DNA from: a virus
Virus record (IMG/VR): IMGVR_UViG_3300025889_018307
Location: 1-64,000 of that record
Direction: 5' to 3' (one strand)
Length of the DNA stretch: 64,000 nt
In this document: positions 1 to 64,000 of the stretch, in pieces
Layout of the letters: every line of letters begins with the position of its first letter
Position numbering within the stretch: the stretch's first letter is position 1
Made by a program: the position numbers and the translations under genes
The notes under the pieces: generated by a model
What the model saw: the letters and a program-made list of their open reading frames with translations, nothing else
Databases searched by the model: none
What the model was told of the DNA's origin: nothing

Positions 1-925
1 AACAAGGTACTATAGGTACAACAGGTTTACAAGGCACACAAGGAAGACAGGGTACTATTGGTTCACAAGGAACAATTGGCACACAAGGTACTATTGGTTC
101 ACAAGGAACAATTGGTACACAAGGTATACAAGGAACACAAGGTACTATAGGTACAACAGGTTTACAGGGTACTCAAGGAAGACAAGGTACTCAAGGAAAA
201 CAAGGTACTATAGGTACAACAGGTTTACAAGGCACACAAGGAAGACAGGGTACTATTGGTTCACAAGGAACAATTGGCACACAAGGTACTATTGGTTCAC
301 AAGGAACAATTGGTACACAAGGTATTCAAGGTAAACAAGGTACAATTGGTACAACAGGTTTACAGGGTACTCAAGGTAGACAAGGTTCACAAGGAACAAT
401 TGGTACACAAGGTACTATTGGTTCACAAGGTACTATAGGTACTCAGGGTATTCAAGGAAAACAAGGTACTATAGGTACAACAGGTTTACAGGGTACTCAA
501 GGAAGACAGGGTACTCAAGGAAGACAGGGTACTATTGGTTCACAAGGTACTATTGGTAAACAAGGTACTATTGGTTCACAAGGAACAATTGGTACACAAG
601 GTATACAAGGAACACAAGGTACTATAGGTACAACAGGTTTACAGGGTACTCAAGGAAGACAAGGTACTCAAGGAAAACAAGGTACTATAGGTACAACAGG
701 TTTACAAGGCACACAAGGAAGACAGGGTACTATTGGTTCACAAGGTACTATTGGTTCACAAGGTACTATTGGTTCACAAGGAACAATTGGTACACAAGGT
801 ACTCAAGGTACTCAAGGTATAATTGGTAAAACAGGCTTACAGGGTACTCAAGGTATAATTGGTAAAACAGGTTTACAGGGTACTCAAGGAAGACAAGGTA
901 CTCAAGGTACTCAAGGTAAAACAGG
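1..925 (+). repeat. Coding 9-bp-period tandem repeat (Gly-X-Y collagen) with larger duplicated blocks
   Basis: caaggtact/caaggaaca/ataggtaca units. The block at about 121-265 recurs essentially identically at about 599-745. Confidence 0.95.
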
Positions 926-1571
926 AACAGCAACTATAAATAACAATGCTGATAATAGAGTAATTACTGGTGATGCGAGTGTAGGAGTATTAAATGCAGA
1001 AGCTAATTTTACATATAATGCTTCAACTGATAAAATAAATATAGGTAGTGCTGCTGGGGATTATGAAATAAACTTTAATACACAAGATGCTACATTTAAT
1101 AGTGCAGATGAAGATTTTAATACAGTAATTAAAGGTTTAGGAGGAGCGGGTTCACTTAAAGTAGGTGAAAATTATGTTGACATTACTACAGCAGGATTAG
1201 GAGTAGGTACTACGGGTGTTTCAACAACAGGATTAATTAGAGCAACTAATGATGTAATAGCATTTTACTCATCAGATAGAAGATTAAAAACTAATATATT
1301 ACCTATACCTAATGCTTTGGATAAAGTAAGTTTATTAAATGGTGTTACTTTTGATTGGAAAGAATTTGAAGCAAATAAAGATAAAGCCATACATGCTAAT
1401 GAAGGATCAGACGTAGGTGTTATAGCTCAAGAAATAGAAGCTGTATTCCCAGATTTAGTAGAAACAAGAAGTAATGGTTATAAAGCAGTTAAATACGATA
1501 AATTAGTAGCAGTACTAATTGAAGCTGTTAAAGAACTAAAAGCTGAAGTTGATGAATTAAAGAAAAAATAG
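1..1571 (+). CDS. Collagen-like tail fibre with C-terminal intramolecular chaperone (peptidase S74); 5' end outside the window
   Basis: The frame starting at nt 3 is open through to the ORF-track 1317..1571 piece. It reads Gly-X-Y repeats (QGTIGTTGLQGTQGR...), then FYSSDRRLKTNI...GVIAQE and a coiled coil typical of S74 chaperones. Confidence 0.88.
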   Translation, partial: QGTIGTTGLQGTQGRQGTIGSQGTIGTQGTIGSQGTIGTQGIQGTQGTIGTTGLQGTQGRQGTQGKQGTIGTTGLQGTQGRQGTIGSQGTIGTQGTIGSQGTIGTQGIQGKQGTIGTTGLQGTQGRQGSQGTIGTQGTIGSQGTIGTQGIQGKQGTIGTTGLQGTQGRQGTQGRQGTIGSQGTIGKQGTIGSQGTIGTQGIQGTQGTIGTTGLQGTQGRQGTQGKQGTIGTTGLQGTQGRQGTIGSQGTIGSQGTIGSQGTIGTQGTQGTQGIIGKTGLQGTQGIIGKTGLQGTQGRQGTQGTQGKTGTATINNNADNRVITGDASVGVLNAEANFTYNASTDKINIGSAAGDYEINFNTQDATFNSADEDFNTVIKGLGGAGSLKVGENYVDITTAGLGVGTTGVSTTGLIRATNDVIAFYSSDRRLKTNILPIPNALDKVSLLNGVTFDWKEFEANKDKAIHANEGSDVGVIAQEIEAVFPDLVETRSNGYKAVKYDKLVAVLIEAVKELKAEVDELKKK

Positions 1572-1577
1572 GTTATT

Positions 1578-3329
1578 ATGGCAGTAAGTTTATCAAATGT
1601 GTGGAATAATGTAATTAAATTATGGGATAATACTACATTTTATTCTCAAACTACTAATTTTTCATTGAATAATACTTTTAATACAGTAGGAGCTCAAGCA
1701 TCTCTCCCAAACTCAAATTCTACAGTAAATCCCGAATCAAATTATCAATTAAAAAATTTATTTCCTTTTCAGAGTAATTTAAATGAAAATAATTCAGGGT
1801 TTCAAAGAACAATGAAAGGAACATCTACTTTAGGTGAGTGGTGCAATACTGTGTTTATACCATACGCAACATCATATAATGTAATGGCAATGAATGATGG
1901 TACTACTACAGTTAGTAAAAATGGTACAACTGTAGCTACTATAACATCTAGAGGGGGGACTACATCATTAGCCTCTCTTAGTGTAGGGGATCAAATACAC
2001 TGTACTCAACCTTTTACTCTTTATAATACTAGTAATCCTGGATTAATAGGAACATACGCAGGGTATGCTGGATTTGCTTTTGCTACAAGAAGAGATAGAT
2101 CTACTGTTGTTTTTTATTTTCAAAATTTAGACACTTCTAGATCAGTTAATGTTCAAGTAATGTATACTGCAACAGGAGGAAGTAATGTAACTAGTATGAC
2201 TAGTGTTCATACAGCAACTTTATTATCTGCTGGAACAGGTAATGCAGGATCTGATAATTCTTATTCTACTACAACAACAGGAAATTATTACATTTTAGCA
2301 GATGGTCCTATTTTAGCTTGGAGAGGACAAGCACCATCTAATGATTGTATGCCTTTATATCCAATGGCGTTAGAAGGACCTGTGTATGGTTGGTTTTCAA
2401 CAGGGGGTCATGTATTTTCAGTAAATTCTGCAGAAGTAGGAAGAACTAATTCTGGGGGTGGAGATACTATTACAGGAAGATCTTCTGCTAATGGTACATC
2501 AACTTTATGTACACCTAGTAGTGGAAGAGACAATACATATACTAATATTGCTGGAGGACCTTCTGGAGGAAGTTATTTTTCAGGTGAATGTACTGCTGTT
2601 TATGGAACTTCACCTCAACTAACATTACTTTCAGCAGAGTCACAAGCAGATGGAAATGGAACAGAAATGACTCCTTTTACTGCAAAAGAAGCACATGGAA
2701 GGGGAACAATAGTAGGAGGATCTTGTGCATGGAATGCTTTTGTATCATCAGGTTATTCAGGATCTGCTCCTGCAGCAAGTGGGTATTCTGATGTAATTAT
2801 GAGATTTAATTCAGCAGGTACTTTTCAAGAAGCAAAAGCATTTAGTGGTCAAAATACAACTACTCCTCATTCATCAAAAGCATATTTTGGAAATGGATCA
2901 GGAACAGGAACATCAGCTAATGCAGGAGATTTTTTCTTATGTAATGTAGCAGTTCAAGGTTTTTGTGATACAGATGCAACTGATAAAGATGAAACAGTTA
3001 ATATTATGTCTAATGATATTTCTAAACCAACAGCAAATTCTCATACTTTATTAGTAGATACTTTTACATCAGGAACTCCAGGTCAAATCGAACCCTGGGA
3101 CACAACAGCTGCAGCTTGTGATGATTTAACTAGTGGTTTTGCTGAAGGTGGTACTGTATATTCACCTTCATCTACATTAGCTCTTGGATCAGTATTATTT
3201 TGGGACTCAAACTTTCTATATCCTGTTAACGGTCAAAATTTATATGTTGGTATAGGTTCAGGAAGATCATTTTTCCAATTTCAATTAGGTTATGAAGGAA
3301 TTTTAAAAACTGCTCCAACTGCTTGTTAG
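1578..3329 (+). CDS. Putative tail fibre/receptor-binding-associated virion protein
   Basis: 583 aa, G/S/T-rich and beta-like, directly after the fibre gene; no family recognised. Confidence 0.5.
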   Translation: MAVSLSNVWNNVIKLWDNTTFYSQTTNFSLNNTFNTVGAQASLPNSNSTVNPESNYQLKNLFPFQSNLNENNSGFQRTMKGTSTLGEWCNTVFIPYATSYNVMAMNDGTTTVSKNGTTVATITSRGGTTSLASLSVGDQIHCTQPFTLYNTSNPGLIGTYAGYAGFAFATRRDRSTVVFYFQNLDTSRSVNVQVMYTATGGSNVTSMTSVHTATLLSAGTGNAGSDNSYSTTTTGNYYILADGPILAWRGQAPSNDCMPLYPMALEGPVYGWFSTGGHVFSVNSAEVGRTNSGGGDTITGRSSANGTSTLCTPSSGRDNTYTNIAGGPSGGSYFSGECTAVYGTSPQLTLLSAESQADGNGTEMTPFTAKEAHGRGTIVGGSCAWNAFVSSGYSGSAPAASGYSDVIMRFNSAGTFQEAKAFSGQNTTTPHSSKAYFGNGSGTGTSANAGDFFLCNVAVQGFCDTDATDKDETVNIMSNDISKPTANSHTLLVDTFTSGTPGQIEPWDTTAAACDDLTSGFAEGGTVYSPSSTLALGSVLFWDSNFLYPVNGQNLYVGIGSGRSFFQFQLGYEGILKTAPTAC

Positions 3330-3887
3330 ATGTATACGTTTTTAAAAGATAAAATTTTAGACGAAAACGAAAAAGAAATAATGATGGAGTGGGAAACTCC
3401 CATTATGAAAGAACATGCTAAAGTTGTAACTGAAAATGGTGGTGATATATTAGAGATAGGATTTGGTATGGGTATTTGTTCAAATTTTATACAACAACAT
3501 AATATAAAATCTCATACTATAATTGAAATTAATGATCAAGTATTTGATAGATTATTAAAATGGGCTAAAGATAAACCTAATGTTATTCCTATAAAAGGTG
3601 ATTGGTTTAGTAGCATTCCTGATAAAAAATATGATGGTATAATGCATGATACGTGGGAGGATAAAAATTTTAATAATTTATTACCTACAGTAAAAAAATA
3701 TTTAAAACCTAAAGGTATAATAACTTACTATAATCCTTTTACAAAAGAAGTAGCAGAACATACTTCTAAAATAAATAATGAAAAAGTTATTTTTAATCAT
3801 GTAAGTGTTAATCCACCTACTGAAGAAATGAAATACAAATATTTTACTAAAAAAGATTATTATTGTATTAAAATGGTTGTTGATTAA
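3330..3887 (+). CDS. Class I SAM-dependent methyltransferase (Rmt2/GAMT-like)
   Basis: MMEWETPIM, ILEIGFGMG (motif I), HTIIE, YDGIMHDT. Confidence 0.8.
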   Translation: MYTFLKDKILDENEKEIMMEWETPIMKEHAKVVTENGGDILEIGFGMGICSNFIQQHNIKSHTIIEINDQVFDRLLKWAKDKPNVIPIKGDWFSSIPDKKYDGIMHDTWEDKNFNNLLPTVKKYLKPKGIITYYNPFTKEVAEHTSKINNEKVIFNHVSVNPPTEEMKYKYFTKKDYYCIKMVVD

Positions 3888-3900
3888 ACAATTTTTTTCC

Positions 3901-3910
3901 ATATTTATAA
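3901..3910 (+). promoter_or_regulatory. Putative late promoter ATATTTATAA
   Basis: Motif recurs shortly upstream of structural gene starts. Confidence 0.7.
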
Positions 3911-3923
3911 CAAAAATAAAATT

Positions 3924-5081
3924 ATGGCTGTAATCCCTATTTATCCTGGTTCATCATCATTCTTTCCTGGAGATACACCTTTTGGATTCTATGATAATCA
4001 ATATGATTTTCAAGTAGATGCTGACAAAGTAGTAACTTATGTAGCAAGAAGATTAGGTTATCCTATAATGGATGTTGAGTTACAAGATTTAAATTTCTAC
4101 GCAGCATTTGAAGATGCAGTAACTACTTATGGTAATGAATTATATGCTTATAAAGTAAGAGAAAATTATTTATCAATTGAAGGATCACCAACAGCTTCAA
4201 ATTTAAACCATGAATTGGTAACTCCTAATTTTGCTAGTGTAGTACGTTATACAGAGCAGTATGGAGAAGAAGCAGGAACAGGAGGAACCACAACTTGGTA
4301 TTCAGGATCAATTCCTATTACAGCAGGTAAACAAGATTATGATTTAAAAACATGGGCTTCAGAATCATTAGGATTAGATAATAAAGATTTTATTGAAGTA
4401 AAGAGGGTATTTTATGAAGCAACACCTGCGATTGTAAAATTCTTTGATCCTTATGCTGGTACAGGAACTGGTATGATGAATATGATGGATACATTTGGTT
4501 GGGGTAATTATTCACCTGCAATTAATTTTATGTTGATGCCTATTAGTTTTGATTTACAAAAAATTCAAGCTATAGAATTAAATGATCAAATTAGAAAGTC
4601 ACAGTTTTCATTTGAATTAATCAATAATAATTTAAGAATATTTCCTATACCCCAAAATAGTGGAACTCTATGGATACAGTATATAAAATTATCAGATAGA
4701 AATAATCCAATATCTCAGTATCCTAAGGGACAATTTAATGTAACAAATGTTTCAAATGTTAATTATTGTAATCCTGATTATTGTGAAATTAATTCAATAG
4801 GTAGAAGTTGGATTTTTGATTATACTCTAGCATTATGTAAAGAAATACTAGGGTATATTAGAGGTAAATATACACAAGTACCCATTCCTGGAGCTGAAAC
4901 TGTATTAAATCAACAAGATTTACTTACAGCCGCAACAACAGAAAAAGAGGCATTAATTACAAGATTAAGAGAATATTTTGATGAAACATCAAGAAGTAAT
5001 TTATTAGCGGTTAAGGCAGCTGAAGCAGAATCATTACAAAAGATTGAAGCAGCAGTCCCTTACCCAATTTATATAGGATAA
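3924..5081 (+). CDS. Neck/head-tail adaptor protein (T4 gp13-like)
   Basis: RRLGYPIMDVEL near the N-terminus, LGYIRGKY near the C-terminus; position before the tail genes. Confidence 0.7.
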   Translation: MAVIPIYPGSSSFFPGDTPFGFYDNQYDFQVDADKVVTYVARRLGYPIMDVELQDLNFYAAFEDAVTTYGNELYAYKVRENYLSIEGSPTASNLNHELVTPNFASVVRYTEQYGEEAGTGGTTTWYSGSIPITAGKQDYDLKTWASESLGLDNKDFIEVKRVFYEATPAIVKFFDPYAGTGTGMMNMMDTFGWGNYSPAINFMLMPISFDLQKIQAIELNDQIRKSQFSFELINNNLRIFPIPQNSGTLWIQYIKLSDRNNPISQYPKGQFNVTNVSNVNYCNPDYCEINSIGRSWIFDYTLALCKEILGYIRGKYTQVPIPGAETVLNQQDLLTAATTEKEALITRLREYFDETSRSNLLAVKAAEAESLQKIEAAVPYPIYIG

Positions 5082-5082
5082 T

Positions 5083-5658
5083 ATGGCATTATTTGGATCA
5101 GCAAGAGATGTAAGCATGTTTAGAGGTATTAGTAGAGAACTAATGTGGGATGTTATTGTTCAAGAATGTGCACTTTATAAATTTAGATTAGAAGAAACTA
5201 ATGTTAATATTTATGGAGAAGCTGCTGAAGAAAAGTATTATGAAGCTCCAATGTTACTTAATACATTAATTGATAGACAAGATCAAAGTTCTCCTAATAC
5301 AGATTTAGGTATTGATTTTGCAGGAGGTCGTACATTTAAATTCTTAAGAGATGATTTAGCAGGAGTAAAAGCTAATGGATCTGGTAACATAGGAGTAATT
5401 GTTCCTGAAGTTGGTGATATAATATGGTATGAAAATGGATATTATGAAATTTACAATTTAATTAATAATCAATTATTTGTTGGTAAAGATCCAGATTATC
5501 CTAATAAAGATGATAATGGATATAATCCATATGGCAACTCAGATTTAGAAAACTTTGGCTATGATGTATCAATAATAGCCGAAACACATTATGTACCAGC
5601 AGACAAAGTAGCAATATCAGAAGAAAGATTAATATCAAGTATAAAACATGTCAAGTAA
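5083..5658 (+). CDS. Head closure/neck protein (gp14-like)
   Basis: NIYGEA and PEVGDII motifs; synteny. Confidence 0.6.
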   Translation: MALFGSARDVSMFRGISRELMWDVIVQECALYKFRLEETNVNIYGEAAEEKYYEAPMLLNTLIDRQDQSSPNTDLGIDFAGGRTFKFLRDDLAGVKANGSGNIGVIVPEVGDIIWYENGYYEIYNLINNQLFVGKDPDYPNKDDNGYNPYGNSDLENFGYDVSIIAETHYVPADKVAISEERLISSIKHVK

Positions 5659-6637
5659 AGGAAGAAAAGTAATACCAAAATCTCAAAAAGAGATAAGTAA
5701 AGGAATGCATCATCCTTATTCTAAGGAAGCTGGTAATCCTAATAATGCTGCTTATGAAAGAACTAACAGAAGTAATCAAGTTTCTTTTAAAGGTGATACT
5801 GTAAAACCTTTTTCAGTTGGTTTATATGATATTGATGAAACTATATTATATTATTTCAATAATGTAATTAAACCTACAGTAATTCAAAATGGTAGAAGAG
5901 AAGAAGTTCCCGTTATTTATGCTGATTCTGAAAGATGGAATCAAATTCAAAAAAATGGGTATTTTAGAGATAGAAAAGATAGAATAATGATGCCTTTAAT
6001 TACTTTTAAAAGAACTAATATTGAAAAAAATAGAAATATTACTAATAAATTAGATGCTAATTTTCCCAATAATTATAGAATGTTTGAAAAATCATATAGT
6101 AGTAATAACACCTATGATAAATTCAATATATTAAATAATAGAAGACCTACAAAAAATATGTATGCTGTTGTTGTTCCTGATTATGTAACATTAAATTATG
6201 ATTGTATTATTTCAACTTATTATATGGAACAAATGAATGGGATAATAGAAGCAATAAATTATGCTTCAGATTCATATTGGGGTAATCCTGAAAGATATCA
6301 ATTTAGAGCTAGAATTGATTCAGTAGCAACTAATGTAGAAATGCCTGCAGATCAAGATAGATTAGTTAAAAGTACTTTTAGCATAAAAATGTATGGTTAT
6401 ATAGTACCTAATATACTTCAAAAAGATCTATCTTCAATTAAAAAATACAATTCTAAAGCTTCAATTACATTTAATTCTGAAGTAGTAAGTAATATAGATG
6501 ATGTAAATCCTTCTCAAGCTAGTAGAACAGATATTGATTATACTGACAATGTTAATTATGTAGATCCTCCATCAACAAGAGTACCTTCAAATAGAATAAA
6601 TACAAACAGAATACCACCATCTCCTGCACAAGAATAG
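5648..6637 (+). CDS. Tail terminator/sheath stabiliser (gp15-like)
   Basis: VPVIYA..ERW, MPLI, PDYVTLNY..MEQMNGIIE; synteny. Confidence 0.65.
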   Translation: MSSKGRKVIPKSQKEISKGMHHPYSKEAGNPNNAAYERTNRSNQVSFKGDTVKPFSVGLYDIDETILYYFNNVIKPTVIQNGRREEVPVIYADSERWNQIQKNGYFRDRKDRIMMPLITFKRTNIEKNRNITNKLDANFPNNYRMFEKSYSSNNTYDKFNILNNRRPTKNMYAVVVPDYVTLNYDCIISTYYMEQMNGIIEAINYASDSYWGNPERYQFRARIDSVATNVEMPADQDRLVKSTFSIKMYGYIVPNILQKDLSSIKKYNSKASITFNSEVVSNIDDVNPSQASRTDIDYTDNVNYVDPPSTRVPSNRINTNRIPPSPAQE

Positions 6638-6669
6638 TTAAAATAATTTAATTTTTAAATAATTTATTA

Positions 6670-6679
6670 ATATGTATAA
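6670..6679 (+). promoter_or_regulatory. Putative late promoter ATATGTATAA
   Basis: Variant of the recurrent motif in an intergenic gap. Confidence 0.55.
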
Positions 6680-6717
6680 TTGATAATAAAATTAATTATT
6701 AACCAAAAATAAAAGTA

Positions 6718-6972
6718 ATGTCAAAAATAAAAGTTTTAACTGAAGCAGAAATTGAAAATATAAAAAAAGTAAGAGAAGATTTTCAAATTTTAGTAGGTAA
6801 TGTAGGAGAAGTTGAGGTAGCTATAATAAATCTTAACAAAAAGAAAAAAGAATTAGAAAATGAATTATTATTAATTCAAGAAAAAGAAACAAAAATAGCT
6901 GTAGATTTAGAAAAAAAATATGGCAAAGGAAATATCTCATTGGAAACAGGAGAGTTTACCCCAATAGAGTAG
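6718..6972 (+). CDS. Small coiled-coil protein
   Basis: 84 aa with heptads, ends KYGKGNISLETGEF. Confidence 0.7.
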   Translation: MSKIKVLTEAEIENIKKVREDFQILVGNVGEVEVAIINLNKKKKELENELLLIQEKETKIAVDLEKKYGKGNISLETGEFTPIE

Positions 6973-6989
6973 TTTTTTAAAAAAAACAC

Positions 6990-7028
6990 AATATTTATAA
7001 TAAAATAAAACAACATAAAAAATGGCAG
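6990..7028 (+). promoter_or_regulatory. Late promoter and leader of the sheath gene (near-identical copy at 8779-8817)
   Basis: aatatttataataaaataaaacaacataaaaaATGgcag. Confidence 0.8.
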
Positions 7029-8764
7029 AAGTATTAATATCACCGGGTGTTTTAGCAAGAGAAAACGACCAATCACAAATAACAGCAGGACCAGTACAAG
7101 CTGGAGCTGCAATTATTGGACCAGCCGTAAAAGGTCAACAAAATATTCCTAAACTAGTAACTAGCTATTCTGAATATTTAGCTAATTTTGGTAGTACATT
7201 TTTAAGTGGATCGAATCAATATACATATTTTACATCGATCTCAGCTTATAATTATTTTCAAAATGGTGGAACTTCATTATTAGTAACTAGAGTAACTCCA
7301 GGAGCTTTTAGTGCTGCCACATCATCATTAATACCAACAGGATCTGCTGGAACATTAACTGCAGATACATCTCCTTTTGTATTAGAAACATTAGCTCATG
7401 GTAATATAATGAATTCTGGTCCTCAAGCCGATGTTGGAACTAACGGAACATTAACATCAGGATCATCTGATAACTTTAGATGGGAAATAACAAATCCAAG
7501 TACTTCATCAGGTGTATTTTCATTATTAATAAGACAAGGTAATGATACTCAAACTTCTAAACAAGTAGTTGAAACATTTTCAAACATATCATTAGATCCA
7601 TTAGCTACAAATTATGTTTCAAAAGTAATTGGTGATCAAGTACAAACAGTAAGAGGATCAGGAACTGATGTTTATTTACAATCATCTGGATCTTATCCAA
7701 ATGCTTCAAGATATGTAAGAGTAAAAGAAGTTAATTTCCAAACTCCTAATTATTTTGATAACGCCGGAAGTCCAAAATCTATATTTACAGGATCAATACC
7801 AGCTGCATCCTCAGGATCATTTGGGGGTGGTATAGGTGACATATCAGGAAGTGGTGACCCAGCCAATTACTATCAAAACATTAATGATGTAGATTCTCAA
7901 GGTTTAGTAGGTACAGATTATACAACAGCAATTAATCTACTTGCAAATAGAGATGACTTTAGATATAATATGATCACAGCTCCAGGTTTAATATTAGCAA
8001 ATGGTACTACAGGAGCAGGTTGGACAACAATTCAATCAAATTGTGAAACTAGAGGAGATGCAATATTTGTAGGTGATTTAGTTAATTATAATGCTTCATT
8101 AACACAAGTAACAGGACAAGCAGCTTCAGTTGATTCCTCATATGTAGCTTCATATTGGCCTTGGTTACAAGTAATTGACCCAGATTCAAGAGATTTAGTT
8201 TGGGTTCCAGCTTCAACAATGATACCAGGAGTATATGCTTACAATGATAGAGCAGGTGAGCCATGGTTTGCACCAGCGGGTATTAATAGAGGAGGATTAG
8301 GAGCAGTTAATCAGGCAGAAAGAAAATTAACTAATACTAATAGAGATGATTTATATACTGGAAAAGTAAATCCTATAGCTTCATTCCCAGGACAAGGAAT
8401 TGTAGTATTTGGACAGAAAACACTTCAAACTAAAGCTTCTGCTTTAGATAGAGTAAATGTAAGAAGATTACTAATTACACTTAAAAATTATATTTCACAA
8501 ATCGCTGATACATTAGTATTCGAACAAAATACTGCAGCTACAAGAAATACATTTTTAGCTCAAGTTAATCCTTACTTAGAGTCAGTACAACAAAGACAAG
8601 GTTTATATGCATTTAAAGTAGTAATGGATAATACAAATAACACACCAGATGTAATTGACAGAAATGAATTAATTGGTGCTGTTTATTTACAACCAACTAA
8701 AACGGCTGAATTTATTTACCTAGACTTTAACATTTTACCAACTGGAGCAACTTTCCCAGCATAA
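7022..8764 (+). CDS. Contractile tail sheath protein (gp18-like)
   Basis: SPGV N-terminus, YWPW, PWFAPAG.NRG, RVNVRRL, FEQN, PTKTAEFI. Confidence 0.95.
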   Translation: MAEVLISPGVLARENDQSQITAGPVQAGAAIIGPAVKGQQNIPKLVTSYSEYLANFGSTFLSGSNQYTYFTSISAYNYFQNGGTSLLVTRVTPGAFSAATSSLIPTGSAGTLTADTSPFVLETLAHGNIMNSGPQADVGTNGTLTSGSSDNFRWEITNPSTSSGVFSLLIRQGNDTQTSKQVVETFSNISLDPLATNYVSKVIGDQVQTVRGSGTDVYLQSSGSYPNASRYVRVKEVNFQTPNYFDNAGSPKSIFTGSIPAASSGSFGGGIGDISGSGDPANYYQNINDVDSQGLVGTDYTTAINLLANRDDFRYNMITAPGLILANGTTGAGWTTIQSNCETRGDAIFVGDLVNYNASLTQVTGQAASVDSSYVASYWPWLQVIDPDSRDLVWVPASTMIPGVYAYNDRAGEPWFAPAGINRGGLGAVNQAERKLTNTNRDDLYTGKVNPIASFPGQGIVVFGQKTLQTKASALDRVNVRRLLITLKNYISQIADTLVFEQNTAATRNTFLAQVNPYLESVQQRQGLYAFKVVMDNTNNTPDVIDRNELIGAVYLQPTKTAEFIYLDFNILPTGATFPA

Positions 8765-8778
8765 AAATGAAAAACAAT

Positions 8779-8817
8779 AATATTTATAATAAAATAAAAT
8801 AACATAAAAAATGGCAG
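8779..8817 (+). promoter_or_regulatory. Late promoter and leader of the tube gene
   Basis: aatatttataataaaataaaataacataaaaaATGgcag. Confidence 0.8.
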
Positions 8818-9299
8818 TATTAGATCCCAACGAAATATTTTTCACCGCTTTTGAACCAAAAGTAGCTAATAGATTTGTATTGTATGTTGATGGTATACCA
8901 TCGTATATAATTAAAGGAGTTAGTGGAATGGGGTTCGCGCAAGATGAAATAGTATTAAATCATATAAACACTTATAGAAAAGTAAAAGGTAAATTAAGAT
9001 GGAATGATTTAACAATGGAATTATTTGATCCTATTACCCCTTCAGGAGCTCAAGCAGTAATGGAGTGGACAAGATTACACCATGAATCAGTTACTGGTAG
9101 AGATGGTTATTCTGATTTCTATAAAAAAGATTTAACTATTGATGTATTAGGTCCTGTAGGTGATGTAGTATCAGAATGGATTATTAAAGGTGCATTTATT
9201 AAAGATGCTGCATTTGGTGACATGAATTGGGATGATGACACCACTGTAATGAATATTTCATTAACAATAGGAATGGATTACTGCGTATTAAATTTCTAA
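8811..9299 (+). CDS. Tail tube protein (gp19-like)
   Basis: 162 aa following the sheath; EP..ANRF, WNDLTM, YKKDLTI, W.IKGAF. Confidence 0.9.
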   Translation: MAVLDPNEIFFTAFEPKVANRFVLYVDGIPSYIIKGVSGMGFAQDEIVLNHINTYRKVKGKLRWNDLTMELFDPITPSGAQAVMEWTRLHHESVTGRDGYSDFYKKDLTIDVLGPVGDVVSEWIIKGAFIKDAAFGDMNWDDDTTVMNISLTIGMDYCVLNF

Positions 9300-9324
9300 A
9301 AGAAAATTTATATATTTTACATTT

Positions 9325-9350
9325 AAGCTTGGCTTCGGTCAAGCTTTTTT
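9325..9350 (+). terminator. Rho-independent terminator with UUCG loop
   Basis: aagcttggc-ttcg-gtcaagctt followed by a T run. Confidence 0.9.
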
Positions 9351-9359
9351 GTATTATGT

Positions 9360-9369
9360 ATATGTATAA
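9360..9369 (+). promoter_or_regulatory. Putative late promoter ATATGTATAA
   Basis: Lies just after the terminator and before the chaperone gene. Confidence 0.65.
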
Positions 9370-9399
9370 TAAAACACAAGTTATTAACAAATAAAAATT

Positions 9400-10128
9400 A
9401 TGAGCGAAGAAAAATTCCAATTCCCCACAGAATTTGTTGATTTACCATCAGAAGGTAAAATTTATCCTAAAGATCATCCATTATCATCTGGAAGAGTAGA
9501 AATGAAATATATGACTGCTAAAGAAGAAGATATTTTAACTAACCAGAATTATATAGAAAAAGGAATTGTATTAGATAGATTAATAGAAGCTCTTACTATG
9601 AATAAATTTGATATTAAAGATATTCATCCTGGAGATAAAAATGCAATTTTTATATCTGCTAGAATATTAGGTTATGGTTCAGAATATAAATTTGAATATG
9701 CTGGAAAGGAATATACAATTGATTTAACAAAAGTTAAAAATAAACCATTTGATATTAAATCTTTAACAGATGAAGGTTATGGTACTTTTGAAATGCCTTC
9801 AAATGGAACTATAGTAAAATATAAATATTTAACTGAAAAAGATGTTGATAATATTACTCAAGAAGTATTAGGGATTTCTAAAATAAGTAAAGGAGCAGCT
9901 CCTGAAATTACTACAAAATTAAAACATCAAATTGTTTCGGTTAATGGGGATAGTAATAAATCTGAAATTCGTAAATATGTTGATACTTTTCTCTTAGCTC
10001 GTGATTCTAGAGCATTAAGAAATCATATTAGAGACACAGCTCCTGATGTCGATTTAAATTATGTAACTGATGATGGAACTACAATTTCAATTCCTATTAC
10101 TATAAATTTTTTCTGGCCCGATCTTTAA
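9400..10128 (+). CDS. Tail assembly chaperone / baseplate hub assembly protein (gp26-like)
   Basis: VDLPSEG, MTAKEEDIL, C-terminal FFWP; lies between tube and tape measure. Confidence 0.75.
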   Translation: MSEEKFQFPTEFVDLPSEGKIYPKDHPLSSGRVEMKYMTAKEEDILTNQNYIEKGIVLDRLIEALTMNKFDIKDIHPGDKNAIFISARILGYGSEYKFEYAGKEYTIDLTKVKNKPFDIKSLTDEGYGTFEMPSNGTIVKYKYLTEKDVDNITQEVLGISKISKGAAPEITTKLKHQIVSVNGDSNKSEIRKYVDTFLLARDSRALRNHIRDTAPDVDLNYVTDDGTTISIPITINFFWPDL

Positions 10129-10406
10129 ATGATTTCCCAAAGTATCGGGTAAAAGTATTTCATGAAATACACGAAATAGTTTTCCATGGTGGTGGAGGTT
10201 ACGATTTCCATACTGTATATAATATGCCTCTTTGGTTACGTAGATTAACTTTTAATAAAATGAAAGAATTTTACGATGCTAGAGAAAAATCTCAAAACCC
10301 AAAAGAAGCAGGTGAAATTGATATGGCAAATCCGGATAAATCCCAACTTCCAACAAAAAGAACAGTATCTCCACCAAGTTATGTAGCTAAAAGATTAAAG
10401 AAATAG
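10104..10406 (+). CDS. -1 frameshift extension of the tail assembly chaperone (gpGT-like)
   Basis: The frame of ORF 10224 is open upstream through the slippery A AAT TTT TTC (10104-10113) and encodes FHEIHEIVFHGGGGYDFHTVYNMPLWLR. Confidence 0.7.
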   Translation, partial: KFFLARSLNDFPKYRVKVFHEIHEIVFHGGGGYDFHTVYNMPLWLRRLTFNKMKEFYDAREKSQNPKEAGEIDMANPDKSQLPTKRTVSPPSYVAKRLKK

Positions 10407-10415
10407 TAGTTTTTA

Positions 10416-10425
10416 ATATTTATAA
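10416..10425 (+). promoter_or_regulatory. Putative late promoter ATATTTATAA
   Basis: Upstream of the tape measure gene. Confidence 0.65.
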
Positions 10426-10437
10426 TAAAATTGCTAT

Positions 10438-12702
10438 ATGGCTGGACTTGAAGGTTTAGGAAAAGATGACTTAAAAAGAGTACTTGATATTAGGGCTGCG
10501 GTTGCAGACGTAAAATCTGAAATAGCATCAGCAAATAAACAATTTAAAAAATTAGGAATAAATGCTGGGGATGTTAATAGTGAAATTTCTAAAATTACAG
10601 CAGCAACTAAAGGATTTGCTGATCTACAAGATGAAGCAGCAAAATCAGCAAAAGCAACAGCAGAAGCTATTAAAGGTGAAGCTAAACAATTAGCTATAGT
10701 AAGAACTCTTAATATTCAAATTAATGCTTTAACAAAAAAATCATTAACAGCTAATGAAACACAGTCAAAATTATTCCAAGCTCAGGCTGAAAGGTTATCA
10801 TCTGTAAGAGATAGTGCTCAAGATTTAGCAAATGAATTTGGAAAAATAGCAGAATCATCCTCTACATTAGATAGGAAAACAATGTGGTTTACTGCTTTTT
10901 CTGACTTTACAAAAGACATACCAGGTTTAAGAGTACTTTCAGGACCCTTCGAAGCTGCAGCTAAAGCTTCAAGAGAAACTGTAATAAATAATGCTAAAGC
11001 TTCAGATATAAAAGAAAGATTAAGTAAATTAACTACTGAAGAGCTAAAAACAGGTAAAGGACTTACAAGAGAAAGATTAAAATCTCTTAATTTAGAAGAT
11101 ATAACCCAAGGAAAATCAGGTGCTGCAGCACGTAATCTATTATCAAGTGCTAAAAAGCAAGCAAAAATCCAATCTTCGGGTATAGCTGGGATGAAAGCAG
11201 GATTTAAAGGATTAAAAGGAATAATTGGAAAAGCTTTTGCTCCTATAGCAATTATAACAACTTTTGTAAAAGCTATTCAGCTTATATTTGGAGCAATGAA
11301 AAAAGCATCAGAACAAACAGCTAAATTTTCAAATAATTTATTAGTTAGTAGGCAAGCTGCTGAAGAGCTTAGAGATGCTACTTATGAAACAGTTGCAGGA
11401 TTTAATTTAGCTTCAACAGCAGCAGGTGGTGTTGCAATAACCCAGGAAGGGTTATTAAAAACAATGGATGCTATTAATAAAAAATTAGGTTTCCAAGTAA
11501 ATATATTACAAGATTTTGGGGGAGAAATGAAAGCAAATGTAGCAGAAGCTACAATGATGTCTGAAAAATTTGGTTTAAGTGCTGATGCTTCTGCAAAATT
11601 ATTTTTAGAATCAGTTAAAACTGGTAAACCCCTTAAAGAAATGACTAAAGAGTATTTTGGTCAAGCAGGATTTTTAAGTGCACAGGAGGGACTAACAGCT
11701 GATGTAGTAGGTAATTTAGAAGAAGCAACAAAAGTATCAGGAAATTTAAGAGCTAATTTTAAAGGTAGTTCATTTGCAATTGCACAAGGTATATTTAATG
11801 CAAAAAGATTAGGTTTTGAACTAGCTCAAATGGAAGGAATATCTAGTAATTTATTAAACTTTGAAAGTTCTATAGCATCAGAAATGGAAGCTGAATTACT
11901 TACAGGTAAACAGTTAAATCTAGAAAAAGCAAGAGAAGCAGCTTTAGCAGGTAAAACTGGGGTTCTAATGGATGAAATATCAAAACAAGTAGGAACCCAA
12001 CAAGATTTTCTAAAAATGAATGTTATTCAAAGACAAGCTTTAGCTAAAGCTGTTGGGTTAGAAGCTGATGAATTAGCTGATATGTTTGATAAAAGAGCTA
12101 AAAATGATGCATTAGCAAAGGAAAATTTAAAAGTTCAAAATAGACTTAAAAAAGAAGGAATTAAGCTACAATATGATGAAAATGGTGCTATAATTAATGG
12201 GTTACAAGAAATTAGATTAGCTGCTGAAGCAGCAGGAAAATCTGAAGAAGAAATAAGAGAAATTCTAGGTGAACAAGTTTATTTAAGAAAATCAGAACAA
12301 TCAGCAACAGAAAAATTCAATAAATCATTAGCTAGGGCAAAAGATATATTTGCTTCTTTTGTAGAAGGTGGTTCTTTAGATAAGTTAGCAAACTTTGTAG
12401 AAAGTTTTGTTTCTAATCCTTTAGCGACTTTAATTAGTGGACCATCTACACCAACAGCATCTACAGTTACAACAACAGGAGGCACAGCATCAGATTTTAT
12501 TTCAAGACCAGGCCAACCAATTCAAAAATTTAGAAAAGATGATGTTATAGTTGGTGGAACTAGTTTAGGAGGAGGTAATAATGGAGAAGTTACGGCATTA
12601 TTAAAAGAATTAATAGTAGCAGTTAAAGAAGGTGGTGATGTGTTTATTGATGGAAATAAAGTAGGTAAATCATTAGCATTAGCAACCTCTAATATGGGGT
12701 AA
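10438..12702 (+). CDS. Tape measure protein
   Basis: 754 aa Ala-rich helical; LLNFESSIASEMEAELLTG; position after the chaperones. Confidence 0.85.
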   Translation: MAGLEGLGKDDLKRVLDIRAAVADVKSEIASANKQFKKLGINAGDVNSEISKITAATKGFADLQDEAAKSAKATAEAIKGEAKQLAIVRTLNIQINALTKKSLTANETQSKLFQAQAERLSSVRDSAQDLANEFGKIAESSSTLDRKTMWFTAFSDFTKDIPGLRVLSGPFEAAAKASRETVINNAKASDIKERLSKLTTEELKTGKGLTRERLKSLNLEDITQGKSGAAARNLLSSAKKQAKIQSSGIAGMKAGFKGLKGIIGKAFAPIAIITTFVKAIQLIFGAMKKASEQTAKFSNNLLVSRQAAEELRDATYETVAGFNLASTAAGGVAITQEGLLKTMDAINKKLGFQVNILQDFGGEMKANVAEATMMSEKFGLSADASAKLFLESVKTGKPLKEMTKEYFGQAGFLSAQEGLTADVVGNLEEATKVSGNLRANFKGSSFAIAQGIFNAKRLGFELAQMEGISSNLLNFESSIASEMEAELLTGKQLNLEKAREAALAGKTGVLMDEISKQVGTQQDFLKMNVIQRQALAKAVGLEADELADMFDKRAKNDALAKENLKVQNRLKKEGIKLQYDENGAIINGLQEIRLAAEAAGKSEEEIREILGEQVYLRKSEQSATEKFNKSLARAKDIFASFVEGGSLDKLANFVESFVSNPLATLISGPSTPTASTVTTTGGTASDFISRPGQPIQKFRKDDVIVGGTSLGGGNNGEVTALLKELIVAVKEGGDVFIDGNKVGKSLALATSNMG

Positions 12703-12711
12703 TATTTATAA
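12702..12711 (+). promoter_or_regulatory. Putative late promoter ATATTTATAA
   Basis: Recurrent motif. Confidence 0.65.
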
Positions 12712-12740
12712 TAAATAATTAATTAATAAAAAATACAAAA

Positions 12741-12986
12741 ATGGAAAATTCATTAGTAAATAGATTAGAAAAAGATGGTTCACCTTTATCTAAAGATAAT
12801 GGTGCAACACCAACTACACCTGATTTTGCAATTTCAACATTACATAAAGAATACTCATTAGATTCTAACCCAGATAAATTATCAGTAAGACCACGTAATG
12901 GTAATCTACCTAACGCTACTACATTAGCTGTAGGTGATGGTGTTGAAAAATATAAAGATAATTTACCTGCAGGATCATCTTTCTAA
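12741..12986 (+). CDS. Small virion-module protein
   Basis: 81 aa with its own late motif and an A-rich start. Confidence 0.7.
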   Translation: MENSLVNRLEKDGSPLSKDNGATPTTPDFAISTLHKEYSLDSNPDKLSVRPRNGNLPNATTLAVGDGVEKYKDNLPAGSSF

Positions 12987-12997
12987 AGTAATATTAT

Positions 12998-14887
12998 ATG
13001 TCTAATACACTTACACCTGAGTCTAGGGGTCGTCTAATTAATTTAAAAACAAATCTAAAAAGTTTAAGATTTGGTGGGGATAGACCTGCTTCAGGTACAA
13101 GTGATCAACCATATGAAGTAACTCCAATACCAGAAGGAACAGGATATTTAAGAGATGGTATGCCTCTTCAATCAGGTCCTGATTTTATATTAAGAGATGG
13201 TTTTTTAGCTCCTTTAAAAGCACTTAAAGATGTAAGTAGATTAGCTAAAATGTTTATTGATACTAAATCTCCAAGGGGTATATTTTTTACCTTAAAAGAA
13301 AATTTATTATCAAGAACAAGTGTAAAAACCCAGGCATCATTTGGAGCAGGTTATTTAGGAGGGGCTATGAATCAAGGTGCTTATTTACCATTAGGAACTT
13401 TACTTCAAGCAGGTTTTAATTGGGCAGGAGCTCATTTAAATAAATTTGGGATTAATCCTATAGGATCATTAGGTGGTCCTGCTGGTGTAAATAGAAATGC
13501 TAGAGGTGGAGCAGGTGCATTAAATCCTTATTCTGTAGTAGTACGAAATGATCAAGAAGAAAATGCTAATAGATTAGTATTATTAGGTGATTTCGTATCA
13601 ACCGGAACAAATAATTCACAATTATCATTAGCAGCAGCTATTGACCCTATAGCAAAATATAATTATAATCCTGATGCAACTACAACAAATTCAGATACCC
13701 CTATATTATATTCATACTCAGGAGGACCAGGTTCTATATTAGGAGTTGGTAAAACAAATATATTTAAAGAACGTCCTACATACAATGCTATAAGAAATTA
13801 TAAAAATTTATCTTCAACTTATCCTAATTATAGTGGGGTTCAACCTTCGGGTCTTTCTACTTTATTACATGGTGATATATTTAGAATATATTCTCAAACA
13901 GAATTAACAACTCGTAGAGGATTATATCCTAGAAGTTTTATGAATTTTGTTATTGATTCCGAAGTAGAATTTGATGACACTACAGGAAATGTAGTATCTA
14001 AAATAATTCATAAAGCACCAAACTATGTAACCCAAAATAAAGCTGTAAGAACAGGAATGGGAGATCCTGGACAACATATAACATATGCAGTAGATGGTGT
14101 AAATAAAGAAAGAAATTTATTTGATTATAGTATATCAGCTTTTGATATGGAAGCTTTAGATAAAATAACAGCTTTAAAAATGTATGAAGCTGAAGGACCT
14201 AACCATAATTTACCTATCAATGACTTATGTAAATTTAGAATTGCAGTTATAAATAATGGACCAAGTGAAGGAAAAAAAGCAACATATTTGCATTTTAGAG
14301 CTTACATAAATGGTTTTACAGATAATTATGCTGCTACTTGGAATGACGTTCAATATGTAGGTAGAGGTAATGTATTTAAAAATTATAGTGGATTTACTAG
14401 AGATATACAAATGGGCTTTACTATAATAGCAACATCTAAAGCTGAATTAATACCTATGTTTACTAAACTTAATTTTTTAGCTTCATCATTAGCACCAGAT
14501 TATACTGAAGCAGGATTTATGAGAGGAAATATGGTTAGAATGACTGTAGGAGGTTATTTATATGAAGTGCCTGGAGTATTAACTTCATTAACATATACTA
14601 TTCCAGATGATACTACATGGGAAATAGCAATTGACACAGATGGAAAATCAGATCCTTCAGTAAAAGAATTACCTCATAGAATAGAGGTTAGTTTAGCTTT
14701 TACTCCAGTACAAGATTTCTTACCTTCACGACAAAAGTTAACTTATAACGAAAACGGTGAATTAGTAGCAGAAGAAATAGGAGAACAGCGTTTTATAAGT
14801 TTAAATAATGGAATTAATAATAATTACATAGGAGAAAATGGTTTAAGTAAATATACCCAACCTATAAAAACCCAGTCAGATGAATAG
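12998..14887 (+). CDS. Baseplate/tube-initiator protein (gp48/gp54-like C-terminal domain)
   Basis: FRAYI..FTDNY.ATW..VQYVGRG...Y.GFTRDI tube-like domain. Confidence 0.6.
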   Translation: MSNTLTPESRGRLINLKTNLKSLRFGGDRPASGTSDQPYEVTPIPEGTGYLRDGMPLQSGPDFILRDGFLAPLKALKDVSRLAKMFIDTKSPRGIFFTLKENLLSRTSVKTQASFGAGYLGGAMNQGAYLPLGTLLQAGFNWAGAHLNKFGINPIGSLGGPAGVNRNARGGAGALNPYSVVVRNDQEENANRLVLLGDFVSTGTNNSQLSLAAAIDPIAKYNYNPDATTTNSDTPILYSYSGGPGSILGVGKTNIFKERPTYNAIRNYKNLSSTYPNYSGVQPSGLSTLLHGDIFRIYSQTELTTRRGLYPRSFMNFVIDSEVEFDDTTGNVVSKIIHKAPNYVTQNKAVRTGMGDPGQHITYAVDGVNKERNLFDYSISAFDMEALDKITALKMYEAEGPNHNLPINDLCKFRIAVINNGPSEGKKATYLHFRAYINGFTDNYAATWNDVQYVGRGNVFKNYSGFTRDIQMGFTIIATSKAELIPMFTKLNFLASSLAPDYTEAGFMRGNMVRMTVGGYLYEVPGVLTSLTYTIPDDTTWEIAIDTDGKSDPSVKELPHRIEVSLAFTPVQDFLPSRQKLTYNENGELVAEEIGEQRFISLNNGINNNYIGENGLSKYTQPIKTQSDE

Positions 14888-15200
14888 ATATGCTGATGTA
14901 AAATTATTTAGAACTCTTAATAATAACTTAAGAAATAAGGGACTTACTTATGGAAATTCTGCTAAATATCCTATTGTCCCTCAACAAGAAAATGATATAT
15001 ATGCTATAACTGAATGGGGAGATAGATTTGAAAGTTTAGCATTTCAGTTTTATGGTGATGTAACTTTATGGTGGGTAATAGCTATTGCTAATCCTAATAT
15101 TGTTAATTTTTCATCAATATTTCTTCCAATAGGATCACAAATTAGAATACCACAAAATATTTCTCCTATAATTGATAGTTATAATGAATTAAATAGATAA
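14880..15200 (+). CDS. LysM-like baseplate protein (gp53/tail X-like)
   Basis: GDRFESLAFQFYGDVTLWWVIAIAN...G.QIRIP. Confidence 0.8.
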   Translation: MNRYADVKLFRTLNNNLRNKGLTYGNSAKYPIVPQQENDIYAITEWGDRFESLAFQFYGDVTLWWVIAIANPNIVNFSSIFLPIGSQIRIPQNISPIIDSYNELNR

Positions 15201-15204
15201 AGTT

Positions 15205-18200
15205 ATGGGCAATATTATAGGTGATCCATTTGATGAATTTGTAAAAAAACAAGTTGAAACAAGACAAACAGCCTTAGGCCAAACTACAAATATATCTGCT
15301 GATAATTTAAAATATTATACAGTAAAAACTCCATGGTTAAGATTAGCAAGTTCAGTTAACTTAACAAGAGAAGAAGAAGGAGATAATAGTGTTTTAGATA
15401 GATTAGTTAAAGCAGGTGTACCTCTAGAATCTATACAAAATGTAAACTTAGCTAAAAATTTTATACTTCAGGGTGGTTCACTTTCACTAGAAGAAACTGT
15501 AGATGATGAAGGAAAAATAACATCTTCAACAGTAAAACTTCATAAAGGTTTAAATTATAATAATGAATTATTTAATGGAGCCTATGGTTGGGGTGGGGTA
15601 AGTGAAAGAGGATACGTCCCTATGCCTGGAATTGAGTCAGCTCAATCTACTTATTATAATAATGGAGCTTTAAGCAAAGCAACAATTAATATAAAATGTT
15701 ATAGTAAGGCTCAATTTCAATTACTAGACGCTTTATATTTAAGACCAGGATATACCCTTTTATTAGAATTCGGTTGGTCTACTTTTTTAGATAATAATGG
15801 AGATTTGCAAACATTTGATGGGTTTAAATCTACCCCTTTAGATTTTTTATTAAACCCAGGAACTTTTCCAGGTCCAAAAAATCAATTCCAAATGTTAAAT
15901 CTTATATCACAAGAAAGAGCAAAATATTCTGGTAACTATGAAGCTATTTATGGTAAGATAACTAATTTTAAATGGTCTTTTAGTACAGACGGTTCTTATA
16001 GTTGTGAAGTATCTTTAATAGGTATGGGTAATATAATAGAATCCTTAAAATTAAATGTAACAGATCCTAAAAAAGATGACCAATCTAGCAGTAGTGATGT
16101 AAAAGCTAACACTACTTTTCAACAATATATAAATGATTATGTTGGGGAAACTATAGGGGCATATATTGAAATTGCAGAAAGCGGTGAACAACCTTTAAAA
16201 GCAGGCAATATACCCCAATCATATAGAAATAAATTTCTTAAAACATTTAAAAACCCTTCAGGAGGATATGATCTTAATTTAACAGCTACTAAACAAGAAA
16301 TTTTAGATTATTTACGTCCTAAATATAATGAATTAGTAGAAGCAGAAAAAGAAGTAACAATACAAAACAATAATAATGATCCCTTAATAGCTTATAAAGA
16401 TGATACTAAATTAAATAAAACATTTTATAATATTTCCCAAAATATACAAGGTAAATATAAAGGGGAAGCTGGGGGGTTATTTTTAACTCAAAAAGGTATA
16501 ACAAATGGAGCTTTTGTATTAGATAATACCTATACAGGAAAGAAAAATTTTGGGGGAAGTGAAAAAGTTGAAAAAAGTGTTTATATAAAGTTTGCTACTT
16601 TATTAAAAATTATTGAAGAAAATTGTAATTTATTTTCTACAAAAGGAGAAGGAGGACGCACCCCCTTAGTAAAATTTGATTTTAATTATGCTAATATGGG
16701 AAATGATCAAAATTTTATGTTTATTTGTCCCCCAAATATTTCAACAAACCCCGATAAATGTCTAGTAGCTTATAATAAAATGACAATTAAAGGAATAGTT
16801 AAATATGATAATGATATCGTTACTAATTCAGAATTAAATAAAACATTAAATGCTAAACAAGATTTTTTAGTAGATAACAATCCTTATGTAGGGAGATTAG
16901 GTAATGTTTTAATTAATTTAAGATTTGCTTCTGAAGCAATTGCAACCTCACCTAAAGATCAAGATGGAGCTATATCTGTTTTAACATATGTAAAAACTAT
17001 ACTAAGAGGAATAAATGAATCTATGGGTAATTTAAATAGTTTTTTTGTTACTTTAGATGAAAATGAAGGTGTTATAAAAATTTATGATGAAACCCCAAAA
17101 CCAAATCTTGTTGAAGCAATTCCTGAAAAATTTACAAAAATTAATATTTTTGGAGTAAAACAAGATCAAGGCTCATTTATTACAAATATAGGACTAGATG
17201 CAGAAATTCCACAAAATTTTGCTACAATGATAGCAATAGGGGCTCAAGCATCTGGAAATAACCTTATGGGTAATTCTGTTTCATTTTCGAATTATAATAA
17301 AGGTTTAGTTGACAGAATTATACCCGAAAAAATAGATTATGATACTAGTGAAAAGAAAGAAGATGAACCTAGTCCCTTAGAAAAAGCAAAAACTATAAAA
17401 GTAGAAAAATTATTTAAATCTAAGGATGATGGGAATTTACCTTTAAAAGAAATGTATAAATTTGGAGGCACAAAAGAGGGGGGTAATTATGATAAATACA
17501 ACTTTTCACCAGAAGTATCAAATGATCTTAGTGAAAATTATACTACTTATATTAAATTAATACATGGAATATTAGCAGAATCAAATACAGTTCCCTCACC
17601 TTTTTTCTTACCTTTTAATTTAAATTTAGAAATGGAAGGATTATCAGGAATAAAATTATTTGAAAAATTCCAAATAACTGATGATATTTTACCCCCATCT
17701 TATGAAAAAGATAGTGTTGATATTATAGTAAAAGCTATTAATCATAACATTGATGTTCAAAAATGGTCAACTACAATTAATACTCAATCTGTACCTAGAT
17801 TTGAACCTTTAATAATTGAAGAAGCAGAACCAGAAACGAATCAACCATCAGAAAAACAAGAACAATTAGCTGCTGCTGCTGAAGAAGCACCACCAACAGA
17901 TCCTAATGAAAATCAAATTACAAGATTAAGACTAACTAGATTAGTTGATAATGGTTATCAAACTTTAGGTTTAATGGAAGTGTTAGATGAAAATGGTAAT
18001 ATCTTATATGCACTACCAATATGTGAATTGCCATGGAGTGATAATAAAAATAATGAAAGTTGTATACCTACAGGAACTTACACAATATCTTCAAGAACTT
18101 CACCTAAATATGGAAACCATTTTATTATAGCTAATCAAAGTAATAATAGAAATGAAATATTAGCAGCAGGAGGACCTATTGATGGATTTAATACCACAAA

Positions 18201-18633
18201 TAGAAAATGGGTATTAATTCATGAAGCCCCAGCAGCACAAGGAAATACAAAACCTTGGTTACTAGGTTGCATGGCCCCAGGATTTAAGTTTAATACTAAT
18301 CAAAGAGATCAATTTGGTAATCCTAGAGGAACAGGACCTCAATATGGCGGTAAATCATCTCCATCACATTTAGAGTCAATCCAGGCAAAAAATAAATTAG
18401 TAGGAACATTATTTAATACTGGTAAAGATCCAATGTTTAAATTAGAAATTAAAGCATTAGGTGGTGTCAATAAACCTATAGAAAGTAATTTTTATTCATT
18501 TGGTGTAAGTAATGAAATTAGAAAAATAGAAAACATAACAGGAGAAAAATACACATACGAAGGTGGTGGAGGTGCTAATGCACCACTAGGAACTGATAAT
18601 CCTTTTGCTCCAAATTTAAATATTACTTTTTAA
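15205..18633 (+). CDS. Baseplate hub protein with C-terminal DUF5675/YkuD-like peptidoglycan-active domain
   Basis: PMPGI and YLRPGYTLLLEFGW hub motifs; C-terminal TLG...ELPW.DN...SCIP.GTY...VLIH...LGC. Confidence 0.65.
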   Translation: MGNIIGDPFDEFVKKQVETRQTALGQTTNISADNLKYYTVKTPWLRLASSVNLTREEEGDNSVLDRLVKAGVPLESIQNVNLAKNFILQGGSLSLEETVDDEGKITSSTVKLHKGLNYNNELFNGAYGWGGVSERGYVPMPGIESAQSTYYNNGALSKATINIKCYSKAQFQLLDALYLRPGYTLLLEFGWSTFLDNNGDLQTFDGFKSTPLDFLLNPGTFPGPKNQFQMLNLISQERAKYSGNYEAIYGKITNFKWSFSTDGSYSCEVSLIGMGNIIESLKLNVTDPKKDDQSSSSDVKANTTFQQYINDYVGETIGAYIEIAESGEQPLKAGNIPQSYRNKFLKTFKNPSGGYDLNLTATKQEILDYLRPKYNELVEAEKEVTIQNNNNDPLIAYKDDTKLNKTFYNISQNIQGKYKGEAGGLFLTQKGITNGAFVLDNTYTGKKNFGGSEKVEKSVYIKFATLLKIIEENCNLFSTKGEGGRTPLVKFDFNYANMGNDQNFMFICPPNISTNPDKCLVAYNKMTIKGIVKYDNDIVTNSELNKTLNAKQDFLVDNNPYVGRLGNVLINLRFASEAIATSPKDQDGAISVLTYVKTILRGINESMGNLNSFFVTLDENEGVIKIYDETPKPNLVEAIPEKFTKINIFGVKQDQGSFITNIGLDAEIPQNFATMIAIGAQASGNNLMGNSVSFSNYNKGLVDRIIPEKIDYDTSEKKEDEPSPLEKAKTIKVEKLFKSKDDGNLPLKEMYKFGGTKEGGNYDKYNFSPEVSNDLSENYTTYIKLIHGILAESNTVPSPFFLPFNLNLEMEGLSGIKLFEKFQITDDILPPSYEKDSVDIIVKAINHNIDVQKWSTTINTQSVPRFEPLIIEEAEPETNQPSEKQEQLAAAAEEAPPTDPNENQITRLRLTRLVDNGYQTLGLMEVLDENGNILYALPICELPWSDNKNNESCIPTGTYTISSRTSPKYGNHFIIANQSNNRNEILAAGGPIDGFNTTNRKWVLIHEAPAAQGNTKPWLLGCMAPGFKFNTNQRDQFGNPRGTGPQYGGKSSPSHLESIQAKNKLVGTLFNTGKDPMFKLEIKALGGVNKPIESNFYSFGVSNEIRKIENITGEKYTYEGGGGANAPLGTDNPFAPNLNITF

Positions 18634-19604
18634 TGGCTTATTTTCCTAAATCACAAATAAAAGAAAATCAATTTACCCCTGGGGCTGAATGGTATTATGT
18701 TAAGAATAATTCTTCCTACACAGGATTTTATTATGTATTATCTAATGGTAAAGCTTATACAGGTAAAAATCCTAATAATCCCCCAAATGAAGAAATAGTT
18801 AAAAAAGACCCAATTGTTTCTTCTGAAGTAAGAAAAAATGGAGGTATTAATGATAGTTTAAATGAAGTATCATATGCAGATAATTGGGATGGTTATACTT
18901 ACGATAATCAAACACAAAATGCTAAAGATGTAGAAATATATGGAATATTAACTGATACTGATTATAATTTAATTAGATCAAAACCTCAATATTCTCCTAC
19001 ATTTCCTACTCCTGAAGACTATGAAAAAGAAATGTTTGTAAGATATTTTGTATGTAAGATAAATCAATTAGAGTATTTAGAAATTGATAAAGAAACTTAT
19101 AATAATATTTTTACTCAAAATAAAGTATGGGTTTGGGAAGATTATATACCTTTTACTTTAAATTGGTATATAAATGGAGATATTGATAGAGTTTTTAATA
19201 ATAATAAAGGATCTATTTTTATAAAAGAAAAAGAAATAAATAAAAAAGGATTAGAAGATTATTTAGGAAAACAATATTTAGAATATTTTAAATATAAGAA
19301 AGCAAGTAATTTAAATACAAGAGGAGGAGAATTAATTACTCCTACGGGTCAAGATTACATAGGCCCTTATCATATCCATGAATTTCAAGGACCTATGGAG
19401 GGTTCTTCCCACACATCAACAGCTCATAGAAAACTATTTTATAGAAGATTCTACAGGGGTGAAATAGTTGATTCTTTAAATCAAGAGGGAGTAATTGAAA
19501 CTGGAGAAACACAAGCAGTAGAATTTACAACAAACATTTCAACAGATCCTAATTATATACCTCCATCACCTAGTGGAGGATCTTCAAGTGGAGGTGGATA
19601 TTAG
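18633..19604 (+). CDS. Putative baseplate/virion protein
   Basis: Repeated Y.G.Y motifs and PTPEDYE..F.RYF; last gene of the tail operon. Confidence 0.55.
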   Translation: MAYFPKSQIKENQFTPGAEWYYVKNNSSYTGFYYVLSNGKAYTGKNPNNPPNEEIVKKDPIVSSEVRKNGGINDSLNEVSYADNWDGYTYDNQTQNAKDVEIYGILTDTDYNLIRSKPQYSPTFPTPEDYEKEMFVRYFVCKINQLEYLEIDKETYNNIFTQNKVWVWEDYIPFTLNWYINGDIDRVFNNNKGSIFIKEKEINKKGLEDYLGKQYLEYFKYKKASNLNTRGGELITPTGQDYIGPYHIHEFQGPMEGSSHTSTAHRKLFYRRFYRGEIVDSLNQEGVIETGETQAVEFTTNISTDPNYIPPSPSGGSSSGGGY

Positions 19605-19622
19605 ATAAATCCTTCATATATT
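19594..19622 (+). promoter_or_regulatory. Early/middle promoter GTGG-N19-TATATT
   Basis: Matches the 12-site motif; precedes the polA-like gene. Confidence 0.6.
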
Positions 19623-19635
19623 AAAATAAAAAGTT

Positions 19636-20895
19636 ATGTTTTGGTTAGTTGAAAGTAAAGTTCAATTTGAACAATTTTCAAATGCTAATTGGGAAAAAGT
19701 TTTTATAGAAGTAATTCCAAATAGTTATTTAATACATCCTGCACAAAATAATATTTGTGCTTTGTATATTAGACCGTTAGTATCAACTAAAGGATTTATT
19801 GTCCCATTATCACATAGTGAAACTTTAAATATAAATATAACGGAGATAAACACGATGTTACATAAATTTAGTAGCATATATGTGCGTGATAAGAAGGAAT
19901 TTTTACATTATTTACCACTAAAAGGCCTCTTTGACATAAACCAACAAAACCCTCCGTATATACCAGAACTACTACAAACACATCATATTTTTAATAGGAG
20001 ATATCCTAATAAAAAAGATGTAAATAGAATTATACCTATAGTTAAACACTATGAGTATTGTGAAGAAATATATAATAACCTAAAAGACAAAATAAATGGA
20101 AAAATCAATGAATTCTACAATGACAAATCTTCAGTGGTTTTCAACGCCATTGAAAGAAGTGGCATACGAGTTGATAAGTCAAAATTCGAATCGCATTTTC
20201 ATGCTATCGACGGAGATTACATCTACACGCAATACAACTTTAAAACCCTCACAGGAAGACCAAGTAATAAATTCAAAGGAGTAAATTATGCCGCACTTAA
20301 CAAAGAAAACGGACAAAGAGAGTGTTTTATCCCTCGTAATGACAATTTCATTGAGTTTGACATTGGCGCTTATCATCCTACTTTGTTGGCTAAGTTGGTG
20401 GGTTATGATTTTGGTGATAAAGACGTTCATATGGCCTTTGCGGAAATGTATGGAGTGGATTATAAAAAAGCAAAAGAATTAACATTTAAGCAACTGTATG
20501 GAGGAGTGTTTGATCAATACAAGGACTTAGAATTTTTTCAAAAAGTACAAGTATATACTGATAATTTGTGGCAAGAATTTGAGGAAAAGGGCTGGATTGA
20601 ATGTCCTATTTCAAAACATCGATTTGAAAAAGATAAGCTTGGTGAAATGAAACCGCAAAAATTATTGAATTATTTACTGCAAAATTTGGAGACGTCAATG
20701 AATGTTCATATATTGTGGGAAATAATAAGGTTATTAAGAAATAAAAAAACAAAGATAGTTTTATATACTTATGATTCGTTTTTATTTGATGTTGATAAAG
20801 AAGAAGAAGATGTGTTGGGTGAGATAAAGAAACTATTTAATAAATACAAATTACAAATAAAAACATGCTATGGAAGCAACTACAATTTTAAATAA
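19636..20895 (+). CDS. Short divergent family A polymerase
   Basis: T.TGR.S, motif A EFDIGAYHP, motif B AKELTFKQLYG, motif C YTYDSF. Confidence 0.8.
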   Translation: MFWLVESKVQFEQFSNANWEKVFIEVIPNSYLIHPAQNNICALYIRPLVSTKGFIVPLSHSETLNINITEINTMLHKFSSIYVRDKKEFLHYLPLKGLFDINQQNPPYIPELLQTHHIFNRRYPNKKDVNRIIPIVKHYEYCEEIYNNLKDKINGKINEFYNDKSSVVFNAIERSGIRVDKSKFESHFHAIDGDYIYTQYNFKTLTGRPSNKFKGVNYAALNKENGQRECFIPRNDNFIEFDIGAYHPTLLAKLVGYDFGDKDVHMAFAEMYGVDYKKAKELTFKQLYGGVFDQYKDLEFFQKVQVYTDNLWQEFEEKGWIECPISKHRFEKDKLGEMKPQKLLNYLLQNLETSMNVHILWEIIRLLRNKKTKIVLYTYDSFLFDVDKEEEDVLGEIKKLFNKYKLQIKTCYGSNYNFK

Positions 20896-21343
20896 AACTC
20901 CTAATATGTATACTATGGACGATTTTTCGGACATTACTAATCAAAACCTAGGAGATTTGAATAACAAGTTATTTTGTACATTTACAACCTTAGAGAATTT
21001 AGATTTACTTCTAAAATCTATTACAGACAAATACAATATAATGTATAACAAAATATTTGTTTTGTATGTAAAGGAAAATGACGAGTATGTTTGCACATAT
21101 AACATAGATCAAGGTAATATCTCTGACTTACCAGAAAATACAATTTTAGTTCATAGGAAAAAAGAAACAAACACATTGTATACTATCAATGCTTTAAATG
21201 AACTTATCAAAAAATTAAACGGAGGAGTAGTAGACACTAAGTTTCCTATAACTTGGGAACACTACAAAAACTCCGTATTATTAACTCAACATGATGAGTT
21301 AAAACAATTAAAAACAAAAATACATAAAATAATTGAACTATAG
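20870..21343 (+). CDS. Conserved phage hypothetical protein (start possibly 20906 or 20915)
   Basis: KLFCTF, VHRKKETNTLYTINALN. Confidence 0.75.
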   Translation: MEATTILNKTPNMYTMDDFSDITNQNLGDLNNKLFCTFTTLENLDLLLKSITDKYNIMYNKIFVLYVKENDEYVCTYNIDQGNISDLPENTILVHRKKETNTLYTINALNELIKKLNGGVVDTKFPITWEHYKNSVLLTQHDELKQLKTKIHKIIEL

Positions 21344-21344
21344 T

Positions 21345-21373
21345 TTGGTTACCCTAAGTATTTGTTGTATATT
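21345..21373 (+). promoter_or_regulatory. Early/middle promoter TTGG-N19-TATATT
   Basis: ttggttaccctaagtatttgttgtatatt. Confidence 0.75.
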
Positions 21374-21408
21374 ACTCACAGTTATAAAATAAATTAAAAG
21401 TTATTATT

Positions 21409-22233
21409 ATGGATTTAAATCAAATCAAATCGAAGTTAGAGTCACTTCAATCACAAACAAACTCAAATAAAGGAACAGGAAAATCATTATTTTGGAAACC
21501 TTCTGTAGGAAAACAACAAGTTAGAGTTGTTCCTAATAAGTACAATAAGTCATTCCCTTTTACTGAAATGATGTTTTATTATGGTATTGGTCAGAGAGTA
21601 ATGGCTTCTCCCTTGAATTGGGGTGAAAAAGATCCAATTCAAGAATTTACAAAACAATTACGTGCTAGTGGAGATAAAGAAAATTGGTATTTAGCTAAAA
21701 AATTAGATGCTAAAACTCGTATTTTTGCACCTGTAATTGTAAGAGGTGAAGAAGAAGAAGGTGTTAAATTATGGCAATTTGGTAAAGAAGTTTATCAAGC
21801 ATTCTTAAATTTAGCAGCTGATGATGAAATTGGAGATTATACTGATGTATCAGGAGGAAGAGATATTAAATTAACAACTGTAGGTCCTGAAGTAACAGGA
21901 ACTCCTTACAATAAAACTACAATATCTCCATCAATGAAGCAATCACCTATTAGTGATAATGCTACTATAGTTGAAAGAGCTTTAGATACTCAACCTAACC
22001 CAAAAGAAGTATTTAAAAGACTTACTTTTGATGAAGTTAAAGCTAATTTAGAAACATTTTTAAAACCTGAAGGTGGAGAAGAAGATGATATTATCTCTGA
22101 ACCAGCAGTAGCTTTTGATGGTGAATCTAATAATTATTCACTTGAAGGTAAAGATACAACATCTAAAGAAGATAAATTTGATGCTTTATTTGATGATAAA
22201 AAGCCTGCTATTGATGATGATTTACCATTCTAA
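21409..22233 (+). CDS. Single-stranded DNA-binding protein (gp32-like)
   Basis: FWKP, GVKLWQFGK, GDYTD..GRD; acidic DDDLPF tail. Confidence 0.8.
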   Translation: MDLNQIKSKLESLQSQTNSNKGTGKSLFWKPSVGKQQVRVVPNKYNKSFPFTEMMFYYGIGQRVMASPLNWGEKDPIQEFTKQLRASGDKENWYLAKKLDAKTRIFAPVIVRGEEEEGVKLWQFGKEVYQAFLNLAADDEIGDYTDVSGGRDIKLTTVGPEVTGTPYNKTTISPSMKQSPISDNATIVERALDTQPNPKEVFKRLTFDEVKANLETFLKPEGGEEDDIISEPAVAFDGESNNYSLEGKDTTSKEDKFDALFDDKKPAIDDDLPF

Positions 22234-22236
22234 AAT

Positions 22237-23310
22237 ATGGCTAGAAAAAAATCACTTACAGAAGCTGCCTCTAAGGAACTTAGATCAAAATTTGATCTAG
22301 GTGCCTTTAAGGATAAAAAAGGTTTAAGACAAAATGTTAAGTTTAAAGACCAGGAATGGATCCCTTTATCTTCAGCATTTCAAGATGTTACTTCAATCCC
22401 TGGTATTCCTATGGGACATATTGTACTTCTTAGAGGTCATTCAGACACAGGTAAAACTACTGCATTATTAGAAGCAGCAGTATCCGCACAAAAAAGAAAT
22501 ATTCTACCTGTTTTTATTATTACAGAAATGAAATGGTCTTGGGATCATGCTAAAATGATGGGGATGGATGTTAATGAAGTAGTTGATAAAACTACAGGTG
22601 AAATTACTAACTATGAAGGTAATTTTATTTATGTAGATAGAGAAACTATTAATTCTATTGAAGATGTAGCAGGATTTATTTTAGATTTAATGGATGAACA
22701 GAAAAAAGGTAATTTACCCTATGATTTACTTTTCTTGTGGGATTCTATAGGATCAGTACCTTGTGAAATGTCTATTAAATCAAATAAAAATAATAATGAG
22801 TGGAATGCAGGTGCTATGTCAACTCAGTTTGGTAATAGTGTAAATCAACGTATTACATTGTCACGTAAAGAATCATCTCCATATACTAATACACTTGTAT
22901 GTATTAATAAAGTTTGGACGTTAAAAGCAGAATCCCCAATGGGTCAACCTAAATTAATGAATAAAGGAGGATATGCAATGTGGTTTGATTCTACATTTGT
23001 AGTTACCTTTGGTAACGTAATGTCTGCTGGTACCTCTAAAATAAAAGCTATTAAAGATGGTAAACAAGTTGAATTTGCTAAAAGAGTAAATATTCAAATT
23101 GATAAAAACCATATTAATGGCGTTACTACAAGAGGTAAAATTGTTATGACTCCCCATGGATTTATTAATGATAATGACAGAGAATTAAAAGATTATAAAG
23201 ATGCTAGAAAAGATGATTGGGCTGCTATATTAGGTGGTGGTGATTTCAGAGTAGTAGAAGAAGATCAATCCTACACTGATATAACATCTTTTGGAGAAGA
23301 ACCACAATAA
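22237..23310 (+). CDS. uvsX: RecA/UvsX-like recombinase
   Basis: GIPMG, Walker A GHSDTGKTT, WDSIGS, KGG, KNH. Confidence 0.85.
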   Translation: MARKKSLTEAASKELRSKFDLGAFKDKKGLRQNVKFKDQEWIPLSSAFQDVTSIPGIPMGHIVLLRGHSDTGKTTALLEAAVSAQKRNILPVFIITEMKWSWDHAKMMGMDVNEVVDKTTGEITNYEGNFIYVDRETINSIEDVAGFILDLMDEQKKGNLPYDLLFLWDSIGSVPCEMSIKSNKNNNEWNAGAMSTQFGNSVNQRITLSRKESSPYTNTLVCINKVWTLKAESPMGQPKLMNKGGYAMWFDSTFVVTFGNVMSAGTSKIKAIKDGKQVEFAKRVNIQIDKNHINGVTTRGKIVMTPHGFINDNDRELKDYKDARKDDWAAILGGGDFRVVEEDQSYTDITSFGEEPQ

Positions 23311-23312
23311 AT

Positions 23313-23346
23313 TTTGATACCCGGAATATCTTTCGTATATTCCGGG
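23313..23346 (+). promoter_or_regulatory. Early/middle promoter embedded in a 10-bp inverted repeat
   Basis: TTTG-N19-TATATT overlapping cccggaatat-ctttcgt-atattccggg. Confidence 0.7.
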
Positions 23347-23362
23347 AATAAAATCACACCAT

Positions 23363-24394
23363 ATGAAACAAAAAGAACTATTTAGTCTTCTGGACAGTAT
23401 CCAGGAGCAAGGCCCAGAGACTGAAACTCATGAAAGAATATTATTTATAGATGGTTTAAATTTATTCTTTAGAAATTTTGCTGTATTAAATATGGTAAAC
23501 CCTTTAGGTATTCATATTGGGGGTTTAGGTGGATTCTTTCGTTCTTTAGGAGCTATGATTAGACAAATAAATCCTACTCAAGTTTATGTAGTATTTGATG
23601 GTGCTGGTTCTGCTAATAATAGAAAAAATATAATGCCCGAGTATAAATCAGGTAGAGATCTTCAACGTATTACTAATTGGGATGCATTTGATGATAAAGA
23701 TGATGAGGATGATGCTAAGGTAGACCAAATGGTTAGAATCATTCAATATTTAAAGACATTACCTGTTAAAACTGTAAGTATTGATAAAGTAGAAGCTGAT
23801 GATATTATAGCATATTTAAGTAAAACAATTCCCCAACATCCTAAAGATAAAGCATTTATTGTATCTTCAGATAAAGACTTTTTACAATTAGTTAGTGATA
23901 ATATTATTGTTTACCGTCCTATGGAAAAGGAATATTACACAGCTCAAACTGTAATTGATAAATATAAAATATCTCCTCATAATTTTATTTTACACAAAAC
24001 ATTATTAGGTGATAATTCTGATAAAATTAAGGGTGTTAAAGGATTAGGTGAAAAAGGTTTATTAAAAAAATTCCCTGAATTAGTAGAAAAAGATATGAAT
24101 TGGGATGATATATTAAATATTTGTGAAAATAAAATATCTGACCATGTTGTATATGCTAGAATAATTCATGGTCAGGATGATTTAGAAAAAAATTATAAAA
24201 TAATGGATTTAAGTAATCCTATGCTTAGTAAAGAAGACAAAGAATGGTTAGATAAGGTAGTAGAATCAAACGACCTTTCGTATTATCCAGATCAATTCGT
24301 AGCAATGTATAATGAAGACCAAATGGGTGGTTTAATTAGAAATGTTGAGTTTTGGGTTAAAGATTGTTTTCAAAATTTAGTTGTAAAAAAATAG
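23363..24394 (+). CDS. 5'-3' exonuclease / flap endonuclease (T4 RNase H-like)
   Basis: IDGLN, VVFDG, YK.GR, EADD, SSDKD, GDNSD.I.GV.G.G. Confidence 0.92.
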   Translation: MKQKELFSLLDSIQEQGPETETHERILFIDGLNLFFRNFAVLNMVNPLGIHIGGLGGFFRSLGAMIRQINPTQVYVVFDGAGSANNRKNIMPEYKSGRDLQRITNWDAFDDKDDEDDAKVDQMVRIIQYLKTLPVKTVSIDKVEADDIIAYLSKTIPQHPKDKAFIVSSDKDFLQLVSDNIIVYRPMEKEYYTAQTVIDKYKISPHNFILHKTLLGDNSDKIKGVKGLGEKGLLKKFPELVEKDMNWDDILNICENKISDHVVYARIIHGQDDLEKNYKIMDLSNPMLSKEDKEWLDKVVESNDLSYYPDQFVAMYNEDQMGGLIRNVEFWVKDCFQNLVVKK

Positions 24395-24398
24395 TTAT

Positions 24399-25772
24399 AT
24401 GACATTAACAAATTTAAATTCATATGGAACTAGCTTCCAGATTAAGGTAATTTCTTCTTTATTAACACATAAAGAATTTTTAGTAAACATTAACGATATG
24501 TTAGTTGAAGATTACTTTGATAACCAAGCTCATAAATGGATTATTAAAGAAATACTAAGGTATTATGATAAATATCATACTACACCTTCAATGGAAACAT
24601 TAGCTGTTGAATTACAAAAATGTGGAAATGAAGTTTTACAAATATCTATAAAAGAACAACTTAAGGAAGCTTATAAAAGTTCAAGTGATGATTTAAAATA
24701 TGTACAAGAAGAATTTGCTGCCTTTTGTAAAAATCAACAATTAAAAGGAGCTTTATTACAAAGTGTTGATTTATTAAAAGGTGGGGATTATGAATCTATT
24801 AGATCATTAATTAATAATGCTATTAAAGCTGGACAAGATAAAAATATAGGACATGAATATGCTAAAGACGTTGAATCAAGATATAGAGAAGATAGTAGAA
24901 CGACAATTAAAACCCCTTGGGATAAAATTAATCAATTACTTCAGGGAGGCCTCGGAAATGGAGATTTTGGCCTTATATTTGGTAATCCAGGGGGTGGTAA
25001 ATCTTGGTCGTTAGTTGCATTAGGAGGACATGCGGTTAAATTAGGATATAATGTTTTACATTATACTTTAGAATTAGGAGAACAATATGTAGGAAGAAGA
25101 TATGATGCTTTCTTTTCTAGGATAGGTGTAGATAAAATCCAAAAACATAAAGATAAAATTGAAACCTTAATGAGTGATATAAAAGGAAATTTAATAATAA
25201 AAGAATTTCCTACAGGTAAAGCAACAATTTCTACTATAGAAGCGCATATTCAAAAAGTAAAAGATATGGGAATTGAACCTGATTTAATTATAATTGATTA
25301 TGTTGATCTTCTTTCATCAAAAAGAAGGACTGTCGATCGTAAAGGTGAAATTGATGATATTTATACTAGTACAAAAGGATTAGCTCGTGAGTTAGATATC
25401 CCAGTTTGGAGTGTTTCTCAAGTAAATAGAGCTGGTGCTAAAGATAATATTGTAGAGGGAGATAAAGCAGCTGGATCATATGATAAAATTATGATAACAG
25501 ATGTTTGTATTTCTCTTTCTAGACAACGTAAAGATAAAGTAGAAGGAACGGGAAGATTCCATATTATGAAAAATCGATATGGGATGGATGGATTAACATT
25601 TGGAGTTAAAGCAGATACATCTACAGGACATTTTGAAGTATCTAATGATCTTTATAATGAAGAAGAAGATAGTACTGATAATACTCCAATCCCACAAACC
25701 AATAGTTTTAGTGGAATAGATAAATTTGATAGATCTGAGTTGCAAAAGAAATTTTTTGAATTAAATTCGTAA
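24399..25772 (+). CDS. dnaB: DnaB-like replicative helicase
   Basis: GNPGGGKS, YTLEL, IIIDYVD, SQVNR, KNRYG. Confidence 0.92.
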   Translation: MTLTNLNSYGTSFQIKVISSLLTHKEFLVNINDMLVEDYFDNQAHKWIIKEILRYYDKYHTTPSMETLAVELQKCGNEVLQISIKEQLKEAYKSSSDDLKYVQEEFAAFCKNQQLKGALLQSVDLLKGGDYESIRSLINNAIKAGQDKNIGHEYAKDVESRYREDSRTTIKTPWDKINQLLQGGLGNGDFGLIFGNPGGGKSWSLVALGGHAVKLGYNVLHYTLELGEQYVGRRYDAFFSRIGVDKIQKHKDKIETLMSDIKGNLIIKEFPTGKATISTIEAHIQKVKDMGIEPDLIIIDYVDLLSSKRRTVDRKGEIDDIYTSTKGLARELDIPVWSVSQVNRAGAKDNIVEGDKAAGSYDKIMITDVCISLSRQRKDKVEGTGRFHIMKNRYGMDGLTFGVKADTSTGHFEVSNDLYNEEEDSTDNTPIPQTNSFSGIDKFDRSELQKKFFELNS

Positions 25773-25790
25773 CTTAATAAATAAAATAAA

Positions 25791-26777
25791 ATGGCAAGAA
25801 AAGACATAACAAAAGAAAGAATAGTATATAAACCCTTTGAATATCCAACAGCATTTGATTATTGGTTAAAACAACAACAAGCACATTGGATTCATACAGA
25901 AGTTCCAATGATGAGTGATATTAATGATTGGAAGCAAAATTTAACAGAAACCGAAAAAAATATTATAGGTTCGATTTTAAAGGGATTTGCCCAAACTGAA
26001 ACAGTAGTTAATGATTATTGGACTGGATTAGTTACAAAATGGTTTAGAAAACCAGAAATTATTGCTATGGCAACTGTATTTGGTGCTATGGAAACTATTC
26101 ATGCTGAAGCTTATAGTCTATTAAATGAAGAATTAGGTTTAGATGATTTTTCTGAGTTTTTAGAAGATGAAACCACAATGGCTAAAATTGAAACATTAAT
26201 GAATGTTAGAGATTCATTTAATGGTGAGGTAGATTGGCATGAAAGAGCTAAATCACTAGCTATATTCTCAGCATTTACAGAGGGAGTAAATTTATTTTCA
26301 TCTTTTGCTGTCTTATTATCATTTAAATTAAGAAATAAATTAAAAGGTGTGGGTCAAATTGTTGAATGGTCAATTAGAGATGAGTCAATGCATTCAGATG
26401 CTGGGTGTTGGTTATTTAGAACATTATTAGAAGAAAAACCAGAATTAAAAACACCAGAATTAGAAGCAGCAATTAATGAAGCAGCTTTACTTTCATTACA
26501 ATTAGAGTTAGATTTTATTGAAAAAGTATATGAGATGGGTGATTTAGAAGGTTGTAGTAAAGATGATTTAATTTCATTTATTAAACATAGAGTAAATACT
26601 AAAATGGGTGATTTAGGTTATAGACCTATTGTAAATGGTATTGATGTTAAAGCAGTAGAAAGAATGAAATGGTTTGATCATCTATCAGCTGGAAAACAAC
26701 ATACAGATTTCTTTGCAAATAGAGTAACAAATTATAGTAAAGGAGTACAAGATTGGGATGCGTCCGCAATATTTTAA
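25791..26777 (+). CDS. nrdB: Ribonucleotide reductase class I beta subunit
   Basis: ETIHAEAY, EGVNLFSSF, RDESMH, DFF..RV.NY. Confidence 0.95.
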   Translation: MARKDITKERIVYKPFEYPTAFDYWLKQQQAHWIHTEVPMMSDINDWKQNLTETEKNIIGSILKGFAQTETVVNDYWTGLVTKWFRKPEIIAMATVFGAMETIHAEAYSLLNEELGLDDFSEFLEDETTMAKIETLMNVRDSFNGEVDWHERAKSLAIFSAFTEGVNLFSSFAVLLSFKLRNKLKGVGQIVEWSIRDESMHSDAGCWLFRTLLEEKPELKTPELEAAINEAALLSLQLELDFIEKVYEMGDLEGCSKDDLISFIKHRVNTKMGDLGYRPIVNGIDVKAVERMKWFDHLSAGKQHTDFFANRVTNYSKGVQDWDASAIF

Positions 26778-26788
26778 AAATATAAAAA

Positions 26789-28501
26789 ATGGATAATAAT
26801 AGTTTAGTAGCAGATTACTCCCAATGGGAGAAGGGTAAAGATTACCCTGAATTTATGGATGAAGTAGCTTTATCAACAATTAGCAAAGGATATTTACTAC
26901 CAGGAGAAACACCTAAAAAAGCATATAGAAGAGTTGCTCACGCAGTAGCAATTAGGTTAAATCGCCCTGATTTAGAATCAAAATTCTTTAAATATATTTG
27001 GAATGGTTGGATTGGTTTAGCATCTCCTGTACTTTCAAATACAGGTACAGATAGAGGTTTACCTATTTCTTGCTTTGGTGTTGATACACCTGATTCAATT
27101 AGAGGAATTGGTTTAACTAATGCTGAACTAATGAAATTAACAGCAGCAGGAGGTGGTGTTGGTGTTTCTGTTTCTAGAATTAGACCTAGAGGAGCTGAAA
27201 TTAGGGGTAATGGTAAATCAGAAGGTGTAGTACCTTGGTGTAAGATTTATGATTCTGCTATTATTGCTACTAATCAAGGTAATGTAAGAAGAGGAGCAGC
27301 TTCTGTTAATTTAAAAGTATCTCATCCTGATATTGAAGAGTATTTACAAATTAGAAGACCTAAAGGTGATCCTAATAGACAATGTTTAAATTTACATCAA
27401 TGTGTTGTTGTTGATGATTCATTTATGAGAAAATTAAATGATAGAGATGAAACAGCAATGAAAATATGGTTAGAAATTCTAAAATCAAGAATGGAAACAG
27501 GAGAACCATATATTATGTTTGAAGACAATGTAAATAAAGACAATCCTTTAGCTTATATGATGAATAATCTTAATGTTTCAATGACAAACATTTGCACAGA
27601 AATAACACTCTATACAGATGAGGAGCACTCATTTATATGCTGTTTATCTTCGTTAAATCTTGCAAAATATGATGAATGGAAGGACACAGATGTTATTGAA
27701 ATTGCTACATACTTTTTAGATGGTGTTATGCAAGAATTTATTGATAAAACTAATGGAAAAGAAGCAATGAAGCGTACCCATAAACATGCTAAAAAAGGTA
27801 GAGCATTAGGTTTAGGAATAATGGGTTGGCATACTTTCTTACAAAAGAAAAATCTACCTTTTAATTGTATAGCTTCTACAGCTTGGACTCACACAATAAT
27901 GTCTAAAATTAGAAGTGAAGCAGAAGCAGCATCAAGAAAATTAGCTCAAGAATATGGTGAACCTTTATGGTGTAAAGGAACAGGAATGAGAAATACTCAT
28001 GTTTTAGCTATAGCCCCTACAGTTTCAAATTCAAGAATAGGAGGATGCTCGGCTGGAATTGAACCACAACCAGCAAATGTTTATACTTTTAATGGTGCTA
28101 AAGGTACTTTTATTGTTAAAAATCCAGAACTAGAAAAATTACTAACAGAAAAAGGTAAAAATACAAGTAAAGTTTGGGATCAAATTTTAGCAGATGAAGG
28201 TTCAGTACAAAATTTACCTGCTGATATTTTAACTGAAGATGAAAAAGAAGTATTTTTAACATTTGCGGAAACAAACCAATTAGCATTAGTCCAACAAGCA
28301 GCAATTAGACAAAAATACATTGATCAAACCCAATCACTTAATTTAGCATTTTCTCCAACAGATTCCCCAAAATGGATTAATCAAGTTCATATGGAAGCCT
28401 GGAAATTAGGTGTAAAAACATTATATTATTTAAGAACTGATTCAGTAATTAAAGGAGATTTAGGATCTCGTATGGCTGATTGTGTTTCTTGCGACGGTTA
28501 G
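26789..28501 (+). CDS. nrdA: Ribonucleotide reductase class I alpha subunit (no ATP cone)
   Basis: ISCF, TNICTE, APTVS, C-terminal CVSC. Confidence 0.95.
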   Translation: MDNNSLVADYSQWEKGKDYPEFMDEVALSTISKGYLLPGETPKKAYRRVAHAVAIRLNRPDLESKFFKYIWNGWIGLASPVLSNTGTDRGLPISCFGVDTPDSIRGIGLTNAELMKLTAAGGGVGVSVSRIRPRGAEIRGNGKSEGVVPWCKIYDSAIIATNQGNVRRGAASVNLKVSHPDIEEYLQIRRPKGDPNRQCLNLHQCVVVDDSFMRKLNDRDETAMKIWLEILKSRMETGEPYIMFEDNVNKDNPLAYMMNNLNVSMTNICTEITLYTDEEHSFICCLSSLNLAKYDEWKDTDVIEIATYFLDGVMQEFIDKTNGKEAMKRTHKHAKKGRALGLGIMGWHTFLQKKNLPFNCIASTAWTHTIMSKIRSEAEAASRKLAQEYGEPLWCKGTGMRNTHVLAIAPTVSNSRIGGCSAGIEPQPANVYTFNGAKGTFIVKNPELEKLLTEKGKNTSKVWDQILADEGSVQNLPADILTEDEKEVFLTFAETNQLALVQQAAIRQKYIDQTQSLNLAFSPTDSPKWINQVHMEAWKLGVKTLYYLRTDSVIKGDLGSRMADCVSCDG

Positions 28502-28523
28502 TATACTAGTAGTTATTCCCCAT

Positions 28524-28533
28524 ATATTTATAG
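28524..28533 (+). promoter_or_regulatory. Putative late promoter ATATTTATAG
   Basis: Heads the envelope/lysis block. Confidence 0.6.
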
Positions 28534-28545
28534 TAAAACACTTAT

Positions 28546-28821
28546 ATGGAAAAGTTAACACAATTTTGGAATTGGCTTTTGAATAAGACAACTCTAGACG
28601 AGAAAGCTGTTGAAGTTTATGATGAAGTAAAAGATAGGGCTAAAGAAATGGCTGATGAATTTAAAGATGTAAAAAAAGCTTTAAAAAATGTAGCTACTCA
28701 ATCTAAAGATGTTGTTAATGCTTCTAAAGGTAAAAAACGAAGAGGTAGACCTAAAAAAAACAATACTACTACCTCAGAATGGGAAGCAAATAAGGGTAGA
28801 CCTGCACCTAAAAAGAAATAA
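28546..28821 (+). CDS. Small helical protein with basic RGRP tail
   Basis: 91 aa; KRRGRPKK. Confidence 0.7.
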   Translation: MEKLTQFWNWLLNKTTLDEKAVEVYDEVKDRAKEMADEFKDVKKALKNVATQSKDVVNASKGKKRRGRPKKNNTTTSEWEANKGRPAPKKK

Positions 28822-29909
28822 TGATGAGAAACATATTACTATTACTTTTTCTACTTTTTTCTTTAAATTCTTATTCTCAAAATGAATTAAAGAAAATATT
28901 TAAATTTTCTACATTCTATGCAGCAGTAAACGGAGGAACTTCTCTTTCTAATGTTGATGTTTATTCAGTTACAGATGGTTTAACAACAACTACAATTGAA
29001 ACCCCATTTGATTATACATTAGCATTAGGAGTTAGAAAAATAGCTAGAATGGGTTATGAACCTAAAGAAGCATTTAAAAAGGGTCAAGAAAACTCATTTT
29101 CAGATGCTGCTACTATTGGTAAAGTTAAAGGATTTGAATTTTTATTTGAGGTTGATTATAAAAGACAAGAAGGAATTGAATATTTAGATCAACATCATTT
29201 TTTAAGATATGTATCTGAATGTGGAAATGATAAATGTACTAAACCCATATGTATTAAAAATTTTACTGCTAAAATTGAATATTTACAAGATGGGTTTGCT
29301 GACATAGAATATTTTGAAGCATCAGAGCGTTATAGATACAAATATAATAATAAATTATCATTTAATCTTGGTGCAGTTCAACGTTTATCTGAACCTTATG
29401 GTTATGATCCATTAGAAGAGTGGAAATTATCAAATGGTAATTTGCACTACACATATCTAGCATTAGAAGAAGGTTATAATGTTAATTTTATTTCACATGA
29501 TATTATTCAATATCTAGACCCACAAGGAAATATAGTAGCAGAAAATAATGAAGTTTGGGAAGCAGTAGTTATCCCACAAATATTAGCTGACTATACTGAG
29601 AAAAAAAGAGACCAACAAAACAACACTATACAACATTCATTAGTTATTGGATTTGATTATTATCATTATACTAAAACATTTTGGTTACACTCATGGGGTA
29701 ATTTAATGCCGTGGCATTATGATGGTGGTAGTGAATTTTCATATCATAACTTTAATGATGGTGAACAGTGGTATGATTATTCAGGTGGTTTAATATTTGG
29801 ATACAAATACAATAAAAATTTAGGGGTATTTATAGAAGGAAAATACAATAAATACTGGAATAGAGAGTGGCATGACTTTTCTGTAGGGATGAATTATATA
29901 ATATTTTAA
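28821..29909 (+). CDS. Secreted outer-membrane beta-barrel-like protein
   Basis: Sec signal (ILLLLFLLFSLNSYS-Q), alternating aromatic strands, C-terminal GMNYIIF. Confidence 0.65.
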   Translation: MMRNILLLLFLLFSLNSYSQNELKKIFKFSTFYAAVNGGTSLSNVDVYSVTDGLTTTTIETPFDYTLALGVRKIARMGYEPKEAFKKGQENSFSDAATIGKVKGFEFLFEVDYKRQEGIEYLDQHHFLRYVSECGNDKCTKPICIKNFTAKIEYLQDGFADIEYFEASERYRYKYNNKLSFNLGAVQRLSEPYGYDPLEEWKLSNGNLHYTYLALEEGYNVNFISHDIIQYLDPQGNIVAENNEVWEAVVIPQILADYTEKKRDQQNNTIQHSLVIGFDYYHYTKTFWLHSWGNLMPWHYDGGSEFSYHNFNDGEQWYDYSGGLIFGYKYNKNLGVFIEGKYNKYWNREWHDFSVGMNYIIF

Positions 29910-29912
29910 AAA

Positions 29913-30194
29913 ATGGCAAAAGAATTAAGTGAAAACACAAGTTTTAATGTTAGTATACAAACTCTAGTAGGTATAGGATTTGCCATTACTACAGTAGTAG
30001 GTATGTGGTTTGCATTACAAGCAGATATACAAGAAGCAAAAGAATTACCTGTACCCCCACCTCCAGCTATTACTAGAATGGAATTTGATATGAAAGACCA
30101 ATTAGTAAGACAAACCATTATGGATACTCAAAAAGATGTAGAAGAAATTAAAGAAACTTTAGAAAAAATAGAGGATAAATTATACGGTAGATAA
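29913..30194 (+). CDS. Single-TM coiled-coil protein
   Basis: TM helix, PVPPPP linker, heptads. Confidence 0.7.
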   Translation: MAKELSENTSFNVSIQTLVGIGFAITTVVGMWFALQADIQEAKELPVPPPPAITRMEFDMKDQLVRQTIMDTQKDVEEIKETLEKIEDKLYGR

Positions 30195-30198
30195 TTAT

Positions 30199-30504
30199 AT
30201 GAAATTTTTTAATAAAAATATTTGCTTAACATCACCTACAACTATAATGATTATAGTTGCTTTATTATTCAGTACAATAGTACTTGCTAATGTTTGGTCA
30301 AAAGAAGAAATTAAAATGATAGAAGTTAAAAGTAGTAATGAAGAGGAAATGTGGGTTCCTACTAAAGAAGATATAGCATATCAAGATAGTATGTATGTTA
30401 TAATTAAAAATACTCAAAATGATATAACAGACATTAAAAAAGATATAGTATATATTTTAGAAAGGTTAGATTACGAAGATGGTTCAAGGTGGGAAAATCG
30501 ATAA
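30199..30504 (+). CDS. Single-TM/secreted coiled-coil protein
   Basis: Hydrophobic IMIIVALLFSTIVLA, then a coiled coil. Confidence 0.65.
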   Translation: MKFFNKNICLTSPTTIMIIVALLFSTIVLANVWSKEEIKMIEVKSSNEEEMWVPTKEDIAYQDSMYVIIKNTQNDITDIKKDIVYILERLDYEDGSRWENR

Positions 30505-30521
30505 ACGTAGAAACCAATAAT

Positions 30522-30902
30522 ATGGAAAAAGATTATACATCAATAAAAATATTTGGAGGATATTTATTAATATTACTCCTTATGTTAATTTCAAACACAG
30601 CAAATGGTCAATCTCCTTGTGAAGATGAGGGTTTATGTGTAGTACAATTTAATGCTGGGTTTAATAAAGCAAATAAAGTACTTTGGATTGATGAATTAAA
30701 TGATTGTTCTAAAAAATTTATTGATATTCAAACTGATACTGAAGCAGCAAGTAAATATAAAATAGTAGTTGTTCCTACAATTGTAATATATAGTGATGGA
30801 GAAGAAGTTAGAAGATTTCAGGCAAATATTATGATGCAAATGGAAGCAACTAAAAAAGATGTACAAGAGAAGATTGATGAAATTATAATGTCAGATTTTT
30901 AA
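30522..30902 (+). CDS. Exported thioredoxin-fold protein lacking CxxC
   Basis: Signal peptide; VVQFNAGFN in place of WCxxC; KYKIVVVPT cis-Pro loop; GEEVRRF. ATG 30522 preferred over GTG 30489. Confidence 0.65.
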   Translation: MEKDYTSIKIFGGYLLILLLMLISNTANGQSPCEDEGLCVVQFNAGFNKANKVLWIDELNDCSKKFIDIQTDTEAASKYKIVVVPTIVIYSDGEEVRRFQANIMMQMEATKKDVQEKIDEIIMSDF

Positions 30903-30912
30903 AAATTAAATA

Positions 30913-33906
30913 ATGAAAAAACTACAGTTATTATTACTAACACTTTTAATACCTTTTTTAGGTTACACACAGGGTTCTTGGATTCACATACAATTAATGA
31001 CGGACAATTATCCGTCTGAAACAAGCTGGAATATTACACCTCCTGGTGGTTCACCCATTATTATAGAAAATGGTAGCAATATGCTACCTAATACAATGTA
31101 TGACACTATTGTTCAACTTAGTGGTACAATAATTGCTAGTATATATGATTCTTTTGGTGATGGTTTAGGTTCATCTCAATGGGGTGGAACTGATGGTTGG
31201 TTTATGATTAGTAATTCATGTCAAGATACTTTAATGTATGTTGCAGGAGATTTTGGAGACAGTTTAATACAGACTCTTACTGTTGCTCCCTGCGCCCCAC
31301 CAACAGTTGGTTGTACAGACCCATCTGCATTGAATTATGATTCAACCGCTTATATTTCAGACCCTAGCTCATGTATATTTTCCCCATGTCAGGGTCTTTT
31401 AACTTCTACAGCATCACAAAACTGTTTACCTGGTGGCCAAACACTTGTTATATTTAATTGGACTTTAGATAGTAATACAAATTGTACACCTGTAAAATTT
31501 TGGTATTCAAACGAAAATGGTGTTGGTCCTTTCCAATATGGACTTAATCCTAACGCATTAGATTTTGCAGTTTATGCTGGTAATGGTCAAATGCCACCTA
31601 ATTGGTCAGTAGAACACTATGGTCAAGTTGAATTTTTAGATGGTACTTTATCTGATACTATATTTTATACACCTACTGCTTGTATAGCTGGTTGTACTGA
31701 TCCTACACAAGTATCATACAATCCTTGGGCTACTTATGATGATGGTAGTTGTGCGGGGACAAATTGTGACACAGCAACACAATATCAAATAACAATGGAA
31801 ATTACATTGGACAATTGGCCTGGTGAAACATCATGGATAATGAATAGTTTAGGTGTAGTAGATGAAGCAACCCCGGGAACATATGATTTTAATGATATAG
31901 GTCAAACATATACTTATACTTTTTGTATAGATCAAAACGCAGGATTTGAATTAATTGTAAACGATACTTACGGTGATGGTATGGCTGGTTCTACTTCTGG
32001 TGGTTCTATGGATGGTATGATTGTTATTTATGACTGTAATGGTGATACTATTTGGTATATGGATAATCCTGGATTTGGAAATATATTATATTCAGGACAA
32101 CAATTTGGAACACCTTGTCCTACTATACCCCCAGTTTTAGGATGTACAGATGATGACTATGTAGAATTTAATCCATTAGCTAATGTAGATGATAGTTCAT
32201 GTGTTACACTACACACTTATGGTTGTATAGATTCAACTGCATTTAATTACGATCCAAATGCAACTATAATGGATTTAATACCTGACTGTAATTACTTGTT
32301 AGAAATATTTGATGCAGCAGGAGATGGTTGGGGTAATTCTTATATTGGTGTTTATCAAAATGGTCTTAACCTTGGAACATATACAATGGGTCCTGGTAAT
32401 TATGTTAATTCTTGGAATATTATTTTAGACCCAGGAATTCCAGTAGAAGTATTTTATTTTGAAGTAGGTGGACCACAACAACCACCTCAAGAAGTTCAAT
32501 TCCAAACTTGGCATAATTCATTTAAACTTACAAACGCTGATGGTTTTGTATTAATACATGAAGGTCAAAATCCTTTTGCTAATAATGGTCAAGGAGCACT
32601 ACAAAGCTTTGAAAGTCCATTTTGGACAAAATATGTAGATATACCTTTCTGTGGTAATACTTGCATACCAGTAGTTTTAGGTTGTATGGATACAAATTCA
32701 TTTAATTATGATTCATTAGCAAATGTAGATGATGGTTCATGTATGCCATTCTTATATGGATGTACTAATGTTTTTGCAATAAATTATGATCCACTAGCTA
32801 ATGTTGATGATGGTTCATGCATACCATTTATAAATGGATGTACTGACTCTACAGCAGACAATTATAATTCTCTTGCTAATACTGATGATGGTTCTTGTTA
32901 CTACATTGGTTGTATGGATATAGCTGCTTGTAATTTTGATTCAACAGCGACAGTTAATAATGGATGTCAATATCCAGTACAATATTATGATTGTAATAAT
33001 GTGTGTTTACTGGATTCAGATGGTGATGGTATTTGTGATGAATTAGAAATACCGGGTTGTACTAATCCTATTGCTTTAAACTTTGATATTACAGCAACAG
33101 ACGATGATGGAACATGTATTTTACCAATTTATGGTTGTACTGATCCTTTAGCTTTCAACTACGATCCTTTAGCTAACACAGACAACGGATCTTGCGTACC
33201 TGTAGTATATGGTTGTACTGATCCAACTCAATTTAATTATAATCCACTAGCTAATACAGACAACGGATCTTGTATACCATTTATTTACGGGTGTACTGAT
33301 GCAGCTGCTTTCAATTACGATCCTTTAGCTAATACAAATGACAATAGTTGTTGTTTAATTGCTGGTTGTACTGATCCTTTATCAGTTAACTATAACGAAT
33401 TTGCTTGTTTTGATGATAATTCATGTATAACAGCAGTTCCTGGTTGTACTGATGTTTCAGCTTACAATTACAACCCAGCAGCTAACGTTTCAGATTCAAC
33501 AGCATGTTTATATGATGCTGGTTGTTATGGAGGACCTGGAATACCATATTGGTTAAATGATGGATGTTATGCTTGGGTAATTAGTGTAGATGATTATTGT
33601 TGTACTAACGATTGGGATCCTACATGCCAATCAATGTATGATTATTGTCAATTAGGTTGGCCAACTAATATTCCTGATGTTTCGGCTTTAGGTATAGTTG
33701 TTTATCCTAACCCAACAAGAGGATTAATTCATATAGAAACTAGATTAGAAATAGAAGTTGAAATTTATGATATGACTGGTAAATTATTAATTAAATCTAA
33801 TAATGCTTCTAATAGAATTGATATAAATGATTTCCCTTCAGGTATTTATAATATGACAATAATACATGAAGATAAAAGATATAGTAAAAGAATAATTAAA
33901 AATTAA
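30913..33906 (+). CDS. Cys-rich repeat surface protein with T9SS type A C-terminal sorting domain
   Basis: Sec signal; three D..GDG domains; 14 GC(T/M/I)(D/N)..A.NY-type repeats; C-terminal VYPNP...IYDMTGK...SGIY...KRIIK. Confidence 0.88.
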   Translation: MKKLQLLLLTLLIPFLGYTQGSWIHIQLMTDNYPSETSWNITPPGGSPIIIENGSNMLPNTMYDTIVQLSGTIIASIYDSFGDGLGSSQWGGTDGWFMISNSCQDTLMYVAGDFGDSLIQTLTVAPCAPPTVGCTDPSALNYDSTAYISDPSSCIFSPCQGLLTSTASQNCLPGGQTLVIFNWTLDSNTNCTPVKFWYSNENGVGPFQYGLNPNALDFAVYAGNGQMPPNWSVEHYGQVEFLDGTLSDTIFYTPTACIAGCTDPTQVSYNPWATYDDGSCAGTNCDTATQYQITMEITLDNWPGETSWIMNSLGVVDEATPGTYDFNDIGQTYTYTFCIDQNAGFELIVNDTYGDGMAGSTSGGSMDGMIVIYDCNGDTIWYMDNPGFGNILYSGQQFGTPCPTIPPVLGCTDDDYVEFNPLANVDDSSCVTLHTYGCIDSTAFNYDPNATIMDLIPDCNYLLEIFDAAGDGWGNSYIGVYQNGLNLGTYTMGPGNYVNSWNIILDPGIPVEVFYFEVGGPQQPPQEVQFQTWHNSFKLTNADGFVLIHEGQNPFANNGQGALQSFESPFWTKYVDIPFCGNTCIPVVLGCMDTNSFNYDSLANVDDGSCMPFLYGCTNVFAINYDPLANVDDGSCIPFINGCTDSTADNYNSLANTDDGSCYYIGCMDIAACNFDSTATVNNGCQYPVQYYDCNNVCLLDSDGDGICDELEIPGCTNPIALNFDITATDDDGTCILPIYGCTDPLAFNYDPLANTDNGSCVPVVYGCTDPTQFNYNPLANTDNGSCIPFIYGCTDAAAFNYDPLANTNDNSCCLIAGCTDPLSVNYNEFACFDDNSCITAVPGCTDVSAYNYNPAANVSDSTACLYDAGCYGGPGIPYWLNDGCYAWVISVDDYCCTNDWDPTCQSMYDYCQLGWPTNIPDVSALGIVVYPNPTRGLIHIETRLEIEVEIYDMTGKLLIKSNNASNRIDINDFPSGIYNMTIIHEDKRYSKRIIKN

Positions 33907-33910
33907 AACT

Positions 33911-34135
33911 ATGAGTTGGAAAGAAATTTTTAAAGATGAAAATGAATATAATGAAAAATCTATAGTTGGTTTCATTGCATTCCTAATGATGGTAGTTGTA
34001 ATGGTAGCTGATTTAATAACAGGATGGATTGGAAAAGACTTAGTAATAAATGAATATATTTATGATTCATTTGTAATAGTAGTACTGGGATGTTTTGGTA
34101 TTGCTGGTTTAGAAAAATTCGCAAACAGAAAATAA
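33911..34135 (+). CDS. Two-TM membrane protein (holin-like)
   Basis: 74 aa, two TM helices, near the lysin. Confidence 0.5.
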   Translation: MSWKEIFKDENEYNEKSIVGFIAFLMMVVVMVADLITGWIGKDLVINEYIYDSFVIVVLGCFGIAGLEKFANRK

Positions 34136-34136
34136 T

Positions 34137-34976
34137 ATGAAAGAATTAAAAAACTTTAGAGCATTTCTTAATGAAGCTAATCCAGATGGAACTGTTTCCC
34201 AAGGTGAAGAAAAACAAGCACAAGCTGTAATTGATCAATTTACTAGACAATTAATGGTTGAAATGAATAAAGCTGTAAAAGCTTTAGAACAAGTAGGAGG
34301 ATCATTTAGATCACCAGGGTATAAATTAGATTTATATAAAGCTGTAGATCAAATAGTTAATCAATTTAAACCTTCATATTTAGCTGAAGGTCATAGTTTA
34401 AGTGACTCTGACATAGATTATTTAGAAGATTTTATTAATAGATCATCAAATGAAGATAATGTAATATTAAGACGTATTATTAAAAACATTATCAAAACTA
34501 ATATTAAACCTGTAAAAGAACAAAAAACAATTACAGAATTTGTTGGTAAAGAATTAGAAGATAGAAACGAACCTTTATATGATAAATTAGTACCTGGACA
34601 AGGAGATGCTGAAACTATAGAAGGTGAAATGCTAAGAGCTATTAATAGAATTGTTTATCGTTTTTATAATGATGGAGATAAATATTTTGAAGGGTATGGT
34701 ACTGAAACAGCAGGTCCTGCCCATTCATTTTTAGTTAATGCAAATCATCCTTTAAAATCAGCAATGGTTAAACTTTTTGATGAACCATCTGGAGATAATT
34801 CTTATGAAAGAATGCTTAAAGATGTATTAGATATGATTTTAGACTACATTGAATCAAGACAAGGTAAATATACTAAAAATACATTAGGTGGTATATTTGA
34901 CTATGAACCTGAATTTGAAGATGATGAAGAGGATTATGATGATTATGATTATTATGATGATGAAGACGATTATTAA
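34137..34976 (+). CDS. Putative internal head protein (modular)
   Basis: MKELKNFRAFLNEA; repeated [LIV]xE sites; LVPGQG...EGEMLRA..RI.YRFYNDGD domain; acidic tail. Confidence 0.5.
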   Translation: MKELKNFRAFLNEANPDGTVSQGEEKQAQAVIDQFTRQLMVEMNKAVKALEQVGGSFRSPGYKLDLYKAVDQIVNQFKPSYLAEGHSLSDSDIDYLEDFINRSSNEDNVILRRIIKNIIKTNIKPVKEQKTITEFVGKELEDRNEPLYDKLVPGQGDAETIEGEMLRAINRIVYRFYNDGDKYFEGYGTETAGPAHSFLVNANHPLKSAMVKLFDEPSGDNSYERMLKDVLDMILDYIESRQGKYTKNTLGGIFDYEPEFEDDEEDYDDYDYYDDEDDY

Positions 34977-34987
34977 TATTTAAAATT

Positions 34988-35596
34988 ATGGACTGTTATA
35001 CAAGAGAACAAATAGAAAATGCTATGGCTTCAAAAGGCTATAGATATTTTAAATCAGGAGATCTTAACCTTAATATTATAGGAGTTAGAAATTCAGAAAC
35101 AAAAAATAGAGTCACAAATGCTTTTGATGATTGTATTACTTTATCTTATAAATTAGATGGTGAATGGAAATTTCATTGTTTTAAATGTACAACAGATCCA
35201 GGAACTCATTGGGTTGAAAATTTACTTAATCCTAATGGAGTAGCAATATTAAAACCAAATCAATATAGAGGTTCTCACAAAATAGGTTTACATCAAGGTA
35301 AATATGAAGCATTAAGACAACAAAAACCATTAGAAGTTTATCGTGATGATAACCAGGATGGGATTTATGATTGTTTAGAAGAAGATGTTGAAAATGGTAT
35401 TTTTGGAATTAACATTCATAGAGCAACAGCTAAAACTGGGGGCAAATCAACAAGAATAGATAAATGGTCAGCTGGTTGTCAAGTAATAGCATCAAATGAT
35501 GATTTTGCTGTGTTTATGAAAATATGTAATCAAGCAAAAGATCTTTGGGGTAATTCATTTACTTATACTCTTATTGAGTCAAAAGATATTATTTAA
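34988..35596 (+). CDS. Putative endolysin, YkuD/L,D-transpeptidase-like
   Basis: LNIIGVR, TTDPG, GINIHRA...WSAGCQV His/Cys motif. Confidence 0.65.
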   Translation: MDCYTREQIENAMASKGYRYFKSGDLNLNIIGVRNSETKNRVTNAFDDCITLSYKLDGEWKFHCFKCTTDPGTHWVENLLNPNGVAILKPNQYRGSHKIGLHQGKYEALRQQKPLEVYRDDNQDGIYDCLEEDVENGIFGINIHRATAKTGGKSTRIDKWSAGCQVIASNDDFAVFMKICNQAKDLWGNSFTYTLIESKDII

Positions 35597-35610
35597 TTAA
35601 AATTTAAGTT

Positions 35611-36816
35611 ATGTGGAAAAATATCCAAGTAAGATTATTTCCTCTGTTAATTGCATTTTCTGCATTATCAGTTTCATTATCAGCAGCATTTTATTCAATT
35701 AGTGGTTTAAGTAAATTATTTGCAGGAGCTGCACTTGCTGTCATAATAATGGCTGCATCATTAGAAATAGCTAAATTAGTTATAGCATCTCTTTTATATC
35801 AATATAGAAAGACACTACCTAAATTATTAAAATATTATTTATCTATAGCCTGTGTAGTATTAATTTTAATCACTTCTATGGGGATTTATGGGTTTTTATC
35901 TGCAGCCTATCAAGAAACAGCTGCAAAAGCCGGAAATATAGATGCACAAATTACTTTAATAGAAACTAAAAGAGATAATATAAAAGAACAGTTAATTGTA
36001 TATAATGAAGAAAAATCAAGTATAAATAAATCCGTAACGAGCTTACGTAATGGTTTAAGTAACAATATAATACAGTATACAGACACAAGTGGTAATATAG
36101 TTACAACAACTTCATCATCAACACGTAGAGCTTTAGAAAAACAATTAGATCAAGCTATTGAAAGACAAACAATAATAAATTCTAAAGTTGATGATTTGAA
36201 CGATAAAATATTTCAATATGAAACTGAAATAGTTGAAGTAAGAACTAGTGATGCTGTTTCTAGTGAGTTAGGTCCTTTAAAATATCTATCGGGATTAACT
36301 GGAACTCCTATGGACAAAATCATTAATTGGCTACTTTTAACCATTATTTTTGTATTTGATCCCCTAGCAATTGCTTTAGTAGTAGCAGCTAATTTTGCTT
36401 TTGATCAAATTAAATCACCTAAATTTATTCCCCAACCTATAAGGATAAGACAGCCTAAAAAGGTAAAAATGTCAGTTCCTGAAGGTATGGAGTTTGATAA
36501 AGAATATCCAATACCATCTGAAGATTTAAAACAACGAGTAAAAGAAAACCAAGAAAAATTAAAAGTAGTAATCCCAATGCCTCCTAATAGATATTTTCCA
36601 GAAGAAAAAAGAATGGATGTTATAGGCCAAAACGGAAATGATGGGTTACATTATGATAAGTATGATTTAAATAAAGATGGGATAATTGATAAAGAAGAAG
36701 AAAATTATAGAAATGCTGTAGAAGCATTAAAAAAAGAAAAATCAGATGGGGGATGGGATTCTAATTGGTATGCTGAAAAACTCTCAAAAATTCCAAAACC
36801 ACCCTCAAAATCTTAA
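35611..36816 (+). CDS. Multi-TM coiled-coil membrane protein (possibly lysis-related)
   Basis: Three N-terminal TM helices, long coiled coil, ELGPLKY, IIFVFDPLA TM helix, EF-hand-like DLNKDGIIDKEE. Confidence 0.7.
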   Translation: MWKNIQVRLFPLLIAFSALSVSLSAAFYSISGLSKLFAGAALAVIIMAASLEIAKLVIASLLYQYRKTLPKLLKYYLSIACVVLILITSMGIYGFLSAAYQETAAKAGNIDAQITLIETKRDNIKEQLIVYNEEKSSINKSVTSLRNGLSNNIIQYTDTSGNIVTTTSSSTRRALEKQLDQAIERQTIINSKVDDLNDKIFQYETEIVEVRTSDAVSSELGPLKYLSGLTGTPMDKIINWLLLTIIFVFDPLAIALVVAANFAFDQIKSPKFIPQPIRIRQPKKVKMSVPEGMEFDKEYPIPSEDLKQRVKENQEKLKVVIPMPPNRYFPEEKRMDVIGQNGNDGLHYDKYDLNKDGIIDKEEENYRNAVEALKKEKSDGGWDSNWYAEKLSKIPKPPSKS

Positions 36817-36819
36817 TAA

Positions 36820-37011
36820 GTGAAAGAATTTATTAAATTTGTACTAATTTGGATTAGTCAACAATTAGCTATTCCATTTTGGATAGTAGGTCATATTCAT
36901 TTATCATTAAATACTTATGGAGATATTAAAGAAATAATTGCATCTTTGGGTATGAATATATTAGTTGCTATAGGATTTTGGTTAGATTGGTTGAAGACTT
37001 CCCGTAAATGA
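36820..37011 (+). CDS. Small membrane protein
   Basis: 63 aa, hydrophobic, GTG start. Confidence 0.6.
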   Translation: MKEFIKFVLIWISQQLAIPFWIVGHIHLSLNTYGDIKEIIASLGMNILVAIGFWLDWLKTSRK

Positions 37012-37012
37012 T

Positions 37013-37041
37013 TTGGAAAAGCAAGATATCTTTCGTATATT
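37013..37041 (+). promoter_or_regulatory. Early/middle promoter TTGG-N19-TATATT
   Basis: ttggaaaagcaagatatctttcgtatatt. Confidence 0.8.
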
Positions 37042-37062
37042 TATCCTATAAATAAAAATAAT

Positions 37063-37476
37063 ATGAGTAGAGGTAGACCATCAGAAAATATAGTTCACAA
37101 AACTAAATATAAATTAGAATTTTTAGAATATCCTTCAAAACCAGAATTGGGTAGTAAATCTATTTGGCATTTTGATGATAAAAAATCTAAAAATGGTGCT
37201 TATAAAGTAGAACAATTTCCCCCTAAAGGAGAACGAACAGAAAAAATTAAAATAGAAAAAGGTAAGGCATATGGAAAAATGCCTGTTGTTATGGCTTTTA
37301 AAACATCAAATCGTTCTAATGCTAAAACTAAAATAAAAGTATGGAATAATGAAAATATTGATTATATTTTAACAGCTAAAAAACTACCAGGTGTTCCTGA
37401 AAAAGCAATTATATTAGATATTGGTGTAGGTTCATCATTTGTTGAGGAATATAGTAAAAAATATAATCTAGCTTAA
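37063..37476 (+). CDS. Basic hypothetical protein
   Basis: 137 aa, MSRGRP start, own promoter. Confidence 0.7.
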   Translation: MSRGRPSENIVHKTKYKLEFLEYPSKPELGSKSIWHFDDKKSKNGAYKVEQFPPKGERTEKIKIEKGKAYGKMPVVMAFKTSNRSNAKTKIKVWNNENIDYILTAKKLPGVPEKAIILDIGVGSSFVEEYSKKYNLA

Positions 37477-37483
37477 TTTTCAC

Positions 37484-37493
37484 ATATTTATAA
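37484..37493 (+). promoter_or_regulatory. Putative late promoter ATATTTATAA
   Basis: catatttataacaaaa, same context as at 3900. Confidence 0.7.
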
Positions 37494-37507
37494 CAAAATA
37501 TAAAAAC

Positions 37508-38227
37508 ATGGATAATTTTGATCTTAAAAAGTTTGTTAGCGAAAAAACGTTATTAAACGAAAATGCACCTGGATTCTATGATAGAAAAACAGGTGAACCA
37601 TTACCAACATTAGAAAGTGTACAAGCTGCTTATGAAGCTAAAAAAGCTGAGGAAGTAGTTGATGATAAAGATGTTGCGAAAAAAGTAGAAAAAGTACTAA
37701 AAGATGAAGGTGGAGCAGCAGGAAAAGATCCATTTGAAGATTTAGCAGATGAATTAGGTATATCAAAGTTAAAAATGATGAAAATCATTGATGCAATGTC
37801 TAAAGTTAAAAAACACAAATCTGGAGATTATATATTAACTCCAATTACTGAAGGTGTTATTAATGAAGGTAAAAAATCTGAATTAGATAAAAAATTAGCT
37901 GAAATAGATAAAGCAGGAGCTATTACTACTTTAGAAGCTAAAATTGCAGCTATTGATGAAGCTATTGAGGCTAAAAATAGTAGAATCAATATGGTTCAAG
38001 AAGATGAAAATTTATCAGAATTAATAGATAAGAAAAGAGTTAAAGAAATGCAAAAAGAAATTAAACTCTTAGAAAGATCTAAAAAATTATATGAGAAACA
38101 ATTAGATAAGGTTAATGGTAAGAAAAAAGCCAAGAAAGAAATTGTTGATGAGTATAATGTAGAACCACATGATGCACCAGATAATTCAATGAATTCTACA
38201 ATGGATGAAAGAGAATATAAATACTAA
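37508..38227 (+). CDS. Putative internal head protein (modular)
   Basis: MDNFDLKKFVSEKTLLNE; ITEGVINE; coiled coil; late promoter. Confidence 0.55.
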   Translation: MDNFDLKKFVSEKTLLNENAPGFYDRKTGEPLPTLESVQAAYEAKKAEEVVDDKDVAKKVEKVLKDEGGAAGKDPFEDLADELGISKLKMMKIIDAMSKVKKHKSGDYILTPITEGVINEGKKSELDKKLAEIDKAGAITTLEAKIAAIDEAIEAKNSRINMVQEDENLSELIDKKRVKEMQKEIKLLERSKKLYEKQLDKVNGKKKAKKEIVDEYNVEPHDAPDNSMNSTMDEREYKY

Positions 38228-38233
38228 AATAAT

Positions 38234-38998
38234 ATGGCAACAAGAGCACTTATAGGATATTTTGATGATGATAGAGTATTAACTACTACTTATAATCATT
38301 ATGATGGTTATCCTGATCATTTAGGAAAAATGCTAGACAAATATTTTAGTAATGAAGAATTAGCTAAAAAAATAGCAGGTACTGGTTATATTTCATATAT
38401 AGATGATGATGGTAATATAGAAGCCAATAATAAAAGAAATCCTGATAAAACAGAACTTGGTAGAGATTTAGATTGGGAAGATGCGTTACTTGAAATGGCT
38501 AAAGAAATTGATAATTATGGTGCCGATTATGCTTATATTTGGTATGAAGGAGATGGAGATTGGTCTGAAATAAAAAATACAGGAATTAGAAGTATGGTAG
38601 ATCAATTAGCTAATCAATTAGCATCTGCAGCTACAATGTATGGTCCTGTTGATGAAAACAAAGAATTAAAAGAAGAAAATATGAATATAATATTAGACAA
38701 AGTTAAAGAAATAAAACCATTATTTCCAGGAATGGATGATAAAATCTTAGTTGATTTTGTTAAAACTCATATAGAAGATATTAGAGGTGCTTCTGATGAA
38801 GATATTAAAGATGAATTTGAAGAATTCTTCTCAGTTAACTATGAAACAGGAGCTGATTATATGGAAGAAAAGCTTTACACTGCAAATGAAATGGGTGATA
38901 AAGCTGTTGAAGATGAGTCAGCATCAGGGGCATTTGAAGAAGCAGTAAATTGGAGAGGTGAAACTCTTAAAGAACAATTTAAAAGATTATCAAAATAA
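38234..38998 (+). CDS. Putative internal head protein with Y.HYDGYP domain
   Basis: MATRALIG...YNHYDGYP..LG; VDENKELKEE linker; TLKEQFKRL end. Confidence 0.5.
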   Translation: MATRALIGYFDDDRVLTTTYNHYDGYPDHLGKMLDKYFSNEELAKKIAGTGYISYIDDDGNIEANNKRNPDKTELGRDLDWEDALLEMAKEIDNYGADYAYIWYEGDGDWSEIKNTGIRSMVDQLANQLASAATMYGPVDENKELKEENMNIILDKVKEIKPLFPGMDDKILVDFVKTHIEDIRGASDEDIKDEFEEFFSVNYETGADYMEEKLYTANEMGDKAVEDESASGAFEEAVNWRGETLKEQFKRLSK

Positions 38999-39004
38999 AA
39001 ATAA

Positions 39005-39186
39005 TTATGAACCACGCATTGTTCATAGATGCGTGAGTTTCTCAACTTAGTGTGGCTATGCGAATTTAAATTCGTATATTGCATAAATACATTTTGGAAA
39101 AAATGTTAAAGGATGCCACACGAAAAGTGGCATTCGCTACGTTTTTCCAAAAAGTATAAAAGTATATATGGGACGGTCCCATATAT
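39005..39186 (+). ncRNA. Candidate structured RNA / regulatory leader
   Basis: Several stems, whose mismatches mostly read as G-U on the + strand (see findings). Confidence 0.45.
39052..39080 (+). promoter_or_regulatory. Early/middle promoter GTGG-N19-TATATT
   Basis: gtggctatgcgaatttaaattcgtatatt. Confidence 0.65.
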
Positions 39187-39212
39187 TTATTTGTTTAATT
39201 AAAATCAAAAAA

Positions 39213-39623
39213 ATGAAAAGAATGATTTTATGTTTAACTTTAGGGCTAGGTTTAGCTTTTGGAGTGAACGCACAGGAGAAAGGTGACTGGTACATTGGTA
39301 CAGGTGACATTTCTAGCAAAGCATGGACTGAGTGGTCCGTAAATCCAACAGTTGGATATGGAGTAACTGATAACCTTATGATAGGTGTTAACATTTCTCA
39401 AGCTGATTCAACTGCTGATCAAGTTATTGACGCGCATGCAAGATACTTCGTAAGAGGTTACTTTGTATATGCATCAGCACCAAACTTAGATACAGATATG
39501 CTAAGTATAGGTCTTGGTAAAATGTTTACAGTACACAAAGGAGTCTTTGTAGATCCTAAAGTTGTTTACAACACAGGTGAGAAAACGACTAATTTACAAT
39601 TAGGCGTAGGTCTTAAATTTTAA
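39213..39623 (+). CDS. Small outer-membrane beta-barrel protein
   Basis: Signal MKRMILCLTLGLGLAFGVNA-QEKGD, amphipathic strands, terminal GVGLKF. ATG 39213 preferred over 39168. Confidence 0.8.
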   Translation: MKRMILCLTLGLGLAFGVNAQEKGDWYIGTGDISSKAWTEWSVNPTVGYGVTDNLMIGVNISQADSTADQVIDAHARYFVRGYFVYASAPNLDTDMLSIGLGKMFTVHKGVFVDPKVVYNTGEKTTNLQLGVGLKF

Positions 39624-39650
39624 ACTAATTATTAACCAAAAACTAAAAAA

Positions 39651-39881
39651 ATGGAAAAGGTATTTTCGTATTTAAATGGATTTTTAGGTGGATTAGGGTC
39701 ATTATTCTTGGCTTTAGTTCCTGTAACAATCCTATGGTTCGTCTTAACAGGTGGATCGGTTTTCGGGATGGATGTAGTAGCTAATATTACTGCTCTTGTA
39801 AGTGCACTAGGTAATGGTGGATTTGTAGGATTAGTAGTACTAGTAATTCTTGCATCTTTTTTCGTAGGAAACAAAAAATAA
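39651..39881 (+). CDS. Small inner-membrane protein
   Basis: 76 aa, Gly-rich TM helices. Confidence 0.75.
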   Translation: MEKVFSYLNGFLGGLGSLFLALVPVTILWFVLTGGSVFGMDVVANITALVSALGNGGFVGLVVLVILASFFVGNKK

Positions 39882-39900
39882 GTTTAAAATAACATATTTT

Positions 39901-39933
39901 GGGAAAGGGCGCTATTAAGCGCCTTTTCTTTTT
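39901..39933 (+). terminator. Rho-independent terminator
   Basis: gaaagggcgct-atta-agcgccttttc followed by ttttt. Confidence 0.85.
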
Positions 39934-39945
39934 CTATGAAAGCAT

Positions 39946-39986
39946 TTGGCTACCTGAAATATCTTTCGTATATTTACCCTGTAAAT
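39946..39986 (+). promoter_or_regulatory. Early/middle promoter cassette (direct repeat of 43044-43084)
   Basis: ttggctacctgaaatatctttcgtatatttaccctgtaaat. Confidence 0.85.
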
Positions 39987-40007
39987 AATGATAAAAAAAT
40001 AAAGGTT

Positions 40008-40223
40008 ATGATAAGAAAAAAAATTGAGCAAGAGTTCGATATTATTGATTTAACAGGTTCAGATGGTAATGCTTTTTACTTACTAGGTAGAGCAAAAAGT
40101 TATGCTAAAAGATTAGGTTTAGATGAAAGTAAAATATTAAATGAAATGATGGAAGGAGATTATGAACATCTAGTAGAAACATTTGATAAGTATTTTGGTG
40201 CATTTGTAATTTTAGAAAGATAA
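40008..40223 (+). CDS. Conserved small phage protein
   Basis: IDLTGSDGNAFYLLG...MMEGDYEHL. Start moved to 40008 because 39936 lies upstream of the promoter. Confidence 0.75.
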   Translation: MIRKKIEQEFDIIDLTGSDGNAFYLLGRAKSYAKRLGLDESKILNEMMEGDYEHLVETFDKYFGAFVILER

Positions 40224-40227
40224 ATAT

Positions 40228-41511
40228 ATGAAAGAATTAAAAGAATTTGTAGAACAAATGAGGGATACCTCAAGTAGCTTAGATAAAGTAGAAATACTAA
40301 AACAACAATCAGAATTCATACAAAAAGTACTTGAGTACACTTATAACCCTTACAAACAGTATTACGTTACTAGTAAAACATGTAAGAAAAACAGTGGACT
40401 ATTTAAGTACAACACACATGAAACTATATTTAGTTTATTAGATGATTTAACTAACAGAAAATATACAGGTCATGATGCCATAGCACAAATAAATGGTTTC
40501 ATTACTGCTAATCCAGGTTATGAAGATTTAATTTATAATGTAATTGATAAAGATCTTAAAACCAGAACAGGTGCTAAGGTAATCAATAAAGCATTTCCAA
40601 ATTTAATTCCTGAATTCAATGTAGCATTAGCTCAAACATATGAACCTAAATTAGCTTCGTTTGGTGAAGATACAGATGAAGTATGGTATGCTAGTAGAAA
40701 ATTAGATGGTGTACGTTGTTTAGCAGTTGTAGATGAAATGGGTAAATGTACATTGTATAGTAGAATGGGTAAAGAATTCACCACATTGAATAAAATTAAA
40801 TACGCTATTGAAGCTACAGGTATTATCAATTATGTGTTTGATGGTGAAATATGTTTATTGGATAAAGATGGTAATGAAGATTTTCAAGGTGTAATGAAAG
40901 AACTTAGACGTAAAGATCATCAAATTGAAAATCCTACGTTTATGATATTTGATATGATTCATAAAACTGAATTTGATAAAGGTAAATCAACAGATATACT
41001 ATCAGAAAGATTACACACATTAAGAACATGGTTGGGTCCTAGATATGACACTAAAGAAACATTACGTTATTTAGATCAAGCAGTTATTACTGATGAAAGA
41101 CATTTTGATATGTGGAACCAAATGGCAAGTGATAATAATTGGGAAGGATTTATGTTACGTAAAGATACATTTTATGAAGGTAAACGTAGTAAAAATTTAC
41201 TTAAAGTAAAATCATTTCATGATGCTGAATATGAAGTATTAGGTTGGGATATTGATACACATGAAGTAGTTAGAGATGGTAAATCAGAGTCAATGACAAT
41301 GTTATCACAAGTATGGATTAATCATAAGGGTTATATAGTAAAGGTTGGTAGTGGGTTTACTCAAGAACAACGTTTACAATACATGGATGGATCTATTCTT
41401 GGAAAAATAATTACGGTTCAGTATTTTGAAGAAACTAAAAATGATAAGGGTGGTATTAGTTTAAGATTCCCAACTGTAAAAATAATTCATGGTGAAAAAA
41501 GAGAATTATAA
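40228..41511 (+). CDS. ATP-dependent DNA ligase
   Basis: KLDGVR, FDGEI, FD, EGFM, LLKVK, VGSGF, LRFP. Confidence 0.95.
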   Translation: MKELKEFVEQMRDTSSSLDKVEILKQQSEFIQKVLEYTYNPYKQYYVTSKTCKKNSGLFKYNTHETIFSLLDDLTNRKYTGHDAIAQINGFITANPGYEDLIYNVIDKDLKTRTGAKVINKAFPNLIPEFNVALAQTYEPKLASFGEDTDEVWYASRKLDGVRCLAVVDEMGKCTLYSRMGKEFTTLNKIKYAIEATGIINYVFDGEICLLDKDGNEDFQGVMKELRRKDHQIENPTFMIFDMIHKTEFDKGKSTDILSERLHTLRTWLGPRYDTKETLRYLDQAVITDERHFDMWNQMASDNNWEGFMLRKDTFYEGKRSKNLLKVKSFHDAEYEVLGWDIDTHEVVRDGKSESMTMLSQVWINHKGYIVKVGSGFTQEQRLQYMDGSILGKIITVQYFEETKNDKGGISLRFPTVKIIHGEKREL

Positions 41512-41948
41512 TGAGAATACCTAAAAAACCAAGTGGTAGAAGAGCATTACCCTTTTATTGGTGGAGACGATTTAGAACACATAAAAATCTCCCTTATAAA
41601 GCATCTTTAATTGATAAAATTAGAAATGGTGATTTTGAATGTTCTCCTTTTTTCGAACAAGCTAAATGGGAATTACATTGGATGAAAGAAGAACAAGAAG
41701 AATTCATTAAAAATTATCATGGTAAAGATTATGAACATGATAATCTATATACAGACATTGAAATTAGAGCAAGAAAACGCTATAATAAATTGTATGAAGA
41801 TGGGATGAAAGATGAATTTGATAGAATGGAAAGATTAGTAAATGGTTTAAGTAAACATTTTAAAATTAAAAAAGACGATATTAAAAATATAATGGAAGAA
41901 TTTGAAGGAACTACAATTGAATTGTTTGAATATTTAAGATATGAATAA
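41511..41948 (+). CDS. Hypothetical protein
   Basis: FYWWRRF...KIRNGDF; coupled to the ligase gene. Confidence 0.7.
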   Translation: MRIPKKPSGRRALPFYWWRRFRTHKNLPYKASLIDKIRNGDFECSPFFEQAKWELHWMKEEQEEFIKNYHGKDYEHDNLYTDIEIRARKRYNKLYEDGMKDEFDRMERLVNGLSKHFKIKKDDIKNIMEEFEGTTIELFEYLRYE

Positions 41949-42669
41949 AAAAGAAATAGATTTTGATAATATTAATATTATTACTGTAGCTAAAGTAGCA
42001 TCAGCTAATTTTTTAAGATGTAATTATAAAAATAAAATAAATGAAAAACATCATGGACATAGCTTGTTACATTTAAAAAATGTTTTAGAAAAAAGTAAAA
42101 ACAGTTTAATAATAGTAGGAATTAGAAACCCAATTGATAGGAATTTATCATATTTATTCCAAACTAAAGGTAATGATTTATTTAATGATGTAAAAACAAA
42201 AAATAATAATTATAAAGGAGAATATTGCTATATCCCTGAAATTAAACCTAATACCTCTTATAAAGAAATTATTAAATTATATTTTAAACAAAATTATCAT
42301 AATACCTTTAATGAATGGTTCCGTGAGTTTTTGGAAATAACAAAAATCAATTCTTTTAATAGAAAAAAAGGATTAGATTTTTACAATTTTCCTAATAATA
42401 ATACAATAATGATTTACACGTTAGAAAAATTAAATGAAAATGAAAATGAAATATGTAATTTATTAGGTATAACAAATTTTCAAAATACAAATAATTCAAA
42501 TAATAGAGAATACAAAAACCAATATAAGGAAGTAAAGGATAACATAATATATAAAAAACAATACTTAGATAATTTATTAAATACAGAAATAATTCGTTTA
42601 TTTTATAATAACTCTGATATTGAAAAATTTTATTTAAAATATAAAACATTTGATGAAAAAAATACCTGA
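41941..42669 (+). CDS. Sulfotransferase-like / capsular polysaccharide synthesis family protein
   Basis: AKVAS (5'-PSB-like), IRNPIDRNLS (3'-PB-like), WF..F; extremely AT-rich. Confidence 0.5.
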   Translation: MNKKEIDFDNINIITVAKVASANFLRCNYKNKINEKHHGHSLLHLKNVLEKSKNSLIIVGIRNPIDRNLSYLFQTKGNDLFNDVKTKNNNYKGEYCYIPEIKPNTSYKEIIKLYFKQNYHNTFNEWFREFLEITKINSFNRKKGLDFYNFPNNNTIMIYTLEKLNENENEICNLLGITNFQNTNNSNNREYKNQYKEVKDNIIYKKQYLDNLLNTEIIRLFYNNSDIEKFYLKYKTFDEKNT

Positions 42670-43039
42670 TAATGTAGTTTTTAATGATGGTAAATTTGAT
42701 GCTAATACCAAAAAATATCCTACTACCATAGGCTCTCCTTCATTTGCTCCCATAAATGTAGATAAAAGTGATAGTATTAAAGCAAATAAATACTTTAATT
42801 CGAAATTAAATGAATTAAAATCTGAGTATGAAAATTTAGTAAATGAATACAAATGGACTAATATCATTTATAATGCTTCATACAATTTTCAGCCAATATT
42901 AGGTGAGCCTTATTACTTATATTTAAATAAAAATAAAGAATATTTTTTAAGTATAATAGAACCAAGTGAATGGAATCAAACATATGTTGGTACTTTTAAA
43001 TTATTAAATAGTGGAAAATGGGAAAAGATAAATGCATAA
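42653..43039 (+). CDS. DUF2452-like protein
   Basis: YPTTIGSP.F, A.YNFQPI.G..Y.LY, LSII.P.EW. Confidence 0.55.
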   Translation: MKKIPDNVVFNDGKFDANTKKYPTTIGSPSFAPINVDKSDSIKANKYFNSKLNELKSEYENLVNEYKWTNIIYNASYNFQPILGEPYYLYLNKNKEYFLSIIEPSEWNQTYVGTFKLLNSGKWEKINA

Positions 43040-43043
43040 AGAC

Positions 43044-43084
43044 TTGGATACCTGAGATATTTTTCGTATATTTACCCTGTAAAT
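43044..43084 (+). promoter_or_regulatory. Early/middle promoter cassette
   Basis: ttggatacctgagatatttttcgtatatttaccctgtaaat. Confidence 0.85.
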
Positions 43085-43112
43085 GAGTTACAAACAATCA
43101 AATAAAGGTTAT

Positions 43113-43376
43113 ATGAATATTAGAGAAAAATTGCAAAAAGGTAATGTTGAATTTTATATTAAAGGTGTTGTTGATTATCGTGAAGGTGATGATGGTGAAT
43201 GGGGGGATCATCCACAAATATTTAAGGTAAGTAAAGATGCAGGTGCAATTCATTCTGGATTTAGAGGAATGAATGTTACTAAATGGGGTCCTACCTGTGT
43301 TACATTATATTCATTTGATATGTTAGGTAAAAAAACAATAGGTAAAATAAATTATAAAAATATTATATTAAAATAA
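43113..43376 (+). CDS. Hypothetical protein
   Basis: GMNVTKWGPTCVTLY; start 43113 follows aataaaggttat. Confidence 0.7.
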   Translation: MNIREKLQKGNVEFYIKGVVDYREGDDGEWGDHPQIFKVSKDAGAIHSGFRGMNVTKWGPTCVTLYSFDMLGKKTIGKINYKNIILK

Positions 43377-43381
43377 AAGTT

Positions 43382-43573
43382 ATGAGATTACAATTAGAAA
43401 TTTTAGCAAAATGGTTAAAAAACCATAAAGAATCATTTGATGAAAGAGATGGAGCTTTAGAATCAGCAATTAAACGTAGTAAAGAAGATACTATGTTTCA
43501 AATAGGTGATTTACTAGATGAAATCCTACAAATGGATCCTGATCAAATTGATAACGAAAGACGAGATAAATGA
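43382..43573 (+). CDS. Hypothetical protein
   Basis: 63 aa, in the operon. Confidence 0.65.
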   Translation: MRLQLEILAKWLKNHKESFDERDGALESAIKRSKEDTMFQIGDLLDEILQMDPDQIDNERRDK

Positions 43574-44466
43574 ATTTAGGTTACGCGTGTATTAACACAG
43601 CATTAAAATCGGGTGGTATTTTTACAAATAGAACTATGCGTAGAAAAACATTTGAATCAAAGGGTTTAGATTATGTATCTGAATTAGCACTCCAAAATGT
43701 TAAAGATTTAGAAACACACATTCATTGGAATAATGAACATGGTATTAAATTATTTAGATTATCATCTCAAATATTTCCTTGGATGGAAGAATATGAATGG
43801 TCAGATCTAAAGGATTGGGATGAGATTTCAAGTAGAATGTTAAATATAGGTAAATTAGCTACAGAATCAGGTCAACGTCTTACTATGCATCCTGGTCCTT
43901 TTCATTGTTTAGCATCACCAACTCCTAAGGTTGTAGAAAGAACAATTAAAGGACTTAATAAACATGCTGAACAATTTGATATGATGGGTTTTGAACCTAG
44001 TAATTACAATAAAATTAATATTCATGTAGGTGGTGCTTATGGTGATAAAAAAGCAGCACTAAAAAGATTTTGTGAAAATTTTGAATTATTAGGTGATAGT
44101 ACTAAAAAACGACTTGTAATTGAAAATGATGATTCTCCTAATGAATTTTCAGTAAAAGATTTATTTGATGGTATTTATCAAGTAATTGGTATTCCAATTA
44201 CATTTGATTATTTCCATCATAAATTTAATACTGGAGGTATGACTGAAGAAGAAGCATTAAAAATGGCTGCAATTACTTGGCCTAAGGGAATTACACAATG
44301 CTGTCATTACTCAGAAAGTCGTAGAAAAGAAAAATTAGATGAGTCAATACGTCCTCAAGCTCACTCTGATATTATTTATGAAAAAATACAAACATATGGT
44401 CTTGAACCAGATATTGTAATTGAGGCAAAATTAAAAGAACAAGCAATTTTTAAAAGAGTAATATGA
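43570..44466 (+). CDS. uvsE: UV-damage endonuclease
   Basis: LGYACIN, FRLSS, RLTMHPG, INIHVGG, IENDD, FDYFHH, HYSES, AHSD, EAK.KE. Confidence 0.95.
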   Translation: MNLGYACINTALKSGGIFTNRTMRRKTFESKGLDYVSELALQNVKDLETHIHWNNEHGIKLFRLSSQIFPWMEEYEWSDLKDWDEISSRMLNIGKLATESGQRLTMHPGPFHCLASPTPKVVERTIKGLNKHAEQFDMMGFEPSNYNKINIHVGGAYGDKKAALKRFCENFELLGDSTKKRLVIENDDSPNEFSVKDLFDGIYQVIGIPITFDYFHHKFNTGGMTEEEALKMAAITWPKGITQCCHYSESRRKEKLDESIRPQAHSDIIYEKIQTYGLEPDIVIEAKLKEQAIFKRVI

Positions 44467-44606
44467 TAGAATTTATTAAACATGCACTTGGACTTTGTGG
44501 TGAACACTGGCACCCAAATATTTGGACTCTCCTTTTAGGTGGGTTTGGATTACAACAATCATTTTCATATATTAAATATAAAGTAAAAAATTATGGTAAA
44601 GACTAG
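44463..44606 (+). CDS. 47-aa small membrane protein (below the ORF-track cutoff)
   Basis: MIEFIKHALGLCGEHWHPNIWTLLLGGFGL...; ATGA overlap with the uvsE stop. Confidence 0.6.
   Translation: MIEFIKHALGLCGEHWHPNIWTLLLGGFGLQQSFSYIKYKVKNYGKD
44545..44573 (+). promoter_or_regulatory. Early/middle promoter for the dpdA-que operon
   Basis: ttgg-N19-tatatt inside the small ORF. Confidence 0.65.
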
Positions 44607-45384
44607 TCACGAACTTCCTATAAGTATGCTTTCTAGAAGTTATGATATTAATGATTATGAATATTGTCTTCCTCATTTATTAGATCAAAATGAAGTTTAT
44701 AAAAATCATTTTTATAAAGCTAAAGAAGATGGTAGATATATTATAATGGATAATTCACTCCATGAATTAGGTGAAGCATATGATTCTGATAGATTAATGT
44801 ATTGGATTAATGAATTAGAACCAAATGAATTTGTTGTACCTGATGTTTGGCAAGATAAAACAGCAACATTAGTTAATGCTAAAAGGTGGCAATCTATAAA
44901 ACTACCAAAAAGTGTAACTAAAGTAGCAGTAGTTCAAGCCCAAAATTATGAAGAGGCATTTGAATGTTACAATATATTAAAAATGCAAGGTTATAAAAAA
45001 ATAGCATTTAGTTATGGGGCTGAATGGTATGCTGAAGCATTTCCTCATCCTAATCCTTTAGTTGGAAAAATGATGGGTCGTATAATGATGATATCAAGAA
45101 TGTATAAATCAGGATTGATTGAAAAATCAGATAGGGTTCATTTATTAGGATGTGCATTACCACAAGAATTTGCTTATTATAAAGATTTTCCTTTTATTGA
45201 ATCAATAGATACATCAAATCCTATTATTCATGGATTAGAAGGAGTAAAATATAGTACAAATGGGTTATTTACTAAATCATCAACTAAAATTGATACTATT
45301 GGTTTAACACCTATGACCCAAGAAATATTATATAATATTAACCACAATTTAACACAATTTAAAAAATTTAAAGAATGCAATTAA
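44593..45384 (+). CDS. dpdA: TGT-fold DNA 7-deazaguanine transglycosylase (DpdA-like)
   Basis: IMDNS, VPDV, VVQ, HLLG, SIDTS; adjacent to queC. Confidence 0.72.
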   Translation: MVKTSHELPISMLSRSYDINDYEYCLPHLLDQNEVYKNHFYKAKEDGRYIIMDNSLHELGEAYDSDRLMYWINELEPNEFVVPDVWQDKTATLVNAKRWQSIKLPKSVTKVAVVQAQNYEEAFECYNILKMQGYKKIAFSYGAEWYAEAFPHPNPLVGKMMGRIMMISRMYKSGLIEKSDRVHLLGCALPQEFAYYKDFPFIESIDTSNPIIHGLEGVKYSTNGLFTKSSTKIDTIGLTPMTQEILYNINHNLTQFKKFKECN

Positions 45385-46229
45385 AATTAGATTTACAAAA
45401 ACAAGCAGTATTGTCTCTATCAGGTGGAATGGATTCAAGTACAGTATTATTACACTTATTAGCTAATGATTATGAAGTTACAGCAGTTGCTTTTGACTAT
45501 GGTCAAAAACATAAAGTAGAATTAGAACGAGCTCAAGAATTAGTAGATTACATTAATTCTAGTGATGCTTATCAAGGACATAATGTAAATTTTAGAGTAA
45601 TTAAGTTAGATGGTTTAGTTGATTTACTAAATTCAAATCTAGTTGAAGGTGGAGAAGATGTCCCAGAAGGACACTATGAAGAAGAAAACATGAAGGAAAC
45701 AGTTGTACCTAATAGGAACAAAATGTTTTCATCAATTATACAAGCTGTGGCATTATCCATTGCTAATGAAAAAGATTGTCCTGTAAAAATTGCTATGGGT
45801 ATTCATGCTGGGGATCATGCAATTTATCCTGATTGTAGGCAAGAATTTAGAGATGCTGATTATGAAGCATTTAAACAAGGTAATTGGGATGCTGATAAAA
45901 TAACATATTATACACCTTATTTAAATGGGGATAAGTTTGATATATTAAAAGATGGTGAAGTATGTTGTGAAAAATTAGGATTAGATTTTGATGAAGTTTA
46001 TAAAAGAACTAATACATCATATAAACCTATTAAACATTATTACAGACCAGAAACTAATGCTTGGAAATGGTACTCAGATTATAAGTCAGCATCATCTGTA
46101 GAAAGAATTGAAGCTTTTATTAAATTAGGAAGACCTGATCCTGTAGAGTATGCTAATGAAAAAGGACCTGTTAAATATGATATAGCTAAATCCCATGTTG
46201 AAGAATTATTAACACAACACTCAGCTTAA
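45375..46229 (+). CDS. queC: 7-cyano-7-deazaguanine synthase
   Basis: SGGMDS, FDYGQKH, VVPNRN, YPDCR. Confidence 0.93.
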   Translation: MQLKLDLQKQAVLSLSGGMDSSTVLLHLLANDYEVTAVAFDYGQKHKVELERAQELVDYINSSDAYQGHNVNFRVIKLDGLVDLLNSNLVEGGEDVPEGHYEEENMKETVVPNRNKMFSSIIQAVALSIANEKDCPVKIAMGIHAGDHAIYPDCRQEFRDADYEAFKQGNWDADKITYYTPYLNGDKFDILKDGEVCCEKLGLDFDEVYKRTNTSYKPIKHYYRPETNAWKWYSDYKSASSVERIEAFIKLGRPDPVEYANEKGPVKYDIAKSHVEELLTQHSA

Positions 46230-46235
46230 TATAAA

Positions 46236-46307
46236 TGTCCTTTGGTGTAATTGGCAGCACGTCTGGTTTTGGTCCAGGAGATTGAGGTTCGAACCCTCGA
46301 GGGACAA
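46236..46307 (+). tRNA. tRNA-Gln(TTG), CCA not encoded
   Basis: Acceptor tgtcctt/agggaca; D arm gtgt/gcac; anticodon arm tctgg-ttTTGgt-ccagg; T arm tgagg-ttcgaac-cctcg. Confidence 0.92.
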
Positions 46308-46321
46308 CAAAATAAAAAATT

Positions 46322-46528
46322 ATGAAAGAAAAAATGAAGAAAGAAAGATGGGATTATCCCGACACTAAAATAGATAAAATCCCAGATCCAAAACTACACC
46401 AACAAATTAGTTTTGTAAAATCAGGTGTTAGAATAGTAGGTTATGCAGCTATTCCATTTAGCTTGTTTTGGGCAGTTACTTTTCTTATCTTAAGTGAAGT
46501 AATAGGTATAATAGAAGAATTAGTATAA
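46322..46528 (+). CDS. Small membrane protein
   Basis: PDPK.H..ISF.KS..RI.GY...E..GI.EELV. Confidence 0.7.
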   Translation: MKEKMKKERWDYPDTKIDKIPDPKLHQQISFVKSGVRIVGYAAIPFSLFWAVTFLILSEVIGIIEELV

Positions 46529-46543
46529 ATTAAAACAAAAATT

Positions 46544-46801
46544 ATGAATAAAGGAATTTTATTTTTTAATGCTCCATGGTGCCAACCTTGTCAAGTATTA
46601 AAACCCGTAATAGAACAATTAGGAAGAGATGGTATTAATGTGAAAAGTATCAATACAGAGTATGATGCTATGAACTCAGAAAGATATCAAGTTAAAAGTA
46701 TCCCAACATTAATTCTAACAGATTTAAATGGAAATGAAATTAAAAGAACTCAAGCTGGTGGGTGGACTAAAGAGCAAGTATTAAATTGGTTTAATAGTTA
46801 A
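46544..46801 (+). CDS. Thioredoxin
   Basis: APWCQPC, SIPT. Confidence 0.9.
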   Translation: MNKGILFFNAPWCQPCQVLKPVIEQLGRDGINVKSINTEYDAMNSERYQVKSIPTLILTDLNGNEIKRTQAGGWTKEQVLNWFNS

Positions 46802-46803
46802 GT

Positions 46804-47292
46804 ATGTTTACAAGCACAAAGGTTTTTGATGGTTTTAGTACTGTATTTCGTCAATGGAAAGCAGAAAATACACATTGTAGATTTTTACATGGGTATGGTG
46901 TTTCATTTAAAGTATGGTTTGAAGGTGAATTAGATCATAGAAATTGGGTTTGGGATTTTGGTGGAATGAAAAGAGCTAAAACTAAAATTGATGGTAAATC
47001 ACCTAAAGAATGGATGGATTATATGTTTGATCATACTGTAATTATTGCTGAAGATGATCCTTTATTACCTGAATTTGAAATGTTAGATAATCTCCCTAAA
47101 TTTGGTGGTACCCAAAATAAAGGAGCTATACAATTAAGGATAATCCCAGCTACTGGTGCAGAAAAATTTGCTGAATATATTTATAATAAGCTTAATGATT
47201 TTGTAAAAACTGAAACTAATAATAGGGTTAAAGTAAAACAAGTAGAGTTTAGAGAACACGGAAAAAATTCAGCAATTTACTCAGAAAAATAA
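46804..47292 (+). CDS. queD: 6-carboxy-5,6,7,8-tetrahydropterin synthase
   Basis: HC..LHGY, DFG, FDH, E(K)FA, EH..NSA. Confidence 0.9.
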   Translation: MFTSTKVFDGFSTVFRQWKAENTHCRFLHGYGVSFKVWFEGELDHRNWVWDFGGMKRAKTKIDGKSPKEWMDYMFDHTVIIAEDDPLLPEFEMLDNLPKFGGTQNKGAIQLRIIPATGAEKFAEYIYNKLNDFVKTETNNRVKVKQVEFREHGKNSAIYSEK

Positions 47293-47301
47293 GTTATTAA
47301 T

Positions 47302-47334
47302 AGTGAATGAAAAACCACTTTAAAAAATTTACAC
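47302..47334 (+). ncRNA. Candidate preQ1-I-like riboswitch variant
   Basis: AGUG-AAUGAAAAAC-CACU-UUAAAAAAUUUACAC immediately before the queE ATG. Confidence 0.35.
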
Positions 47335-48108
47335 ATGCGAAAAAGAATAGAGGATTATAACAAAACACTACCCGTATTAGAAGTTTATAGAGCAGTACAA
47401 TCTGAAGGTAGTAGATTTGGGAGACCAACAATTGTTATTAGAACAACAGGTTGTACACATAGATGTTATTTTGGAGAAGGAGGATGGTGTGACAGTTGGT
47501 ATACATCTATCCACCCAGAAAAGGGAATATTTACATTCCAAGACATAATAGATATTTATGATCAGAATCCACAAGTAAAAGAAATGATGTTGACTGGTGG
47601 TTCACCAACAATGCATCCAGCATTAGTAAATGAGTTAACACACTTTGCAAATGAAAGAGATATTATTATTACTATTGAAACTGAAGGATCAGCTTTTGTT
47701 GAAACCGATTATCCTATTGGTCTTATTTCTCTTAGCCCTAAGTTTAGTAATTCCGTTCCTGTTGTTGGGGCTGTTACTCCAGCTGGGAGAGTGGTTGACG
47801 AAAAATTCATAAAAATACATAATAGAAAAAGACTTAATACTACAGCTATTAAGCAAATGATGGAATTCCATACAGATTATCATTATAAACCAGTTTGGGA
47901 TGGTACACCTAAAAATTTAGAAGAAATTGAAGCTTACAGAGTAGAGCTTAATATTCCTAAAAATAAAACATGGGTAATGCCTGCTGGTGATACTAGAGAA
48001 CAATTAATTAAAATGTATCCTCTTGTATTTGAAATGGTAGCTGAACATGGATATAATATGACAGGGAGAGATCACATAATTGCGTATAACACAGAAAGAG
48101 GAGTATAA
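47335..48108 (+). CDS. queE: 7-carboxy-7-deazaguanine synthase (radical SAM)
   Basis: QSEG...G.P...IR..GC..RC......WCDS, LTGG, IET.G, SLSPK. Confidence 0.92.
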   Translation: MRKRIEDYNKTLPVLEVYRAVQSEGSRFGRPTIVIRTTGCTHRCYFGEGGWCDSWYTSIHPEKGIFTFQDIIDIYDQNPQVKEMMLTGGSPTMHPALVNELTHFANERDIIITIETEGSAFVETDYPIGLISLSPKFSNSVPVVGAVTPAGRVVDEKFIKIHNRKRLNTTAIKQMMEFHTDYHYKPVWDGTPKNLEEIEAYRVELNIPKNKTWVMPAGDTREQLIKMYPLVFEMVAEHGYNMTGRDHIIAYNTERGV

Positions 48109-48500
48109 TGGAAAAATATATTTACAGAGCAAAATTAGACAGAGTAGTAGATGGCGATACAGTAGATGCCTTAATAGATGTTGGTTTTGATATTTGGTTT
48201 AAAAAACGAATTCGTTTCGTAGGAGTAGACACTTGGGAATCAAGAACAAGAGATCTTGAAGAAAAGAAAAAAGGTAAATTAGCAGCAGAACGTACAAGAC
48301 AACTATTAGAAGAAGTATCATCTAAACCAGGATATTTTAGAATTAAATCACATGGTTTAGGAAAATATGGTAGAGTATTAGGTGAATTATTTGTAATGGA
48401 TAAAGATGGTAAGCAGTGGAATATTAATGAAACTTTAATTACTGAGGGTCATGCCTATGTTTATGATGGGGGTAAAAAAAAATTATTTAAAAATGAATAA
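48108..48500 (+). CDS. Thermonuclease (SNase-like)
   Basis: RVVDGDT, RIR..GVDT.E, GKYGR.LG. Confidence 0.88.
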   Translation: MEKYIYRAKLDRVVDGDTVDALIDVGFDIWFKKRIRFVGVDTWESRTRDLEEKKKGKLAAERTRQLLEEVSSKPGYFRIKSHGLGKYGRVLGELFVMDKDGKQWNINETLITEGHAYVYDGGKKKLFKNE

Positions 48501-48885
48501 TAAAATCTATGTAGGGTGGAATGAAATTGAAGAATTAGTTGACAATTTATGTTATCAAATTCGTCAAAAACACCCAGAAATTAAATATGTACATGGTTTA
48601 AAAAGGGGAGGATTAATTCCTGCTATTATGGTTTCTCATACTTTAGGGTTAGAGTATGTAGATACACCCCAACATTATGATAATTGTTTGATTGTTGATG
48701 ACATATGTGATAGTGGAGTAACTTTAAAAAAATGGAATGACTATGTTACTGCTGTTTTACATTATAAACCTCATACATCATGTGTAGAACCTACTATACA
48801 TGCTTTTGCACATGAAGGAGATGAATGGATAATATATCCTTGGGAGAGAGATGATAGCGAAACTATTCAAGATTATTTAAAATAG
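48493..48885 (+). CDS. Type I phosphoribosyltransferase (Gpt-like)
   Basis: RGGLIPA, LIVDDICDSGVT, WIIYPWE; start 48493 preferred. Confidence 0.88.
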   Translation: MNNKIYVGWNEIEELVDNLCYQIRQKHPEIKYVHGLKRGGLIPAIMVSHTLGLEYVDTPQHYDNCLIVDDICDSGVTLKKWNDYVTAVLHYKPHTSCVEPTIHAFAHEGDEWIIYPWERDDSETIQDYLK

Positions 48886-48886
48886 T

Positions 48887-48915
48887 TTGGCTTTTTAAGT
48901 TAAATTTATTATATT
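48887..48915 (+). promoter_or_regulatory. Early/middle promoter TTGG-N19-TATATT
   Basis: Upstream of folE. Confidence 0.75.
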
Positions 48916-48936
48916 ACAACAAATAAAGAGTTATAA

Positions 48937-49626
48937 ATGGCAGAAAATAAGAAAAAATACGATATAGAAGTAGTACAAGAAGGATTTGCTAATGGTGTTG
49001 CACCTGGTTTTCCTTTAAATGATCAAGAAAAATCAGATATGATTGAAGAAGCAACTGAAGCTTATGGTAAGTTTTTAGATGCATTAAAATGTGATTGGAG
49101 AAATGATCCAAATTCAAATGATACCCCAAGACGTGTAGCTAAAGCTTATGTACATGATTTATGGGCTGGTAGATACACTGAAATGACCCCTATTACTTCC
49201 TTTCCCTCGGATGGTTATGATGGAATCGTTATTGAAAGAAACATCCCTCTAACCTCAATGTGTTCACACCACCACCAAACAATAGGTGGGGTGGTTCATA
49301 TTGGTTATATTACATCAGAAAAAGGAGCAGTTGTAGGTTTAAGTAAATTAAATAGAATTGTAGAACACTTTGGTAGAAGAGGTGCTATACAAGAACAATT
49401 AACATCTGCAATACATAATGCAGTAAACAAAATTTGTGAGGATAACTTAGGTGTTATTATTACAATAGTAGCAACACATAATTGTGTAAGCTGCCGAGGT
49501 GTTAAACATAAAGGAGCTGCAATGGTTACAACAAAAGCTTCAGGTGTGTTTAGACACAATGGAAATGACGCAAGACAAGAGTTTTTTAACTCATTAAAAA
49601 TTAATAACGGAGGACATCAAATTTAA
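48937..49626 (+). CDS. folE: GTP cyclohydrolase I
   Basis: TPRRVAK, SMCSHH, GLSK..R, IQE.LT, H.CVSCRG. Confidence 0.95.
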   Translation: MAENKKKYDIEVVQEGFANGVAPGFPLNDQEKSDMIEEATEAYGKFLDALKCDWRNDPNSNDTPRRVAKAYVHDLWAGRYTEMTPITSFPSDGYDGIVIERNIPLTSMCSHHHQTIGGVVHIGYITSEKGAVVGLSKLNRIVEHFGRRGAIQEQLTSAIHNAVNKICEDNLGVIITIVATHNCVSCRGVKHKGAAMVTTKASGVFRHNGNDARQEFFNSLKINNGGHQI

Positions 49627-49631
49627 TAGTT

Positions 49632-50156
49632 ATGAGTGATAAAAAAGAAAAATTAGGAAACAAATATTGGAATGTACCTTTTGTAAATGAGGTAGAAGAA
49701 TTCAATGAAACATTTGGTAAACCAAATAATTATGAACCAACAATCCCTGAAAAAAAAGAATGGATGTTTGTTTATGATTTTATCCAAGAAGAACTAGCTG
49801 AATATAAAGAAGCTTGTGAGAAAGGTGATATTGTAGAAGTTTTAGATGCATTGTGTGATATTGCTTATGTTTCATTAGGTAATGGAACTATGTTACATGG
49901 TTTAAAAGGTCATATTTGGAAAGCATACCAAGAAGTTCAGGCATCAAATATGTCAAAATCTTGTGTTGATGAAGCTGAAGCTGAATTGACTGTAACTCAA
50001 CGAGCTAAAGAACAAGGTGAAGATTGTCATTGGGAAAAAATAGGTAATCGTTATGTTGTTTATAGAACCCGTGATAGAAAAGTAATGAAATCAGTAAATT
50101 ACTTCAAACCAGACTTACAACAATTTTTCTCAAAATCAGATTTAGATAATGTATAA
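49632..50156 (+). CDS. MazG-like nucleoside triphosphate pyrophosphohydrolase
   Basis: V.EF...F, IQEEL.E, EVLDALCDI.YV, SNMSK, KV.K...YF.PDL. Confidence 0.85.
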   Translation: MSDKKEKLGNKYWNVPFVNEVEEFNETFGKPNNYEPTIPEKKEWMFVYDFIQEELAEYKEACEKGDIVEVLDALCDIAYVSLGNGTMLHGLKGHIWKAYQEVQASNMSKSCVDEAEAELTVTQRAKEQGEDCHWEKIGNRYVVYRTRDRKVMKSVNYFKPDLQQFFSKSDLDNV

Positions 50157-51825
50157 AAAAGCATTTGCAAGAAAGCTTAAAGACAACAAATACTTAATAC
50201 ATTTATGGGAAGATGAAGGCTACAGTAAAGTAGAATGGGATAATCAAGCTTACATTGAATGTGATGAAAGTGAAGCTCAATATACAGGCCTAAATGGAGA
50301 ACCATTAAAAAAAGTAAGAAATTGGAGATCTGATGATTCAAGACTTCATTTTCATGATATGCCTCCTTATCAAAAGTTTCTAGTTGAAAAATATGGTATT
50401 AATGATGAACCATCTACTACTCATAGAGAAATATTTTTTGATATTGAGTGTGAAATGGGAGATGCTTTAACACCAGAATATATTCAATCTGCACCTAAAA
50501 GGATTACTTCAATTGCTTGGTATGATAAACAAGTAGACCAATGGGGAATTGTTATCTTAGATGATGATGGGCAATTAAAACGTACTAAAGCTAAAAATAA
50601 AGAGATTATTCCCTGTAGAACTGAAGAGGAATTATTAGCTAAATTTTTAGAAAGATTTAGGGATATGGATCCTGATATTATAGTAGGATGGAATAGTGAT
50701 TATTTTGATATTCCTTATTTATATTATAGAATGTGTAATGTATTGGGAAGTGATTTTGCTAGACATTTATCTCCTATAGGTTATGTAAGAGAAACACCAT
50801 GGTTTAAAGATCAATACATTCAAATAGCAGGTGTTGAATCTCTTGATTATATGCGTTTACATAAAAAATATAGTTGGGCTGATGAACCATCTATGAGATT
50901 AGATGCTATTGGTGAAAAGTATGTTGGAATGAATAAAATTGAATATGAAGGTAATTTAGATCAATTATTTAAAGATGATATTCAAAAGTTTATTAGGTAT
51001 AATTTTGTTGATGTTGAAATATTAAAATTATTAGATGAAAAATTAGATTATTTAGCATTAACTAAAAACTTATCCCATAAAGGAAAACATAATTATAGTG
51101 AAGTATATGCTAATACTAAAACACAAGATGGTGCTATTTCAGCTTATTTATTAAGTAAAAAAATTATTCCACCTGCTAAAGAACGTAATCCTATATCTAA
51201 AAAAGGATATGCTGGTGGTTATTTATTTTGTCCTCAAGCTGGATTATACAATTATATGTTTGATGAAGATTTAACATCTCTATATCCTTCAATTATTATG
51301 ACTGTTAATATTGGTAAAGAAACAATGGTAGCTAGAATTATTGATGCTGATGATAGAAATAATAGATTAGGACTAAATGATTTAAAATCTAAGGATCCTG
51401 AAGAGGAAATATTAATTGAAAATGTTAAACGTAAACGTACTAAAGTTACTATTGGGGATTTAATAGGATTTATTGAAAAAAATAATTGGGCTATATCAGC
51501 AAATGGTGTTATGTTTAGTACAAATCGTGAATCAGTATTATCAACTATATTAAATAAATGGTTTGATGAAAGAGTATTGTATAAAAATAAAATGAAAAAA
51601 GCATACAAATCAGGTGATAATGAATTAGGAGCTGCTTACCATATGAAACAATATACAATGAAGATTTTATTAAATAGTTTATATGGTGCTACTGCTTTAG
51701 GTTCGTTTAGATATGGTAATGTAGTGTTATCTGAAGCAATTACATTAAGTGGTCAACGCATTATCCAAGAAAGTGCTTTATGCGCTAATAGACACATGAA
51801 TAAAGTAATTAAAGGAAACATATGA
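50149..51825 (+). CDS. Family B DNA polymerase, large subunit (exonuclease plus motifs A and B)
   Basis: FDIE, GWN...FDIPY, YN..DV, DLTSLYPS, KILLNSLYG. Confidence 0.93.
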   Translation: MYKKAFARKLKDNKYLIHLWEDEGYSKVEWDNQAYIECDESEAQYTGLNGEPLKKVRNWRSDDSRLHFHDMPPYQKFLVEKYGINDEPSTTHREIFFDIECEMGDALTPEYIQSAPKRITSIAWYDKQVDQWGIVILDDDGQLKRTKAKNKEIIPCRTEEELLAKFLERFRDMDPDIIVGWNSDYFDIPYLYYRMCNVLGSDFARHLSPIGYVRETPWFKDQYIQIAGVESLDYMRLHKKYSWADEPSMRLDAIGEKYVGMNKIEYEGNLDQLFKDDIQKFIRYNFVDVEILKLLDEKLDYLALTKNLSHKGKHNYSEVYANTKTQDGAISAYLLSKKIIPPAKERNPISKKGYAGGYLFCPQAGLYNYMFDEDLTSLYPSIIMTVNIGKETMVARIIDADDRNNRLGLNDLKSKDPEEEILIENVKRKRTKVTIGDLIGFIEKNNWAISANGVMFSTNRESVLSTILNKWFDERVLYKNKMKKAYKSGDNELGAAYHMKQYTMKILLNSLYGATALGSFRYGNVVLSEAITLSGQRIIQESALCANRHMNKVIKGNI

Positions 51826-52751
51826 AACATTTAGAAGATACTCCATGGTGGATTTGTGATCCAGGTGACACAAATTATTGTGCTTATGTTGATACAGATT
51901 CTAATTACTTTAATGCAGAACCTCTATTAAGACATTTATATCCTAATTTTGATGAAATGTCTGAAAAAGAAAAAGATGATGTTTTAGAAAAGGAAGCACT
52001 TAAATATCAAGACATTATTACTGAAGATTATGATAGGTTAGCTAAAGATTGTTTTAATGTTACTAATCATAGATTAGAAATGAAAACTGAATGTGTAATT
52101 AGATCAGCTTATTTCAGAGCTACAAGGCGTTACGCACAGTGGATTACTAAACAAGAAGGAATTGAAAAAGAATCATTAGATGTTAAAGGATTAGAATTTA
52201 AAAAAGCCAATTTCCCTCCAGTATTTGGTAAGTTTTTTAAAAGTTGTTTAGAACAAGTACTTAAGGGGGTACCCAAACATGAAATTGATTCTCAATTATT
52301 GGAATTTAGAAAACAAATATTAAGTGGAGAAATACCTATTGAGAAAATTGGTAACCCACAAGCAGTAAAAAAACTAAATAAATTCACTGAACGTAAAGCT
52401 AGAGCTGGAGAAATGTTTTCTTCAATAGGTAAAGGAGCTCCTGCAGCTGTTAAAGCAGCTATAATTTATAATGATTTACTAAGATTTTGGAAATTAGATA
52501 AAAAATATAATTATATTACACAAGGGGAGAAAATTAAATGGATTTATTTAAAAAATAATCCTTATAGAATTGAAGCAATTGCTTTCCTAGATTATGATAT
52601 ACCAAAAGAAATTCGTACATTTATCGAGAAATATGCTGATAGGCAAAAAGTATTCGATAGTATACTATTAAATAAGTTAGAAGGATTTTATAATGATCTA
52701 GGATGGGCATTAAGTTTAAATCCTCATAGAAATAAATTTTTTAATTTTTAA
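51822..52751 (+). CDS. Family B DNA polymerase, small subunit (motif C plus thumb)
   Basis: YVDTDS, RRY, VKGLE, GEKIK. Confidence 0.9.
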   Translation: MKHLEDTPWWICDPGDTNYCAYVDTDSNYFNAEPLLRHLYPNFDEMSEKEKDDVLEKEALKYQDIITEDYDRLAKDCFNVTNHRLEMKTECVIRSAYFRATRRYAQWITKQEGIEKESLDVKGLEFKKANFPPVFGKFFKSCLEQVLKGVPKHEIDSQLLEFRKQILSGEIPIEKIGNPQAVKKLNKFTERKARAGEMFSSIGKGAPAAVKAAIIYNDLLRFWKLDKKYNYITQGEKIKWIYLKNNPYRIEAIAFLDYDIPKEIRTFIEKYADRQKVFDSILLNKLEGFYNDLGWALSLNPHRNKFFNF

Positions 52752-52753
52752 TT

Positions 52754-53500
52754 ATGATAAATAAATCAAAGTTACAATCAATAATATCTAAATATTATCT
52801 AAATGGATTAGTACAATCTGTAAGATGGGAAACTAAAGAAAATAAATTAAGTATTAGCTTTACATCAGAAAATAAAGATATAGCAGGAGATTTAATGTGT
52901 GAAAATTCTCCGGTTGAGGATAGTGAAATAGCAATATTTGACACAGCACAATTAAATAAATTAATATCAGTTACTAATGGAGAATTATTACTTACTTTAG
53001 AAAAAGAACACAAAGTATTTTCTAAATTACATATTCAAGATAATTCATTTAATGTAGCTTATTCTTTAGCAGATTCATTATTAGTACCAAAAAGAGGAAC
53101 TATTAATTTTCCAACTAAATATGATGTTACAATAGAATTAACACCTGAAATTGTAAGTAATTTTATTAAAGCTAAAAGTGCATTAACTGATATAAGTGAT
53201 GTAATGATTAGTACTGAAGAAGATCCTGATAGAGGAACTATAGTACAATTTGCATTCGGAGATTTAAATAACTTTTCAAATAAAATCAAATATATTGTAG
53301 ATGAAAATATAACAATAAATAAAGAATTAAAATTACCTTTTAATTCAGATTCATTTAAAAATATATTAGCAGCAAATAAAGATTTAGAAAGTGGTAAACT
53401 TTCATTAACTGAAGAAGGATTTATGAAATTAGAATTCCAATCAGAAGATATAAAGACTTTATACTATATGGTAAGAAAAGAAGATGCCACATATGTATAA
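52754..53500 (+). CDS. Sliding clamp (gp45/PCNA-like)
   Basis: 248 aa, clamp-like two-domain pattern, follows polB. Confidence 0.65.
   Translation: MINKSKLQSIISKYYLNGLVQSVRWETKENKLSISFTSENKDIAGDLMCENSPVEDSEIAIFDTAQLNKLISVTNGELLLTLEKEHKVFSKLHIQDNSFNVAYSLADSLLVPKRGTINFPTKYDVTIELTPEIVSNFIKAKSALTDISDVMISTEEDPDRGTIVQFAFGDLNNFSNKIKYIVDENITINKELKLPFNSDSFKNILAANKDLESGKLSLTEEGFMKLEFQSEDIKTLYYMVRKEDATYV
53491..53500 (+). promoter_or_regulatory. Putative late promoter ATATGTATAA for hsp20
   Basis: Overlaps the clamp stop codon. Confidence 0.55.
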
Positions 53501-53576
53501 TAAATTGACCTAAGGGCGCAAGTTTTAAATTATTTATTAACCGCTGATCTTAATGACAGCATAAAAACAAAGTGAT

Positions 53577-53999
53577 ATGAGTACACATTTTTTAGAAAGA
53601 TCATTCCATCCGTTTGATCTATTATTTCGAAATTTATTCGAAGCAAACACCCAATTCGTTCCGGCTATAGAAGCCAAACAACAATACCCAATTAATATTT
53701 ACGAAGATGATTCAGGTTTAACTTTTGAGTTAGCTTGCACTGGCATTCCTAAAGATGCTATTGAAGTTAAATTAGAGGGAGATATGATTATCTTCAATTA
53801 TGATAAGGAGAAAACACCAGAAACTCCTAACCGAAATTATATTCATAGAGGAATTGCAAAACGTTCTTTTAATTTAGGATATAAAGTAGGAACTAAGTTC
53901 GACCTTAAAAAGGCAAAAGCAAATTTTAATGATGGTTTATTAATTGTGACTATTCCATTTGCTGAAGAAGCTAAGCCAAAAGTTTTGAAAATTAACTAA
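53577..53999 (+). CDS. Small heat-shock protein Hsp20
   Basis: YP.NI, Y.HRGIA.RSF, A.F.DGLL...IP. Confidence 0.93.
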   Translation: MSTHFLERSFHPFDLLFRNLFEANTQFVPAIEAKQQYPINIYEDDSGLTFELACTGIPKDAIEVKLEGDMIIFNYDKEKTPETPNRNYIHRGIAKRSFNLGYKVGTKFDLKKAKANFNDGLLIVTIPFAEEAKPKVLKIN

Positions 54000-54017
54000 C
54001 CAAACGCGCCCTTTAGG

Positions 54018-54046
54018 TTGGTTTATCAGAATTTCTTTCGTATATT
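54018..54046 (+). promoter_or_regulatory. Early/middle promoter TTGG-N19-TATATT
   Basis: ttggtttatcagaatttctttcgtatatt. Confidence 0.8.
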
Positions 54047-54070
54047 ACACCATAATTAAAAAAAAGTTAT

Positions 54071-54367
54071 ATGACTATTATTAGAGATGAGTTGCTAGAG
54101 CCTTATTTTATAGGCAAAGATGCGTATTGTTATACAGCATATGAAGTTATCACCCCACAGAAAAAATATTTAGCTAAAGGTAGTAAAGGTAAAAATTATG
54201 AAAAACCAATTGGTCATTATGCTGATTTTGGAAATGCCTTATTAGCTATTATGAAACATCAATTAAACGAAAAAAACAAAGAATATTCATCTATCCAAGA
54301 ATATTTGGATAAATGGGATAACATTAAATTAAATTTAAATAACATTAAAGAAAAAATTGGAATATGA
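54071..54367 (+). CDS. Hypothetical protein
   Basis: 98 aa, first gene of the groES operon. Confidence 0.7.
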   Translation: MTIIRDELLEPYFIGKDAYCYTAYEVITPQKKYLAKGSKGKNYEKPIGHYADFGNALLAIMKHQLNEKNKEYSSIQEYLDKWDNIKLNLNNIKEKIGI

Positions 54368-54702
54368 ATTTAGAAGCACTATTTAACGCTGTTATAGTTA
54401 AACCAATTGAGGCAGAAGAAACTAAGTATGGCTCAATTGTAGTTCCCGATATGGGAAAAGACGTAAATGAACATGGAGAGATAATAGCAGTAGGACCTGG
54501 CCAACATACAATTTCAGGTACATTTATTGAAACTATAAGTAAAGTTGGAGATATAGTAATATTACCAACTCAAGGATTTACAAAATTACAACATGATGGA
54601 GAGGATTATTATGTTGGTCCTGAAAATCAAATCTTAGCAAGGGTAAAAAAAGAAGTAGATTTAGAAAAAATATTAGAAGAAACTGAACCATTAAACGAAT
54701 AA
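54364..54702 (+). CDS. groES: Co-chaperonin GroES
   Basis: G.I.VPD, GE.IAVGPG, KVGD.V, ILA. Confidence 0.9.
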   Translation: MNLEALFNAVIVKPIEAEETKYGSIVVPDMGKDVNEHGEIIAVGPGQHTISGTFIETISKVGDIVILPTQGFTKLQHDGEDYYVGPENQILARVKKEVDLEKILEETEPLNE

Positions 54703-54704
54703 AA

Positions 54705-56339
54705 ATGAGTAAAATTATAGAATTTGGCCCTGAGGGTAGAGATAAATTAGTAAAAGGAATTGACACATTAGCCAATGCTGTAGTATCAACATTAGGTCCT
54801 AATGGAAGAAATGTAGTAGTAGAAAGAACTAACCAATCACCGATTTCAACAAAAGATGGAGTTACAGTAGCTAAACATATAGCTGTAAGTGATCCAGTAG
54901 AAAATCTAGGTATAAATTTAGTTAGAGAAGCATCAATTAAAACTGCTGATAAAGCAGGTGATGGTACAACTACCTCAACACTTTTAGCAAGAGAAATGAT
55001 TAAGGATGGCTTACAACATTTGGCTAATGGAGCTAATGCTGTTGAAATTAAAAGAGGAATTGATAAAGCTGTAAAAGAAGTTGTTAATAGTTTAAGAGAA
55101 AACATATCAGAAGACATTTCAGATGAAAATCAGCTAGAACAAATTGCAACTATTTCTGCTAATAATGATCCTGAAGTAGGTAAATTAATAGCTACTGCAA
55201 TGGATAAAGTAGGAGTTGAGGGAGTAGTACACATTGAAGAATCTAAAACAGGTGATACTTATTTAGAAACTGTTGAAGGAATGCAGTTTGATAGAGGATA
55301 TTTATCACATTACTTTGTTACTAACAATAGTACAATGACCTGTACTTTAGAAGATCCTTATATTTTAGTACTTAATCAAAAATTATCCCAAGTTAAAGAT
55401 TTATTACCTATGTTAGAAGCAGTTTCTAATACTAATAAATCATTACTTATTATAGCTGAAGATGTTGATAGTGAAGCTTTAGCAACACTTATTGTAAATA
55501 AAGCTAGAGGTACTATTAAAGTAGCAGCTGTAAAAGCTCCAGATTTTGGTGAAAGAAGAAAATTAATCTTAGAAGATATAGCATCAGTAACTGGTGGTGT
55601 AGTATTTGATAAAGATAAAGGAATGAAACTTGATAAATTTTCTTGGGAGTGGTTTGGTGAAGCTCGTACTGTAACTATTTCAAAAGAAAAAACAACAATT
55701 ATTGATGGTAAAGGTAAAGAAGAAGATGTTAAACAAAGATTAGAAGAACTTACTACTCAAATTGATAAAGCTCAATCTAATTTTGAAATAGAAAAACTAC
55801 AAGAAAGATTAGCTAAAATGGCTGGTGGTGTTTCTATTATTCATGTAGGTGGTTATACTGAAACTGAAATGAATGAAAAGAAAGATAGAGTTGATGATGC
55901 ATTACATGCAACTAAAGCAGCAATTGAAGAAGGTATTGTACCAGGAGGAGGAGCAGCTCTATTATATGCTAGAGAAGCTCTAAATACTAAATGTAAAAAA
56001 TGTATAGGTAAAAATATTGTTTACAAAGCTTGTGGTAAACCATTTGAACAAATATTAGTTAATGCTGGTAAAGATTCAGTTGATGCTCAAATGATAGGTA
56101 AATATAATCTAATAGATTCAGGTAATGATACTTGGGCTGGGTATAATATTAAAAAAGATACTGTTGAAGATATGAAAAAAGCAGGTATTATTGATCCTAC
56201 TAAAGTAACAAGAACAGCTCTTGAGAATGCTGCTGCTGTTGCTGGAACTGTATTACTTACAGAATGTATAGTTGTAGATGAACCAAAAGAAGAAAATTCA
56301 CAACCACAAATGGATCCATCAATGATGATGGGGATGTAA
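54705..56339 (+). CDS. groEL: Chaperonin GroEL
   Basis: TLGPNGRNV, KDGVTVA, AGDGTTT, EGMQFDRGY, GIVPGGG. Confidence 0.98.
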   Translation: MSKIIEFGPEGRDKLVKGIDTLANAVVSTLGPNGRNVVVERTNQSPISTKDGVTVAKHIAVSDPVENLGINLVREASIKTADKAGDGTTTSTLLAREMIKDGLQHLANGANAVEIKRGIDKAVKEVVNSLRENISEDISDENQLEQIATISANNDPEVGKLIATAMDKVGVEGVVHIEESKTGDTYLETVEGMQFDRGYLSHYFVTNNSTMTCTLEDPYILVLNQKLSQVKDLLPMLEAVSNTNKSLLIIAEDVDSEALATLIVNKARGTIKVAAVKAPDFGERRKLILEDIASVTGGVVFDKDKGMKLDKFSWEWFGEARTVTISKEKTTIIDGKGKEEDVKQRLEELTTQIDKAQSNFEIEKLQERLAKMAGGVSIIHVGGYTETEMNEKKDRVDDALHATKAAIEEGIVPGGGAALLYAREALNTKCKKCIGKNIVYKACGKPFEQILVNAGKDSVDAQMIGKYNLIDSGNDTWAGYNIKKDTVEDMKKAGIIDPTKVTRTALENAAAVAGTVLLTECIVVDEPKEENSQPQMDPSMMMGM

Positions 56340-56340
56340 T

Positions 56341-56613
56341 ATGGAAACAAAAGTAATAGAACATAATAAGCTTATTGCTACTAGAGTACCACCTGGAGAC
56401 AAGTGGACTTTAGTAGATGATAAGAAAAAAGTAGTACATGAATCTTTAACTGATGCTTTAGAAGCATATTTTAAATCAACAGGCACACCTAGTGAATTTA
56501 GATTAGCTCCTTTAGATAGCAAATTATATGCTATAGTAACTCACGAGGAAGAAATAATTCCAGATGAACCAAAGGAATTTAGTATGTATGGAGAGTTTAG
56601 ACAAGGAGCTTAA
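56341..56613 (+). CDS. Hypothetical protein
   Basis: IATRVPPGDKW. Confidence 0.7.
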   Translation: METKVIEHNKLIATRVPPGDKWTLVDDKKKVVHESLTDALEAYFKSTGTPSEFRLAPLDSKLYAIVTHEEEIIPDEPKEFSMYGEFRQGA

Positions 56614-56614
56614 T

Positions 56615-56643
56615 TTGGGGATTTAAATAAAAGTTATTATATT
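56615..56643 (+). promoter_or_regulatory. Early/middle promoter TTGG-N19-TATATT
   Basis: Upstream of the clamp loader gene. Confidence 0.7.
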
Positions 56644-56649
56644 CATAAT

Positions 56650-57573
56650 ATGAAAGAGCATAGTTTACTAGTTGAAAAATATAGACCTACTAATATAAAC
56701 AATTATGTAGGAAATGAAAGTATCAAAAATACTATTAAGGGTTATATTAACCAAAATGATATTCAAAATTTATTATTTTATGGCCCCGCAGGAACAGGAA
56801 AAACAACTTTAGCTAAATTAATTACTAAAAATATTGATTGTGATGTTTTATATATTAATGCATCAGATGAAAGAGGTATTGAAACTATTAGAGACAAAGT
56901 ATCTGGATTTGCAAGTACTATGTCTTTTAAACCTCTAAAAGTAGTTATTTTAGATGAAGCAGATTTTCTGACTATAATGGCTCAAGCATCATTAAGAAAT
57001 GTAATTGAAACATTTTCTCGTTCAACTAGATTTATATTAACTTGTAATTATTTAGAAAGAATAATTGATCCCCTACAATCAAGATGTCAAACATTAAAAA
57101 TAATCCCGCCAGATAAATTAGATATTATTAATCATCTAATGAAAATTACAAATAAGGAAAGTATTAAACATAGTGTAAGTGATTTAGAAACTATTGTAAA
57201 TAACAACTACCCTGATGTGCGTAAAATGCTTAATACTATACAAATATCTACCGTAAATAACACATTAAAATTAGACGAGTCTACATTAGTAGAAAGTAAT
57301 TATATGGATAAGATATTTATTGAACTAAAAAATAAAAAACCTAATTGGAGAACAATTAGGCAAATTATTGCTGATTCAAATGTAAACGACTTTGAAGGAT
57401 TTTATCGTTACCTTTATGATAAAAGTAGTGAATATGCTCCTGGAAAGGAAGGTATGATAGCATATTATATAAATGAATATTCATATCAATCAAATTTTAG
57501 AATAGACAAAGAAGTAAATTGTATGGCTTTAATGTCTAAAATTATAGAAACAATTAAACCAAATATTATTTAA
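56650..57573 (+). CDS. Clamp loader AAA+ subunit (RFC/gp44-like)
   Basis: VEKYRP, GPAGTGKTT, NASDERG, LDEAD, QSRC. Confidence 0.95.
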   Translation: MKEHSLLVEKYRPTNINNYVGNESIKNTIKGYINQNDIQNLLFYGPAGTGKTTLAKLITKNIDCDVLYINASDERGIETIRDKVSGFASTMSFKPLKVVILDEADFLTIMAQASLRNVIETFSRSTRFILTCNYLERIIDPLQSRCQTLKIIPPDKLDIINHLMKITNKESIKHSVSDLETIVNNNYPDVRKMLNTIQISTVNNTLKLDESTLVESNYMDKIFIELKNKKPNWRTIRQIIADSNVNDFEGFYRYLYDKSSEYAPGKEGMIAYYINEYSYQSNFRIDKEVNCMALMSKIIETIKPNII

Positions 57574-57584
57574 AATTATTAATT

Positions 57585-57827
57585 ATGCAAGCGCAACAAC
57601 CAAACATTGATTTAAAAAACACATCAGCTATAGAAACTGAAGGTGGAGGTAGAATTTGGCAACAAGGAGCTTTATTAAGAAAAGTATCTAAATTTGTAAC
57701 AGGAACAGATTCTGATGCTGTTATGCCAATTCCAGTATTTTATGATCCTGAAACAGGTAAAATTTTAGAGGACTCACTTCCTAAAGAATTAAGAGAAGAG
57801 TATAAGGATGTCCTTATTAAATCCTAA
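57585..57827 (+). CDS. Hypothetical protein
   Basis: LRKVSKF.TGT..D...PIPVF. Confidence 0.75.
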   Translation: MQAQQPNIDLKNTSAIETEGGGRIWQQGALLRKVSKFVTGTDSDAVMPIPVFYDPETGKILEDSLPKELREEYKDVLIKS

Positions 57828-58242
57828 AAATATATTTGAATGGCTAGAACATTTAACTTATAAAAAATCTAGCTATAATAGTTTTGAGGAAAAATCTTGG
57901 GAGAACTTTAATGCTTATATGGTTCATAGATTTGTATCCATGTATGAGGGGTATATTGATATTGCTAATATAGCACAAAGGTTCCACCCTACAGATAAAA
58001 GGGGAATTTATAATTTTTATTGTGAAATGTTACCTAAAAAGAAAATGTTTTTAAGGTATATTAAATCAAAAATAAAAACATCCCCCAAAGAAATAAAACA
58101 ATATATTTCTAATTACTATAAATGTAGTTTGGCTGAGGCAAATGAATATATTATATTATTAAATAAGAGTGATATCAAAATAATTTTTGATAAATTAGGA
58201 GTGGAGATTAAAGAACAAAAACAATTACTTAAAAAATTATAA
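57808..58242 (+). CDS. Clamp loader small subunit (gp62-like)
   Basis: F.WL..L...K, F..YM.HRF.SM, LPKKK.F..YIK, YY.CS..EA.EY. Confidence 0.75.
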   Translation: MSLLNPKNIFEWLEHLTYKKSSYNSFEEKSWENFNAYMVHRFVSMYEGYIDIANIAQRFHPTDKRGIYNFYCEMLPKKKMFLRYIKSKIKTSPKEIKQYISNYYKCSLAEANEYIILLNKSDIKIIFDKLGVEIKEQKQLLKKL

Positions 58243-58244
58243 AA

Positions 58245-58463
58245 ATGGCACAATACAGAGTTATAACAATGCTTGAAAAAACTTTTGAAGCCCAAAGAGA
58301 AAGAGCATTATTAACACTTGAATTATTAACAGAAAACCCTGCAGGTATAGGTGATCATTCAACAAGTGATTTCTATAATAATGCAGAGGAAGCAGCAAGA
58401 GCATTAGCTGAAGCTGAAGACGTTTTAGAAACATTAAAAAGACATTATGGGGACAATGAGTAA
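58245..58463 (+). CDS. Hypothetical protein
   Basis: NPAGIGDHS helical hairpin. Confidence 0.7.
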   Translation: MAQYRVITMLEKTFEAQRERALLTLELLTENPAGIGDHSTSDFYNNAEEAARALAEAEDVLETLKRHYGDNE

Positions 58464-58803
58464 AGAAGAGATAGTAGAACTATTTGAAACAGAATATCCA
58501 GAATTATCCGAAGAGTATAAAAAGATAGGAATGGAAATGTATACTATGTTTGCTGCTAAACATATGGATTATGGGTTAAATAATATAGCTTTAGGAGGAG
58601 ATATTTTACATGATGATAATGATAAAAAATTCTCATTAACAGGTTTAGCTATTAGGTTAACTGATAAAATAAGTAGATTAAAAAACTTATTATTGAATGG
58701 TAAAAACTTTGTTCAAGGTGAAGGAATGGAAGATACTTTTATGGATATAGCTAATTATGGCATTATTGGATTATTGGTAGGAAGGAATAAGTGGAAAAAA
58801 TAA
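58447..58803 (+). CDS. Nucleotide modification-associated domain protein (DUF1599/Nmad1-like)
   Basis: K..DYG, IRL.DK..RL, E...DT..D.ANY.II. Confidence 0.75.
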   Translation: MGTMSKEEIVELFETEYPELSEEYKKIGMEMYTMFAAKHMDYGLNNIALGGDILHDDNDKKFSLTGLAIRLTDKISRLKNLLLNGKNFVQGEGMEDTFMDIANYGIIGLLVGRNKWKK

Positions 58804-58807
58804 TGTT

Positions 58808-59758
58808 TTGGCTAAAAAAATACCCCCAATTGTAAAAATAATAAGAAATTATAAACCTGAACCAATTAATTTTGGCTATCAGAAAAACATTTCTTACTCT
58901 CAACTTTCGATGTTTAGAAGTTGTCCCCAAAAATGGGCTCTTCAGTATAAAGAAGGACATAAAAGGCAAACCCCTAGTATTCATACTGTATTTGGAACTG
59001 CGTTTCATGAAGTAGTACAATATTATTTAGATGTAATGTATGAAAAAAGTGGAGCCGCTGCTGATAGAGAAGATCTTGAGGAATTATTAGAAGAAAAATT
59101 AAGGGAAGAATATCTTACTCAGTATAAAAAGAATAAAAATCAACATTTTAGTTCTTCAGAAGAAATTAGGGAATTTTATGATGATGGGGTTCAAATATTA
59201 AGATATCTTAAAAAACACAAAGGTAAATATTTTAGTAAAAAGGGATGGTTTTTAGTTGGTTGTGAGATACCCATATCAATTACGCCTAATAACGCGTATA
59301 AAAACGTTATATACAACGGTTTCTTAGATGTTGTGTTATACCATGAACCAACAGATACATTCCAAATAATCGATATTAAAACAAGTACTAAAGGGTGGAA
59401 TTCATATGCTAAAAAAGATGAAGATAAACATTTTCAATTAGTATTATATAAAAAATTCTTTGCAGAACAATTTGGATTAGCAGAAAAGAGTATTGATATT
59501 GAATTCCTAATTGTTAGAAGAAAAGTATACGAAGGTGGAGAATATCCTCAAAAACGAATACAAACATTCTCCCCAGCTTCTGGAAAGAATAAAACTAATA
59601 AAGCAACTAGAATTTTAAATGAATTTATAAATGAAGCATTTGACTATACAGGATACAAAGAAACACTTCACATTCCAAGACCGTCGAAATGGAACTGCAC
59701 CTTTTGCCCTTTTAAAGAAGATGACGAATTATGTAACGTCATTGGTAAAAACTCATAA
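58808..59758 (+). CDS. PD-(D/E)XK Cas4/RecB-like exonuclease
   Basis: SYSQ....SCP, GTAFH, G.LD, IIDIKT, QL.LY, C.FCPF...C. Confidence 0.88.
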   Translation: MAKKIPPIVKIIRNYKPEPINFGYQKNISYSQLSMFRSCPQKWALQYKEGHKRQTPSIHTVFGTAFHEVVQYYLDVMYEKSGAAADREDLEELLEEKLREEYLTQYKKNKNQHFSSSEEIREFYDDGVQILRYLKKHKGKYFSKKGWFLVGCEIPISITPNNAYKNVIYNGFLDVVLYHEPTDTFQIIDIKTSTKGWNSYAKKDEDKHFQLVLYKKFFAEQFGLAEKSIDIEFLIVRRKVYEGGEYPQKRIQTFSPASGKNKTNKATRILNEFINEAFDYTGYKETLHIPRPSKWNCTFCPFKEDDELCNVIGKNS

Positions 59759-59801
59759 TCCGCATATACGTATAGACAAATATAAACCAATAATTAAAAC
59801 T

Positions 59802-59996
59802 ATGGCTGAAAAGAAAAACATGACACTTACAAGTGTTAAAGTAAAAAGTGATTTATTTGAAAATTTTAAAATTGAATGTGTAAGACGTAAATTCTCATTT
59901 CAGAAACTATCTGATAGAGCTATTCACTTATACCTTACAGATGAAGATTTTAGGAAAAAAATACACAGTCACAATAATTTAGAAATTAATCAATAA
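59802..59996 (+). CDS. Small ribbon-helix-helix-like DNA-binding protein
   Basis: LTSVKV...LFENFK..C....FSFQKL.DRAI.LY; ATG 59802 preferred over 59631. Confidence 0.6.
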   Translation: MAEKKNMTLTSVKVKSDLFENFKIECVRRKFSFQKLSDRAIHLYLTDEDFRKKIHSHNNLEINQ

Positions 59997-60002
59997 ATAA
60001 AA

Positions 60003-61433
60003 ATGAAAGAAGGTTATATTAAAAAAGAAGATAGAAAAAAAATACTTCTTATAACAGATGATATTAGAGTTCATTCTGGAGTTGCCCAGATAGGTAGAGA
60101 AATTGTTTTAAATTCAAGTCATCGCTATAATTGGACTTGCATAGCAGGAGCAGTTGAACATCCTGAGGAAGGTAAAGTTATAGATATTTCACAAGAATTA
60201 AATAATTCTAATGGATTAGAAGATTCCCATTGCCTTTTATACCCAGCTAAAGGTTATGGTAATATGGATTTAGTAAGAGTAATAATACATAGAGAAAAAC
60301 CAGATGCGATTTTATTAATTACTGATCCTAGATATTTTTCTTGGTTATTCCATAATGAAGACCAAATTAGAAAAGAAATACCAATTGGCTATCTTAATAT
60401 TTGGGACAACTACCCAGCTCCAATGTATAACAAAGAATTTTATGAATCTTGTGATTTACTAATGGGTATATCAAAACAAACAGTTAATATTAATAAGTTA
60501 GTTTTGGGTGATAAAGGTAAAAATAAAATATTTAAATATGTTCCCCATGGGTTAAATAATAACAAATTTAACATATTAGAAGATGATGATATTGAATTAA
60601 CTTCTTTTAATAAGAATATAGGATTATCTGAAGATAACAAATTTCATTTATTATTTAATTCAAGAAATATTAGAAGAAAACAAGTATCTAATATTATAAT
60701 GGCTTGGAAATTATTTATAGATAAATTATCTCCTGAAGAGGCTAAAAAATGTCAACTTACATTAAAAACCGAAGCTATATTTGAACACGGAACAGATTTA
60801 AATGCTGTTATAGAATATTTTTGCGATCCTGAAATTTGTAGAGTAGGAATTTTACAACATAAATTAACAACAGAGGAAATGAACTTATTATATAATTCTG
60901 CTGATGGTGTAATTCAAATATCAAATGCTGAAGGTTGGGGATTATCTTTAACTGAAGCTATGTTAACAGGTACACCTTTCATTGCTGCTGTTACTGGGGG
61001 TATGCAAGACCAAATGCGTTTTGAAGATGAAAAAGGTAATTGGATTGAATTTAATGGTGAATTTCCTTCTAACCATCATGGTAAATATAAAAAACATGGT
61101 GAGTGGGCATTACCTGTTTACACAGCAGCAAGTACGTTAGTAGGATCCCCTCCAACACCATACATATATGATGATCATCATAATCTTAATGATGTAGTTG
61201 ATCAGATAATGAAGTTGTATAAAATGAGTGATAAAGAAAGAAAATCAATTGGTAAAAAAGGATATGAATGGGCTACAAGTGATGAAGCTGGGTTTACTTC
61301 TGAAAAAATGACTGAAAAAGTTATTGATGGGTTTGAAGAATTATTTCAAACCTGGAAACCAAGAGAAAAATATAATTTCTTAAAAGATACAGATTACGAA
61401 AAAAGAGTTTTACCACATAAATTAGTTTATTAA
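60003..61433 (+). CDS. GT-B (GT4-like) glycosyltransferase
   Basis: HSGVA, VPHG, RNIRRK, EGWGL..TEA. Confidence 0.88.
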   Translation: MKEGYIKKEDRKKILLITDDIRVHSGVAQIGREIVLNSSHRYNWTCIAGAVEHPEEGKVIDISQELNNSNGLEDSHCLLYPAKGYGNMDLVRVIIHREKPDAILLITDPRYFSWLFHNEDQIRKEIPIGYLNIWDNYPAPMYNKEFYESCDLLMGISKQTVNINKLVLGDKGKNKIFKYVPHGLNNNKFNILEDDDIELTSFNKNIGLSEDNKFHLLFNSRNIRRKQVSNIIMAWKLFIDKLSPEEAKKCQLTLKTEAIFEHGTDLNAVIEYFCDPEICRVGILQHKLTTEEMNLLYNSADGVIQISNAEGWGLSLTEAMLTGTPFIAAVTGGMQDQMRFEDEKGNWIEFNGEFPSNHHGKYKKHGEWALPVYTAASTLVGSPPTPYIYDDHHNLNDVVDQIMKLYKMSDKERKSIGKKGYEWATSDEAGFTSEKMTEKVIDGFEELFQTWKPREKYNFLKDTDYEKRVLPHKLVY

Positions 61434-61435
61434 AT

Positions 61436-62761
61436 ATGAAAAATACATTTATTATAAGTTGCCCAATTGACACATATAGTGGATATGGAGCAAGATCAAG
61501 AGATTTAGTTAAATCTATTATAGAATTAGATAAATATGATGTTAAAATTTTAAGCCAAAGGTGGGGGCAAACTCCTTTTGGATTTGTCAATGATCATCCT
61601 GAATGGCATTTTTTAAAAAATCATATGATTAATAGTCTTAACCAAAAACCAGATATCTGGGCTCAAATTACAGTTCCTAATGAATTCCAGGCTATAGGGA
61701 AATTTAATATAGGGTTTACAGCAGGAATAGAAACTACATTATGTGCCGCTCCATGGATTGAAGGTATGAACAGAATGGATTTAAATATAGTTTCATCAGA
61801 ACATTCAAAACAAGTATTTTTGAATTCTAAATTTAATAAAGTAGACCCAAAAACTAATCAAAATATAGGTGTTGTAGAAATGCAAAAACCTATAGAAGTA
61901 TTATTAGAAGGTGCTAATTTAAACATATATAAGCCTATTGAAGAAGATGAAATTACAGAATTAAATTTACTAAAGGATATTAATTCAATTCCTGAGGATT
62001 TTGCCTTTTTATCTGTTGGACATTGGATGCAAGGGAGTATGGGTGAAGATAGGAAAAATATAGGAGTTACTCTTAAATCTTTTTATGAAACATTTAAAAA
62101 TAAAAAGAAACAACCAGCATTAATTTTAAAAACATCTTCAGTTAATTCTTCATATATGGATAGAAGAGAAATTATGAAAAGAGTAAATGCAGTTCGCAGT
62201 AGTTGTGAGGGAAAATTACCTAATGTTTATATATTACACGGTAATTTTACTAATGAAGAAATGAATGAATTGTATAATCATCCTAAAATTAAAGCAATGG
62301 TATCTCATACTAGAGGAGAAGGATTTGGAAGACCTTTATTAGAATTTAGTTTAGTAAATAAACCTATTATATGTTCAGGATGGTCTGGACAATTAGATTT
62401 TTTACAAAATGATTTTACATTATTATTACAAGGAGCTTTAACTAATGTTCATCCTTCTGCCCAACAGAAAGATATGATACTTGCAGAATCTCAATGGTTT
62501 CAACCTAACCCTCAAGAAATACATAGAGCTTATAAAGAAATATTTGATAATTATAAAACTTGGGTAATTAAAGCAAAAAGACAAGGATATTATAGTAGAA
62601 CTTATTTTGCTTTTGAAAATATGAAAGCTAAAATTATAGAAATTTTAGACAAGAATGTTAAAATTGTAGAAGAAGTTGCTTTAAATTTACCAAAACTTAA
62701 AAAAATAGAAAATAAACAAAAATTACCTAAATTAAAACTACCTAAATTAAGCAAAATATAA
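61436..62761 (+). CDS. GT-B (GT4-like) glycosyltransferase
   Basis: SGYG, RKN, RGEGFGRPLLE. Confidence 0.88.
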   Translation: MKNTFIISCPIDTYSGYGARSRDLVKSIIELDKYDVKILSQRWGQTPFGFVNDHPEWHFLKNHMINSLNQKPDIWAQITVPNEFQAIGKFNIGFTAGIETTLCAAPWIEGMNRMDLNIVSSEHSKQVFLNSKFNKVDPKTNQNIGVVEMQKPIEVLLEGANLNIYKPIEEDEITELNLLKDINSIPEDFAFLSVGHWMQGSMGEDRKNIGVTLKSFYETFKNKKKQPALILKTSSVNSSYMDRREIMKRVNAVRSSCEGKLPNVYILHGNFTNEEMNELYNHPKIKAMVSHTRGEGFGRPLLEFSLVNKPIICSGWSGQLDFLQNDFTLLLQGALTNVHPSAQQKDMILAESQWFQPNPQEIHRAYKEIFDNYKTWVIKAKRQGYYSRTYFAFENMKAKIIEILDKNVKIVEEVALNLPKLKKIENKQKLPKLKLPKLSKI

Positions 62762-63219
62762 TGGATGAATTAATACTATGCCCTAAATGTGGTTCTGATG
62801 CTTGTTACAAACAAGAAGTAAATGAAAAAATTACTAATTATATGTGTTATGGTTGTGGTTTTATTTCAAATACTTTAATGAAAGATGGTGAAGAATATTG
62901 GGAACAACAATTAATGTCACTTCCTGAGTTATACAAAGATTTAATATATAAAGATAAAAATGACCAATATTGGATTCCTAATACTGTAAACCAACCAGAA
63001 TTAGGAATGGTGTTTGTTAATGGTTCAGATAAAGATAATTGGTCTTGGGCTGCTGTAAAAGCAATTGAAGTTGAGGAAAAAGATAAAATAAAATACCCAA
63101 TTCCTGGAAAATCCGGTGAATATTATAAACATAGAATGGATATGGAAAATTTAAAATCTTTCGACCCAGAACGTGGTTATATGGATGCACTTTCGTATAT
63201 TGGGGTATTACCTGAATAA
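62761..63219 (+). CDS. Zinc-ribbon protein
   Basis: CPKC...CYGC. Confidence 0.7.
   Translation: MDELILCPKCGSDACYKQEVNEKITNYMCYGCGFISNTLMKDGEEYWEQQLMSLPELYKDLIYKDKNDQYWIPNTVNQPELGMVFVNGSDKDNWSWAAVKAIEVEEKDKIKYPIPGKSGEYYKHRMDMENLKSFDPERGYMDALSYIGVLPE
63173..63201 (+). promoter_or_regulatory. Early/middle promoter GTGG-N19-TATATT (intragenic)
   Basis: gtggttatatggatgcactttcgtatatt, before the GT2 gene. Confidence 0.6.
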
Positions 63220-63227
63220 ATAATAAT

Positions 63228-63860
63228 ATGAAAATAAGTTATGCTATTCCTGTTTGTAATGAAATAAATGAATTACAAAGATTAGTTGATTTTTTATTAA
63301 AACATAAACGTGAAGAAGATGAAATTGTTATTTTATTTGATTCACAAAATGGTTCTAAAGTAGTTGAAGAATATTTAAGAGCTAAAACAATAAATACTAA
63401 ATCACCATTTGTATGGTATTCTAACTCTTTAAATAATAATTTTGCTAATCAAAAAAATTATCTTGGTAAGATGTGTAATGGAGATTGGATATTTTTAATT
63501 GATGCAGATGAATACCCAGATGAATACCTTTGTACAGCATTGCCTTGGATGATAGAAAATAATCCAGAGGTGGAAGCATATGCGATTTCTAGAATAAACA
63601 CAGTTTCAGGATTAACAACAGAACATGTACAAAAATGGGGATGGGGTATTAATGATAGAGGTTGGGTTAATTTCCCTGATAAGCAAATGAGAATTTATAA
63701 AAATGATCCTGATAGAATTAAATGGATAAATCCAGTACATGAACAACTTACAGGTTTTAATAAATTTTCACATTTACCTAGTAATGAAGAATATTGCCTA
63801 TATCACCCCAAAGACATAGAAAGACAAGAAAGACAAAATAATTTTTATGAAACACTCTAA
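63228..63860 (+). CDS. GT2 family glycosyltransferase
   Basis: ISYAIPVCNE, FA.QKN, IDADE, VHE. Confidence 0.88.
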   Translation: MKISYAIPVCNEINELQRLVDFLLKHKREEDEIVILFDSQNGSKVVEEYLRAKTINTKSPFVWYSNSLNNNFANQKNYLGKMCNGDWIFLIDADEYPDEYLCTALPWMIENNPEVEAYAISRINTVSGLTTEHVQKWGWGINDRGWVNFPDKQMRIYKNDPDRIKWINPVHEQLTGFNKFSHLPSNEEYCLYHPKDIERQERQNNFYETL

Positions 63861-64000
63861 AATAGGATTTACTTGTAGTACATTTGATCTTCTACACCCA
63901 GGACATATTTTAATGTTAAAAGATTGCAAAAATCATTGTGATTATTTAATAGTGGGGTTACAAACAGACCCTACTATAGATAGAAAGGATAAAAATAATC
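63847..64000 (+). CDS. Cytidylyltransferase (TagD-like), truncated by the window end
   Basis: MKHSKIGFTCSTFDLLHPGHILML...CDYLIVGLQTDP (HxGH). Confidence 0.85.
   Translation, partial: MKHSKIGFTCSTFDLLHPGHILMLKDCKNHCDYLIVGLQTDPTIDRKDKNN

What the first reader, a model, noticed from the sequence alone, without database searches (positions are those of the whole stretch)
19636..20895. Minimal PolA with lost steric gate and T7-RNAP-like motif C, alongside a complete PolB replisome
Seen: only 419 aa, no 5' nuclease and no clear exonuclease motifs. Motif A DIGAYHPT aligns to Klenow DYSQIELR, placing His at the Glu710 sugar steric gate. Motif B keeps K, F and Y (AKELTFKQLYG). Motif C is YTYDSF, closer to T7 RNA polymerase HDSF than to Pol I HDEL. 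The phage already has PolB, clamp and loader, and no primase is visible in this window. Inference: the enzyme may use ribonucleotides (primase- or RNAP-like), fill Okazaki gaps together with the stand-alone 5' nuclease, or handle modified nucleotides.
Basis: partly seen in the sequence, partly recalled or inferred. Interest (0 to 1): 0.72.

Follow-up and report, generated by a model that had tools for sequence, protein, structure and literature searches.

The report
Thumb-less second phage DNA polymerase (divPolA1)
This gene encodes a stripped-down Pol I-like DNA polymerase that large marine phages carry beside their main replicase; the family was described in 2024, so the gene is a new member rather than a new kind, though its altered sugar-gate residue and its always-linked small partner gene have not been studied.

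Summary
The ORF at 19636-20895 (+, 419 aa) is real and under purifying selection. It is a family A DNA polymerase by fold: Bst Pol I large fragment, Z 26.8, 390 of 419 residues aligned. His247 aligns with the Pol I steric-gate Glu710 (His in 99 of 101 family members). Lys/Phe/Tyr of motif B are kept. Motif C reads Y-D-S where Pol I has H-D-E. I add that about 90 residues of the thumb are missing, the exonuclease-like domain lacks an intact catalytic set, and Tyr276 replaces Arg754.

The family is already in print as "divPolA1" (Virol J 2024, PMC11348598): an extra polymerase in immuto-like phages, with truncated thumb and dead exonuclease. This scan also met it before on other genomes (e1-6023868).

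The RNAP/primase reading is weakened. The family profile shows no similarity to T7 RNAP, and a DnaG-like primase is present in 7 of 7 complete relatives. This 84-kb record is only about 52% complete. A link to 7-deazaguanine is not general (QueC in 2 of 5 relatives).

My best reading is an accessory, distributive DNA polymerase within the conserved module miniPolA-orf157-gp32-RecA-FEN-DnaB. Its sugar selectivity is untested. The 157-aa downstream gene was adjacent in 99 of 99 loci with room and is more conserved than the polymerase.

The parts
19636..20895 (+). divPolA1-type minimal family A DNA polymerase, 419 aa
   Evidence: ORF. AF2 model pLDDT 97, pTM 0.93. Foldseek: Klenow 1kfd, E 2.2e-17. 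VIA-align: Bst large fragment, Z 26.8, rmsd 3.7, 390 aligned. 37% identical to immuto gene 1, E 9e-84.
19636..20148 (+). N-terminal 3'-5' exonuclease-like domain, probably inactive (about aa 1-171)
   Evidence: hhalign to E. coli Pol I 330-556: probability 58.6%, E 9.6e-5. It places D355 opposite Y31, E357 opposite I33 and D424 opposite D85; Y497 and D501 fall in a deleted stretch. No conserved acidic quartet. PMC11348598 reports the same for the family.
20149..20244 (+). Thumb remnant: IERSGIRVD, then about 20 residues where Pol I has about 110
   Evidence: Query 188 aligns with Pol I 556 and query 190 with Pol I 649. About 90 thumb residues have no counterpart.
20245..20304 (+). TGR motif region with invariant R208 (=R668) and N217 (=N675)
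20359..20376 (+). Motif A, DIGAYH: catalytic D242 (=D705) and H247 at the steric-gate position (=E710)
20461..20502 (+). Motif B (O-helix): Y276 (=R754), K280 (=K758), F284 (=F762), Y288 (=Y766)
   Evidence: Position 276 over 101 sequences: Tyr 68, Ile 12, Arg 10, other 11.
20764..20790 (+). Motif C, YTYDSFLFD: Y379 (=H881), catalytic D380 (=D882), S381 (=E883), D385 (=E887)
20870..21343 (+). orf157, a conserved small protein of unknown fold family; its start overlaps the polymerase gene by 26 nt
   Evidence: Adjacent downstream in 79 of 79 and 20 of 20 loci with room. 55-66% identical where the polymerase is 31-48% identical. dN/dS 0.01-0.14. AF2 pLDDT 81. No family or fold match.
21409..22233 (+). 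gp32-like ssDNA-binding protein
   Evidence: PF08804, E 3.5e-12. phrog_1192.
22237..23310 (+). RecA/UvsX-like recombinase
   Evidence: PF00154, E 3.5e-7. phrog_97 and phrog_8337.
23363..24394 (+). Stand-alone 5'-3' exonuclease (FEN)
   Evidence: PF02739, E 1.2e-33. phrog_107.
24399..25772 (+). DnaB-like replicative helicase
   Evidence: PF03796, E 1.1e-19. phrog_19, E 3e-82.
50149..52751 (+). The 'regular' replicase: family B DNA polymerase split into two ORFs (558 + 309 aa) with an ATGA overlap at 51822-51825
   Evidence: PF00136, E 4.7e-24, and PF03104 in ORF 1; divDNApol in ORF 2.
56650..58242 (+). Clamp-loader large (56650-57573) and small (57808-58242) subunits
   Evidence: phrog_168, E 2.7e-78, and phrog_225, E 2.9e-14. 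PF13177.

Best explanation
The gene is a member of the published divPolA1 family. It is a catalytically competent, primer- and template-dependent family A DNA polymerase that has lost proofreading and about 90 residues of its thumb, and that the phage carries in addition to its processive replicase (here a split PolB with a clamp loader).

It is the first gene of a conserved six-gene module: miniPolA, orf157, gp32 SSB, RecA/UvsX, FEN, DnaB. I infer that it does short, distributive DNA synthesis on lagging-strand or recombination intermediates. It would fill gaps or displace primers ahead of the stand-alone FEN (together a split Pol I), and/or extend RNA primers or invading 3' ends before hand-off to the replicase.

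Shown here: the fold, the catalytic residues, the remodelled sugar/triphosphate pocket (E710->His, R754->Tyr, H881->Tyr, E883->Ser/Ala), the synteny, and co-occurrence with a regular polymerase and a DnaG-like primase.

Inferred: the activity, the role, and any contact with orf157.
For: Fold: Klenow, E 2.2e-17; Bst large fragment, Z 26.8 over 390 of 419 residues.

Invariant in 101 of 101 sequences: R208, D242, K280, E352, D380, D385. Q349, Y346 and N217 are each kept in 100 of 101. These map to Pol I R668, D705, K758, D882, Q849 and N675, the residues that read the primer-template and carry out catalysis.

Family identity: 37% identical to immuto gene 1, which is the type member of divPolA1.

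Module synteny: immuto; 79 of 79 close loci; 20 of 20 distant loci; Microcystis phage Mel-JY01 and a 484-kb phage.

A regular polymerase always accompanies it:
- PolB in this record.
- PolB in 4 of 5 other genomes tested.
- A full PolA with exonuclease in immuto, the fifth.
The paper likewise reports a regular polymerase of family A, B or C.

Purifying selection: dN/dS 0.08-0.29.
Against: No biochemistry exists for any member. The 'divPolA1' search found only the 2024 paper and its preprint versions.

Four residues that contact the sugar or triphosphate in Pol I are replaced, so the substrate may not be an ordinary dNTP.

Pfam DNA_pol_A scores only 14.8 bits against a cut-off of 34.3.

The authors of PMC11348598 read the conserved context as pointing to a role in replication proper, and they find the context of the regular polymerases less clear.

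T4-type replisomes do not need a second polymerase for Okazaki maturation (established knowledge, recalled). So the need for this enzyme is unexplained.
Confidence: 0.6

Rival explanations
1. A ribonucleotide-tolerant or primer-independent polymerase. With orf157 as a nucleic-acid-binding subunit, it would act as a PolA-based primase or initiator, analogous to the CcPol-MP 'PolA-SSB' primases.
For: The steric-gate Glu is replaced by His in 99 of 101 members.

There is a precedent: a truncated PolA plus a small partner encoded next to it is a primase.

The partner gene is always adjacent and overlaps the polymerase gene.

The helix before motif A is 4 residues shorter than Pol I 682-689 (K223=V681 and R228=R690; helix 227-230 in the model). 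This is the feature that PMC10061031 and PMC7581432 link to room for an initiating triphosphate.

Three singleton metagenomic proteins join a polymerase C-terminus to orf157 in one frame.
Against: A DnaG-like primase is present in 7 of 7 complete relatives.

CcPol keeps the E710 and F762 equivalents and uses dNTPs, so the His is not part of that precedent.

The family profile shows no similarity to T7 RNAP.

The orf157 model is alpha+beta, not an evident OB fold.

Here the exonuclease-like domain is whole, whereas CcPol-type enzymes are N-terminally truncated.

The fusions are singletons and may be assembly errors; one joins orf157 to gp32 instead.
Confidence: 0.12
2. divPolA1 is the true replicative polymerase of these phages, and the 'regular' PolA, PolB or PolC has another role.
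For: It sits in a conserved context with the helicase and SSB, while the regular polymerase is swapped between families and lies among chaperonin and nucleotide-metabolism genes.
Against: It has no proofreading and a truncated thumb. That fits poorly with copying genomes of about 160 kb.

A clamp loader lies near PolB.

It is the fastest-evolving gene of its module: 31-48% identity against 54-75% for RecA and DnaB.
Confidence: 0.12
3. A polymerase specialised for 7-deazaguanine (modified) nucleotides.
For: This phage and immuto carry DpdA-like, QueC, QueD, QueE and FolE genes. The nucleotide pocket is remodelled.
Against: QueC is found in only 2 of 5 other genomes carrying the gene. It is absent from a 100%-complete relative, from Mel-JY01 and from the 484-kb phage. 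DpdA-type systems modify DNA after synthesis (established knowledge, recalled).
Confidence: 0.03
4. A catalytically dead structural or regulatory subunit.
For: Several Pol I nucleotide-binding residues (R754, H881, E883, E710) are replaced.
Against: Both catalytic Asp residues, K758, R668 and Q849 are invariant or nearly so across 101 sequences that share only 30-58% identity with the query.
Confidence: 0.03

Closest known systems
divPolA1 (PMC11348598, Virol J 2024;21:200)
   Same: A homologue of the type member, immuto gene 1 (37% identity, E 9e-84). It shares the same downstream replication genes, occurs in addition to a regular polymerase, keeps the palm residues, has a truncated thumb and has a degenerate exonuclease.
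   Different: The paper lists 14 phages. The family is far larger: 1177 clusters at 50% identity. It also reaches a Microcystis phage and a 484-kb phage. The paper's text does not mention the steric gate (0 occurrences of 'steric'). I could not see its figures or supplements, so I cannot tell whether orf157 or the His is marked there.
Pol I large fragment (Klenow / Bst)
   Same: The whole chain superposes (Z 26.8). TGR, motif A Asp, motif B K/F/Y, Q849 and motif C Asp are kept. As in Bst and Taq, the exonuclease fold is kept without activity (the status of Bst and Taq is recalled).
   Different: About 90 thumb residues are missing and the fingers are shorter. E710->His, R754->Tyr, H881->Tyr, E883->Ser/Ala. 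There is no fused 5' nuclease. Pfam scores below its cut-off.
CcPol-MP / PolA-SSB primases (PMC7581432, PMC10061031)
   Same: A reduced PolA encoded just upstream of a small uncharacterised protein, and near a helicase.
   Different: CcPol lacks most or all of the exonuclease domain and keeps the E710 and F762 equivalents, and MP is an OB fold. Here the exonuclease fold is whole, the gate residue is His, the partner model is alpha+beta, and a DnaG-like primase coexists.
T7-type single-subunit RNA polymerase
   Same: Same superfamily. Ser follows the motif C Asp in 69 of 101 members.
   Different: No profile similarity (probability 0.1%). The N-terminal domain is exonuclease-like, not a promoter-binding domain. 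Tyr, not His, precedes the Asp.
divPolA2 (same paper)
   Same: Another divergent extra PolA of phages that also have a regular polymerase.
   Different: divPolA2 has an unrelated N-terminal domain, a variable gene context and RNAP-like structural hits. None of this applies here.

Membership tests
divPolA1 | Homology to the divergent PolA of Flavobacterium phage vB_FspM_immuto | tested here: met
   tblastn: 37.4% identity over 99% of the query, E 9e-84.
divPolA1 | Encoded in addition to a regular DNA polymerase | tested here: met
   Split PolB at 50149-52751.
divPolA1 | Conserved replication genes downstream | tested here: met
   orf157, gp32, RecA, FEN and DnaB follow, as in immuto.
divPolA1 | Palm catalytic residues conserved | tested here: met
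   D242 and D380 in 101 of 101 sequences; they map to D705 and D882.
divPolA1 | Thumb truncated | tested here: met
   About 2 residues lie opposite Pol I 556-649.
divPolA1 | 3'-5' exonuclease inactivated | tested here: met
   No conserved DEDD set. In this protein Y31, I33 and D85 lie opposite D355, E357 and D424, and Exo III is deleted. The alignment confidence is low (probability 58.6%).
divPolA1 | Host genome of 155-190 kb | tested here: inconclusive
   The record is an 84-kb fragment, about 52% complete. Complete relatives are 158-183 kb.
Family A DNA polymerase (Pol I-like) | Klenow-type fold | tested here: met
Family A DNA polymerase (Pol I-like) | Pfam PF00476 above its gathering score | tested here: not met
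   14.8 bits against a cut-off of 34.3.
Family A DNA polymerase (Pol I-like) | Steric-gate Glu in motif A | tested here: not met
   His in 99 of 101 sequences, Gln in 2.
Family A DNA polymerase (Pol I-like) | H-D-E in motif C and Arg754 in motif B | tested here: not met
   Y-D-S/A in motif C. Position 276 is Tyr in 68 and Arg in 10 of 101.
Family A DNA polymerase (Pol I-like) | Templated dNTP incorporation | not testable with these tools
   Needs an enzyme assay.
T7-like single-subunit RNAP | Sequence-profile relationship closer than to DNA polymerases | tested here: not met
   hhalign probability 0.1% against T7 RNAP, 94.6-95.6% against E. coli Pol I.
T7-like single-subunit RNAP | Structural match to RNAP chains | tested here: inconclusive
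   No RNAP appears among the 50 rows shown by either Foldseek or VIA-align. Lower ranks were not shown.
PolA-SSB primase (CcPol-MP) | N-terminally truncated polymerase | tested here: not met
   A whole exonuclease-like domain aligns to Bst 300-875.
PolA-SSB primase (CcPol-MP) | OB-fold partner | tested here: inconclusive
   The orf157 model is alpha+beta with strands and three helices. Best PDB matches are below noise.
PolA-SSB primase (CcPol-MP) | Stable complex and de novo synthesis | not testable with these tools
An assay is needed.

The most novel reading that the evidence does not exclude
divPolA1 and the always-adjacent orf157 form a two-subunit polymerase. Its remodelled sugar/triphosphate pocket (His for the gate Glu; Tyr for Arg754 and His881) and its shortened pre-motif-A helix would let it accept ribonucleotides or start chains without a primer. 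That would make it a second, PolA-based initiator that launches DNA synthesis at recombination or origin intermediates, beside the DnaG primase, in an abundant group of marine phages.
Probability: 0.12. Interest if true: 0.75.

Novelty: new member of a known kind. Interest (0 to 1): 0.35.

Why it matters
The family is very common in marine and freshwater viromes: 6544 clusters at 90% identity scored E<=1e-3 among 8000 candidates, and 1177 clusters at 50% identity. It is kept while the main replicase is swapped between families, so it must do something the replicase cannot. It is a natural experiment on how small a Pol I-type enzyme can be.

I know of no other natural one, but that rests on recall plus the passages I read in PMC10201439. 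A simple assay of dNTP versus rNTP use, with and without orf157, would settle its role and might yield a compact enzyme useful as a tool.

For this scan the verdict is sober. The kind is already published and has been met before on other genomes.

Tried and rejected
- PDB sequence search with the single protein found nothing relevant (FtsA, E 2.5).
- Weak family hits were rejected as noise: DUF6140 (E 0.25) and NCBIfam DpoZ (17.3 bits against a cut-off of 500).
- T7 RNAP profile comparison showed no relationship.
- Primase families Toprim_2 and Zn_ribbon_DnaG, and the immuto primase protein, found nothing in the own record. Because the record is about 52% complete, I treat this as uninformative. 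In a complete relative the primase lies about 93 kb from the polymerase gene, which would be beyond this record's end.
- orf157 has no Pfam, PHROG or NCBIfam family.
- orf157 fold searches gave nothing usable: Foldseek PDB best E 0.15; VIA-align wide best Z 6.2 to the SV40 T-antigen origin-binding domain, below the tool's noise level of 7-8; BFVD returned only an uncharacterised homologue; the protein atlas gave no usable hit.
- The search for fused forms of orf157 returned 8 longer proteins. I fetched 6, all singletons: 3 carry part of the polymerase, 1 carries gp32, and 2 carry unrelated N-terminal parts. I give them little weight.
- RNA-library contigs of 4 runs from 3 studies lie on 19000-23400, including a 640-nt contig across the polymerase/orf157 junction. 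Contigs in an RNA library do not prove transcription, and many are from relatives (90-95% alike), so I draw no conclusion.
- I did not identify a sliding clamp. The ORF at 52754-53500 has no family hit.
- I considered orf157 as a gp59- or UvsY-like loader or mediator, because it sits just upstream of the gp32 gene as gene 59 does in T4 (gene order recalled). No tool result supports or excludes this.
- Supplementary files and figures of PMC11348598 and PMC10201439 were not available. They may already show the neighbour gene or the His.
Full report
**What is there**

The window is the first 64 kb of an 84,310-bp IMG/VR virus record that CheckV rates about 52% complete. All the genes discussed here lie on the + strand. 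The ORF at 19636-20895 encodes 419 aa.

Single-sequence family searches are weak:
- Pfam DNA_pol_A scores E 0.014 and 14.8 bits, against a cut-off of 34.3.
- PHROG 17 'DNA polymerase' scores E 1.3e-7.
- The PDB sequence search finds nothing.

The family itself is large and compact. A search of 1.84 billion cluster representatives gave 1177 matches at E<=1e-3, 842 at E<=1e-10 and 501 at E<=1e-30. Among the best 150, the full-length matches are about 400-470 aa; the shorter entries cover only part of the query. A word-indexed search gave 6544 clusters at 90% identity among the 8000 candidates scored; where a source is named, it is a marine or other environmental metagenome.

I aligned the query with 100 of the 150 listed representatives to make alignment A1. 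I kept those of about 400 aa or more and dropped fragments. They are 30-58% identical to the query.

**Fold**

An AlphaFold2 model built from A1 has mean pLDDT 97 and pTM 0.93.

- Foldseek against the PDB returns Klenow fragment first (1kfd, E 2.2e-17, TMq 0.75). All 50 rows shown are family A DNA polymerases: Pol I of several bacteria, apicoplast Pol, Pol theta, DpoZ and phage G20c Pol I.
- VIA-align gives Z 26.8, rmsd 3.7 A and 390 aligned residues against Bst large fragment. Model residues 1-419 align with chain residues 300-875.

So the protein is a whole 'large fragment': an exonuclease-like domain plus a polymerase domain, with no 5' nuclease domain.

**Residues**

hhalign of A1 against E. 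coli Pol I gives probability 94.6-95.6% and E 7e-8 to 1e-8. Counts are over the 101 sequences of A1.

| This protein | E. coli Pol I | Conservation (of 101) |
|---|---|---|
| R208 | R668 | 101 |
| N217 | N675 | 100 |
| D242 | D705 | 101 |
| H247 | E710 | His 99, Gln 2 |
| Y276 | R754 | Tyr 68, Ile 12, Arg 10 |
| K280 | K758 | 101 |
| F284 | F762 | 93 |
| Y288 | Y766 | 98 |
| Q349 | Q849 | 100 |
| Y379 | H881 | Tyr 98, Phe 3 |
| D380 | D882 | 101 |
| S381 | E883 | Ser 69, Ala 31, Gly 1 |
| D385 | E887 | 101 |

Weak alignments to T7 DNA polymerase (H247=E480) and to the full PolA of phage immuto (H247=E511) place the His the same way.

It can also be widened: four Pol I residues that touch the sugar or triphosphate of the incoming nucleotide are replaced together. 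What those residues do in Pol I is established knowledge that I recall. I saw the Astatke 1998 paper only as a reference entry.

**Thumb and exonuclease**

The motif IERSGIRVD (20149-20175) aligns with the equivalent Pol I segment ending near residue 556. The next aligned residue, 190, matches Pol I 649. About 90 residues of thumb therefore have no counterpart.

The N-terminal 188 residues align to Pol I 330-556 only weakly (probability 58.6%, E 9.6e-5). In that alignment the catalytic D355, E357 and D424 face Y31, I33 and D85, and Y497 and D501 fall in a deleted stretch. No column in the N-terminal domain shows a conserved acidic quartet. The exact pairing is uncertain, but the lack of an intact DEDD set is not.

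**Already in print**

A full-text search led to PMC11348598 (Virol J 2024;21:200). I read its section 'Two novel phage PolAs' in full, plus passages elsewhere.

It names 'divPolA1' in Flavobacterium phage vB_FspM_immuto and 13 related genomes of 155-190 kb. According to the paper, divPolA1:
- is encoded in addition to a regular polymerase of family A, B or C;
- has conserved replication genes downstream;
- keeps the palm residues;
- has a truncated thumb;
- has an inactivated exonuclease.

The window's protein is 37% identical to immuto gene 1 (E 9e-84) and shares its gene order. It is therefore a new member of that family.

The word 'steric' does not occur in the paper. 'divPolA1' occurs in 3 held papers: this one and its preprint, which is held in two copies. 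The 2023 reclassification of PolAs into 19 clusters (PMC10201439) names no cluster of this kind in what I read: abstract, outline, sections 26 and 32, and passages.

Notes from this scan show the same gene seen on other genomes, and one follow-up reached the same verdict (e1-6023868). I saw those notes after my own analysis.

**Context and the primase question**

Downstream of the polymerase gene lie:
- orf157 (20870-21343);
- gp32-like SSB;
- RecA/UvsX-like recombinase;
- a stand-alone 5'-3' exonuclease (FEN);
- DnaB-like helicase;
- ribonucleotide reductase.

Further on are an ATP-dependent ligase, UvdE, a 7-deazaguanine gene set, a PolB split into two ORFs, Hsp20, GroES/GroEL and two clamp-loader subunits.

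No primase was found in the record. The complete immuto genome, however, has an annotated DnaG primase; its Toprim region matches TIGR01391 at E 4.2e-13. Homologues of that primase occur in G002, G003, G004, G006, Mel-JY01 and LR756508, and in immuto itself, which makes 7 of 7 complete genomes. They occur in 0 of 4 fragments: G000, G001, G005 and G007.

The regular polymerase is PolB in 4 of 5 other genomes tested. In immuto it is a 777-aa PolA with an exonuclease domain, and that PolA has no homologue in this record.

QueC occurs in 2 of 5 other genomes carrying the gene, so a tie to deazaguanine DNA is not general.

**The partner gene**

orf157 starts 26 nt before the polymerase stop codon. 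It was adjacent downstream in 79 of 79 loci that had at least 520 nt of room. Those 79 come from 83 loci analysed: 80 close IMG/VR relatives plus immuto, Mel-JY01 and the 484-kb phage. It was also adjacent in 20 of 20 loci with room among 21 loci of two distant clades.

It is always better conserved than the polymerase:

| Comparison | orf157 identity | Polymerase identity |
|---|---|---|
| Distant clades | 55-66% | 31-48% |
| immuto | 57% | 37% |

dN/dS is 0.01-0.14 for orf157 and 0.08-0.29 for the polymerase.

Its alignment (A2, 21 sequences) has 40 invariant columns, including an H-R-K-K patch and many Asn, Thr and Tyr residues. The model (pLDDT 81) is alpha+beta. No family or fold match rises above noise.

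Whether it binds the polymerase, gp32 or the helicase is open. The complex predictor was unavailable.

**Mechanism**

The primer-terminus and template readers (R668, N675 and Q849 equivalents), both catalytic Asp residues and the O-helix Lys, Phe and Tyr are kept. The simplest reading is therefore a templated, primer-dependent DNA polymerase.

Without a thumb tip or proofreading it should be distributive and error-prone, which suits short patches. Its fixed place beside SSB, recombinase, FEN and helicase, while the big polymerase is swapped between families, points to work on lagging-strand or recombination intermediates. Candidate tasks are gap filling and flap creation for the FEN (a Pol I split into two genes), extension of DnaG primers, or extension of invading 3' ends. 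All of this is inference.

The His at the gate is about as bulky as Glu and sits beside the retained Tyr288. It may keep ribonucleotides out, or it may hydrogen-bond a 2'-OH. Sequence cannot tell which.

One weak lead favours the bolder reading. The segment before motif A is 4 residues shorter than Pol I 682-689, and the model has only a 4-residue helix there. The CcPol papers link a shortening of this kind to room for an initiating triphosphate.

**Verdict**

- The kind is already published and has already been met in this scan.
- What remains unstudied is the altered nucleotide pocket and the linked small gene.

Noticed in passing
50149-51825 and 51822-52751: The family B polymerase is split into two ORFs (558 + 309 aa) that overlap in ATGA. 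The same split (560 + 313 aa frames) is seen in a complete relative, G003, while Microcystis phage Mel-JY01 has one 855-aa frame.
   Followed up: partly
20870-21343: orf157 is one of the most conserved genes of the module (40 invariant columns in 21 sequences). It has a basic H-R-K-K patch and no known family or fold. It sits where T4 has gene 59, upstream of gene 32 (T4 order recalled), so a helicase-loader or mediator role is an alternative to a polymerase subunit.
   Followed up: partly
44593-50156: A 7-deazaguanine gene set: DpdA-like (38% identical to immuto DpdA), QueC, QueD, QueE, a staphylococcal-nuclease-like gene, FolE and a MazG-like pyrophosphohydrolase, placed just before polB. 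tblastn found no QueF homologue in the record. Another note of this scan covers it (e1-6119282).
   Followed up: partly
L005:24855-27188 (immuto gene 71): Immuto's regular polymerase is a full PolA with an exonuclease domain (PF00476, E 2.8e-56). It has no homologue in this record, which has PolB instead. This is a replicase swap between phages that share the divPolA1 module, as the 2024 paper reports.
   Followed up: yes
30913-33906: A 997-aa protein ends in a T9SS C-terminal sorting domain (PF18962, E 2.8e-13). This points to a Bacteroidota host.
   Followed up: no
53577-56339: The phage encodes Hsp20, GroES and GroEL next to the replicase region. The 2024 paper notes chaperonins near the regular polymerases.
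   Followed up: no
40228-41511 and 43570-44466: An ATP-dependent DNA ligase and a UvdE UV-damage endonuclease. With the FEN and the mini polymerase, they would make a complete short-patch repair or Okazaki-maturation set.
   Followed up: no
P0271, P0273, P0275 (metagenomic proteins): Singleton proteins in which part of a divPolA1 continues in frame into orf157. P0274 joins orf157 to gp32. These may be real fusions or assembly errors.
   Followed up: partly
19000-23400: Contigs from four metatranscriptome runs (3 studies) lie on the module; many are 90-95% alike and so come from relatives. DNA holders are labelled both freshwater and seawater metagenomes.
   Followed up: partly

What the first reader, a model, noticed from the sequence alone, without database searches (positions are those of the whole stretch)
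28524..34135. Phage-encoded T9SS cargo with its own outer-membrane barrel and exported Trx-fold partner: candidate host-surface remodelling system
Seen: one tightly packed run behind a late-type motif. It encodes a signal-peptide beta-barrel (28821), two single-TM coiled-coil proteins, an exported CxxC-less thioredoxin fold, and a 997-aa protein with a Sec signal, 14 Cys-bracketed GCTD..A.NY..DDGSC-type repeats, three D..GDG domains and a VYPNP...G.Y...K.IK C-terminus. Established: that C-terminus is the type A sorting signal of the Bacteroidota T9SS, which exports and surface-anchors cargo. Inference: a lytic phage uses the host T9SS to display an acidic, disulfide-rich adhesin-like protein on the infected cell, with the barrel and Trx-fold protein as anchor or folding helpers. 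Possible roles are superinfection or grazer shielding, aggregation with new hosts, or jamming of T9SS/gliding. I know of no described phage system of this kind.
Basis: partly seen in the sequence, partly recalled or inferred. Interest (0 to 1): 0.82.

Follow-up and report, generated by a model that had tools for sequence, protein, structure and literature searches.

The report
Phage lysis operon carrying T9SS cargo
An uncultured marine phage of Bacteroidota carries, in one late operon with its cell-bursting genes, a large surface-type protein addressed to its host's type IX secretion system, and the small proteins thought to be its helpers turn out to be a conserved, untested part of phage lysis cassettes.

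Summary
Observation confirmed. All ORFs, the 14 Cys repeats, the three GDG domains, the CxxC-less thioredoxin fold, the outer-membrane barrel and a recurring late-type motif are present. The 997-aa protein ends in a T9SS type A sorting domain (TIGR04183, 51.6 bits against a cut-off of 23).

Interpretation partly supported. Phage-encoded T9SS cargo is already in print (Bellas 2020), so that idea is not new.

The proposed helpers do not behave as cargo helpers. The tm93 plus dead-thioredoxin pair is adjacent in 66 of 70 distinct loci from other, smaller phages. No cargo gene was detected in those loci and only one partial barrel hit. In 41 of the 66, an endolysin follows directly. This is the position where spanins usually sit.

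In the window, the tightly packed run continues to 36816 and includes a holin-like and an endolysin-like gene.

The barrel is phage-specific, found in 2 of 301 genomes of one bacterial order (Flavobacteriales by the centre MAG's title) against 104 of 301 for cargo-type domains. It always travels with the cargo (16 of 16 unbiased loci). All 66 scorable loci show rotations of one cyclic order, barrel-tm93-trx-cargo. The barrel's role is unresolved.

This scan found the same set earlier on other DNA; I reached this reading before seeing those notes.

The parts
28524..28537 (+). Late-type promoter-like motif ATATTTATAGTAAA, 8 nt before the g91 start codon
   Evidence: 7 exact matches in the window, all on the + strand and upstream of genes including the tail sheath gene. 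With <=1 mismatch, 11 matches against 2.46 +/- 1.51 expected (gaps listed). Conserved only in the nearest relatives: before g91 in 2 of the 7 loci that have g91, and before g239 in 4 of 6.
28546..28821 (+). g91: Lys/Arg-rich 91-aa protein with no hydrophobic segment; first gene of the run; function unknown
   Evidence: Only sub-threshold Pfam hits, including AT_hook at E 0.053. Found near the module in some related loci and between trx and an M15 endolysin in L292.
28821..29909 (+). Phage-specific outer-membrane beta-barrel (362 aa): N-terminal signal-like segment, 12 long strands, conserved insert at residues 191-268 with a long helix, C-terminal Phe
   Evidence: AF2 pLDDT 78.4, pTM 0.73. Foldseek top hit NanC, E 2e-5, TMq 0.36. 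VIA Z 10-11 to TamA barrel, OmpG, NanC, Tsx. No Pfam, NCBIfam or PHROG hit. 481 relatives in viral contigs. 418 clusters in 1.84 billion proteins. 2 of 301 genomes searched in the order of G001.
29913..30194 (+). tm93: one N-terminal TM segment, then a Pro-rich linker and a conserved C-terminal helix (class II, i-spanin-like topology); conserved lysis-cassette gene
   Evidence: Hydropathy and 81-sequence consensus; alignment A6. Adjacent to trx in 66 of 70 distinct loci of other phages. Weak PHROG 1009 hit, E 0.004.
30199..30504 (+). tm101: second single-TM protein, possibly a distant paralogue of tm93; present in only a subset of relatives
   Evidence: BLASTP against tm93: E 0.003, 23% identity over 82 aa, same topology. 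Hit in 8 of 99 distinct barrel loci.
30489..30902 (+). trx: exported thioredoxin-fold protein without the CxxC site (FNAGFNKAN in the window; FNAxWNxAN in the family consensus), cis-Pro loop VPT kept, no lipobox; conserved partner of tm93
   Evidence: Profile against PDB thioredoxin 2vim, E 1.6e-9, with a gap at CGPC; alignment A2. Sub-threshold Pfam and NCBIfam thioredoxin hits. In genomes of G001's order, scores above 60 bits occur only on phage-like contigs.
30913..33906 (+). Cargo: 997-aa acidic, Cys-rich protein. Signal-like N-terminus, beta-sandwich domains with three D.xGDG sites, 14 two-Cys repeats, a Cys-rich module, and a T9SS type A sorting domain
   Evidence: AF2 of residues 22-590: pLDDT 77.2, all-beta. 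Foldseek matches are FN3/Ig arrays, an adhesin and phage tail proteins, with no enzyme fold. BFVD top hits are uncultured-virus proteins, one named 'Secretion system C-terminal sorting domain-containing protein'.
33700..33903 (+). T9SS type A C-terminal sorting domain of the cargo (residues 930-997)
   Evidence: TIGR04183 6.7e-14, 51.6 bits against cut-off 23; PF18962 50.4 bits against 27; 58.1 bits.
33911..34135 (+). tm74: 74-aa protein with two hydrophobic segments; holin candidate
   Evidence: Hydropathy. In 11 of the 17 related loci holding both genes, lys202 starts within 1 kb after tm74. No significant family hit.
34137..34976 (+). g279: 279-aa protein with an acidic C-terminus, function unknown; in the same packed run
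   Evidence: No significant family hit.
34988..35596 (+). lys202: endolysin-like protein
   Evidence: phrog_3000 8.7e-36 (function unknown) and phrog_33083 'endolysin' 6.3e-17. No Pfam hit. No PDB sequence match at E<=1.
35611..36816 (+). g401: multi-TM plus coiled-coil protein, last gene of the packed run; follows lys202 in related loci
   Evidence: Only sub-threshold hits.

Best explanation
The stretch is the first two thirds of one late, tightly packed operon (28546-36816) in which an uncultured marine Bacteroidota myovirus groups its envelope-directed genes. It has four kinds of part.

(1) The 997-aa protein is a T9SS type A substrate. It is built from beta-sandwich and two-Cys repeat modules that are common in large proteins of the sampled bacterial order (Flavobacteriales by the centre MAG's title). 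The infected cell would export it through Sec and then its own T9SS late in infection. No enzyme fold is seen, so a binding or coating role is most likely.

(2) tm93 (inner-membrane anchor with a periplasmic helix) and the redox-dead periplasmic thioredoxin-fold protein are not cargo helpers. They are a fixed pair that belongs to the lysis cassettes of many marine phages. They sit where spanins normally sit, next to interchangeable endolysins and a holin. I infer that they act on the envelope at lysis, most likely in breaching or releasing the outer membrane.

(3) tm74 and lys202 are the holin-like and endolysin-like genes of the same operon.

(4) The 12-stranded outer-membrane barrel is specific to this phage lineage. 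It is either the outer-membrane partner of the tm93-trx pair (about 40%), a cognate partner of the cargo analogous to PorP/SprF shuttles (about 35%), or something else (about 25%).

Shown here: domain identities, folds, linkage and distribution. Inferred: export route, timing, lysis role and all protein contacts.
For: Cargo. CTD hits are well above the curated cut-offs. It has a signal-like N-terminus and the acidic, Cys-rich make-up described. The model is all-beta with no enzyme match. Cargo-type domains occur in 104 of 301 genomes of G001's order.

Operon. All gaps from g91 to g401 are 14 nt or less, behind a motif shared with the tail sheath gene.

tm93-trx pair. In loci fetched with two divergent homologues, HMMs found 93 tm93, 89 trx, 1 partial barrel and 0 cargo-tail hits. 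Of 70 distinct loci, 66 have tm93 directly followed by trx. Of those 66, 41 are followed by an endolysin, and 33 of them also by the holin. The endolysins are Peptidase_M15_3 (two clusters) or Amidase_2, and the holin is phrog_3427 at 2.1e-17. The first such case was G157:C58.

Window lineage. lys202 is present in 11 of 32 loci with >=6 kb on both sides.

Barrel. It is phage-restricted: 2 of 301 genomes. The 6 genome-contig hits are MAG contigs, 5 of which carry the whole module. The nearest Atlas clusters are 100% viral.

Linkage. 16 of 16 loci fetched by the barrel alone, with >=5 kb left and >=6 kb right, have tm93, trx and a cargo-family gene. All 66 scorable loci are rotations of the cyclic order B-T-X-C: 31 BTXC, 25 CBTX, 10 TXCB.

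Expression. RNA-library contigs from two studies cover pieces of the barrel, trx, cargo and tm74 genes. This is weak evidence.
Against: No experiment exists for any part.

trx has no lipobox, so the pair fails the definition of a two-component spanin. The periplasmic part of tm93 is only about 58 residues, which is short for spanning the periplasm.

In 25 of the 66 adjacent pairs the next gene is not an endolysin: tail tube in 11, RNR on the other strand in 4, the remainder other genes or a contig end. In the window's own lineage only 11 of 32 well-flanked loci show lys202 nearby.

All window-lineage loci are kin (barrel identity 56-93%), so their shared linkage is partly inheritance.

A sub-group of the cargo family ends in a ~45-aa short tail with no Pfam or NCBIfam sorting-domain hit. 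The T9SS route is therefore not shown for the whole family.

My cargo-tail HMM was built from this family only and could miss unrelated T9SS cargo in the smaller phages.

Barrel distances track the cargo C-terminus (r 0.68) at least as well as tm93 (0.55) or trx (0.65), which does not favour the lysis-partner reading of the barrel.

The host is unknown. The RNA contigs may be DNA carry-over.
Confidence: 0.6

Rival explanations
1. All five proteins form one host-surface remodelling system: the cargo is displayed via the T9SS, the barrel anchors it, and the Trx-fold and TM proteins help it fold or dock.
For: The four genes are always linked in this lineage and keep one cyclic order. A Cys-rich cargo beside a thioredoxin fold is suggestive. 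Barrel divergence correlates with the cargo C-terminus, r 0.68.
Against: tm93-trx occurs as a pair in 66 of 70 distinct loci of other phages, with no cargo-tail hit and only one partial barrel hit, next to endolysins and a holin. The trx lacks both Cys and cannot do redox chemistry.
Confidence: 0.12
2. The barrel is the cargo's own shuttle or anchor, working like the PorP/SprF proteins that pair with type B cargo. Cargo plus barrel would then be a two-gene add-on placed in or beside the lysis cassette.
For: In F. johnsoniae a porP/sprF-like gene lies directly downstream of type B cargo genes and is needed in matching amounts (PMC12618676, passages read). Here the barrel lies directly after the cargo in 35 of 66 loci (CBTX plus TXCB). 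Barrel and cargo co-occur in 36 of 36 well-flanked loci. The partial correlation barrel-cargoC given tm93 is 0.59, against 0.39 for barrel-tm93 given cargoC.
Against: The window's sorting domain is type A, which according to that paper is handled by the common PorV shuttle. There is no PF11751 or PorV hit. hhalign against PorP/SprF gives probability 43%, but only over the signal peptide and N-terminal 81 columns; against PorV it gives 3%. In 31 of 66 loci tm93 and trx lie between barrel and cargo. The co-occurrence may be plain kinship.
Confidence: 0.35
3. tm93-trx are not outer-membrane disruptors. They are lysis-timing or exclusion factors (antiholin-like, or blocking superinfection at the envelope) that merely sit in the lysis cassette.
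For: trx has no lipobox and the tm93 periplasmic domain is short. In 11 loci the pair lies before tail genes and not before an endolysin. Small TM proteins near holins are often regulators (own knowledge).
Against: The pair stays constant while the endolysin type changes between M15 and amidase, as expected of a core lysis function. In my reading, none of the neighbour clusters that were annotated looked like a canonical spanin. I ran no dedicated spanin search.
Confidence: 0.25
4. The 997-aa protein is not a working T9SS substrate in infection. It would be a virion-associated fibre or a decaying acquired host gene.
For: The fold search returns phage tail and fibre proteins among the beta-sandwich matches. 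Part of the family has lost the full sorting domain.
Against: A signal-like N-terminus plus an intact C-terminal sorting domain is kept in many homologues at 60-89% identity. The ORF is intact at 997 aa. The Cys pattern is invariant across 52 aligned homologues, which argues for purifying selection on an exported, disulfide-bonded protein.
Confidence: 0.08

Closest known systems
Phage-encoded T9SS type A cargo of 'Cryophage' (Bellas et al. 2020, Nat Commun, PMC7468147; passages read)
   Same: Phage genes whose products carry T9SS type A sorting domains, read as a hijack of the host T9SS. The genes are variable between phage variants.
   Different: The Cryophage cargo is enzymes plus a PA14 protein, in flexible islands of a glacier phage. 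Here the cargo is a non-enzymatic Cys-repeat beta-sandwich protein, fixed beside a barrel and lysis genes, in an abundant marine lineage (481 barrel relatives in viral contigs).
Type B cargo with cognate PorP/SprF-like shuttle (F. johnsoniae; PMC12618676, passages read; PMC9143113, search listing only)
   Same: A large adhesin-like T9SS substrate gene with an outer-membrane barrel gene directly downstream (35 of 66 loci here).
   Different: The sorting domain here is type A. The barrel has no PF11751 hit and no convincing profile match. The pair is phage-borne.
Two-component spanins (lambda Rz/Rz1 type; Kongari et al. 2018, PMC6139136, passages read)
   Same: tm93 has the class II topology with a helical periplasmic domain. 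It lies in lysis cassettes next to an endolysin and a holin, and is paired with a second exported protein.
   Different: The partner is a soluble-looking thioredoxin fold without a lipobox, not an outer-membrane lipoprotein. The genes are neither embedded nor overlapped. No sequence relation was tested or seen. Function is untested.
Late-expressed accessory genes beside lysis cassettes of lambdoid phages (stx, bor, lom; recalled from my own knowledge, no call)
   Same: A host-interaction gene placed under late control next to the lysis genes, so that it is made just before lysis.
   Different: This is a different phage group and host phylum, with export through the T9SS. The gene is fixed in the lineage and not sporadic.

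Membership tests
T9SS type A substrate (Por_Secre_tail cargo) | C-terminal domain matching TIGR04183 / PF18962 above the curated cut-off, at the very C-terminus | tested here: met
   51.6 bits (cut-off 23) and 50.4 bits (cut-off 27) at residues 930-997 of 997; 58.1 bits.
T9SS type A substrate (Por_Secre_tail cargo) | N-terminal Sec signal peptide | tested here: inconclusive
   The N-terminus MKKLQLLLLTLLIPFLGYTQG has a basic start and a hydrophobic core. This was judged by eye, with no signal-peptide predictor available. The same pattern is seen in homologues.
T9SS type A substrate (Por_Secre_tail cargo) | Host possesses a T9SS; export and CTD removal depend on it | not testable with these tools
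   The host is unknown. PorV and PorP/SprF genes were each found in 35 of 41 genomes of G001's order searched, which shows only that likely hosts have the system.
PorP/SprF shuttle family (PF11751) | Match to the PorP_SprF profile | tested here: not met
   No Pfam hit at E<=0.1. hhalign of the barrel alignment against 20 PorP/SprF sequences gives probability 43% over 81 N-terminal columns that include the signal peptide. The PorP-versus-PorV control reached only 50%, so power at this distance is low.
PorP/SprF shuttle family (PF11751) | Gene directly downstream of a type B CTD cargo gene | tested here: not met
   The barrel follows the cargo in 35 of 66 loci, but the cargo's domain is type A. 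The only type C model hit was weak (E 0.017, below cut-off), and no type B model appeared among the hits at E<=0.1.
PorV (T9SS_OM_PorV, NF033710) | Match to the PorV profile | tested here: not met
   No NCBIfam hit. hhalign probability 3%. FadL appears only at Z 8.4, among many barrel types.
Two-component spanin | i-spanin: class II inner-membrane protein with a helical periplasmic domain | tested here: inconclusive
   tm93 has one N-terminal hydrophobic segment followed by a conserved helical C-terminal part. Topology is inferred, and the periplasmic part is only about 58 aa.
Two-component spanin | o-spanin: outer-membrane lipoprotein with a lipobox Cys | tested here: not met
   The trx signal region ends ..GQ, and most homologues have no Cys after it. 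No other small lipoprotein gene was noticed in the run.
Two-component spanin | Location in the lysis cassette with holin and endolysin | tested here: met
   41 of 66 adjacent tm93-trx pairs are followed by an endolysin, 33 of them also by the holin. In the window they share one packed run with tm74 and lys202.
Thioredoxin (active) | Thioredoxin fold with a CxxC active site | tested here: not met
   The fold is supported by the profile match (E 1.6e-9). The CxxC position is a gap (window FNAGFNKAN; consensus FNAxWNxAN) in the 64 sequences, and the Pfam score of 19.8 is below the cut-off of 23.5.

The most novel reading that the evidence does not exclude
Phages of marine Bacteroidota use a so far undescribed outer-membrane-breaching device in place of classical spanins. 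It would be an inner-membrane coiled-coil protein plus a redox-dead periplasmic thioredoxin. In this myovirus lineage it is extended by a phage-made outer-membrane barrel. The T9SS cargo would be loaded onto the outer membrane through that barrel just before lysis, so that the bursting cell and its debris carry a phage-chosen coat.
Probability: 0.2. Interest if true: 0.85.

Novelty: new variant of a known kind. Interest (0 to 1): 0.62.

Why it matters
Two things would matter if this holds.

First, it is largely unknown how phages of Bacteroidota get through the outer membrane at lysis. Spanins were recognised in only a few cultured flavobacterial phages (PMC8776804, passages read). A pair that stays fixed while the neighbouring endolysin type changes is a concrete, testable candidate for that step.

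Second, the cargo shows that an abundant ocean phage lineage has its host make a host-style surface protein late in infection. This extends the single earlier report of phage T9SS cargo to the marine Flavobacteriia that recycle algal carbon. Changes to the surface of infected cells there could affect particle attachment and phage spread.

Tried and rejected
Barrel as a known T9SS part. There were no Pfam, NCBIfam or PHROG hits, and no PDB sequence match to the profile at E<=10. Fold matches were generic only. Ten distant family members had no Pfam domain. hhalign against PorP/SprF and PorV was unconvincing.

Barrel in cultured phages. No tblastn match in 50,697 records. The same held for a tm93 homologue. 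The window's trx hit only ordinary Streptomyces-phage thioredoxins.

Cargo in cultured phages. One 59-residue match only.

Bacterial barrel homologue (G060:C35). It sits among housekeeping genes and gives no functional clue.

P0256, a distant barrel relative. No viral locus was found for it.

lys202. No PDB sequence match and no Pfam hit.

Integrase. None in the 84-kb record, which is only about 52% complete, so 'lytic' is not shown.

Late motif in relatives. My first test looked in the wrong place. The redone test found the exact motif only in the nearest kin.

Partial Mantel test. All four genes are inter-correlated, so it does not decide the barrel's partner.

RNA runs. Contigs cannot rank genes or prove transcription. 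X3 is labelled freshwater, and I draw no habitat conclusion from it.

Literature. Searches found no paper describing this gene set or a thioredoxin-fold lysis protein in Bacteroidota phages. PMC7198788 and PMC5332604 hold none of the terms I looked for that would bear on it. The library lacks most subscription journals. I did not open supplementary files; SI file 7 of PMC8776804 (lysis gene lists) and the supplements of PMC7468147 may bear on these claims.

I did not see the barrel-tm93-trx trio without cargo, which earlier scan notes report. In my data the barrel always had a cargo-family neighbour where flanks allowed.

Full report
WHAT IS THERE

The window is the first 64 kb of an 84,310-bp IMG/VR viral record rated 52% complete. 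Almost all genes lie on the + strand. It encodes a tail sheath, DnaB-type helicase, DNA polymerase, ligase and GroEL, class I RNR just upstream of the finding, and one tRNA-Gln. No integrase was found in the record, but the record is incomplete. The nearest DNA matches are large phages of Flavobacterium, Cellulophaga and Bacteroides, and only over RNR and the lysin-like gene.

The 997-aa protein has 52 Cys, D+E 115 against K+R 15, three D.xGDG sites and 14 GC[TMI][DN] repeat units. It ends in a domain that scores 51.6 bits on TIGR04183 (cut-off 23) and 50.4 bits on PF18962 (cut-off 27).

THE OPERON IS LONGER THAN REPORTED

Gaps between successive genes from g91 (28546) to g401 (ends 36816) run from -16 to +14 nt, and the next gap is 246 nt. 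The packed run thus also holds g279, the endolysin-like lys202 (phrog_33083 'endolysin' 6.3e-17 and phrog_3000 8.7e-36) and g401.

Eight bases before its first gene lies ATATTTATAGTAAA. The pattern ATATTTATARYAAA has 7 exact copies in the window. All are on the + strand and directly before genes, one of them the tail sheath gene. With one mismatch allowed there are 11 copies against 2.46 +/- 1.51 in shuffles. 'Late-type' is an inference from this shared use with structural genes. The exact motif is kept only in the nearest relatives.

THE PARTS

Barrel. A 69-sequence alignment gave an AF2 model with pLDDT 78.4 and pTM 0.73. It has twelve long strands and a conserved insert (residues 191-268) that holds a 23-residue helix. 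Foldseek and VIA-align return many unrelated outer-membrane barrel classes at similar scores: NanC at E 2e-5 and TMq 0.36, and Z 10-11 for TamA barrel, OmpG, NanC and Tsx. It is an outer-membrane barrel of no recognisable family. There are no HMM hits and no PDB sequence match. Ten distant members also have no Pfam domain.

Trx. A 64-sequence alignment (consensus FNAxWNxAN; the window's copy reads FNAGFNKAN) shows this motif in place of the thioredoxin active site, a conserved VPT loop and a signal-like N-terminus without a lipobox. Its profile matches thioredoxins in the PDB (2vim, E 1.6e-9), with a gap at CGPC.

tm93. It has one hydrophobic segment, a Pro-rich linker and a strongly conserved helical tail. 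tm101 is weakly similar to it (E 0.003). tm74 has two hydrophobic segments.

Cargo N-terminal 569 residues. The model (pLDDT 77.2) is a string of beta-sandwich domains. PDB matches are FN3/Ig arrays, a Ca2+-stabilised adhesin and the T5 tail tip, with no enzyme fold. In the viral structure library the best matches are proteins of uncultured marine viruses, one already auto-named 'Secretion system C-terminal sorting domain-containing protein'.

DISTRIBUTION

The cargo family is large. 7,229 of the 8,000 scored candidates had E<=0.001, and many homologues at 60-89% identity lie on contigs of 50-170 kb. The viral-contig scan gave 59 loci.

The barrel has 481 relatives in viral contigs, of which the best 80 were kept, and 418 clusters in the 1.84-billion-protein library. 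Its nearest Atlas clusters are 100% viral. There is no match in 50,697 deposited phage genomes.

In about 185,000 species genomes a pattern scan found 6 loci. All are in MAGs of incompatible taxonomy (Rickettsiales, Nitrosopelagicus, Parvibaculum, Sphingobacteriales, Flavobacteriales and an unnamed bin). Five of the six carry the whole module, and the sixth holds only the barrel's end at the locus edge. I read these as mis-binned phage contigs.

A six-frame search of 301 genomes of the order of G001 (a MAG titled Flavobacteriales) gave a sharp contrast:
- Cargo-type domains: 104 of 301 genomes, inside proteins of 600 to over 7,000 aa.
- Barrel profile: 2 of 301. One is the mis-binned phage contig. 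The other is a distant 404-aa chromosomal homologue in G060, among housekeeping genes.
- trx profile: scores above 60 bits in only three genomes, all on phage-like or tiny contigs; the remaining hits, at 34 bits or less, are ordinary thioredoxins.
- tm93 profile: 4 of 301.

LINKAGE IN THE WINDOW'S LINEAGE

I mapped the window's proteins onto all fetched loci and called ORFs. Barrel, tm93, trx and a cargo-family gene were all present in 36 of 36 distinct loci with at least 5 kb left and 6 kb right of the barrel. Many of those loci were fetched with the cargo itself, so I recounted on loci fetched by the barrel alone. The result was 16 of 16. With only 3 kb of flank required it was 24 of 26, and the two misses have about 3.2 kb on the right.

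Gene order is not fixed, but all 66 scorable loci are rotations of one cycle, barrel-tm93-trx-cargo: 31 BTXC (the window's order), 25 CBTX and 10 TXCB. tm93-trx is never split. Flanking genes differ between loci: RNR, a 2,300-2,650-aa ORF, the lysin, and others.

These loci are kin (barrel identity 56-93%), so part of this linkage is inheritance.

THE RESULT THAT CHANGED THE READING

The tm93 and trx hits in G157 lie side by side on a 9.4-kb contig of a different, smaller phage. No cargo gene is on the contig, and the ~550 bp upstream of the pair hold no barrel before the contig ends. A 154-aa ORF directly downstream resembles, by eye, an M15-type endolysin.

Using that trx and another divergent tm93 as queries, I fetched 93 further viral loci. 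HMMs built from my alignments found 93 tm93, 89 trx, 1 partial barrel and 0 cargo-tail hits in them.

After removing duplicates, 70 loci remain. In 66 of these, tm93 is directly followed by trx. Of those 66:
- 41 have an endolysin within the next two genes, and 33 of these also have the holin.
- 11 have tail-tube genes next.
- 4 have RNR on the other strand.
- The rest have other genes or the contig ends.

The endolysins fall into three clusters of two families: Peptidase_M15_3 (two clusters) and Amidase_2. The holin is phrog_3427 at 2.1e-17. The large upstream genes carry the tail-fibre-type Peptidase_S74 chaperone domain.

The pair is therefore a constant element of lysis cassettes in which the endolysin is exchangeable, and it does not need the cargo or the barrel. 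This removes the basis for calling trx and the TM proteins cargo helpers. It also agrees with the window's own operon, which contains tm74 and lys202. In the window's lineage the lysin is nearby in 11 of 32 well-flanked loci. In 11 of the 17 loci holding both genes it starts within 1 kb after tm74.

WHAT THE PAIR MAY DO

Classical two-component spanins are a class II inner-membrane protein with a helical periplasmic domain plus an outer-membrane lipoprotein. 91 of 677 surveyed phages had none (PMC6139136, passages read). In cultured flavobacterial phages, spanins were recognised in only a few (PMC8776804, passages read).

tm93 fits the i-spanin topology and the cassette position. trx has no lipobox, so the pair is not a member of that family. 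That the pair acts on the outer membrane at lysis is my inference from position and predicted localisation. A timing or exclusion role is a live rival.

THE BARREL

Two readings remain.

It could be the outer-membrane end of the tm93-trx device, since it is contiguous with tm93 in 56 of 66 loci.

Or it could be a cognate partner of the cargo. In F. johnsoniae a PorP/SprF-like shuttle gene lies directly downstream of type B cargo genes and is needed in matching amounts, whereas type A cargo uses PorV (PMC12618676, passages read). Here the barrel directly follows the cargo in 35 of 66 loci.

I tested membership. From genomes of G001's order I fetched 20 PorP/SprF and 15 PorV sequences (each family present in 35 of 41 genomes searched). 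hhalign of the barrel against PorP/SprF gave probability 43%, but only over the signal peptide and the next residues. Against PorV it gave 3%. The PorP-versus-PorV control reached just 50%. No membership can be claimed.

A partial Mantel test on 64 loci left all genes inter-correlated: barrel-cargoC 0.68, barrel-trx 0.65, barrel-tm93 0.55; partials were 0.59 for barrel-cargoC given tm93 and 0.39 for barrel-tm93 given cargoC. It does not decide the matter.

THE CARGO'S TAIL IS NOT UNIFORM

Some family members keep the signal-like N-terminus, the repeats and the Cys-rich pre-tail module, but end in a ~45-aa tail that resembles the last strands of the sorting domain. These give no Pfam or NCBIfam sorting-domain hit: 10 of 10 tested in Pfam and 9 of 9 in NCBIfam. 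Similar tails end bacterial secreted proteins in G060. Two members carry MAM domains. The T9SS route is thus supported for the window's protein, but not shown for the whole family.

EXPRESSION

Four metatranscriptome runs from two studies hold contigs over every or nearly every 533-nt bin of 24000-40000. They include pieces inside the barrel, trx, cargo and tm74 genes, some with no differences from the window. The tool warns that DNA may be present in RNA libraries and that contigs cannot rank genes. I count this as weak support only.

COMPARISON WITH WHAT IS KNOWN

Phage-encoded T9SS type A cargo, with the hijack idea, was published for 'Cryophage' (PMC7468147), so the cargo is a new member of a known kind. 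My searches and two marine Bacteroidetes-virus papers turned up no description of the fixed cargo-barrel-tm93-trx set, nor of the tm93-trx pair as a lysis-cassette element.

Earlier follow-up reports of this scan, on other genomes, describe the same set and also place it by the lysis genes. I saw them only.

VERDICT

The most valuable lead is the lysis-linked tm93-trx pair, together with the open question of what the phage-specific barrel serves.

Noticed in passing
window 23311-23362, 36817-37062, 43040-43082, 54000-54070: A second recurring upstream motif, (A/T)TNTTTCGTATATT, marks a different set of intergenic gaps from the late-type motif. It may be another promoter class of this phage.
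   Followed up: no
L050:7713-9866, L092:4487-7162, L102:10488-12320 and others; bacterial L155:3461-5326, L155:1065-3155: Cargo-family proteins, and some bacterial secreted proteins of a Flavobacteriales MAG, end in a ~45-aa short tail (..DLLGR..LFYIY.DGS..KK..) in place of a full type A sorting domain. They give no Pfam or NCBIfam hit. This may be a shortened sorting signal.
   Followed up: partly
L056:1826-5767: A related phage encodes a 1,314-aa protein with SprB repeats (PF13573, 5.7e-21), the repeat of the flavobacterial gliding adhesin, next to the module.
   Followed up: no
L079:46-7953 and similar ORFs in about 30 loci: A sub-lineage has a 2,300-2,650-aa ORF directly upstream of the barrel. 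In L079 it carries an AAA_33/Zeta-toxin-like kinase domain at residues 1596-1753.
   Followed up: no
L154:9379-10590 (G060:C35): A distant 404-aa barrel homologue (profile E 3.1e-39, about 28% identity) lies in a true bacterial chromosome context, which I named by eye from N-terminal sequences as PrsA, L25 and Pth, together with Pfam-confirmed S9 peptidase, GT2 and HAD genes. This rare cellular relative could hint at the barrel's origin.
   Followed up: partly
L246, L247: Tandem duplications of the tm93-trx pair (tm93 trx tm93 trx tm93) occur in some smaller phages.
   Followed up: no
L139-L143 (genome contigs): Phage contigs carrying this module are binned into MAGs labelled Parvibaculum, Sphingobacteriales, Candidatus Nitrosopelagicus (an archaeon), Flavobacteriales and Rickettsiales. 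This is probable bin contamination in public MAGs.
   Followed up: partly
window 34988-35596: lys202 contains H..(16)..SAGC, which by my recollection resembles the YkuD-type L,D-transpeptidase catalytic motif. It has no Pfam or PDB sequence match and may be an unusual cell-wall enzyme.
   Followed up: partly
window 54705-56339 and 46236-46308: The phage encodes a full-length GroEL (phrog_5725, 1.7e-152) and a tRNA-Gln(ttg).
   Followed up: no
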